Shown: piece after piece, positions 1-64,000 of the stretch
How positions within the stretch are numbered: position 1 is the first letter of the stretch
How the letters are laid out: every line of letters begins with the position of its first letter
NCBI RefSeq assembly: GCF_002571385.2
Contig: NW_019217802.1
Coordinates: 370,551-434,550, forward strand
DNA length: 64,000 bases
DNA from: Stylophora pistillata
Lineage: Eukaryota
Direction: 5' to 3'
Position numbers and translations under genes: made by a program
Notes under the pieces: generated by a model
The model's database searches: none
What the model saw: only the letters and a program-made list of their open reading frames with translations
Told to the model about the DNA's origin: nothing

Positions 1-297
1 CTCCACTTAAAATGTTGGATAGTGGTAGACTAAAAATGTGTCATGCAACATTGCGCAGGGTCAGGGAAAGGCCTGCTGTGTCTAGTGCAACAAGAAAACT
101 GGAACATAAATGAGTTGCTCTATGGCAGAAAAATGTGCTTTTGACGACCATCGATGTTGGTCGTCAGATGTGACTTTCTCAGCCATTTGTCTTATCTTAT
201 CATTTGTCTTATCTTATCTAGCCATTTGTCTCCTAGTACCTGTTCTAAACAATTGCCTTGCCAGGCATATAACAACGTTTTTGTCTTATTTTATCAG

Positions 298-3200
298 GTA
301 ACCATTTTGTATTTCCGGGCGATGGCATAGCTGTCTTGTGTGGAAATTATTCCTACGCCAAGTAAGTCGTTCATCTCGTGCGTTGCGTTTGTGTTCATCA
401 GAATCTGCTTTGGATTGCGTGACAAGCTTGTGACCGCACCGAACCAGACGCGAGAGAGAGCCTCGCACGTGCGACAACCGGGCGGGAGTGAACACCACGC
501 GGGAGCGAGCAGTCACGCGGCTGTTCCTGTTGTCACCCACGCGTGTTATTTGCGCTCTCGCACCTGCTGTCCTAACTAACTCTCCAAGTCGACTTGTGTT
601 GCCGATTTTAACTAGCTTTCTTTTTTTTTCTTTATGCGCATAGCTCATGTCCTACCAATTACACCTGTATGCCAAACACTGGAGACAATCCTATATCCAA
701 GTACATCAGCTATGACAACTTTGGATGGTCTTTACTAACCTCTCTTCAGTTGGTCACAATGGATTACTGGGAAAGCATTTATAACAGCGTGAGTAAACGT
801 TTAGGGAAGTGGAACAGATCTTAATCTCCATTCGGACGGCGAGAGAGTTCCCGTGAGAGTAAAGTATCTTATCAAACGTTACAACACGATGATCCAGCAA
901 GGATGATGACCACGGCGGACTGTGCGTCAGCCGCTAGGTCACTGGGTTTCCCACTCACGGTAGTTCCCTCTTACAATAGCCCTCATTCCAGATCCGCGCG
1001 CGCGGTTTATTTGAAAAGCGGTCCCTTATAACTAAGCCCCATACGTGGAAATGGAATAAGAGCCATTTCGTTTCGAATATGGTGGATTGGTAACATTTTC
1101 TACCCAGTGTGCTCCTAATGCGTATTTTAAAATATTCCTATGCAGGTAATTGCTACGAAAGGATCTTGGTATGTGTTCTATTTCTTGTTTGTGATCTTCC
1201 TTGGTCCGTTTTACCTGATCAACCTTGTGTTGGCTGTTGTCTCACTCTCTTACGAACAAGAGACTGCTGCACTGCAAGACGAAGGTCTGAGGGTAAGTCA
1301 GCACTTTAAATTTGACTCATGAAGTTGTACGAAGTAAGCAAATTTACAAAGAGTTAATGCTCGGTTACGGCGGTTTTACACAATCCTTGTCAAAATGCGG
1401 TTTTCAACCTTATAGCCTGATACCCTCGTACGTATTTAAGTATTCCTGTTTTCTCAACCCGTTTGCATTTAACATCTTTGTCCTTCAGGCGGAAACGTTT
1501 GCGAAACTGAAACGCAGCGCGTCCAGTTATTCATTTGACGGACATATGGAGCCAGAGCCGCTGTACCAGGAGGATAAACAACGCATCGAGGAGCGCGAAG
1601 CTTACATAGCAGCGCATCCAGAGGAATCAGTACACCCCCCTGAACCAGAGGAACCACTGGAATTGACTGTGGAGGTTCCTAGAAGCCCAAGCTGTTGGAG
1701 AAAGACGCAAAATAAAGTCTCCCGTGTGGTTAACTCCTCCATTTTCGAGACTTTTATCACACTTTGTATCCTGCTAAATACTCTTGCAATGGCGTTGGAA
1801 CATTATGAAATGGACCCTCTGTTTGGGAAGGTTCTCGAACGCTGTAATGAGGTAAGTGACTCTTTTTTGTTTTGTTTTTTTTTGTACTTTTCAATCCTTT
1901 CTGATGGCTTTCAGAAGGCGTGTCGAGCGCTGAAGAACGGTAAAAAATCGTTCTTTACTTACTGAACACCAAAAGAGTTGATTAAAACATCAAACTAAAG
2001 GGATAGAAAACAATCTCAGAGGAATGTGAGGGCTTGTAGTTAATTGACTGCTATTTTAAATTAGTTGTTACATTGCAGTGTTAAGACATTAGCCGAGCCG
2101 GAGGCGGGTGATTTACAAACTTTTCTCGTTGGCTATTGCACCAGTGATCCTATAAAAAGTGCGGTCTATTGCCTATTAGAACATAGCCAGCAGAGCCGCG
2201 CAATCAAATTCAGTATACGTTAGCGTGCTCAAAATCNNNNNNNNNNNCTCAAGAAGCTAGAGCTGCCCTCGTGTATTGCCTCGGGCAACTTTTACGCTTC
2301 TTTCGTACTCTCCAAACTTCCCACGTTCTCCATAACTCGATGGCGCACGCTAAAGCATGAACCAATTGTTAAAGGTAGGGTTGGGTAGTTAGGAAAGCTA
2401 ACCTATTTCTTTTCTACTTGATATAATTTTCCAGACTTGTGCAACAGCAAAACAATCATTTCTAGCTAATTCCTAATGAAATATAAAGTCACAATTGTGA
2501 AGATTAGTCTTTAATAGTATTCGTGATGACTTAAAATCGAGTTAAAATTCGGATCGTGAATATGGTTCGGCCAGATTTCTCTTTTACGGGAACAGTTGTC
2601 AAAAGTACGGGAAGACTAACGCAGACTCCTAATTTTTTCTTCAGGTGTTTACTGGGGTGTTTATCATGGAAATGATACTCAAACTGGTTGCATTCGGTTT
2701 CAAAGAGTACTGTAAAAATAGTTGGAACTTGTTCGACGGGACGATTGTTATTCTTAGTATCCTGGACATGGTGCTGACATACTCTAAACTCATCACCGGT
2801 GCAGGCCTGAGTGTACTAAGGACGTTCAGATTGGTATGCGATCATATAAATTAGAGTTAAAGAGAAATTTTGTTCACTTCTCACGAGCATGGGACAAAGA
2901 AAAACATCTAAGTTCTTTTGTGAGGATTGAAAACTCAGACCTGGCGATTTGCCGATTTAGTGTGGTACCACACCACTGAGCGTCAGAGAACTCAATGGTG
3001 AGCCTGGCCATCATGAGGTTGATACGCGCCAAGCGTCCTGTATGCTTCTAATTTAGGCTCAGCAAACAAACATCTAAATGAGTTACCATCTTCAATAGAA
3101 ACAGAATTCTCCCCTCCCTTGACAGCCTAGCATGTGAGTCCAACCGGTGGATTCCCCCATCCCAAACAACCCTAAGAATGGTTAGGAAAAGTACAGAGTG

Positions 3201-6200
3201 TGAAAATTGACGTCTATAGACATTGGGATCTTAGGTTAAGTCTTTTGTTTCACAAAATTCTCTGTGCTTAAGTTCCTAAAGCCGAAAGCGCCGCTTGTGT
3301 TGTGAAGTAAAGAAATATGTTAAACATATAACCCGAACCTGTCACCAAAAAAAAACAAAAAAAATACCTGGTGGGAAATTACTGACCTCGGATCATTCAT
3401 GGTTTTCGATGTTCACTTTTAAGATTTCTTCCTAAACGTTTCCAGTTTTACTTCCCACAATTGCCTTATGCGTTAAAAGAGGTTCCTCTTGAAAGCTGTG
3501 AAATAAGTGGTTCTTTGTGTTTTACTCCGCAGCTTCGAGTGCTGAAGCTCGCCCAGTCGTGGAAGACTATGGGAGATCTGCTGAACACGATTGGAAGCAG
3601 TGTGGGACCCGTGGGGAATATAACTGTCATCCTCGCTATTATAGTGTACATGTTTGCAGTGGTCGGAATGCAGTTGTTTCAGTCTTATTACACGAAGGAC
3701 AAATTTAAGTATGGTAAACTCCCGCGGTGGAACTTTAATGATTTCGGTCATTCATTCATGGTGATTTTTAGGATATTATGTGGTAAATGGATTGAGCCGT
3801 TGTGGTGGACAATGCGGGCGACTTCTCCTGCGGCTATTTTTTTCATTTTGCCGGCCTTTGTAATTGGTAATTTCGTGATTTTAAATCTTTTTCTCGCACT
3901 CCTGCTGAACTCGTTCAGTGCGGGGGGCGATGAACCGGAGGACGAAGAGGAAAAGAAGAGGAAGGAAGAAGAGAAGAAAAAGAAGAAAAGAGAGAAAGAA
4001 AAGAAGAGGCGTTTAAACATTCTTCGTATGCTCGGAAGAAAAAACAAAAATCTGTCAGGAAGTAGGAGCAAAGTTGGACCTGATGAAGACGGCGAAGGAA
4101 CTGACGTGGATGCGCAGTCACGAACAGTCAGCCCAGCTGACGACGGGTGCAAAAAAGAAGCGGCAATCACATTGTCCAATAATCCAAAGAATGGAGAGCA
4201 AGAGAATGGATATGAGATGACGCTGGTGAATCGATTACCAAACGGACAGACGCAACAAGAGAATTTTAACGGCTTCAAGTACGGCTTTGGTAAGTTCTGT
4301 CATGACAGGTTGGACTGTCTTCGCCTCTGCCCGTGTTTCTCTTTTCTTTCATTGCAAGAACCAGTTCTTTCCGTCTAGGTAGACGTGATAAAATGAAGGC
4401 ACCCTTAGCCTGACCACTGATGCTTCCTTTGTTATTTTTATTTCTCAGATGAAACACCGGGTAAGCCTGTTGCACGTAACACCAAAGTGAACTCCCTGCC
4501 GATTGAAAACCGCCATTCGCTGACCACCGCTGTTGATCTGGACGACGCAGCAAGGAGAATCCGGGATCTTCCCGATCCAAACAAGAGACTTCCTTCCGTC
4601 AACCACGTCAAAAGCGATGATAGACTGGAAACTAGTGAGAACAATCAAAGTAATGGAGATCTTGTCGCCAATGGTTCCGCTCCTGTGGTAATAAATGGCA
4701 ATTCGCGAATGTCTGCTGGATCGTCACATAAAGATGTCAGTCTGGGTGACATAGAATCACGCATTCCACCCAACAGTCCAGGCTGTGAATCGAAGCGTGA
4801 CACAATTGTCACGGTAGACACCGATGACACGACTCCTTCGGGGGGAGTGCGGCCTTGTTGCCCAACTTTCTGTTATTGTGACAGTGGCTGCTGTGACAAT
4901 TACAAGGAGTCGTGCATTCGGAGAAGTTGGCATGGATTGCGTTACAATATCTGTGCTTTCGTAGAGCATAAGTACTTTGAGTGGTTCATCCTCGCCATGA
5001 TAGTGATCAGTAGTTTAACTCTGGTAAGTGAGGGGTCAGTTTATCACACAATTGTCCTTTTCGTTCAATTTTCTTTGCTCCAGCCCTACTTGAGATAGTC
5101 CGAGTCATTTGATTTCAAACTTTTTTTTCCTACTCTGTTTCGCGAGCGCTGGTTGGTTGAGAATACAGCTTTCAAGCGCTGATTGGCTGAAAACACAATG
5201 GCTTTCGTCGAGCCCTCGGTTGACTGATCGGCTTTGAAAGCAAAGCATCCTGAACACAAGACAATATGAAGACTCAAATATTCTTTTATTTCAGGTGTTT
5301 GAAGATATTTATTTGGAAAAAAGAATCGTCTTGAGTCGGACGTTGAAAGTGATGAACTACATCTTCGCAATCACCTTCACGATTGAGATGCTTCTTAAAA
5401 TCATCGGAATGGGTTTCGTGGGATATTTTTCCAACCTGTGGAACTGTTTGGACAGTTTTATTGTGGCGGTACGTCTCGCAAACTCTAAAGTTTGAAATGT
5501 TCTTATGGTAGAAAATCTAGAAATCAAACCTCACTTAATTTTTTTTTTTGCTTGATAGGCATAAGATAAGATAAAATAAGACCTTTATTTAAACATGATA
5601 ATAATTAAAGCTAACAGCTTGTGGGGTCGTGTATTTAGTTTATACTTTATTTAAATAAGAAGAAGACTAGCTAAATATTTTAAAAGGCTAACACTAACAT
5701 CGTAATCAAAAGTAGAGAAAGTCGTCATTTTTATGGCGGACAGCTGAAGCTGAAGCATTATTAATTTAAAATCTCTAAAATAAGGCTTTGTTTTGCATCT
5801 TTTTGGTTCTTAATGTTTGAACTTCGATTATTTTAAAGGGCGATATTGGGTTAGCGTTAGACATCTATATTTATACAGGATAACCCCTTCAGTGTAGTAA
5901 ACACCGGTATCAACGGGGGTCCTGTTAACCACCCATCCCACCCCAGGGGAGGACATCCATCACACAGTATTCTCGTGCGTGGGAAAGTAACGTCTCCTGC
6001 CCCTAACCCTGCAGGAGACGAGACCTTCATTTATTCGTCCCTATCCGAGAAGACTAGAATATCTAATCATTTCTTGATGTTATAGAAAGGGAGCATATTA
6101 TTCTCAATTATTTTAAGAGCCTGAGTGTTGGTCCGGCCGGGGCTCGAACCCTCGACCTCCCGCACAACAGTCCAGCGCTCTATCCATTGAGCTAACCGGG

Positions 6201-9200
6201 AAGCGGTAAACTAAAATGCGTGCGTAATAGTTTTACTTGTAGTCAAATTTACCCTATCATCCGTTTTCAAAACGAGCATCTTAATGGCTTTTTATTAAAC
6301 CGGCACTGATTAGATTATCTGCGAATCAGTTTAACGCACATAGGTGGTCTTGCTTTTTGTCCAGTCTTAATTGCTTTCTTTTTTTAATTATCTTGTAGAT
6401 CTCCCTCGCTAGTCTCACTGGTAGTAAGAATCTACAGTCATTCAGATCCCTTAGAGCCCTAAGACCTCTCAGAGCGATATCTCGGTTTGAAGGAATGAAG
6501 GTACGTGGAAACGTTTTATATCTCGTGAGTAACGCATGTATTTTTACGGTCTTTAAACGTATCTTTCACGATGTAACAACCACACGAAATGTTTCATACG
6601 CTGATTGCTTTGTTACGACATAAAACTTAGCGTTGGAGAAGGTTTCTTTTTGCTTGTTGTTTTACAAAATGTCCTTCGACCAAAAGAAGTGGCTAGTTTC
6701 CCTAAATCTAGCGTAACAGGAAGCATGTATTATTTGGGGATTTTGTATGGCGTTGTTCGTCAGAAAACATTTTAAGCTGGTCGTGGTGCTAAGCTTAAAA
6801 ATTGTGGGCAACGTAGCGTGACACCAAGATCAATTCTTGTTATGTTGTCACATCCAGCGTGATGGAAAACGCTTAATTTCGTTGTGCTTTCAAATCAAGC
6901 GCGACAAGCTTTGTCGATCCTTGCGTGACAGAAGCACTGTTTGTGTTCTGATTTTAGATTGTCGTCAATTCATTGGTGCACGCTGTCCCAGCTATCGTCA
7001 ACGTGATGCTGGTGTGTCTAATATTCTGGCTGATCTTCAGCATTGTCGGCTACCAGTTGTTCAACGGCAAGTTCTACAGATGCGTCGATGCCAAGACCCT
7101 TGAAAAATACAAACCAGATGTAGTCGCAAACAAGACGCAATGTGAGCAGTCACCGGGCATGCGCTGGATGAATGCTAAAATAAACTTCGACAGCTCATTG
7201 CAAGGGTTCTTGGCTCTCTTTCAAGTTGTACGTATCAAGGATTACTTATCTATGGAAATGAATTTGATAAATTTCTTTCTAAGGACACTAATTATGTGAG
7301 AGTAAACAAAATATAGTAGAGGCTGATAGTTTCGAAAGAAACTGTTTGGGGCTGCGTCGGTGGGAGTAACGAAATAATTTGGATATATCAACAAAGTTGA
7401 TATATCCAAAATATAGTAGACATAACTAGACACATTTACTCTGTTGGGAGGTAAACCATTGGGTTCATTTCAAAGCGTAGAGTCTTCGCAAGATTAATCG
7501 TGATCCAGCCATAAAAGAAGTATTTACACTCTGAGTGATTTGTATTGCAGGCCACCCTAGAGGGGGTGTTTGAAGTTATGGACGATTCTGTGGATAGTGT
7601 TGGAGTACGTAGACAAAATATCATAAATATTGTTTCAATCTATGTCAGTGATATGTAAAGCATAATGGCTACATTTGCAATTTTAGAAGGAAAACTTGAC
7701 GCGCACCTGACTCGCTCGTCAAGTGGAAACTTATCGTTGATATGAATGATGAATCGTGGAATATGTGATGTCTATTTTAGGTAATAACATGATTTCGAGT
7801 GCAATTTGGTGTTAATAAGCACGAGTAAATACTTCAAAGACAACAAAATTGCACTAGCCCTTAGGGCGACTACAATTTATAGTGCTTAGTACGTCAAATT
7901 GCACAAGAAATCTTTTTGTTACCTTTTGATAATTTACATGAAAAAAAAGTAACGCAGAAAGTAAAGTCAGACGAAAGTTTGACAGCGCGTGCGCTATTTG
8001 TAATGTGCACTGGTGTTACAACTTTGCACCCGTGTTACATGAAAAATGCACTAGTTTTCGGCCAATCGGACGTGCGTAAGTTTTTCATGTGTATAACAGT
8101 CATGTTGTAGAAACATGACTAGGATTCTCATAAGTATTCATTTTCCTCTGAAGTTGCATCCCATCGGAATTCTTTTGATAGCAGTAGAATTACATCCGAG
8201 ATCATCTCCAAATTAAAAACTGCCAAGTTTCGTTTGGTAAACTGGCCATGTTACATGTAGTTCTAGTGATTACTTTCTTAGCACTCTTGTGATTCTGTGA
8301 CTATAGCGGAAGCAAAGGGCCACATTCGGCTAAGTAACCAGGCTCACAGGAAACATCAACAAGTGGACGCGCAGACACGCATGTTCAATTCCTTTTGATA
8401 GTATCCGCTCAGCTGTCAGAGAGTATTTTGAAATGTTGATAAAAGTTCGTTAAAGATTGATAATATCCTTAGGTTATAACATATTGGGATGCATATTCTA
8501 ACGCGACCAAATGTGGCTTCGGTTTAAAAATTTCGTGCTTGAGCAAGGAATGTTATAATGCAATTAATAATGATGATGATAGTGGTATTGATGTTAATGA
8601 TTATTACTGTTTTTGTCCATAGAAAGATGAGCAGCCAATATACGAGCACAGCTTCTACGCCTACTTCTATTACGTCGTGTTTATCATCATGGGTTCGTTT
8701 TTTATCTTGAACCTCTTCATTGGAGTCATCATTGAGAATTTTAATCGCCTTAAACAGCAGGTGAGCCTTTCTACAACGGTTACATTTCCTTCATTGACTT
8801 ATCTTCCTAACTTTCAAGTGTAGTGAAACGCAATTTAGTTTAGCCAAGTATTCAAAGTTTTTCTTAGTTATGCTCGTTCTTCTCTTGATATAATTTAGTT
8901 CCCTGAGGAAAAATTCTCTTTCAAGAAAGTGTTTCTAAGCGCAGTTTTATTATTTGATGCGTGTGGTCCTGCGCGTGCTTCTATTGGAAAACATTAGATA
9001 AAAGTCCCCGTTTGAGGACTGTACGAGATGGTATGTGCAGGGCTGGACTCATTATGTTACTTTTGTTTCAGTATGAAGATAGCGGGGCACTAGGAATGTT
9101 TTTAACGCCAGGGCAGAGAAGCTGGGTGAACACACTTAAGAAAACCTACTACAGGAAACCCAGGAAACAGTTTAAGAGACCACAGGTTGGTAAAGACTTC

Positions 9201-11764
9201 AAACGTTCCAACGTTTACAGCTGGTACAATTGTCGTAAAATATCTTTGTCTTGAGCAATCAGATAACTTTCAAACAGCAACTATTGAAGCTATTAACATA
9301 CAACTGACAAATGCGCAGAATGCAAGATGAGTAGCTATTTTAGTGGCTGTATCAAGGTTCTATACCCAAGCTTAGAAGATTATCTGTCGCGCAGCTTTTT
9401 GAATTAGTGGATTTGTTTTAGCCGTTTGTGACACCTTGTTAACTCTCTTTTTTCTTCGTAGAACAAGTTTCGTGCTTGGCTGTTTGACTTGATCCTACAA
9501 AAGAAATTTGAAGTGTTCATCATGTCTGTGATTCTCATCAATATGCTCACAATGATGATGGAACATCACAAACAATCGGAGAGCTTCTCAGCAGCGCTCA
9601 ATATCCTTTCATTGAACAAACTTTTATCAATTGTATAATTTTTTTTAGTAAAATCAGATATTTAATTCGATCAAAACTTTGTAGCTTGGAATCAAGCCAT
9701 GGTGGGAAGAACAGGGATGGTACTGTGACTAGGGCGCTCTTATCCCACCACTGTTTCCTGGGTTCGATTTCGGGTACGTTTTTCCTTGCTTGGGCATTCT
9801 CCTGCCTTCTACACACCTCAAAACTAACGGACTTAAAATTCCAGGTAGACCTGGCGATAGGGGACGGAGAGCTGAGGATACACCCCGATAGCTATTTTTA
9901 AATCTTATATCTTACTGTTTATTGTGTTGTTCTTGTTTGAAAGAGTTCTCCTTAACCAGAGCTCGATTTTTGCCACCGGGCCATCACGATATTTGAACTA
10001 TATCTTCACCGGGATCTTGATAATAGAGGCAATAATAAGGTTGATTGCGATGCGGCTGGACTACTTTAAAATGGGTTGGAATGTGTTTGATTTCGTAATA
10101 GTGGTTTTCTCCATTGTTGGTAAGTAATTTGTTTAAGATTCTAAACGAGGCTTCTTTTATCTCCGTTCCTTTTATGGTATTCTTAAATGTACTCTGTTAA
10201 AAAAAAAAAAAAATTAAGTACGTGTGCAAACGAAAGGAACGAATTTGATATTTAATGGTTCAATCTTATCCTTGGGTGAAATTTCCCTGATTCATCGAAG
10301 GCTGATTATCTTAGTCAGAATATAAGGGAATATTTTAACTTGAAACATACCAAGTCGCTGTGGTGCAAGGCGTAGAGAAGATTGTGTAAAATGCGGGGCA
10401 TTAAGCTTGAGCGTGATCGTGATCGTGATCGTGATCGTTAGAGCAACTGTGAATTTGCTGAGACGACGTTCTACAGATTTTTTACTTATTGGTTGTAACT
10501 CTGTGGCTCTCTTTCAGGTATCGTTGTCGAAGACGTGTTGAAATAGGAAATGATCTTCTCACCAGGGTTACTGCGAGTCGTCAGGGTCTTTAGACTGGGA
10601 AGACTGCTGCGTTTCTTCGAAGGTGCAAAAGGTGTTCGTCGATTGCTGTTCACTTTGGTAAAATCACTGCCCGGATTGGTCAATATTGCCATGTTGTTGG
10701 GCCTGATTATGTTCATATACGCCATTATTGGTATGTCCTCGTTCGGTTATGTCAAAAAGAGTAACGGCATCACGGACGTGGTGAATTTTGAAACATTTAT
10801 AAACTCTCTACTTTTGTTATTTCGGGTTGGAACAGCCGCGGGCTGGAACACCATTCTTGACCCGCTCATGGTAACTGAACCCGACTGTGACCCGACCTTG
10901 AATACTGGCGGACCGAATGGAAACTGCGGAAATCGCTTTCTTGCTGTGTTCTTCTTTGTTAGTTACATTCTGATTATTTTCTTGATAATGATAAACATGT
11001 ATATAGCTGTTATTTTAGAAAATTTCAACGAAGCACAACAGCAAGAAGAGATTGGTGTGACAGACGATGATCTAGAAACCTTTATCCAGGTTTGGGAGGA
11101 GTTCGATCCCAAAGCAACACACTACATTCATGTTAATCAACTGAGCGATTTTCTAGAGGCTTTGGAACCGCCGCTTCAAGTTCCTAAACCAAACAGGCAC
11201 CTCTTTGGGGAATTACAGGTGCCTCTTAAAGCTGGTTTTCGCATCTATCTCGTGGATCTTATGCAAGTTCTCGTGAGGCGCGCCATGGGAGGTGTAGAAG
11301 GTCATGAGGAACACGAGATGACCATGTTAGTGGAGCGCTTGGAGGAGCGCTTCGCGAGCATGCGCAAAAAGGAAACTGACCTCAGGACTCTTCCTGAGCA
11401 GCATAAGTTCGAGATTAAGGCGGCAGTGACAATTCAAAAGGCCATAAGGATTTTCTTGCTAAAAAGAAGGCTGAGAGTTAATAGAGGAGGAGCTTTTCAT
11501 GCATATGATGAGCTAACTTCCGACAAGGACAAAGGTCATGCGTGGAAGGAAAAACAAGTGGAAGATAACACTCGCGTGATAGGCATGCTGTGGCTAAGTC
11601 AAGCGAAACGACACGAGGAAGAATCAACCACAGATGCACAAGATGAAGACGAGGAAAATACCAAGGATGAGGAAAACACAGAAGACGATTCTCCAACTGA
11701 AGTTACTGTTGTGGATCAAGAGAAACCTAAACCTTCGCCAAACACTCTGAGTGTTAATTGTTAG
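298..11764 (+). CDS. Nav2.5: Voltage-gated sodium channel alpha subunit, cnidarian Nav2.5-type (DKEA filter); 5' end lies before the window; carries an in-frame TAG at 10544-10546
   Basis: Hand-spliced exons with consistent phases: 298-361, 644-788, 1146-1292, 1489-1851, 2645-2833, 3533-4289, 4449-5023, 5295-5468, 6399-6500, 6958-7227, 7551-7604, 8623-8760, 9072-9185, 9462-9600, 9988-10119, 10518-11764. Pore loops TMDYWE / LCGKWIE / TLEGVFE / TAAGWN give D-K-E-A. S4 Arg repeats ([14 protein letters not shown]; [13 protein letters not shown]), MFL inactivation motif and IQ motif IQKAIR are present. Confidence 0.93.
5858..6207 (-). mobile_element. tRNA-derived SINE, copy 1
   Basis: Minus-strand head has an A box (TAGCTCAATGG) and a B box (GGTTCGAGCC). 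It is near-identical over 350 bp to 32736-33085 and contains an internal 10-bp hairpin cgtctcctgc/gcaggagacg. Confidence 0.85.
9601..9987 (+). other. U12-type (minor spliceosome) AT-AC intron, Nav gene 1 DIV S1-S2
   Basis: 5' ATATCCTTT, branch point TCCTTAAC at 9949-9956, 3' CATCAC. Splicing restores [11 protein letters not shown] in frame. Confidence 0.9.
10411..10438. repeat. (CGTGAT)n hexamer microsatellite
   Basis: cgtgatcgtgatcgtgatcgtgatcgt is seen directly. Confidence 0.9.
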
Positions 11765-14643
11765 GGAACAGGTGAAGGGTTATGGAACGGCAACAGAACA
11801 ACACTTGTCAAAATCGTTCTTATCACAGTTACTTGTATGGTTTTGGTGATTAGGAGCCTCACTTTTAGAAATGCAAAGAGTTCAAAACCAAGTCGTTAAG
11901 CTTATTGGATCGTTTGCTAAACTGTTCACCGCAAAAATGAAGGAACAGGGTAAGTTCAGCACAATTGAATGTTGCGTATATGCGGTGGTATATGATTGCC
12001 AGGTAATGCCTTGTGGAGCCCGCGATATTTGATTACTGAGATTAGTCGATTGGGGCCCTCGTGGAGCTATCTTGTTATTCCCCTATGACGGAACCTTCAT
12101 AAGTGTGAATCCGCTGAGCGGCATGACAGTTGCTCCGCGGCTGCATGTCGTATATTTTATACGTTAAAAATAACAGAAGGCCAATGCCTTTGTAAATATT
12201 ACTTAGAAATATTTTTGTTATTTTTTGATCGTAGCTGAAGGGAAGCAACGTATTTGGACGGTTATTGCATTTTTGCGGTGTGCCTCGATCCTCGTTGAGG
12301 TTCTCGCTGAATGAGATTTGTCGATGTTATGTCCGATTTTAGCTTTTTTGAGGTTAATTTAGCTGACCGAATCTAAGTTATCTAAACAGAATCAATTCTG
12401 TTTTTGTATTTCACACCGCCTTGCTGAATTAGGCGACGTATTTCGCAATTTTAAATCAATCAATTATTCCAGTTCAAATTAAAATATTTGTGTAAGTAGA
12501 ATGGAAGCTAATAGTTCTTATCTTATCATTATGATACTCTCCTTACCAAGGAGAAACTTTTTTGGCACAAATAATTAAATTTCAGCCGCACAGCTGAAAG
12601 CAATTTCTTGATTTCTCTTTATTAAGAGGGAAAGCTCAACGCCTAATTTTAAGTCGAGTCAAAATAGTAGATATTTCACTGTGGAATCAGCTAACACCAG
12701 CGAGATTTCTGTTGTGTGCGGTTCAGCCTCGTTGTTATATTAGACACGTTAATTTCTTAAACGTGAAATAAAAAGTAGCTTGGATCAGACAGTGCCCCTT
12801 AAGAAATCCCTATCGAAATTAGTTCTGACAGAGGTCACTCTATGCTTGTGTCTCAGAAAATTTTTAAAGCGACAACATTTGATATTCTGTGGTTGCCTTT
12901 AAGAGGCCTTTAACTAACTAGTTATAGATTTATTGAGGCTTCGACTTCCATAACATTAATCTCTGGTACAAGGTTAGTACAAGTAGAATGGGACCGTAAA
13001 TCATTAGTTCGTCTTGTGCGGTAGTTATATTTCCATTTTCTCTCTTTTGAGTTAATAATTATTTTAAAATAATGTTGATATTTTTGTTCTCTGACGGTAC
13101 ATTCAGCTTGCTCCAATGCCAAAGCGCAGTTATGTAAATATAAGATTGTGCCAAGGAGTTACGATAACCTATTGACTGGTAAAACGGTTAGTTATTGACT
13201 GGTTTGACTGGGTAAGAATGCGGATCAGCAACCTTTGTTCGAGGGCTCGAGTCCTTTATCAACAGTACAATATACTTATTGTTCGCTAGTGTCAAGTGAA
13301 GTTAAATTTCTCAAGAGTTTATTGAGATAGCTTTTTATACTTTTGTTTTCGTTTTAAGGTTGATATCTCCGCGTAATTGACAGATGTCAATCAAAATTTA
13401 CCCGAGGAGTTAAGTTGTTTTTTTGTATTAAAGATAGCGTTAATGAAAGTATGAAGGCTCGCTTAAAATGTGGCGCTTTCTTGCCTGTGTCGCCCACTAA
13501 GTAGTTGAAAATAACAAACCACGGGCTGAACTGTAAGCTTCATCAAATCACTAAAACACTCCACAAGGTACATTGCATTGAAATAAATAGGCTTACTATC
13601 AAGTTTGTGACAATTTTCAGCAACAAGTTTCCGGAATTATTTCAGTCAACACATTTATTTTGATGTGATCGGCTATCTTGTCTTGGAGTTCATGCTTTGA
13701 TTTGATTAAATTTACGATCAATAAGGTTTTCCTTAATATCTCAAACAGAACAAGTCAAATGGTTTGGCATCTTATTTGAGTCAAAATTTTCCCTAAATTT
13801 GCGACTACAAAAAAATATATTCCATTACGAGGAAGCACTAGTGGGATTTTCTTTGTTCGTTTTCACAGAAATTTTTGTAAGTACAAATTTTATACGTCAA
13901 AACCATTAAACTCTGCGAACACATAATTCTGACGGCGTCTGATTAAATATTTCCATTTCCAGAGCAATTTAATGTCCGTTCGCCTTTCGGGAAGGATGGA
14001 GGGCCGACGCCCAATGAGTGTGTGCGTTTCATTCAGATGAAGGCGTCTGCCGGCGTTAATGTCCTCAAGAAAAGTCAGTTGACACACACTGCCTCTGTTC
14101 GTACTCAGGAATAGTCGATACACGATAACCCGTGTGGCAGGCGCTGGTACATTGAAAGTACGCTTGGAAATTGGTTAACATGCACACTCGGTTTTGGAGA
14201 CCCCCGCCTTCTCAATGCTCCCGCTTTTATTACCCGCCCGTCAGCTGCAAAGACATTCACCATTCAGCAGTTTGTTTACCTCTAAATAAACGCTATGTCT
14301 TTGGAGCGCGCAGTCATTATCCTTGCATCAAATTCCGTCGGAAATGTGCAAAAAGAACCTTAATCTGACACAAGAAATTGAGGCTTACACTCAAGTAAAA
14401 CTTTTAAGAAATGAGATGTGCATCGCCAGAGCTCGATTAAGCAGTCTGTTGTAAGTTCATCGCTCAGCTTAGCGCTTTTCCCCGTCGGAGATTCAAGGAA
14501 GACTAGAAACTGCAAAGTAAAAAGTGCAACCTCGAGAGAAAACTTTGTTTGAGCTTTTGTCCTGTAACTTTACCCGCAAGCTCGACCACGGTAAGATTGT
14601 TAGACAGAGTCCAAACATAGACATACCCCGATAAGCTCTGAGA

Positions 14644-14742
14644 ATGACTAGGAGAAGGGAAATGACACCAGTTACTCACCAAAGCTCTTTTCAGGCTTCT
14701 TTTCCACTCGATTTTACTCGCCAAAGTTTTGGGAGCTCCGAG
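14644..14742 (+). CDS. Candidate first coding exon of Nav2 gene 2 (MTRRREM...FPLDFTRQSFGSSE)
   Basis: ATG-initiated 33 codons ending in phase 0, compatible with the phase-0 acceptor at 18938. FTRQSF resembles the Nav N-terminal FTRESL motif. The donor (GAG|gtttta) is weak. GC boxes lie upstream at about 14200-14240. Confidence 0.35.
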
Positions 14743-17700
14743 GTTTTAATTTTACCATTTGTGTATTTGATTTCTTTGATTTGCCATGAAAATTCGACGA
14801 TCTGAAATGTTAGTTCTCATATTATCTTATAAAGTGTCTATTTTTTACTCAAACTTTCACTCTATCCTTTTCCATAAGGAATGATTTTTGTTCTCTAGGT
14901 CAGAAAAATAGATTCAAGTAGACAGTAGATCTTGAAGTTTTTTAGTTGACAGAGTATCTCAGGGTATTCATAAGCGCTGGAGCTTTCGTAAATAATTGTT
15001 GCTATTGCATTTACTGATTTAGATCTTATTCGATTCACAACAAAAACAGAGAGTATTTTACCGAAATAATCTTATTGAAGAAAAAAAAAACAAATAAACA
15101 AACCGTTGGTCCCGGCGTTAGTTCGGGTTCATCGTGATATGATGCACTCGGGATACCTGTTGGAGACCGTAAAAAAGTGGGCGAAGAATACTCAAGGCGT
15201 AACTGATAGCCCCGCTAACATCTTGATTGCTCTCCAAACTTTTCAAATGTTTATCTCTCGACGAAAGCAAAGCTAACACATAAACCTATTGTTTTCTAAC
15301 GTTTCAACGTTGTAGTTAAAAAATTCCCTCTCCAACATGTTTCAATGAAAAACTCAACATTAGCGAACACAGTGTGAACAAGAAACACCCTCGCAAAAGT
15401 GAATTTGATTAAACGGATTTACAAGCCATGTTGCAATTTTTTATATATTCAATACATTTAAAAGAACGTCATATTTACTATTTTCCAATTCTAACATATG
15501 TCGCTTGTCTGACAATTCGCCCACGCCTTTAAATTTTTTTTTATATACATTTTACATGATTGTTAACATGTAACCAGACAGCTTAGCATCTGGAGTCAAC
15601 TCCCTATGGCCTACGATTTGCCATTGGCCGGAAAAAAAAAAAAAAAAGCTACAATATTGATTAGAAGTTGTACGTATTCAGACCTAATTAGTTCTTAATT
15701 TGGTCCTTACAAGAATCTGTTCGTTGTAAGCGGAAAGATCAGTAAGTGTTTTTATGCCCTCTTGGGATCTGTATTTGCATGCTCACTTTGTTTTGAACTT
15801 TCAGTTGAAAGGACAAGCTTTTGCAATGTCATGCAAATAAGTTACAAAGGGAAGTTTTGTTGACTTGGTTTCTTTATAGCAGTAATCTTTCCCATGAGCT
15901 TCGCTAACTTTGCATGTGGCGCTTTCGGTGGAAACCAATTATTTTAAGAAAGAATCCAAACATAGGTTTAAATCGGTTAGAAATGATTTGACTTTCGTCT
16001 GGAAACGAAACCACTAACTGGTTCATGCCATGGGTCGCTTTTTTTCTGGCAACTGGTAAAAAAAAAAAAAAAAGATGTTGAAGTTCCAGTCGAAGAAAAA
16101 GGTAGATTTCGTTCCGTTTACCTGTGTCAGGTAAGCACAAGAAGGCACGATAAGCATGAATGAAGCAAACGCGAAGGTAAGATACCATTGAAGTAGTTAA
16201 CTTTTTGAAACGATTGAGTTTGATATGCCACGAAGCACTCTTATTTAAAAATTTCAAGTGTTCGTGGTTGTAATGTCATTAATTTTCATCTGAACAAAGC
16301 CGGCCGAACCTAAATATTGTAAATAAAAAGCTTAATTTAACAGCATAGACTTCGAGGCCCTCTTTGTTAGATAAACATGTATATGCAAGGTAAATTTTGT
16401 CAGTATCATGGAAACAGTGTGTTCGCAGGTTGAATGCAATTTAATTATGTTTTTATAATCGTTTAAACAGAAACTTCTACACTTTCAACATCTTTATAAT
16501 TTCTATGATTGTAATCCTCGAGAGCAAACTAGTTTCAAGTAATCCCGTTAAATGTTATAATCATTCGATGTCAGTTTTCAACTTATTCGAACTGAGTTAC
16601 CTTCTTTAATGGCAAATTAAATTTATGCTACGTGATAACTCAAAGCCAAAATCTTAACAAAGCCTCATGAAAGCTCTGAATCTCATAAATAAAAGTTATC
16701 GTTTGAAACACATCCTAGATAATCTTCAGAACTACGTGATAAATTTTGGAGAAATCGCACCGTCTATGAACTGTTCTAATTTACCACTTTTCTAGTAACT
16801 ACTTCATCGTAATCGATAACCGTCCATTATCCTTTAATAACATCGCATTTGATGCAAAAAAGCTTGTTTATTTAACCGCTACACTGTAGTTGAAAGTTGA
16901 AAAGGTCTGTTGAAAACTCTTGAACATTAGCGATCAGTGCTCGAATACTTTAAATAACTTTTCCTTTCGCTTAGCTCATCTCTGAGATGAGGATTGGTAA
17001 TGAGTACACTCATGATATTACTCTATTGGAAAAAGAACAACAAACTGAAAAAAAACCCATAGATATTCACCGTCGAATTTCAATCTAATTCAGCGACTTT
17101 GTCAGCTGTAAGATATTTTTTTCCAATGTATTGAAAAAAAAAACAAACTGTAAACACGTTTTTACTTAGTCACCCCAAAAAGGATATTTTACTGGGCAAC
17201 GGATGTACTGTTACAACATGTTGTGTTTTGGTTCAATGTTGCGCCTGAGGACAATTTCAGTCTCCAAAGAGTAAGTAAAGATTGAGGTATATTTACTTAT
17301 TACATTATTTCTATTTTGGGAATATTCTTCTAGGAAGCACGTACGAACAGTTACCAGGCACTGAGTCTAATTATTATCCTATTTATCCGAGTGTGAATTC
17401 ATTCACAAACAAATAACCAATTCACAGACCAGCAAAATTAAAATATTGATTATCCTCACATGATTTGGCCATGTCAGAATTGTCATCTGTTAGAATTCTC
17501 TCAGCTTTTGTGTGTCAAATAGTATTTGATTTGACTCTCAGTTTTTCGGAAAGGAGCAAACTGTGGAGGTGTACGACAAGCTGAACTCGTTTCAAATAAT
17601 GGAGAAGCATCTGTTTAAATTATTGAGATGCAGCTGGAACCTTAAAACTTGGAAATGTGAAATCGGAGGCTGGTGGAAAGCCTGTTTATCGCGACAAGGT

Positions 17701-18937
17701 TTCGTCTCAGCTTCACTAGCAAGTAGCACAATATAGTTTAGAACATATTTGACACCTTCCGTTCGTTCAATGCAGTACTCCTAACAAGAAAAAATCTTGC
17801 CAATGTTGTATGAAAAATTTACCATAACGTGATCTCGAAAGGTCTAAAAGACTAACAAGTACACTAATAGGTCCTCGTGGTCCGCTTTGTCGAAAAATAT
17901 TGGCTCACATTTATAACAATACAATCCCTCCGACGAAATTTTGTAGTTCCCTCTGTATCAACGCGGTATAGAAACAAAAGGTAAAAAATACTAACGTTTT
18001 TCTTTATTTTGACGGCTTTTATGTTCCAAAATCGAACAGACACACAAAATTAAAATTGTTTAGACAAGCAGATTTGTATGGCTCAGATTGCATTCTGGCC
18101 TAGCAACCGCTGAACGATTTGTTCCAGATTCCGTATTCTTAATTTCGCCGCGAACACGTTTACTCTGCCACGGTTATTATTGCTTGCCAATAGCTTGCAC
18201 TAGAAGTGTTTCTTAATTTGCTCTCGCTCAATCCCAAACTTTCATTTAAACTTGTTTGAAACTGTGTTTCTCTGTCTAAAACAAAGAAAACAATTTTTTT
18301 TGTCAGTCGCGTGTCTGTCAATTTCAAAAGCAACAACCTATCAAAGAGAGCGTATATTCAGTTTATTGATAATGAAATACTTACACGTATATACATACAA
18401 ATGTACAAACTTCATTGCATAACTCCGCCTTGGGAGTTCTTCCAACATACATTGAAAAAGTCGAAGAAAAAAAGGTTTAAACTGTTTAAAGAAAATTCGA
18501 ATGACACTAACTATAAAAACTATGTAAATCGGACAAACACGACATTATATTTTATAAAATAAAAATTATTCGAAAGTTAAAGTTATCCATGTCTCTAGTA
18601 TCTTTTGGTAAGTTATTGCATATCTTAGGCACAGTCGTAACCTCGCACGTTTTTGTCGAGTGTATTACAAAAAGGCTCTCGACACAAAAAGCGCGCCGTT
18701 TAACTGAGAGCTCAGCGGTATGGGTGTGCTGCGTGTTTCCCCTTACCCAGGTGTTCAGTTCGTTAAGCGAAGTGCGATAGAAGAAGAGGAATGAAACTCG
18801 TAACTTGAAGTAGGCTATAGTGTGTTTAAAATTGAGGCATTTAACTGAACGCAAACATGAAAAGAAGCTTTAGGTAGATAATCACATGCTAAAACTGTCT
18901 CCGATTCAGAATTAAAAAAAGATTTCTGCTTTCGCAG

Positions 18938-21900
18938 CAACAGAACGGTAACGTCACAAAACTGCAGCAACACACCGCAGGAGCCGCCAGACTGTCACAA
19001 GCTAGTGTAATAAGCTATGCAAGCCAGTTCAGCCGGGTGGCACGGCGAAGCAGCGCGGACACGAGCAGTGATGATGGAAAACCTGTCACAGATTTCTTTA
19101 GGAATATAATGCAGAAGCTGTGTCCCGAGCGGCCCAGATATTTCAACCGACCGCTGGCAGACAAGCATGACAGTAATGATGAGGTGAGTTGATTTGAAGA
19201 AACTAAATTTTACATTACATTTATGTAAAAATTTTGGAATGTTAAGGATTCTGAAATGACAATTTTGAACAAGTGATTGCCGGTGCGCTGGTATGCACGT
19301 CATTTTCCCCCAAGAACATTGAGTGAAATTATTCCTTACCATTAGCAGTTTAATAAACCTTGGTCTTCTTCATAATGATCGATGAAGCGGGCTGTGTCTG
19401 ATATATCTTGTTTACATCAAAGAAACTGATTGTTTTTCCTTCCACTGAAAAGTCGCTGCGATATCTTCGTAGCTAGCAAATCGGTAAAGTAACTTAGTAA
19501 AGTTAGTCTTAAGTCATTTCGGCCGAAAGGTGATATTTGTAGGGAGATCGGTAAATAATTTACTTTATTGATGTTCTACCAGATTAATTACGGCCGGTTC
19601 AGGTCTTCAAGATGTTTTGAAAGTATTCGATGACTAATAATTCAAACCTTGTTTGCTGACTACTGTGAAGTAGTGTTACGTAATATACTAGCTAAAACAT
19701 GTCATAGGCAGTAGTTTAATGCTCAACGCCACACAATTTGTATATCTATTACCTTTGTTTACATAACATGGTTTCGTCTTCAACGGCTGTCTATTGTGAC
19801 TCCAAGCGGCTGTTTTCAAGCCTGTTTAAGGGAAAAACCTATCCTTAGTCGTACATGTTTTGAAAAACCAATTTACAGTAAATGGAAATTTTGTTAAAGT
19901 CGTCAATTTAGTTGCCAATAAATTGTGGAACCTTGGGGTATTATATCTTTTGATATCAACTTTTCCACCTTTTTGTCCGCTTTTGAACACACGTTGTGGA
20001 TAATTTTAAGTACAGAGCTAAGCGCACGATAAGTCTTAAAAAATGGAAATTATTTTACAAACCCGTCAGCTCTTATTTGAAGAGAGTAAAATTTTGTCAT
20101 AAAAGCGAACTGACTGCTCACCATAACGTAGCGACCGGTATAAAAAATTCTTAGAATTCTACAAAACTTGCCGACTTTCACTTAGGCATATCGTTGATCA
20201 TTCATAATTTATCATTCAAGTGGATGAATTTTGTTAACGGTTTTCCTCACAAAAAGCGTTATTTTGATATTGTTTATCAGTTCAAGAGTTTAGTCTACGC
20301 GATGTACTATGCCAGTTTCTGGTAGAGTTTTGTTTCATTTTCGAGTTTTCTAACACTTCGTTGGTTCATTCACCCTAGGAATATTTTTTTCATTCTTGAC
20401 CTGGGTCGAGTGGTTAGTCATGAAATTTTCACTCCCCCTGCAATGCGGTAAATGTAGGTACGAGTAAGGGGGAGGGGCTTAGGTCTCAAACGTTTCTTTA
20501 CATTGTGGGCTCAAGAGTGAGATTTTTCCCTTGATAAGTAGAATCTTTTTACCTTTGCTTATTCCGAGGTTCTTCCGTGCACTTCTCTTTATTCATCTAC
20601 GTTTTAATCGATTAAAATACAAAATATGTACCTGAAATATCGTGGTAAGATAGTCTTCATAGCTGCTGTTCTCAATGAACGCTCTCACACGACTAAGGAG
20701 CATTCCTTTCTCATCGTAATTGCGATCGATTAAACAAACCAATCACACGGCAGCAAAGAATGAGTGACATGAGCCGAATGCGCTTCTGAGATAGTGTACC
20801 GATGATATCAGCCCGAATGAAACCCAAACAACTACAATACTTAGAACTCGGAAAACTCAAAATGGTTCGGTTGCTCGACATTTTTTACTCTAGTTTACGA
20901 AGGATTGCGCATATCTTCCACAGCAAAGCTAACATGAACAGCTTCTACAAGAAACTAAGGAAGTTGAAGACCACTCGATATTTACCTCATTTGTATCTGT
21001 GGTGAATACAACTACAGGAATGTAGCGTCAAAATAAGACGCGACCACAAAACAAAAGGAAGTTCTCACAGTTCCATATACGTAACATCTCTTATCGGACC
21101 CCGAAAGCAAGCTAGCAAAGAGATCAAAATTTGGGGCTCATAATTTCTTGTATGCAAGGAATTCGTAGTTGAATATATATTATTGGAAGGGCGTAAATTA
21201 CGGGCAAGCCTATAGCTATATCCCTATTAACCAAACTGAATATCATTTCAAGGTCTTTGGGAATAGTTGAATAATATTTACAAAGATTCATAATAAGTGG
21301 ATTTGGAGAAAAATGGCAATGAAATCGGCGAAGACCTGACATGTGGCTCAAATGTGAGCAAAGGTTTTCATTGACATCCTCCCCTAACCTCACGCCAAAC
21401 AAAGAAAGAACGGTTGCAAAGGACACCATCTCACGTTCGTTTTGAGCTAGATGAAACCTGGTGCTGTAGTTTGTGTGTCCCTTTATATAGCTAAAGACCT
21501 TTAAAATGTTATTTAATTTGGTTAAAATGGATGTAGCTATGAGCTTGCTCATGGAGCTTTATCAGGTCGTGCCTTGGGCAGGCGACTCGTATTAGTCAGA
21601 GGTGAACAAATAGTATGGGAGAGGATTAGCTTACACAGAACAGTTTTGATTGGAAGATCTGAACCTGACAAACTCCACTAAGCTGCGTTACAAACTATCA
21701 ACTGGGGCGTTTGCTTTTAACTCTCGTTTACTTTTACTGCTGATACAGATTTTTTTTAGACCTAGACATTCTGAGTACACGTACAGTTAAAAGTGATTTG
21801 ATAGCCTCAAATATGGTCGCCCTACGTTTATCTTAATCGATCTCAATAAAGCCGATAAAAACTTGGAATTTTTAAGCTTTTCCGTTTCCAGCTGAATCTG

Positions 21901-24900
21901 CAAGATTCACTCAGTAATATTGATGGATAGTTGTCTGAAATTCAAACTGAGAGCGACAAAAACGAGAAATAAATAATACGCTAATTGCTAAGAGATGGAA
22001 AACAAACAAAAAAAAGTACATTTCCTTTCACCGTTTTTTATGATTTACGTCAGACTACGCAAGTTTCTGTTTCATTTTTATCCAATTCTTTTTGGGTTGT
22101 CAGTCTATTTTGCATTTTACAATCGCTTCAGGCAGGTCTGCCCGTTCACGCCGCTTTATTCCTTTACGCCGTTCAGCCAAATGTAAGCTTCTCGGCTGTT
22201 ATTTGCGAACATCTTAAATGTAACTACTGTAATTAAAACGGTTACTGCAGGGAGACAAAAACCACCAAACAGCCACCTCCTCGTCAAACAAAGCATGTTA
22301 GTGTTAATGCATTTTAATGCGAATAAAATTTTGTAGATCAGAAGTGATTTTCTTTCTCTTTGTTCAAAGTGCGAGGCTTACTGTGTTGCCATGACAACTC
22401 CATTGGCTGCCGCCGTTTATTCTCTGAAAGCTTTTCACGAAGACGTAATCGGTTGAAAAAAAAAAACAATCTTCTGAAGGAAACCGCACGATAACAGGAT
22501 TTCCTTAAAATTTTCTTTCAAGAGGGAGCATAAAAAGTGCCCGCAGCTTTTTACAGTCTTCTCTTCAACCGTAGATGTTCATTGATACGCCAATACTGCC
22601 ATTGAAAAAAATCCGTTTTCTGCAACGTAGCTCTGTGGCTCGGCCTTAATTGGCTGCGTTGGGAATATTTAATTATTCAGGTTCACACACGCAAAACCTC
22701 AAACTTTTGTCTCCGTGTAAGCTATGAAATAACTGGACACCTGGTCAGCGAGATGAAACGTTTGATCTCTTTCGACGTTTTTAGTGTTTTTCTCTGAGTT
22801 TCTGATTCCGGAGATTAATTCATCCTCCGCGCACGTTATGAGCGCGTTTTATTAACTACACCATACATGGATGCTCTTAATGGAACCTGGGAAGACTTCC
22901 TTGATAAGTTTAACTCTTCCGAGGTAGGTCTAAAATTCGTTAAGACTAACTCTTGCGTTACCTTTCTGTGAACATAAATAATTCTTGATTGTAATAAAGA
23001 TTCGGCAATGATATTTTCATTTTCGCACGTGGGTCTGGCCGCCGTAGTAAGGTACCAGAATTTCAACAGGTTCAAACTTCAGTTTTTAGAGGCGAGTTCT
23101 CTCAAAGATTTCGTCGAATTTCGGATACTTGTACTATGAAATATACTTTTGCACCAAAATGCACCCTTTGCCATCGCTTACACTGCTTAAAATAGTAATT
23201 TCGAAATGATTATGTGGTATTCAGTTGTACAAATTATAACTAAATCCGCGATCAAAAAACCTCTGTAGATCTTAATTGGCAAAGTATCATTTACGGAAGA
23301 TCTTAAAATTCCCTGTTGAATGTACGTACAATAACAGCTACAAAACAATGCAGGCTGACGTTTTTACGAAAATCGTCTTGTTTATTGACCCATGTTAGCC
23401 GGTTACTCCAAAGAACAACGAATATTTTTTCTTGAATTATTTCTATTTATACCAACACTATCACTGCATAAAATTCCAACTCAAATATATTCCTTTTTAA
23501 AGCTCTAATTCCGACGTTGTTTATTTACCTAAAAAATTACGAAATAAGATGTCACGCTGGTTTTCATTAAAATCATCAGACGGCTTAAGAGGGAAAAATT
23601 GCTTCCTTTAAGTATTGTTTCAAATCGAAGAACGTTTTAGACTGTAAAACCCTTCAAGCGCTTTGCCATCTGTCAACGAGGTGTTTTAGATGCTTAAGAA
23701 TCTATTGTTTTGCAGAAAAATTACTCTAATAACATAATATTTTTCCCAGTCACTTTGAGGTAATGCAAATTAGTGAAAAACTCTGTTGTTTACTGTTTCT
23801 TGAAGCAAGTCTTTCAGTACTTTAAGTACCCTAACCCTGACCTTACCCTAAGGAGGTGTTATTTAAATGCTGAGAAGCCAAAGTGTCGAGGGCTCAAGTT
23901 AACTTGACATTTTCCAACCAATCTAATGCCACCCACACTGACGATGTCGCCAATAGAATTGACAAAGATGTTGTCGACATGTTTGAAGAGCGCTCGTGCT
24001 TCTCATCGTAACTTTGAATACTAATCATTAGACACTTTGATATGTGCAATTTACTTTCATCTAATTTTCTCCCAAAAATCTCCCTTCAGAGTTTTGGTAT
24101 CCATCCAAACATCGCCTCAAATCGTGTAATGATTTTGCGAAGCACCTGCCGAGACCTTTATAACTGTTTCAGCGAATTTAGCGAATGTCACTTGTTAAAT
24201 AATGTAACGATATAGAGATAATTCCGCCTGTTGTCTACACTTCACTAATTGGAAAAAGGAATCTACAATGAGCGCTGGAGTATTCTCGTTCTTTGGCTCT
24301 GTGTGTGTGCGGCTTGCGGTTGTTTGTTTTAGAGACTTGATTAATAATATTATAACTACGTGCATATATGACATGTATGGCTCAGTTGATTTGGTGGTTA
24401 GGAAGCCGCATCGGTTCTGTATTTGCAGAATAATTTTTCATGTCAAAGTCCCATCGCTCATGAGATGGCCTTCAAATTTTCCGTGCTCCGTCGAAGATTA
24501 CGGCTCATTTTTAATGCAACGGTTTTTAAGGACAATGTTGACGCATTGTCTAGCTTAAAGGTGATAGAGGACAATCTTAGGATGTTATCTCGATTTTAAA
24601 ACAGCTACGAGTGAATCTATAGCAACCACTGGAGGGGGGGGGGATACGAAACATATCTAGGAGCTAAAGACGGGTTAGTCAAGAAAAACAACATGTTCCG
24701 CTACCGGGTTCGCCGGTATCAAATTCAAATATATACCCTATATCTAGAAGAATACCCCCAGGTTGGCATTTATCGAACATTTATGTAAGTGACTTTTGCG
24801 AATTATTGAAAAGGTCGGGAGAAGATAAGAGATTGCATCTTTTTACAAAGTATACCCGAAAAACAGCTGAGTATCTGCTAGATGTCGACGAAATTCCTAA

Positions 24901-39900: not shown

Positions 39901-40284
39901 TTGCAGGTTTTGGTGAAGAGAGTTGTAGCCGGATACGAAGATAGCAATTCTGAGGAGTTTAACATGGTTATGAAACGAACGGAGGAAAGGTTTAAAACGA
40001 ATTTCCCCGCCGTTAGTGAGAACCGTCCAACCATAACAACAATGGACAAAAATCGACAGATTGTTGCTGCAAGGGTGATTACGCGCGGAATTAGAAGACA
40101 CCGAGAGAGGAAACGGAGAGAAGCTTTCAGACAAAGTCTTGGTGAAGCAAGAAGTTCCATAGATATGGGAATGATCACGCACTTGGGGGAAACAAAAAGC
40201 CGTGTAGCCGACTTAGTTTTAACTGAGAAGAGACTAAGCGATTCTCTTCCAGATTTATGCAAAACTTCTCGCCAAGCTTGCTGA
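18938..40284 (+). CDS. Nav2: Voltage-gated Nav2-type channel alpha subunit (DEEA filter); start exon uncertain
   Basis: Exons: 18938-19183, 25064-25191, 25865-25945, 26087-26215, 26617-26711, 27007-27201, 27631-27691, 27907-28051, 28725-28859, 29440-29946, 30031-30219, 30682-31023, 31385-31583, 32060-32349, 33158-33331, 33889-33999, 34389-34652, 34816-34869, 35513-35650, 37233-37346, 37963-38101, 38396-38527, 39161-40284. Pore loops TLDFWE / ICGEWIE / TFEGWME / TAAGWN give D-E-E-A. IFL motif in the III-IV linker. No stop seen in the spliced frame. Confidence 0.93.
22867..22923 (+). CDS. Candidate alternative short first exon of Nav2 gene 2 ([19 protein letters not shown])
   Basis: ATG, 19 codons and a good donor (GAG|gtaggt). 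Phase 0 joins it to the TFIVITSR exon at 25064. ATTGG (reverse CCAAT) boxes lie upstream at about 22403 and 22650. Confidence 0.4.
25192..25864 (+). other. U12-type GT-AG intron, Nav gene 2 just before DI S1
   Basis: 5' GTATCCTTT, branch point TTCCTTAAT at 25847-25855, 3' CAG. Splicing restores TTNQYFENF. Confidence 0.9.
25387..25712. mobile_element. MITE / non-autonomous DNA transposon inside the DI U12 intron
   Basis: TIRs caggggcgtagccagg / cctggctacgcccttg (15 of 16 match), flanked by the direct repeat AGAAG at 25382-25386 and 25713-25717. Confidence 0.8.
32736..33085 (-). mobile_element. tRNA-derived SINE, copy 2
   Basis: Colinear, same-length copy of 5858-6207 in a non-homologous intron. 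Confidence 0.85.
35233..35442. mobile_element. piggyBac-like MITE
   Basis: Ends taaccctttaa ... tgaaagggttaa, i.e. CCC/GGG termini in a TTAA-like context. Confidence 0.6.
36134..36559. mobile_element. Possible solo LTR
   Basis: TGTTGACG...CGACAACA inverted termini, about 425 bp, strongly A-skewed. No target-site duplication found. Confidence 0.35.
38102..38395 (+). other. U12-type AT-AC intron, Nav gene 2 DIV S1-S2
   Basis: 5' ATATCCTTT, branch point TTCCTTAAT at 38361-38369, 3' CATCAC. Splicing restores QVLEMLNIIFT. Same position and phase as in gene 1, with flanking exons of 139 and 132 nt in both. Confidence 0.9.
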
Positions 40285-41196
40285 GAAAAAAACACGGAGA
40301 CTATAAACAGGGCGCCTTTATTGGACAGAGATCTTTTCAACAGAGATGTAGGGTTTAGTCAAGAATCACCCATCAGTGCTTCGCTCAAGAACAAAAAAGT
40401 ATCGGAACAAACTAAAAATGATGAAACTTGAATACTGGCCACTCTGAAACCACTCTGAATTTGATAACTGTTTTTTTTTAATTCAACTGCATTTGATTTT
40501 AATGTATCACAAGTTTTGTAATTAATTTTGAAAATTAAAGATGAAACTTTTTTTCAAGGAAAAGAATCCCATGGCATCACTTAACGTAGCGGCCTAACTT
40601 TCTTTTGTAATGCGTTCATTTTTTCTGTTCCAACGAAGTGCAATTAATTTGAATGAATATTTTTTAATTTTGTCGACGTAGCTCGAAAGATATCTTCAAA
40701 GGGGGTTGTTAATTGGTTATTTCTCGTTTTTGAACTTTTACATGCATTTAACCAGCCAATCAGACACATGGTATGAAACTCTGAATGGCTACGTCATCGG
40801 TAGACCGATTTAGTGAGCTGTCCTTTATAATTATTCATTTATTTTTCTTAACGCGTAAGATTAAACAAGAAAAAAAAATGCAAAATGCTCAGGCCGTGCT
40901 GGAGTGGGAAGAGAGAAGTTCAGACCCATATTTCTAAGGCAGGGGCTCCCCGACAACTTTTTTCAGATTTCTATTGGAGTCAACCAATACTACAAAACGC
41001 CATTTTTTGGACCGATCAGAGCGCGCGTATTACCTCAATTATTATTATTAACTGAGATGACAAAATTTTGTAATTTTTGGAAAGATTTGATGTCATCAAA
41101 GGCGCATTAAGCAATGCATTGTGACGCAGAATTTAATCGAGTGTAGGGAATTCTAAAGTTGCAGAACTTTCAGCCAAAAAGTAAGCTAGCTCGGTA

Positions 41197-41679
41197 ATGC
41201 GACGATCTACCATCCCAGGCTTTTACTTGTTCCTGATACTATGTTGTACATCTGGCAAATATTTCTCTGGAAACATCAACAATGGACAAAGTTGGGTGTT
41301 CGTCTCTGAATTTGCCTTCATTGATAATCAAGGAAAGCTGGAATACAAAGTGGAATATTCTGTCACAGGAGAATGCTGTCCCCCTGCTCTTCATCCTGGT
41401 GTTGTCACATCAGACATTGGGCGAAACTGGAAGACTTTGAAGAAACCATATATCAGACCATTTGTGATGCTGGTGATGTTTCTGTTCTTCAAAGACTGCA
41501 AGCAAGGAGCACAGACTACCATCTACTGTTCAGTGGCAGAAGAGCTGGAAGGTGTCTCAGGCCTTTACTACAGTGATTGCAAAGTCAAGGAAGGCAATAA
41601 ACTGGCAAAAGATCCTGGTTTGGCAAAGAAGCTGTGGGATGCAAGTGAGAGGATCACTGAAGAAAGCTGGAGAGATTAA
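41197..41679 (+). CDS. Chimeric ORF: TMEM145-like signal peptide/N-terminus (about 63 aa) fused in frame to a copy of the RDH last exon (about 97 aa)
   Basis: N-terminal KYFSGNINNGQSWVFVSEFAF...GKLEYKVEY...CC resembles the TMEM145 N-terminus. From 41385 the DNA is near-identical to 50567-50861 (ALHPGVV...SWRD). Confidence 0.75.
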   Translation: MRRSTIPGFYLFLILCCTSGKYFSGNINNGQSWVFVSEFAFIDNQGKLEYKVEYSVTGECCPPALHPGVVTSDIGRNWKTLKKPYIRPFVMLVMFLFFKDCKQGAQTTIYCSVAEELEGVSGLYYSDCKVKEGNKLAKDPGLAKKLWDASERITEESWRD

Positions 41680-41788
41680 CATTTTGATGAACATTTTTGT
41701 AGCTAATTTTTGATCCATTTCTATAGTTACATTCATTGAGATGTGTAGTGTAGTACAGGTAATGTGGAGGTGTTGTTTGCTTGCCCTA

Positions 41789-41965
41789 CACAGTCTATAG
41801 GGAAATGCTAATTGTAGAGGATGACAAGAATTTATGGATGTCTTTATCATTCACAGTCTATAGGGAAATGCTAATTGTAGAGGATGACAAGAATTTATGG
41901 ATGTCTTTATCATTAAATTTAGAAAAAAAATATGGATGTCTTTATCATTAAATTTAGAAAAAAAA
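41789..41965. repeat. Local tandem duplications in the RDH-derived 3' UTR (63-bp unit x2, then about 35-bp unit x2)
   Basis: cacagtctatagggaaatg...tttatcatt starts at 41789 and again at 41852. tatggatgtctttatcattaaatttagaaaaaaaa is repeated. Confidence 0.85.
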
Positions 41966-43229
41966 TGGCTGGTTGAGGTTAAATCTGTACCCAACTCTAG
42001 TGCAAGATAACTAAAGAGCTGGCTTGGGAGTCCTTGGAGAATCTCTTCAAGCAATTGTCTCTGTGTTTGAACTTATTTAAGAGACAGCATCTGTCTTCAA
42101 TAAAAGATTGTGAACATTTGAAATTTCCTCAATTTAAAAAAAGTGGTTACAAGTAGAACATTAGTCAGCAACCCTTTGAATAAATTTGTCAGGGCTGCAA
42201 TTACGATTTCTTTGTTCTTCACACCCTGGCACATCCCTACTCAGGGCGTGTCTAACAATACCGCGTAGGCTAAAAAGGACCGGAGACTAATCCATTTCCA
42301 GACCGTTTTCGGTCATCCCTGCCACTTGTGGAAGTGAAAGCGGAAGTTAAGAGATGGAGCGCGTGCAGGGTTGAGATGTTGATCTCCTTTTCTCTTGTTT
42401 TGAGGTATCTTTGAAGAGACCATGCCTGGTTTGTATTTATGTCTGTTATTCACAGATGTACTTCGATTATTTCTGGAGTTACTTGAAGTCTCTAACTTGT
42501 GACTTGTAACACTGCGAACCACGTGTTGACCTGCGCGCGGCAAGTTTCGTTATCGAATTATCGGTATAATCTGTTTCGTTAGTTAGAAAGTAGGAGATGG
42601 AATCCTGTTGTGATGTTCTGTGAGTTCATTTCTTTCCGAGACATCAAGTGCTCACTAAATCATAAATACCTAGAGCTCAATTAGACGACTTTTGCATTGG
42701 GAGGGGTTACGCATATAATTATGTAATATTTGTAAAGACAACCTTAGGAAATAAAATTTTTTTAACAGTATCTAACACTTCTTTGACTGGGCCTATTTTT
42801 TACTCTAATCCAGACAAATTCTTCTGAGAAAAAGAACTTGTTTCGAACGCTCGTTCATTGGGAGACATCAAGTTCCAGGGTTAGCAATAGTGCAAACATG
42901 GATGCAAGTGGATATTTTAAATATGGGAAGCAAGCAAGGAGTTTTACTTGAACAAAAAGTTTTTGTTGTTTTGATGCAAATTTTTCCTTTGGGTTGAAAA
43001 TTTTCCAACCAGACTATTTAAATCTTATATTTCATTGTGTATGATTATGTTCAGAGATCTGGGACCACATACATGAAGGATCAAACTGTAACCGTTTTCA
43101 ATTAAAAAAATTAAAATTTGAGATACAACATATCTAAACGTTTTCATCTCCAGGTATTTTAAATCTCTAAAGGCTTTTATGTTCAAATTTCATATTTCTT
43201 AAAATGTTGTTTTTCATTGATCATGCAAG

Positions 43230-43358
43230 GGGACCCATTGATTGGCCAAAGTATTGCTACAAAGCTGGTAGCTTACACAGCAGTAACAGTTTGTCTGGTA
43301 GCGCTCATTAAGTGGCATTTTGGTGGAGGAGTGTGCAAAAGCAAGGCAAGATTAGATG
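43230..43358 (+). pseudogene. Orphan RDH transmembrane exon (duplicate copy, followed by a gap)
   Basis: caag|...VCLVALIKWHFGGGVCKSKARLD|gtaag is homologous to 49294-49425 and 52453-52584. A degenerate signal-exon remnant lies near 42354-42428. Confidence 0.7.
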
Positions 43359-43892
43359 GTAAGAGTGTATATAAGCAGACATAATAATGATTAAGACATA
43401 CACTATGCAGGTTTATTTTTAACTCTCCACACATTGAGTTGTTGTAGATCATCATTAATAAGTCTNNNNNNNNNNNNNNNNNNNNNNNNNNNNNNNNNNN
43501 NNNNNNNNNNNNNNNNNNNNNNNNNNNNNNNNNNNNNNNNNNNNNNNNNNNNNNNNNNNNNNNNNNNNNNNNNNNNNNNNNNNNNNNNNNNNNNNNNNNN
43601 NNNNNNNNNNNNNNNNNNNNNNNNNNNNNNNNNNNNNNNNNNNNNNNNNNNNNNNNNNNNNNNNNNNNNNNNNNNNNNNNNNNNNNNNNNNNNNNNNNNN
43701 NNNNNNNNNNNNNNNNNNNNNNNNNNNNNNNNNNNNNNNNNNNNNNNNNNNNNNNNNNNNNNNNNNNNNNNNNNNNNNNNNNNNNNNNNNNNNNNNNNNN
43801 NNNNNNNNNNNNNNNNNNNNNNNNNNNNNNNNNNNNNNNNNNNNNNNNNNNNNNNNNNNNNNNNNNNNNNNNNNNNNNNNNNNNNNNNNNNN

Positions 43893-44872
43893 TTTCGAAA
43901 AACTCGACAAACTATTCAACACAATGCCTCCAAAGTATTTACAGAAATCTTCGGAAATGTTCGGGCGTTCTTCACGTTTATTCAACCGACCAATGGTGGT
44001 TCTTTGTACTAAGTCACTGTAATAGTTCCCAGGGATTGGACGTCTCTTATGAATTTACATTTACAAACGGTGACTCCTGGGAGAAACATTTATCCGGTGA
44101 AGAAACTCACGGCGTTGAGGCTCTAGCAGTGTCATTTGGAGCCACACTTGTCCTATTTTTGATTGGTTTACTTTTTGCACGAAAGCTTCTTCAACTTGAA
44201 AATAAACTACAGAAGGCCTTCAAAGTTTTCATGGCTTCTTTAAGTTGTGAGGTAATCGTTCAGCTGTTCACGTGTATCTACTACATACCGTACATTCGAA
44301 GTGGAATACAAATTCCCTATTTAAAAAATGTTGCGGAGTTTCTCCATCTTACGAGTGAAGTCCTCTTTATTCTGCTTCTAGTTTGGTTAGCACATGGGTG
44401 GACGATGACAAAAGTTCGCATCAGCAAAGACCTTTATATGTTTTGCTCGCTGCTCGCTTTTACCTACGGAGGTCTGTTCGCGTACAAACAGGCGTCCGTG
44501 GACCTTCTGTTTTTCCATTTTGTTCTTGAAAGTCTTGCGGATAAAGGGCTTCAATTTCTACGGATAATCGCCTGGGTTTGTTTTGTTTTTGGGATATATT
44601 TGTCCATCCGAAATCATTCCGATAAGAAAAAGTTCTACAGTCATTTTGGAGCTTACTACTCTGTATGGTTTTTACTAGAACCATTATCTACCATTGTCTT
44701 CTCGTTCTTTCTCAGCGGGCCAAGTTCAGTAAAAATAATGCGATTATTTCGTATTTCCTGGCTTAATTTGCTGGGGTTTGGTGGCATTTTGCGTCTTATG
44801 ATGCCAAGTATGGTTGATGTTGTCTTCCCTTATCGCGCCCCTGTTAACGAAGTTGCTACTGTACAGGTTTAA
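43893..44872 (+). CDS. TMEM145: TMEM145/GPR180-family multi-pass membrane protein, C-terminal part, intronless; frame open from the gap edge
   Basis: STDQWWFFVLSHCNSSQGLDVSYEFTFTNGDSWEKHLSGEE parallels the TMEM145 WWYIALSKC..GL.LEYEMVLTNG..W..HFSADE motif. LAHGWT motif, about 7 hydrophobic segments and a terminal FPY. Confidence 0.8.
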
Positions 44873-45728
44873 GATTGGAACAATTTTCAGTGAACAGAGC
44901 ACTTTATCTTTGCCGAGCTAAACAAAGAGGACGATAATTCTGTTGCGGAACACACAATCTTGTAAAGTAAATGACTAAATCTTGCTGTATTACCTCAAGA
45001 TACATTTGAAATTATGCAGCAAAGTGGGAATACTTCAACAGAAAACTTTCCTTAGAGCAATTTTCACGGTAATTTTTCTTTGAATAATTTTACTCCAACT
45101 AAAATATCCCAGCTTACATGGGTTAGTANNNNNNNNNNNNNNNNNNNNNAGTTCACTGCGCGCGGCGAGTTTCATTATCAGGTGTTTCGTTAGTTTGAAA
45201 GCAGGAGACAGAAACATTTTATGGTGTCCCTAGAGTTCATTTCTTTCCGATACACCGAGTGCTCATTAAAATACAGATACCTGAAGCTCAATTAGACGAC
45301 ATTGCATTGGAAGGGATCATGTAATATTTGTAAAGACAACCTTATGAAATAAAATTTTTTTAACAGTATCTAACACTTCTTTGACTGGGCCTATTTTTTA
45401 CTCTAATCCAGACAAATTCTCCTGAGAAAAAGAATTTTTCTAAAATGCTCGTTCACTGGGAGACATCCGTGCAAACGCCCACTTTGCCACGAACTTTTCG
45501 AAAATGCTGACCAACTGCACTTTGTTTATTTTGGGACCACCTTTTGTTCCACCCACCCCTACTTAAATCCAGGGTTAGTAATAATGCAAACATGGATGTA
45601 AGTGGAGCTTAGATGAGGAAGTGAGCAATGGTTATCCATTTGAACACAAATTTTGTGTTGTTTTGATGCAAGTTTTCCTTTGGGTTGAAATTTTTCTTGC
45701 CAGTTTATTTGAATTTGGTATTCTATAC

Positions 45729-45905
45729 ACCGCTTTCATAAATGGCTGCTGGATTGATATTCTTTTGTTTAAATTCAAATTAGCCTCACTAGCCTCGCTT
45801 GAGATAATGCATTCTTTTGAATTTTGAACTGGAGAACGAGGCCAGAAAGGCTAATTTGAATTTAAACAAAAGAATATCAATCCGGCAGCCATTTATGAAA
45901 GTGGT
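45729..45905. mobile_element. Foldback MITE, 177 bp with about 55-bp TIRs (second copy at 48883-49059)
   Basis: accgctttcataaatggctg...aattagcct / aggctaatt...cagccatttatgaaagtggt. It is absent at the homologous site near 43030. Confidence 0.85.
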
Positions 45906-46139
45906 CATTTGTCTACAATAATGTTTAGAGATCTGGGACCACATACTTGAAGGATCAATTTTAAACTAGTTTTGAATTAAAAACAAAATGGAAAAAATTT
46001 GAGACACAACATCTTCTATATGTATGCATCTCAAAGTATTTTTAACCTCAAAAGGCTTTTTTGTTGTCCATGAGTATTGTATCAACAGTGTAATCAAATT
46101 TCAATTTCTTACAATCATGTTTTTCATTGATCACCCAAG

Positions 46140-46271
46140 GATCAGACCCATTGATCTCCCAAAGTGCTGTTACAAAACTGGCGGTTTTTACAGCAGTAAC
46201 ATTTTGTCTGGTGGCACTCATGAAGTGGCATTTTAGTGGAGGAGTGTGCAAAAGCAAGGCGAGATTAGATG
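46140..46271 (+). pseudogene. Orphan RDH transmembrane exon, near-identical to 49294-49425
   Basis: 45906-46467 matches 49060-49620 with only a few substitutions, then diverges. No downstream SDR exon occurs before the gap. Confidence 0.7.
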
Positions 46272-47677
46272 GTAAGAGTGTATATAAGCAGGAATAATAA
46301 GATTAGATGGTAAGAGTGTATGTAAGCAGGAATAATAATGATGAAAGAATGCACTCTACAGGTTTATTTTCAACTCTCCACAAATTGAGTTGTTGTAACT
46401 CATCATCAAAGGCTTTTTCTCTTGATTTCACAGTGTTTGTGGGCACTGTTTTATTTTGCATCATGAAGGGAATATCACTTATGAGGATAATGTAGCGTCT
46501 ATGTTTGGAATTTCGCCTTCTCAAATCCCAAAGAACCTCACTTGGGAGGAAGAGAAGTACCTCTGTTGAAAGTATCGTTGCCTTCACTTGCTGAACGCTA
46601 AGATCGCTTAGACGTGCCACAGTCCTGCATTTAGAACCGTTTGTTGCCATGATTCAAGACAAACACGCCGAACATTAAGATAAGGTTCTGCAAGACTAAA
46701 TTTAATGACGTAATTGCCACACCTTCATGGTTAAAATGCGCTAAATATAAATATAGGAATGAAACAACTCAAATGCAAATTCCGTTCAATTGAAATTCCC
46801 ATTTGGGCTCCAATTTATCTTCTCCCTGAAGATTATGTTCTTTACAGGAAATAAATAAATAAATAATGTATAAGTAAACTGCGTTAGTTGATCATATTAG
46901 AGTAAGAATATTCATCCTTTTCAAAAGTATTGAAATATTTTTGTTGCACCTGAACATAATTTTGGCTTTATTTATTATAAGAACGACTGAAGTAATTAAA
47001 TACAAACATACCACGCTTCGAAATAAGCCTTACCATTAATCGTAGTTTATATATCCAATTTGTCACTGAGAACATTCCGACAGAACATGGTTGATTCACT
47101 TCAAGACATATGTATCTGCTACATGAAAACTTCCAAGTTGAACGAAAATTATGCTCTGGCTGTCGAACCAGGTTACATTGCAAGACAGATATTTATCCCT
47201 CGGATTGAAGACTCACCTGTTGTATTCATTCATTCTCGATGCACAATTAAGGACGGAAATTTTCAGCGCAGAATCACTTGCGGATTTCACGTCTCGAGGA
47301 AAACGTTTTTGTTTGGTGTATTCGAAGGTTGCATTTGCCAAGATCCTCGAAATTTAGTACAATGGTGCAGTGAAATCAGCTCTAAAGGTAAGCGGCATGG
47401 ACGACGTGTTCTTACATGCTGTTAGAAATTGGGGCAAATCTGGTCATTTAGTTTCACCCGCATTGGATGCTTCAAGACGAACCCTGCGGACAAAATTCCG
47501 TTCGGTTTACCCGTTAGAAATGATTGTTTTTATCTATGAAGATTTCGCAGAAGGAAAAGTGTCTGGTAAATTCGTAGTCAAGGGATGTTACGTAATGTAT
47601 TTCAATTTTGTTTTTCCAACACTAGAGCAAAAGTGTTGGGATTGATATCAACGTTTGTGAATCCTGGAGAACTCAAA

Positions 47678-48605
47678 NNNNNNNNNNNNNNNNNNNNNNN
47701 NNNNNNNNNNNNNNNNNNNNNNNNNNNNNNNNNNNNNNNNNNNNNNNNNNNNNNNNNNNNNNNNNNNNNNNNNNNNNNNNNNNNNNNNNNNNNNNNNNNN
47801 NNNNNNNNNNNNNNNNNNNNNNNNNNNNNNNNNNNNNNNNNNNNNNNNNNNNNNNNNNNNNNNNNNNNNNNNNNNNNNNNNNNNNNNNNNNNNNNNNNNN
47901 NNNNNNNNNNNNNNNNNNNNNNNNNNNNNNNNNNNNNNNNNNNNNNNNNNNNNNNNNNNNNNNNNNNNNNNNNNNNNNNNNNNNNNNNNNNNNNNNNNNN
48001 NNNNNNNNNNNNNNNNNNNNNNNNNNNNNNNNNNNNNNNNNNNNNNNNNNNNNNNNNNNNNNNNNNNNNNNNNNNNNNNNNNNNNNNNNNNNNNNNNNNN
48101 NNNNNNNNNNNNNNNNNNNNNNNNNNNNNNNNNNNNNNNNNNNNNNNNNNNNNNNNNNNNNNNNNNNNNNNNNNNNNNNNNNNNNNNNNNNNNNNNNNNN
48201 NNNNNNNNNNNNNNNNNNNNNNNNNNNNNNNNNNNNNNNNNNNNNNNNNNNNNNNNNNNNNNNNNNNNNNNNNNNNNNNNNNNNNNNNNNNNNNNNNNNN
48301 NNNNNNNNNNNNNNNNNNNNNNNNNNNNNNNNNNNNNNNNNNNNNNNNNNNNNNNNNNNNNNNNNNNNNNNNNNNNNNNNNNNNNNNNNNNNNNNNNNNN
48401 NNNNNNNNNNNNNNNNNNNNNNNNNNNNNNNNNNNNNNNNNNNNNNNNNNNNNNNNNNNNNNNNNNNNNNNNNNNNNNNNNNNNNNNNNNNNNNNNNNNN
48501 NNNNNNNNNNNNNNNNNNNNNNNNNNNNNNNNNNNNNNNNNNNNNNNNNNNNNNNNNNNNNNNNNNNNNNNNNNNNNNNNNNNNNNNNNNNNNNNNNNNN
48601 NNNNN
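47678..48605. other. Assembly gap (others at 2237-2247, 43466-43892, 45129-45149)
   Basis: Runs of N. Confidence 1.
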
Positions 48606-49336
48606 GCCAGTTTTGTAACAGCACTTTGGGAGATCAATGGGTCTGATCCTTGGGTGATCAATGAAAAACATGATTGTAAGAAATTGAAATTTGATTACAC
48701 TGTTGATACAATACTCATGGACAACAAAAAAGCCTTTTGAGGTTAAAAATACTTTGAGATGCATACATATAGAAGATGTTGTGTCTCAAATTTTTTCCAT
48801 TTTGTTTTTAATTCAAAACTAGTTTAAAATTGATCCTTCAAGTATGTGGTCCCAGATCTCTAAACATTATTGTAGACAATTGACCACTTTCATAAATGGC
48901 TGCCGGATTGATATTCTTTTGTTTAAATTTAAATTAGCCTTTCTGGCCTCGTTCTCCAGTTCAAAATTCAAAAGAATGCATTATCTCAAGCGAGGCTAGT
49001 GAGGCTAATTTGAATTTAAACAAAAGAATATCAATCCGGCAGCCATTTATGAAAGTGGTCAATTGTCTACAATAATGTTTAGAGATCTGGGACCACATAC
49101 TTGAAGGATCAATTTTAAACTAGTTTTGAATTAAAAACAAAATGGAAAAAATTTGAGACACAACATCTTCTATATGTATGCATCTCAAAGTATTTTTAAC
49201 CTCAAAAGGCTTTTTTGTTGTCCATGAGTATTGTATCAACAGTGTAATCAAATTTCAATTTCTTACAATCATGTTTTTCATTGATCACCCAAGGATCAGA
49301 CCCATTGATCTCCCAAAGTGCTGTTACAAAACTGGC
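48606..49336. repeat. Large palindrome (arms about 335 bp) centred on the foldback MITE and abutting a gap
   Basis: 48606-48939 is the reverse complement of about 49003-49336. The ORF track shows MHLKVFLTSK... on both strands. Confidence 0.9.
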
Positions 49337-50861
49337 GGTTTTTACAGCAGTAACATTTTGTCTGGTGGCACTCATGAAGTGGCATTTTAGTGGAGGAGTG
49401 TGCAAAAGCAAGGCGAGATTAGATGGTAAGAGTGTATATAAGCAGGAATAATAAGATTAGATGGTAAGAGTGTATGTAAGCAGGAATAATAATGATGAAA
49501 GCATGCACTCTACAGGTTTGTTTTCAACTCTCCACAAATTGAGTTGTTGTAACTCATCATCAAAGGCTTTTTCTCTTGATTTCACAGTGTTTGTGGGCAC
49601 TCCTTTATTTTGCATCATGAAAACCAAAAAAAAGAAATGAAATGAAATCTGTCACTGTCACAATCTGCATACCTTTGAGCAGAAATCAGTTATAAAGTTG
49701 CATCAAGGTTTTGCTGACTGTGCCATTTTCTTACAGGTAAGACTGTTATTGTAACAGGGGCTAACACTGGAATAGGAAAGGAGACTGCTTTGGACCTAGC
49801 CAAGAGGGGTGCAAAAGTCATTTTGGCTTGCCGAGATGAAAAGAGGGCCACAGATGCAGCAAAAGAGATTATTGCAGACACTGGAAGTGATAAAGTCCTT
49901 GTTAGAATTGTTGACCTGTCCTCCTTTAAGTCAGTGAGAGCCTTTGCTAAACTCATTAATGAAACAGAAGAAAGACTGGACATTCTTGTGAACAATGCAG
50001 GACTTGGAAGAAGTTACACGTTGACTGAGGATGGATATGAAAGTGTTTTCCAAGTAAACTATCTCAGCCATTTTCTTCTGACTCTACTTCTGTTGGAAAA
50101 AATGAAGAAATCAGCACCAAGTCGCATTATCAATGTCTCATCCATGGCACATGAAGAAATGAATGCTGATCTCCAGCTTGATGATTTTAAATTGTCCAAG
50201 GAGAACTTTGATCCATTTCAACGCTACGCTCAATCAAAGTTGGCACAGGTGGTGTTCACAAAAGAATTAAGCCGAAGACTGGAAGGTGAGTGAAATGTTG
50301 TGGGGAACAGATCACCAACCATCAAAAAATAGAAATAGTATGTTGCTACCACATGTTTGACTGTAATGACTTGCTATCCTTTTCTACAACATAAAATTCA
50401 CTTTAAGTGCAAGTATATTATATTTTAATCAGTAACAAAAACTATATTCTCAAGTTGTACTGGCAGATGTTAATGAGAGTAACAAGGATGTGATTTGATG
50501 TATATTAGCCACAGCAGCTGATAAATTAGTTTTATGTCTCCATTTAGGAACTGGAGTGACAGTTTATGCTCTTCATCCTGGTGTTGTCTCATCAGACATT
50601 TGGCGAAACTTGGAGATTTTGAAGAAACCATATATCAGACCATTTGTAATGCTGGTGATGTTTCTGTTCTTCAAAGACTGCAAGCAAGGGGCACAGACTA
50701 CCATCTACTGTTCAGTGGCCGAAGAGCTGGAAGGTGTCTCGGGCCTTTATTACAGTGATTGCAAAGTCAAGGAGAGCAATAAATTGGCAAAAGATCCTGG
50801 TTTGGCAAAGAAGCTGTGGGATGCAAGTGAGAGGATCACTGGAGAAAGTTGGAGAGATTAA
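49294..50861 (+). CDS. Retinol dehydrogenase 11/12/13-like SDR, copy A (first exon not visible)
   Basis: Exons 49294-49425 (TM), 49737-50285 and 50548-50861. TGANTGIG Rossmann motif, NNAG, catalytic YAQSK and HPG are present. Confidence 0.9.
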
Positions 50862-51891
50862 GAATTTGATGATGAACATTTTTGTAACTTGTTTTTTGGT
50901 GCATTTCTCTAGTTACATTTATGGAGATGTATACAGTGTGGTGTCAGTAGAAGTGTTACATGCTATAGGCAATCTATAAGTAAATGCCAATTACTGGTAT
51001 AGAGGATGATAAGAATTTATATCTTTAGTCTAGTTATTTTGTACTATTTACAAATAATTATTTCTACATTAAAGTACATTAACAAGGAGAGACAGGCAAA
51101 TTGAATAACACAAGTAGTGAAAAGCAAAATGTGCACAGTGACCAAAGTAGCTTAAGCTTTGGAGTTGGTCACTGCCACATACAATTAATTGGCATGAACA
51201 TGTACATTGTAGGCATTTACATGACAGTAAAAAACAAAAGCAAACTACACTCAGGAAACAAATTGAGTGTTTAAAAGATACATTTTGTATTGCTTGTAGA
51301 AACAATAACAATTATTATGGATGTCTTTATCACTAAATTTGGAGAAAAACTTAGCTGGTTGGGGTTGAATTTGTACCCATCTCTTACCTTGTTTGGTGGC
51401 TGTAGTGTATTGCATTACCACTATTTGGGCATTTCTCAATTATGCTTTCATTAAATCTACTGTCCTTGTATTTAGAGTAAAATTAGTACCAGTAATTGTG
51501 AGTATTGTATGGTAAAAAAGCTATCTTGATCATTGAGTTATAGACAGTTAAATCAGAGCAATTAGAGAAGTCACGACCTATGAATATTTTACTGTGGCCC
51601 ATACCCTATCAGGTCAAGTAATGGAGTGTCCCTAACTTGCTTCAAGTGGAGAGTGAAAAAAAAGAGGAACCAAAGAGAAGTGGTGTCCAGGAAGCAACAG
51701 CTTATCTCAATTTTGGCCAAAAAATCCTTGAGATTGCAGGGCATCACTTTATTTTACTCTTGCTAAACAACTTGAGAACGTCTGTATTTAGGAGTATTTT
51801 GAGGCGTGACTTCTCTCATTCCCAGTGCCTATCGATTCTGACTGGCTCCGACGTCGTGGGCGCATCGTGGAGCGACCCTGGATATCCCACT

Positions 51892-53352
51892 ATGGCGGTG
51901 TATTTTGTTGATTGCGCCGTGTTTCTTTCGCTCTCATGCTGCTTTGAGGTAACTTACGGTGAAAAAGTAAAGAAAGGTTAGTCTACACGCAAATTGTGCT
52001 CCGATCAGTGTTAAAACTAACCCAATGAAAATATGGTATCTCTGGAGCATAGCGTGACCTGCACAGCTCGGGCTTTCGTGTTGCCTTTCGCTGGAGTTTG
52101 AATACTGATGCGCGTGTTTGCTGAAAGGAGGATGCCTTTGTCTCGAGGTGCTCTGTTTAACGCAAATTTCAACTGGACGTATATTGTCTGCCAAAACACA
52201 AACCACTTTTTGGCATTGACCGAGTCAGTCTCTAGATTTCTGTAGCAAACTCTTACCGTATCTCAGATATCGGTCAAATGAAAACTCGTTGACCTCGATC
52301 TTTTTAACGGAAGAAAAAGGAAAAATCGAGTACTCTCCAATTTTATCATTAAGTCCATCGGCTCTCTGTTTTTCCGTTAAGTGTGAGAATCTTTGTATGG
52401 TGCAAAACCAATACAATGACGGTAAGTATTGATAATGTGTTTCGAATCACAGAAGGCGAGCTTCTTAACGCCGAAAGTATTTCTACAAGAATGTTATTTG
52501 TCACAGCGTCAACAGTCTGTCTGGCGGTGATTATTAAGTGGTACTTTGGTGGAGGAGTGTGCAGAAGCAAGGCAAGATGAGATGGTAAGAGTACATGGTG
52601 AAAAAAAATCATTTAATTTGCCTAGCACTGATGATGATGGCCATTTGGGGTGGAGGTTATAATTATTTACTAATCCTTGAGTAAATCCCGCACTAATGTT
52701 TGACAAAGGCTTCAAAAGTGCATGCTGCCATGTGTAAGTATTTCATCATAAGTGTCACGGGAAATTTTTCCTCTGTCTCGATCTGACTGGATGTAGCTAT
52801 ACAGTTTCGAAGTCAATTGGTGGTCAAAATGACAAGCCCTATTGTGGCTGTTTGATGGCTGGTGGCAATTTATGAGCTTGGCAATATTTTTCTTGGTTTA
52901 GAAACTCAATTTTATGCTAACTCTGCCTTTTTTAGGTAAGACTGTTATTGTAACAGGGGCTAACACTGGAATAGGAAAGGAGTCTGCTTTGGACCTAGCT
53001 AAGAGGGGTGCCAAAGTCATTTTGGCCTGTCGAGATGAACAGAGAGCCACAGATGCAGCAAAGGACATTATAGCTGAGACTGGAAGTGATAAAGTCCTTG
53101 TTAGAATTTTAGATCTGAATTCCTTTGAGTCTGTGAGAGCCTTTGCTAAGATCATCAGTGAAACAGAAGAAAGACTGGACATTCTTGTGAACAATGCAGG
53201 TGAGTGAGTAAGAGTAAGAGACTGGCAACCCAAAAATTGTAATATGAAAACAAAAATTCAAAGGCAAACTCTTTGTTTAAAAAGTAACACTGCCTGGTTA
53301 GCTCATGTTGTAGAGTACCAGACTGCCATGTGGGAGATGAAGCCCCAGACCA

Positions 53353-53388
<36 letters not shown>

Positions 53389-55151
53389 TGTGTTGCCTTT
53401 GCTATGACATCTGCAAATGGTTAGACTGATATTCTAGTCTTCTTGGACAAGGCCAAAAAACTGTAGGCCCTGTTTCCTTCATCTTCTCTGTGCTGGTTAG
53501 GAGGGGACGTTAAAGAACCCACACACTTATCACATAGAGTAGGGAATGTAGCTCCCAGTGTTGTGGTCTGGCCTTGATTCTGATAATAAGGAATCCACTG
53601 CAATTGGCTCGGCTGAAGTGGTCTCTCTACCTAAGAAATTAGGTGAAGCTAAATAAATAAATTATAAGCTGATGAAAATCACTTACTCATTACTCCATAA
53701 GAATACATGGCTAACATCTTATTTCTCTCTCTAGTATTATGAGAATAAAGGAAGCAGTTGCTAACATGACAAACTCTTGATTGTAAAACAAATTCTCCCT
53801 GTTGGTACTATAAATATTTAAAGAATAGTATGGAGAATATATGTGCACCTATTATTTTACAGGGATTGGACTGGGAGCCCCATATAGGCTGACCAAGGAT
53901 GGATATGAAAGTGTTTTTCAAGTAAACTATCTCAGCCATTTTCTTCTGACTCTACTTCTGTTGGACAAAATGAAGAAATCAGCACCAAGTCGCATTGTAA
54001 ATGTTTCATCCCTGGCACACGAACAAAAGATTGCTGCTCTCCAGCTTGAGGATTTTAAACTTTCCAAGGAGAAGTTGGATAGTGGATTTGCACGTTATGC
54101 TCAATCAAAGTTGGCTCAAGTGGTTTTCACAAAGGAACTGAGTCGAAGACTGGAGGGTGAGTAAAATGTTTGGGTGTGGTCAGAACAATCAGGTCCAATA
54201 TTATTGCAACATAGAATAGTCCTTTTCCAGACAGTTTGTGTATCAGTAAATTTGGTCTTAAAAATCTCATTGATTTTGGATTTGAGAACAATTATGGCAG
54301 ACAGTCAACTGGCTGAACATTAAACTTAGAGCCTGGATTCAATCTGACGTGTCTGAAGTTAAAACAGTACTGTACATTGATGTAGCTAGCTTTTTATTTT
54401 TCTGGGCTCAGAGGAAGCCAGAAATCCTTTACTGTCTTAAAGACCTGCATGGCTTTGAAATTCAAGATGTAATGGTTACTCTTATGTGCACTTCTTTTGC
54501 AGAAACTAGCAAAGACAGAGCACCTTTCATAAGTTTTAAAATATGTGGCAGTAAATTCAAGAAACATAAAACACACACACAGACTCATATGTGGCAAAAT
54601 TATATATGATCCATATTTGAATGAAAGTGAACTCTATAAATTGTAGTGTAAAGTTAATGTAAGGGTTCCACTTAAAGTCTCGGAAGAGAATTGAATAGAT
54701 TTGAATGGTGGTAAAGCAAGTCACATGGAGATTGTTACTATGGGAACTTATAATAATTAAGTTTGTTTTCAATTGTCACTAAGGATCAGAATGAGGTATC
54801 AAGATGCCTCCTATTTATGATTCTTCTCTTGTTTTAGGAACTGGAGTAACAGTGTACGCCCTTCATCCTGGTGGTGTCAATTCAGACATTTGGCGAAACT
54901 ATAATTTTCTGGAGAATCCATTCATTAAACCATTTGTAATGCTGATTGCATATTTGTTCTTCAAAGACTGCAAGCAAGGAGCTCAGACATCAATCTACTG
55001 TTCAGTAGCAGAAGAGCTGGAACGTGTCTCGGGTCTTTATTACAGTGATTGTAAAGTCAGAGAAGGCAATAAACTGGCAAAAGATCCTGGTTTGGCAAAG
55101 AAGTTGTGGGAAGTTAGTGAGAGGATCACTGGACAAAGCTGGAAATATTAG
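51892..55151 (+). pseudogene. Retinol dehydrogenase-like SDR, copy B; in-frame TGA at 52578-52580 (pseudogene, null allele or assembly error)
   Basis: Exons 51892-51976 (signal-peptide-like), 52453-52584 (TM), 52936-53199, 53863-54156 and 54838-55151. TGANTGIG, NNAG and YAQSK are intact. The TGA stands where paralogs have TTA. Confidence 0.75.
53288..53660 (+). mobile_element. tRNA-derived SINE, related family with a different 3' tail
   Basis: Shares the head (ggttagctca) and the central block gaccaacactcagggtcttaaaataa...attctagtcttct with the two copies above. Ends in (taaa)n. Confidence 0.75.
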
Positions 55152-55424
55152 ACATTCTAGTTTGTGCATGTACATTTTTTTAAGGACCATTACTAGGAAC
55201 CAGGCTCTCATTAGATATGGCACTGTTAAACAAGCAGCAAAGCTGTGAGAGGTCTCTGATGGCATGTTGACCTTTCATGCTTCGGGTCAGAACCTTTGCT
55301 GATTCTCCAGTTGCCAATCACAGCTTGCTTACAATTAAGCCATTACTTAGTAACATGCTTTTTCTTTCATGTCTCCAATGCATTATCCCTCAAGTAGGTT
55401 ATAGGGATAGGCATTGCATATCTT

Positions 55425-55954
55425 AGGAAGAAGAAAGCGAGCAAGCGCCTTTATGCTCTTAGGATGCTTGGGAAGGCAGGAGTCCCCCGGACTGATTTAG
55501 TGCTTATTTATTGCTCCCTAATACGGTCGGTCTTGGAGTACGCACCCCCTGCCTGGGCATATCTTCCTGAGCACCTTAACGAGCTCGTCTAGTCAGTACA
55601 ACGGAAAGCACTTAGGATAATCTTCCCCTGTCTTGACTATGGATCTGGCCTTAGTGTGAGGCTCGGCTGTAACCCCTCGTGGTTCGCAGAGCTGAACTGT
55701 GTTCCAGGTTCATGACTGGGGCGAGGAGGACTGAACCTATAAGTTCCATCCTTCCTTGCACCACAGAGGTGCATCATGGTTATTCTTTGCGAGCCCGTAT
55801 TGTTCGAGTAGATCGGCATAGAGGGGCCACAGACAGACTTAATAATTTTGTTACTGTTCGATATCAATAAGATGTATATTTAATGTTGTACCTATGTAAT
55901 ACTGACCCATACTGCAATTCAGCCTTAGCTGCAAGAGTATGCAATTAAACGATC

Positions 55955-55987
<33 letters not shown>
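55425..55987 (+). mobile_element. 5'-truncated CR1/L2-group LINE fragment
   Basis: Translates as KKASKRLYALRML...IYCSLIRSVLEYAPPAW...V*SVQRKALRIIFP, the C-terminal part of a CR1/L2 RT ORF. Ends in a (CAAT)n tail. Confidence 0.8.
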
Positions 55988-56249
55988 CCTGACTAGACAT
56001 AAAGCTATGTAAGGTTTACTGTAATTATTACCTTATATTTAACTTATTTAAGTTAAACAACTTTGGCAAATTTTTGTTAGGGGCCTTCTTGAAAGAAAAC
56101 TGTTTCATCAATTCTGTTCCCAGCTGTGGCCTGCATTAAGCATTCACTCTGAAAGCTGCCGCATGTTATTTCAGACTTTAATTGAGTTTGGAGTGAGATT
56201 GAGAACTGAGAACCAAACGTTTCGTCCTGAACGAAAGCAGGAGAGCACT

Positions 56250-57430
56250 TCGGAAAGTTATCGCCATTAAACAACACGAACAACAACAACTCGGTGAAAA
56301 AATAACATCTCAGTTCTCACCCGAGGCAGCATCCCAAATCCGCTCCCAAAGATATCTGGCATACAACACCGCCAGAAATCTACATAGCAAAATGTTCTTT
56401 AAACTATTGGACAACCTCAGAAACGATAACACCAGTAACTCCACCTCAGAAGATAACCCACCCGACCAAATAAACACAACTTCCAACTGCGAAAACATCG
56501 TTGACACAAACAACGCTCATTCCCCAAACGAAACAAAGCAAGTCACCGACCTCACATGTAACCTTAACGCTCAAGAAATCAACCTCTTATCCAAAGGCCC
56601 CAAGTTCAGCCACTCTCCTGAAGTAAATGAACAGAATCACGGGTATCAATATTGTATCCTGCCGACTAGCCAACCAAATACGATGGAAACACTACCGCGA
56701 GTCAAACCCCCAAGAGTCAGATTTTCTTACCTATCTACAAACCCGACACATCTACAGACCCCAGTCTAACAACGAACTTGAAAACAAGCTGCAGAGAATT
56801 CATCATAAACACCACCTCACTCTCAAAGCACTACAACCTCAAAAGAAATGGTCGAACATCGATGGCACAGACAGGAAAACTATTGAAGAACTCAGAGAGA
56901 AGAACTACGTATACCTTCCCAGCGATAAAGGCACCGAGTTCTGCGTCATACAACAAGACACGTACACCCAAGTCACCCTTGATCACCTCAGTGATGCCAA
57001 CACCTACCAAAAAGTACCCCGCGTGTCAGCCAAGACAGTCGAAAGTAACTGAGTTAACACAGCCTGGAAGAAAATCTGCCTACAAAATAAAATTCCTCCC
57101 TTTGTCCAAAAAAGCTTCCTTGCGTCAAACACAGACCTGTCCAGATTCTACCATCCAGTCAAGACCCACATAGCAGGTCCCGATGTTAAAATACGACCTA
57201 TCGTATCCAACATCAATGGACCCACCTAACGCATTTCATGGCTTCTTGCCAGCGCCCCAAACTGATGCTAAAAAATGTCCCAGCTCATTTAGAAAGCAGT
57301 CTCGAACTCATTAGATGTATCCAAGCCTTATGATGTATCTTATCCCTGATGATGCCGTTGATCGGCGAAAGCTCGGATTTTTAAAACATTTTACTTTTTA
57401 CAGCAGTGTAAGGCTTCATTCGATTAGTTT
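56250..57430 (+). mobile_element. Decayed Penelope-like retroelement
   Basis: Frameshifted motifs LNAQEINLLSKGPKF, YLPSDKGTEFCVI and RFY..VKTH....KIRPIVSNINGPT are typical of PLE RT. A hammerhead motif lies at the 3' end. Confidence 0.8.
57342..57378 (+). ncRNA. Minimal type I hammerhead ribozyme
   Basis: atcc-CTGATGA-t-gccg-ttgat-cggc-GAA-agct-c-ggat: stem I atcc/ggat, stem II gccg/cggc, palindromic stem III AGCT, cleavage triplet CUC. Confidence 0.8.
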
Positions 57431-58288
57431 GTTTATATTTTAACAATGCTGCTGAAGGACAACATGAACAGATTATTAAGTTTGAAGTGTTATTTGATAT
57501 TTAGCTCACACATATTACATAAGAGTTTTGTATTTGTGAAGTAGAAGATAGATGGTAACCTTGTTATAAAAAAGGCTGTCTTTGTCTTAGACATTGCTTG
57601 TGGTCATGTTATGTGGTTTAGGAAGAATAGTTGTTTATACAGAAAACATCTTTCGATATCACAGTTGATTAGTTTACCGCTATTAACATTGCACTGGAGA
57701 CGGTGGGTTGATGAAATGTTTGTCCGTAATCAATACTGTCAAAAACTCCCTTCACGAAATTTGGTCTATCTACCTCTCACTCGCCAGACTAGACTTGCTC
57801 ACAAATTAAGTCGCGCTTTTGAGCGCGTAGCGCGTAGTGCGAGTCCTACCAACAGAAAACCATGCGAACGACTTTGAGAAAGTCTATCGCCAGACATGCA
57901 CCTGCAGTGCAGGTAAGCCGGTGTAACCTCGGAAATTCTTGCTTATCCTATGACAGTGCTTCTTGCGTTGCTGACTTCGCCGACACATTACAAGGGTATC
58001 ACGCAACGCTTCCCTCAAGGACTTACGTGACATCCCAAAAAGATCGCCGCAAAGATTTTTTTTTTTTAGTTGAAATATATTTCACCCCTGAACGACATGG
58101 CTATAGGAAAAAAATATTCTAAACAAGCAACCGTGAAATATTTTTGAGCTGGTACACCTTGAAACAAGAGGCGTTATTTGTACGCTTTTTGTCACCAGAT
58201 ACCCAAATGTATGCAGTCAGCTGGAAGATGTAGTGTCCAATCCCTACTCACTTTGTCGACGCCTGGATTATTGTTAGCAGTAGTTTTC

Positions 58289-61200
58289 ATGGTGATGGCG
58301 CTTAGATGGGAAGTGATCTTCTTATTATTTCTTTCAATCTACCTCTCGGAAATATTTTCATATGCATCTGGTGAGTGTTAACTGTATATTTCGTCTTTGA
58401 AACTTTATTGTATGAACATGATCTGACATGAAGTACTGCCGCCTTAGTACTGTTTCGGCCATAAATCTACAAGCGTTAATTCCTCAAAAACTAATTTTTC
58501 CTTTTTCAACTTTTAACTAAAATCCGGCTTATTTTTGTGGTGAAGATTTGAGTTGGTATATTTTACCAGCAGATCAATCCTTGTATTTGTTTTCAATCGG
58601 TATTTTCTTTAGTAGCATGCCGTAGCCATGCAGCTTGCAGCTGTTACAGATTATGTTAATGACAGCTGACTCATGGGAATTTCGTTAAGACAGAAAATTT
58701 ACTAAGGAAAATATGAAATAATAGATATGATCGGTTAAACTTAAGTCATGAAATGGGAAGCTTAATTAAGATAAGACCTTAAATACATTGATGTGCAATA
58801 TAATACCTAATGAAGCAGAAGACACGTACGTTTTGTCCGAATATTTTGAGAATAATAAAACTAATGAAAAATTCGTGGGCTAGTTTGCAACAAATTACAG
58901 CAGATTAAATCATAGTAATCTAAGGATATATTTTTTTCTGAAACCCAGGTCCCACAACAGATAAGGACTTGAAAATGTAAGAGGTTCTAAATCCTCACCA
59001 GTATTTGTTAATAATTTATGAGTTACACAAACAATGCACAAAAATATCCCTCTTCAATAATCCTATTTAAGCAGTGGAGCAAATTTTTCTGGGCTCTATA
59101 ATGTGATAAAGCTATGCAGAATGTCAGGAGAACAAGACAAAAGCTAATGTTTCCTATGGAAATGTTTCCTGTTAAGAAAAAAAATTGTAGATAAATTAAG
59201 ACAAGAAGTGTACTTACACTTTACTGATGCTAATAATCATTCTAATGTGCACAATGTTCCTACACATCAATTAAGGAGCAGCACCTTGTGAGGATCATCA
59301 CCCAAGGTGTGGCCATTGGGCATCTAGGGGAGAATGCAAGAAAAACGTGAAGTGGATGTCAAAGCACTGCCGATCAACTTGTGGCCTATGTGCGCAAGGT
59401 ACAACCATTGTTACATTTTTGAATGTGGATCTTAACGACAACATGTTTTTCGTTAAAATTGCCCTTTCTGTATAAGATCTTCTAATTAATTCTCAATGCA
59501 TAAAACAATGTTTTGTGTCCAAAAGTAGCTTCAAGAGTTTTCTTGGGATTCATGTCAAAGGAAACAGTAGAACCAAGTTCACTCTAAGAACTGGGTCAAA
59601 TGTAGTGAACATATTAAACATTAAAAGACTCGACAGTCTTTTAGGAGATCTTTCAATTATTGATAAACTTTTACTCAATTTTTTGAGATCTCAAAAATGA
59701 GCCAAAGAATTGACCAAAATGACCTTAGTTTAGACAGTTTGTTGATTTTATGATTTATGTAGAGTATTCATTGGTCAGTCAAGTGGTTCCTCTCGTTACT
59801 CTTCTAATTCAGCTTTTTTTTTACTCGATGATCAAGAAATTATATTTACCATACAATACTCGCAATTACTTATTTTATTTTTACTTTGGACAGTAGATTT
59901 ACAACATGATTGAGTACTAGGAAATGTCCTTACAGTAGTATGGCTGTACTATTACACTACAGTGTACCACATGTAGCAGAATGGAGGAGAGACCATCAGA
60001 TTACACCTGAGCTCGCTTGAACTTTCAATTGTAAACTAGATGAGTGGGATCTCATTCAAATCCAAGACAACAGCAGATAGATCATTTTTAAACAAAATGG
60101 TGTTGAATCCATACCTCTTTTAATTTCCAGTTAGTTGAAGCTTGCTAAAAAATTCCAAGAAAACAGAAAATCCACGTAATAATTAATTCAATTGTATTGT
60201 CATGTGTAAAACCCTCCAATGATACCTTAACTTTTTCTTGTCTCTCAATCTAGCTAATGTTCATGATCTGTACAAACAAGCCAAAATTGAGATACATGGA
60301 GCTTTTTTTCTGTTCTTTGGAATTGTTGGCACAGTTGTGGTGGGAGTGTTCACTAAAATACATTTTGAAGGGCCATCTTGTCCAAGTTCGGCAAAGATGA
60401 GAGGTACCATATATGATTCCTTATAGTTTATACAACGACAAATCTCAAGAATTTGATAAAACCCAATCATTAGTGAGGATTTCTTACTGGTACTGCAGGT
60501 TTCTGCTGTAAACCTTTCCACTTCTAAGATCTGATTGTTAAATTCTCTCTTCTAGCTGTTAGACATTTCATTCTAAATCAGTTATAAGAATTTGGTGTTA
60601 GATCAAGATATAGCAACTTCTACCTCATAAGTTTGAGTATTCTCTTTACCTGTTACCTGTCAATTGGAAATAATTTTTCCCACCACAAGAAATGATTCAA
60701 GACATAATGATTGTTTCTTAAAAGAATGAATTAATCTTTTTTTTGTACAATGTTAGGGAAAACTGTGGTGATAACAGGAGGAAATACAGGCATTGGCAAG
60801 GAAACAGCAAGAATCTTGGCTTGGAGACAAGCCAGGGTCATCATCGTCTGCAGAAACATCACAAAGGGCTTACAAGCTGCTGCAGAAATCATTGAAAACA
60901 CTGGAAATAGAAACATAGAGGTGAAAAAAGTGGACTTAGCTTGTTTTAAGTCAGTACAAAGATTTGCTGAAGAGATAATTGAGGAAGAAAAAAGAGTGGA
61001 TGTTCTGATAAACAATGCTGGCTACTTTGGGCCATACTGTACAACAGTTGATGGGCTTGAAAACACTATTCAAGTCAATTACCTTAGTCATTTCTTGTTG
61101 TCACATCTTCTCCTTGATAAACTCAAAGCCAGTTCACCCAGTCGTATTATTAATGTGTCATCAAGGCAGCATGCTGAGGTGTCACAAATTGATGTTGGCA

Positions 61201-62778
61201 AAGTCCTATCACAAAAGAAGGAAGGTTATGGAATTATCAAAGCCTACAATAATAGCAAATTATGCCAAGTTCTTTCCACCATTGAGATGAGCAAGAGAAT
61301 CAAAGGTAATTTAATTTTTTTTGTGGTTGACACTTACTTAACTGATTTTGATATTAGCCTCTAGGCTTTACCCCTTCTCTACCACAGCCAGACACCCTCT
61401 CCAAACACCCTCTCCAAACAGCGGCCATATTGAATTTTTTCTCAACAACCACAGAAAATTTATTCAGGTGATCATGAACAACCAGGCTCTGTAATGTTTT
61501 TTATTTTAGGACATAAATATTATGTATACATCCTTGGTCATTGGTTGGCAAACATAAGACATACATAAACTTCCTTGCTAGGGAAAGGGTTAAAAATAGT
61601 TCTGGTAGATGTATTAAAAGATTTTTGCATGATTATGAATAAAGGGTAAAGGTAAAGTATAATCTGGAGCCAAAGCTTATCCAAGTTTCTCTAGCATGTA
61701 GCAACTGGGAGTATCACTATTTCCCCCTTGGATGGGATCCCAGTTCAACCCAAAATTACCCCCAGCATTTCACCAGGCAATTTGTTGACAATTTGTTGGT
61801 ACCCATCAATACTCTTGGGTGGGTTAGAGGCACTGTGAGAGTAGAATGTCTTGTGCAAGAACTCAATGCACCTACTCAGCCAGCTCTCCAACCAGGACCT
61901 CTATAACTGGAGTCCAGTGCACTGACCATTAGACTACTGCTCCTACTACATGGGTAATAACATTTTTATGTACCATAAATCCTCTCATAAGCCTCCCCCT
62001 CTATTAAAACACCCCCTCTTTAGAGGAAGAAATTTATTAAGCCCTCCCACCCCTCCCCCCTCAAAAAAACAAAAAATAATTCAAAATAGCACTCCATGTC
62101 AGTAAGTACAATAAATTTATTCAAGTACTGTACTTTTATTCTGTCATTTAAAATTGATTATGGTGATTGATTGATTAATGTTATCATGTTGGCATTGATA
62201 GAATACAGTATGAGGAAATTACAGAGTGATGCTATAAGTGTCACGTGGCTTGACAAGGTTCATTGAGAGGGATAGATCGTAAAATTGAGTTCTTTATTGA
62301 GTTCTAAATTAATTAGTCCCCACTCCTAATATGTCAGCCCCCTCAAAGTACCTGAAAATAAATAAGCCCCCCCCCCCAGGGGTTTATTAGAGGATTCACA
62401 GTACAATATATTGTGAATTACATGTGTGAATATAGTCTTATTATTGTTGATCTTTTTCTTTGTTTAGGGTCAGGAGTCACCGTGAATGTTCTTCATCCTG
62501 GGGTTGTTGGAACTGAAATTACAAGGAATTTTAGAATTCTTCAGATGTGGATTATAAGACCACTCCTTTGGCTTGTGTCATATTTCTTTTTTAAAACACT
62601 GAACAGTGGAGCTCAGACATCCATCTACTGTGCAGCTGCAGAGGAACTCAAGGATGTTTCTGGGAAATATTTTAAGGATTGTGCAATGGTTGAGTACAGT
62701 GATTTGGCCAAAGATGAAAAAATAGCAGAAGAACTATGGAAGGAAAGCAAAAAGCTTACAGGATTAGACAATCAATGA
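58289..62778 (+). CDS. Signal peptide - ShKT domain - TM - retinol dehydrogenase-like SDR fusion protein, copy C (404 aa)
   Basis: Exons 58289-58370, 59276-59398, 60254-60403, 60757-61305 and 62468-62778, all GT-AG and phase 1, 1215 nt with no internal stop. ShKT: CEDHHPRCGHWASRGECKKNVKWMSKHCRSTCGLC. TM: GAFFLFFGIVGTVVVGVFT. SDR motifs TGGNTGIG, NNAG, YNNSK, HPG. Confidence 0.85.
61640..61945 (-). mobile_element. Degenerate tRNA-SINE (CORE-like central block); partial relatives near 850-960 and 37805-37925
   Basis: The block gcactgtgagagtagaatgtcttg recurs as gtgagagtaaagtatctt (about 853) and in reverse complement as acactttactctcacagtac (about 37817). Degenerate tRNA-like end. Confidence 0.55.
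61971..62403. mobile_element. Tc1/mariner-pogo-like MITE in the last intron of RDH copy C
   Basis: Imperfect TIRs taccataaatcctct / agaggattcacagta with TA ends. Internal taagccc-Cn repeats. Confidence 0.6.
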
Positions 62779-63272
62779 CCTCTTCAATGGAATCACACCA
62801 AGTTGTCTTTGTAGGATGTTGTTTTCAAAGTTATGTCTGTGCTTGGTTTTCCTCAAAGAGGTCAGTGCAGTTGTTTGTCTCTAGTTAACCCTCTAAGTTC
62901 TTGGAGCTGATTCTTAATTTTCCCTTCTGGCTGGCATTCATTTCATTTTAAATAAGTTAAGAGAATTTGATTCTTGATTGAGATTGTGCAAATAATTAGT
63001 AGCTGCAGTTTAAAATTTTTATCACTTTTGGGTTTTAAGGATAAAAGTTTTCTAAACCTTTTTTTCATTCATGAAAACTATTTGTGTAATATTGATAGAA
63101 GGGAGAATTGAAAATAAGATCTTAGGAGTTAAATAAGTGAAACTGATTTCAAGGGACTCAAGGGTTGTTGCCCAGTCAAAAAAGGGAAATTGATGCTTGT
63201 CATGTAAAAGACTCGTGCTTCAAGTGCCAGTTTTCTGCTTGGTTAATGTTGAACTGAAGACTCATTGCTGAA

Positions 63273-63608
63273 ATAATTAACAATTATTCTTTGAAATCGA
63301 GGTGAATAGTGGCTAAATATTTACCGTGCCACAAAGCGGTGCAGTAAATATTCCCAAAAGCCCCTATTCACCAAGATTGAAAATAATTGTTTTAGTATAT
63401 ACACACGAAGTCATCTCAACAAAATTAAAAGGAAGCCATTTAAAGGCAATTTCTGCTTCTGAAACTTTAGCGAAATGGGAGTTTACACCTGCTATTTTGT
63501 TTTTCACATTATCCACTCACTCGGATGTGTACATTGTTGATTAGCCGGAGATAGCGAACCAATCAGATTGCTTGAAATGCCAAGATCACTGAGTGTGTAT
63601 ATACTAAT
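63273..63608. repeat. Interspersed repeat with an internal palindrome
   Basis: aattatt...ggtgaatag...aaatatttaccg / cagtaaatatt...ctattcacc...aataatt forms an imperfect hairpin, ending in gtgtatatactaat. Confidence 0.5.
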
Positions 63609-64000
63609 TGGAAATTTTCTCTGGGAGCCCCTACTGTGTTGAAATATGGGGCTTTCAAGTTTTAGGGTGTTGGATATGTGGGGTAAATCAGTGGTCATAG
63701 ATCAGCACAAATTTAATAGACGCAACGAGACAATAAATACTGACTGGATCTTGATTGAGGGTGTAGAAAAAAACACAAGAAAGTAAAATATAACTGGTAA
63801 GAACAGGGAAACATGAGTGAGATATGAGATGATTGATTTTGGTTTTGCATCTTGTTGGTTGAGAGGGGTTTCTAGGCCAATTATAGAGCAAGTTGAAACA
63901 AAAGTTTCGTGTTACTTTTGGTAATCAGCTGAGAATATCACCAGAGACAAGTTCAGGATTTCCATGATCTGTAAGGATGAAAATTTTCCATTATCTAAGT

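Follow-up and report, generated by a model that had tools for sequence, protein, structure and literature searches.

Vertebrate RDH11 and RDH12, together with RDH13 and RDH14, are microsomal NADPH-dependent retinal and aldehyde reductases, and the first two start with their membrane anchor. ShKT modules are attached to many enzymes, where their role is largely obscure; in MMP23, a membrane-tethered enzyme of the secretory pathway with one such module, it blocks the channel Kv1.3. Astacins, tyrosinases, peroxidases such as C. elegans MLT-7, prolyl-4-hydroxylases and certain "oxidoreductases" all carry ShKT modules added by domain shuffling, and in every ShKT enzyme described to our knowledge the module and the enzyme reside in the same compartment. 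The Stylophora pistillata gene reported here joins an ShKT module, most likely also added by shuffling, to a short-chain dehydrogenase (SDR) of the RDH11/12 kind. Unlike the ShKT-decorated enzymes listed above, which are secreted or lumenal throughout, and unlike MMP23, in which the ShKT module and the catalytic domain share the lumenal or extracellular side, the membrane would here divide the two domains, and the enzyme class also differs from that of MMP23.

The gene lies near the end of the window, that is, the whole stretch of 64,000 nucleotides that was analysed. It has five exons, with all introns of the GT..AG type and all junctions in phase 1. The exon lengths add up to 1215 nt, equal to 404 codons plus a stop by arithmetic and by exon-by-exon translation, and the stop-free 404-residue reading frame proposed in the earlier note agrees with lengths, splice sites and translations alike. 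The features are as follows:

58289..58370, plus strand: exon 1, 82 nt with the ATG start, signal-peptide-like; 27 codons and one base, ending in phase 1
58371..59275, plus strand: intron 1, 905 nt, GTGAGT..AG, RNA-seq depth 0 in all four runs
59276..59398, plus strand: exon 2, 123 nt, one complete ShKT domain, symmetric phase 1-1
59399..60253, plus strand: intron 2, 855 nt, weak donor GTACAA, retained in some polyA RNA
60254..60403, plus strand: exon 3, 150 nt, with a conserved juxtamembrane linker (NVHDLY..), the transmembrane (TM) helix and, ahead of the Rossmann fold, the GPSC..AK stretch
60757..61305, plus strand: exon 4, 549 nt, the SDR Rossmann core (adh_short, E 1e-26)
62468..62778, plus strand: exon 5, 311 nt including the TGA stop, the C-terminal SDR part with HPG and a hydrophobic lid segment
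62779..63300 at least, plus strand: 3' UTR, with contigs and reads continuous on the same strand

Expression and splicing were followed in four RNA-seq runs (X1, X12, X21 and X24) from four studies. The joint 58370/59276 is present in one contig of X1, in 4 reads of X24 and in 9 reads of X21, and the joint 59398/60254 in one contig of X12, 4 reads of X24 and 1 read of X21, both exactly as had been predicted from the DNA. The joints 60403/60757 and 61305/62468 were also recovered, the latter in all four runs. RNA reads extend about 75 nt into exon 1 from its joint, and the depth at 57888-58275 is zero. Transcripts that always skip the ShKT exon, named in the earlier note as the outcome that would speak against the fusion, were not seen, as spliced reads and contigs include exon 2; none of the four runs lists a joint from exon 1 to exon 3, at a low depth from which rare skipping could escape.

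The product of exon 1 has a hydrophobic core of 11 residues (VIFLLFLSIYL, mean Kyte-Doolittle 2.9) followed by the small residues S-Y-A-S, of which S-Y-A provides small residues at -3 and -1. It matches the N-terminus of the Orbicella orthologue, and a similar N-terminus is found in all orthologues. Exon 2 matches the Pfam ShK profile PF01549 over positions 1-37 of 37 (E 9.2e-13, 49 bits, against a curated cut-off of 20.9 bits) with the cysteine spacing C-x6-C-x8-C-x10-C-x3-C-x2-C, and the six-Cys exon of 123 nt is present just as it had been described. Searches were run with single exons or with full-length orthologues; queried as single exons, the ShKT and SDR parts give both Pfam families that the earlier note had asked for. 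That the ShKT exon had escaped the open reading frame track is plausible, since no start codon occurs in the ShKT frame ahead of the internal GTG at 59347. Exon 2 is the sole occurrence of an ShKT cysteine pattern in window positions 45000-64000. It is 90% identical to its counterpart in Orbicella, 77% in Acropora and 64% in Actinia, and the dN/dS ratio against Orbicella is 0.058 for the ShKT exon and 0.082 for SDR exon 4; judged from these ratios, the constraint on the ShKT exon equals that on the catalytic core, and both are under purifying selection. The two RNA variants in exon 2, at 59334 and 59346, are silent third-position changes.

The SDR part shares with vertebrate RDH11, RDH12, RDH13 and RDH14 the TGxxxGIG motif, the CR of strand 2, the NNAG motif and the N-S-Y-K set, and the best named matches are RDH12-like and RDH13-like proteins at about 45-50% identity. 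The motifs of a classical SDR are all found, with TGGNTGIG, NNAG, the Asn of QVNYL, the Ser of NVSS and YNNSK, so that the glycine-rich and YxxxK motifs are as intact as had been claimed. All hexacoral members carry N-S-[S/A]-Y-K at the aligned columns (Ser-Ala in P0407) together with intact cofactor motifs. The conserved Arg after strand 2, in the CR motif, is the sole pointer to a probable preference for NADP(H). A Foldseek search with the AlphaFold2 model of the Orbicella orthologue (mean pLDDT 90) matched NADPH-binding SDRs, namely LPOR and 3rd5; a sequence search of the PDB returned no solved structure of RDH11-14, with 3rd5 and LPOR structures as the best matches.

The TM segment in exon 3 is the 17-mer AFFLFFGIVGTVVVGVF with a Kyte-Doolittle value of 2.54, flanked by two basic and two acidic residues before and three basic and one acidic residue after, which amounts to a weak positive-inside bias. 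As in RDH11 and RDH12, it is a lone N-terminal membrane helix followed by a G-x-x-C..K..GK stretch, and the AlphaFold2 model of the Orbicella orthologue has a single helix over residues 65-105. RDH11 has an N-terminal anchor and an otherwise cytosolic chain (PMC5133129). The type I topology suggested earlier agrees with this orientation, and an ShKT domain outside or in the lumen fits, since a domain with three disulfides needs an oxidising compartment; the placement itself, with the ShKT domain lumenal or outside and the SDR cytosolic, is predicted from hydropathy, the weak flanking-charge bias and the RDH11 orientation, and cleavage of the signal peptide is likewise expected from hydropathy, flanking charges and the RDH11 analogy. 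Unlike RDH11 and RDH12, which start with the anchor, the window protein begins with a signal peptide, a disulfide domain of 35 residues and a linker, so that about 55 of its residues would lie across the membrane from the SDR. The linker between the ShKT domain and the TM helix lacks a dibasic cleavage site, and the ShKT domain is tethered. ShKT domains have a two-helix fold with the disulfides C1-C6, C2-C4 and C3-C5; in the Orbicella model, short helices occur at residues 35-56, where the ShKT part has a moderate pLDDT of 61-69.

The layout of signal peptide, ShKT domain, TM helix and SDR was found in Orbicella, Acropora, Actinia, Nematostella and jellyfish (the Rhopilema clade), and the ShKT exon is conserved in all four of these anthozoans, the comparison that the earlier note had called for. 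The full-length orthologues with both PF01549 and PF00106 are:

Orbicella faveolata XP_020603405.1/406.1: exon 4 identity to the window gene 86%
Acropora palmata XP_074630991.1: Acropora exon 4 identity about 75%
A. millepora XP_029205188.2: Acropora exon 4 identity about 75%
Actinia tenebrosa XP_031570430.1: exon 4 identity 63%
Rhopilema esculentum XP_065057606.1: jellyfish clade

The five-exon layout is also present in Orbicella, Actinia and Nematostella. Unlike the hexacoral orthologues, the jellyfish-clade gene is a single intronless reading frame, contained whole in one metatranscriptome contig, and the catalytic Tyr is missing in all ten jellyfish-clade members sampled, while the cofactor motifs are kept. 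Catalysis is therefore not the sole conserved function of the family, and the loss of Tyr hints at a non-catalytic role in that clade. Several jellyfish-clade members of 328 residues (P0390 and others) were considered as an isoform lacking the ShKT domain, and this was rejected: the gene caller starts at an internal Met in these cases, since contig L026 has the signal peptide and the ShK domain in frame upstream.

The architecture had been taken as unrecognised, and here the earlier note went too far: RefSeq and UniProt already contain it for Orbicella, Acropora, Actinia and Rhopilema, with both ShK and adh_short in the precomputed Pfam lists, under the mere label "retinol dehydrogenase 12-like". 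Conjectural, too, is the coupling of binding across the membrane to redox chemistry that the earlier note proposed, and no toxin activity is indicated. Reviews do count "oxidoreductases" among the enzymes bearing ShKT (PMC5793123). Our literature search for ShKT or ShK joined to a retinol or short-chain dehydrogenase found no paper on the fusion. The fusion is real, ancient and undescribed in the papers found, and its novelty is below the earlier estimate and falls short of a new class of system. What it corrects is annotation, as the Nematostella models divide the gene and the RefSeq names conceal the ShKT domain. What it offers is a strongly conserved ShKT domain that the membrane would separate from an NADP(H)-type dehydrogenase, in an arrangement that appears to predate the divergence of corals and jellyfish and in which one lineage lost the Tyr yet kept the ShKT domain, the TM helix and the cofactor motifs. 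It provides a testable handle on non-toxin ShKT function and on retinoid and aldehyde metabolism in cnidarians.

We think it probable that the locus is one gene encoding one type I single-pass membrane protein, a member of a cnidarian-wide subfamily of RDH11-14-type SDRs, and that it works in the following way. A cleavable signal peptide would take the N-terminus to the ER lumen, where the three disulfides of the ShKT domain would form. Through a conserved linker helix the chain would pass into the single TM helix, and the NADP(H)-type SDR would remain in the cytosol, as it does in vertebrate RDH11. The data above demonstrate the gene model, its expression, its conservation and its purifying selection; what the enzyme acts on and what the ShKT domain does, we infer. 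The coral and anemone protein is most likely an active NADPH-dependent reductase of retinal or medium-chain aldehydes, since its catalytic N-S-Y-K set is intact, and the tethered ShKT domain would be a binding module on the lumenal or exoplasmic side, there to position or regulate the enzyme, and not a released toxin.

The reading of the locus as two separate genes, or as an assembly or annotation artefact with a small ShKT gene upstream of an ordinary RDH gene, deserves next to no credence. The 2007 Nematostella annotation does cut the locus in just this way, into a 118-residue ShK model and a partial SDR model, and this genome is rich in ShKT exons (at least 66); however, in three runs the ShKT and TM exons are linked by spliced reads or contigs, an in-frame ATG is lacking from the TM exon, both domains occur together in RefSeq models and in Logan transcript reading frames of 394-406 residues from other species, and the jellyfish-clade frame is continuous. 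The claim of one gene and one mRNA holds on the splice joints, on orthologues with the same domain order and on that uninterrupted jellyfish frame. Intron 2 calls for more attention, as its retention varies among libraries and is dominant in at least one. A polyA contig of 2541 nt in X1 keeps intron 2 alone, with introns 1, 3 and 4 removed, and a spliced exon 2-3 contig is absent from that run; X12 has both forms, with retained pieces at a depth of 6.5-8 against 16.9 at the spliced joint; and in X21, where the intron 2 depth is high, a single spliced read joins exons 2-3, compared with 9 across exons 1-2 and 17 across exons 4-5. The depth in introns 1 and 4 is zero. Read-through from the weak donor reaches a stop at 59473-59475 and predicts a precursor of 93 residues consisting of the signal peptide, the ShKT domain and a tail of 25 residues, so the retained form would encode a secreted ShKT-only product. 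A locus with two outputs, in which regulated retention toggles between the membrane-bound ShKT-SDR and this short peptide as a functional product in some tissues or conditions, nevertheless seems unlikely to us: the premature stop lies far 5' of later junctions, and the RNA may be a poorly spliced, degraded transcript; retention in X24 is just about 6%; the intron reads of X21 share a small number of start positions and are possibly PCR copies; and such a switch is not family-wide, since the jellyfish-clade genes have no introns.

Kv-beta aldo-keto reductases report or use redox state, and the MMP23 ShKT module docks on Kv1.3. By analogy with these, the protein could be a redox subunit of a channel, its tethered ShKT domain docking on the vestibule of a K+ or other channel, at the outer or lumenal face, while the NADP(H)-binding SDR on the cytosolic side signals or exploits redox state, the Tyr-less jellyfish form being a pure sensor or scaffold. 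The strong constraint on the ShKT domain would suit this, as would the K-W pair at the position of the ShK K22-Y23 dyad, kept in the window gene, Orbicella, Acropora, Actinia and Nematostella, and the retention of cofactor motifs in jellyfish-clade members that are 60-88% identical among themselves. We nevertheless consider it quite improbable: the Lys varies in the jellyfish clade (E, D, Q or K, then F), the aromatic-Met pair belongs to the generic ShKT consensus, and an anemone ShKT peptide with the dyad is reported to be inactive on the Kv channels tested (PMC5793123). A broader version would make the protein a transmembrane adaptor and more than an enzyme, whose ShKT domain binds the lumenal or outer face of an ion channel or receptor and whose cytosolic NADP(H)-binding SDR couples that partner to redox or retinoid state, like a Kv-beta subunit approached from across the membrane, with the Tyr-less, intronless jellyfish form as a pure sensor and with regulated intron 2 retention in corals releasing a soluble ShKT competitor; we hold this to be very improbable. 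The single membrane-bound enzyme with a tethered binding module is the reading that we retain.

The named relatives are RDH11-, RDH12-, RDH13- and RDH14-like proteins, and the cnidarian clade lies within this set, among deep branches that are unresolved. In a tree of the exon 4 region, from which tandem paralogue B was excluded because its exon 4 equivalent is divided into two exons, a cnidarian clade (98/93) takes in every ShK-bearing protein, with Orbicella as the sister of the window gene (100/95). Tandem paralogues A and B and window positions 45000-58200 were searched for remnants of a decayed ShKT exon, and nothing above noise came up. Similarity between the ShKT domains was rejected as proof of a single origin in corals and jellyfish for want of discriminating power, the window domain scoring 41-49 bits against jellyfish-clade ShKT domains and 48-55 bits when compared with unrelated ShKT exons from its own genome. 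A single clade for all ShK-bearing rows is not rejected (AU p 0.095), and the tree allows one gain and one loss, or two gains (2 changes). Most likely, the phase 1-1 ShKT exon was gained once through exon shuffling, before the split between anthozoans and medusozoans.

The window gene (58289-62778, + strand) joins a signal-peptide-like segment, a ShKT domain, a TM helix and an RDH11/12-type SDR in five exons:

58289-58370, + strand, exon 1: start codon and signal-peptide-like segment (translation)
59276-59398, + strand, exon 2: ShKT domain (translation, Pfam)
60254-60403, + strand, exon 3: linker and TM helix (translation, hydropathy)
60757-61305, + strand, exon 4: SDR core (translation, Pfam)
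62468-62778, + strand, exon 5: C-terminal part of the SDR and stop (translation)

By sequence inspection all introns are GT..AG and all junctions are in phase 1, and the exon lengths total 1215 nt, that is, 404 codons and the stop. Exon-by-exon translation, with the phases verified by arithmetic and by reading of the split codons, bears out the 404-aa product of five phase-1 exons proposed in the earlier note. Using single exons or full-length orthologues as queries for this gene, we found that exon 2 encodes a complete ShK domain, as had been claimed (Pfam, E 9.2e-13 over the whole profile), and exon 4 matches adh_short (E 1e-26). Exon 1 contains a hydrophobic core of 11 residues followed by S-Y-A-S, and exon 3 a 17-residue segment with a mean hydropathy of 2.54. 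The SDR motifs are indeed intact, with TGGNTGIG, Cys-Arg after strand 2, NNAG, Asn, Ser and Y-x-x-x-K all present. Translation probably starts at the ATG at 58289: no RNA covers 57888-58275, and the N-terminus agrees with the Orbicella one. At 57851-57886 a 36-nt piece stands out by its high RNA depth; it ends loosely on either side, shows a fixed T>A at 57863 in every run, and may be a repeat or else a micro-exon belonging to another transcript.

About one third of the words of the stretch are present in public S. pistillata RNA runs, in keeping with a spliced mRNA. Four runs, each from a different study (X1, X12, X21 and X24), were mapped to 57500-63300, and both joints of the ShKT exon were found exactly as predicted: 58370/59276 in one contig (X1), 4 reads (X24) and 9 reads (X21), and 59398/60254 in one contig (X12), 4 reads (X24) and 1 read (X21). 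The joints 60403/60757 and 61305/62468 are likewise present, and read orientation is consistent with a + strand transcript. The ShKT exon is not always skipped: joints into and out of it are seen, and no skipping joint is listed for the four runs in this region. The two RNA variants seen in this exon (59334 and 59346) are both third-position and synonymous. Within intron 3, RNA depth rises into the thousands for both strands over 60574-60654, a segment that ends loosely at 60614 and 60654 and is probably a repeat also found in highly expressed transcripts elsewhere; it masks the signal, so that retention of this intron is unreadable.

A new observation of this analysis is the selective retention of intron 2 (59399-60253), which lies exactly between the ShKT and TM exons and is partly retained in polyA RNA; no depth is recorded over introns 1 and 4. 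In X1 a single form was assembled, a 2541-nt contig from which introns 1, 3 and 4 are gone and in which intron 2 remains. Both forms occur in X12 (depth 6.5-8 retained vs 16.9 spliced), retention is ~6% in X24, and intron 2 reads in X21 are numerous but have few start positions. The donor is weak (GTACAA), and read-through stops at 59473-59475, giving a predicted 93-aa precursor in which signal peptide and ShKT are followed by a tail of 25 residues. The retained RNA may be translated or may simply be degraded.

A full HMMER scan with exon 4, with Pfam scans of its matches, brought up P0105, a 400-aa protein of the jellyfish clade in which signal peptide, ShK, TM and SDR stand in the same order. 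Named members were collected by word-indexed searches with P0105 and close fragments, plus cluster look-ups. Named members come from Orbicella faveolata (XP_020603405.1/406.1), Acropora palmata (XP_074630991.1), A. millepora (XP_029205188.2), A. muricata (XP_067024005.1) and Actinia tenebrosa (XP_031570430.1), and in a second clade from the scyphozoan Rhopilema esculentum (XP_065057606.1, with nine further clusters). The conservation of the ShKT exon that the earlier note had proposed to look for is found in Orbicella, Acropora, Actinia and Nematostella. Several 406-aa members originate from short Logan or JGI transcript contigs, and the spliced fusion is therefore expressed in other corals too.

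The Orbicella and Actinia genes have the same five exons as the window gene. In Nematostella (L029:6034-12199, DS469524.1), the SDR exons are immediately preceded by ShK and TM exons, which the 2007 annotation divided off as a 118-aa ShK model, leaving an incomplete SDR model of 282 aa; the last SDR exon there has two matches (9333-9683 and 11834-12184), pointing to a local duplication or a repeat in the assembly. The A. muricata isoform X3 (P0380, XP_067024013.1) has its start Met inside ShKT and would be missing the signal peptide and one half of ShKT, which points to alternative 5′ structures of the Acropora orthologue. The jellyfish-clade gene checked (L025:10001-11197) is an uninterrupted 1197-nt ORF, contained entire in a metatranscriptome contig. 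The remaining proteins of this clade were each predicted in one piece from large ENA contigs, a sign that their genes may also be intronless. A retrocopy of an already fused mRNA would fit the one genomic copy checked.

The architecture had been put forward as novel. The arrangement is unusual and the gene model correct, but the combination is already in databases, where named relatives are always called ‘retinol dehydrogenase 12-like’ and precomputed Pfam lists record PF01549 and PF00106 for all of these members. Reviews already name ‘oxidoreductases’ among ShKT-bearing proteins (PMC5793123, PMC10496531); our literature search found no paper pairing ShKT with a retinol dehydrogenase or SDR. 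We regard the pairing of ShKT with an RDH-type SDR as ancient, constrained and membrane-spanning.

By its sequence, the SDR part is a typical relative of RDH11-14, probably of the NADP(H) type. The AlphaFold2 model of the Orbicella orthologue, taken as proxy, reaches a mean pLDDT of 90 and in structure comes closest to NADPH-binding SDRs. RDH11 is anchored by an N-terminal helix with the remainder of the chain cytosolic (PMC5133129), and its N-terminus therefore faces the lumen. Compared with RDH11, the window protein would add a signal peptide and a disulfide domain at that lumenal end, a topologically natural change that would place ShKT where disulfides form. The charges beside the TM helix agree weakly with a lumenal ShKT and a cytosolic SDR, and the linker has no dibasic site, which makes release of ShKT by a convertase unlikely. 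Together with the RDH-type SDR and the RDH11 orientation, these features lead us to infer a type I membrane reductase whose ShKT would stay tethered on the lumenal or exoplasmic side.

Another new observation is that the catalytic Tyr is missing in 10 of 10 jellyfish-clade members sampled (Leu in 7, Phe in 2, Val in 1; P0154, P0105, P0151-P0159, alignments A1 and A2), with the Lys also lost in P0159. These members are 60-88% identical to P0105 and retain the glycine motif, Arg and NNAG; the tetrad is kept in all hexacoral members. The loss hints that the jellyfish-clade protein may not be ‘just an enzyme’. MMP23 is a case of a tethered ShKT acting on a channel within the secretory pathway (PMC10496531). 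Hexacorals, unlike the jellyfish clade, conserve a K-W pair at the position of ShK K22-Y23. A Lys-aromatic dyad is no guarantee of channel block (PMC5793123), and we consider a channel adaptor improbable.

In a maximum likelihood tree of the exon-4 region, a cnidarian clade is supported (98/93); within it, the hexacoral ShK-RDHs form a clade (99/96) with the window gene sister to Orbicella, and the jellyfish-clade ShK-RDHs form another (100/100), with which the ShK-less hexacoral tandem paralogues group (97/90). This topology requires two changes of state; the AU test does not reject a tree that unites all ShK-bearing rows (p 0.095). ShKT sequence similarity does not discriminate between a single and a double gain, and some linker residues after the last Cys are common to both clades. 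We prefer a single early gain, in which exon shuffling brought in a symmetric phase 1-1 exon. Against Orbicella, where dS of ~1 makes the ratios rough, dN/dS of the ShKT exon (0.058) is as low as that of SDR exon 4 (0.082) and below those of the TM exon (0.16) and exon 5 (0.14). Identity of the ShKT domain to the window gene is 90% in Orbicella, 77% in Acropora and 64% in Actinia.

At least 66 ShKT exons and 11 exon-4 matches are present in the S. pistillata genome, and both occur together only in the window gene. Two tandem RDH paralogues lie upstream of it:

near 49.2-50.9 kb: paralogue A
51.9-55.2 kb (51892-55151): paralogue B

A search of the window found no ShKT exon or remnant in either. 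In the ShK-less paralogues of Acropora (363 and 368 aa), a segment resembling a signal peptide still precedes a TM segment, a layout that paralogue B appears to share (signal-like first exon 51892-51958, TM exon 52453-52584); these segments fit an ancestor that would already have had a signal, X, TM layout. In Actinia tenebrosa, a ShK-less RDH paralogue of 345 aa (L024:7367-9243) immediately precedes the ShK-RDH, and the tandem arrangement of the window is therefore shared with sea anemones. The exon-4 equivalent of paralogue B is divided by an extra intron (52938-53201 and 53862-54152), and an in-frame TGA at 52578-52580, where paralogue A has TTA (Leu), may mark a pseudogene, an allele or a sequencing error. 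Near-identical ORF sets (46024-46650, 48600-48764 and 49178-49627), which include the TM exon of paralogue A, flank an N run at ~47.7-48.6 kb; one copy is inverted and adjoins the run, and the sets reflect a segmental duplication or else an artefact of assembly around the gap.
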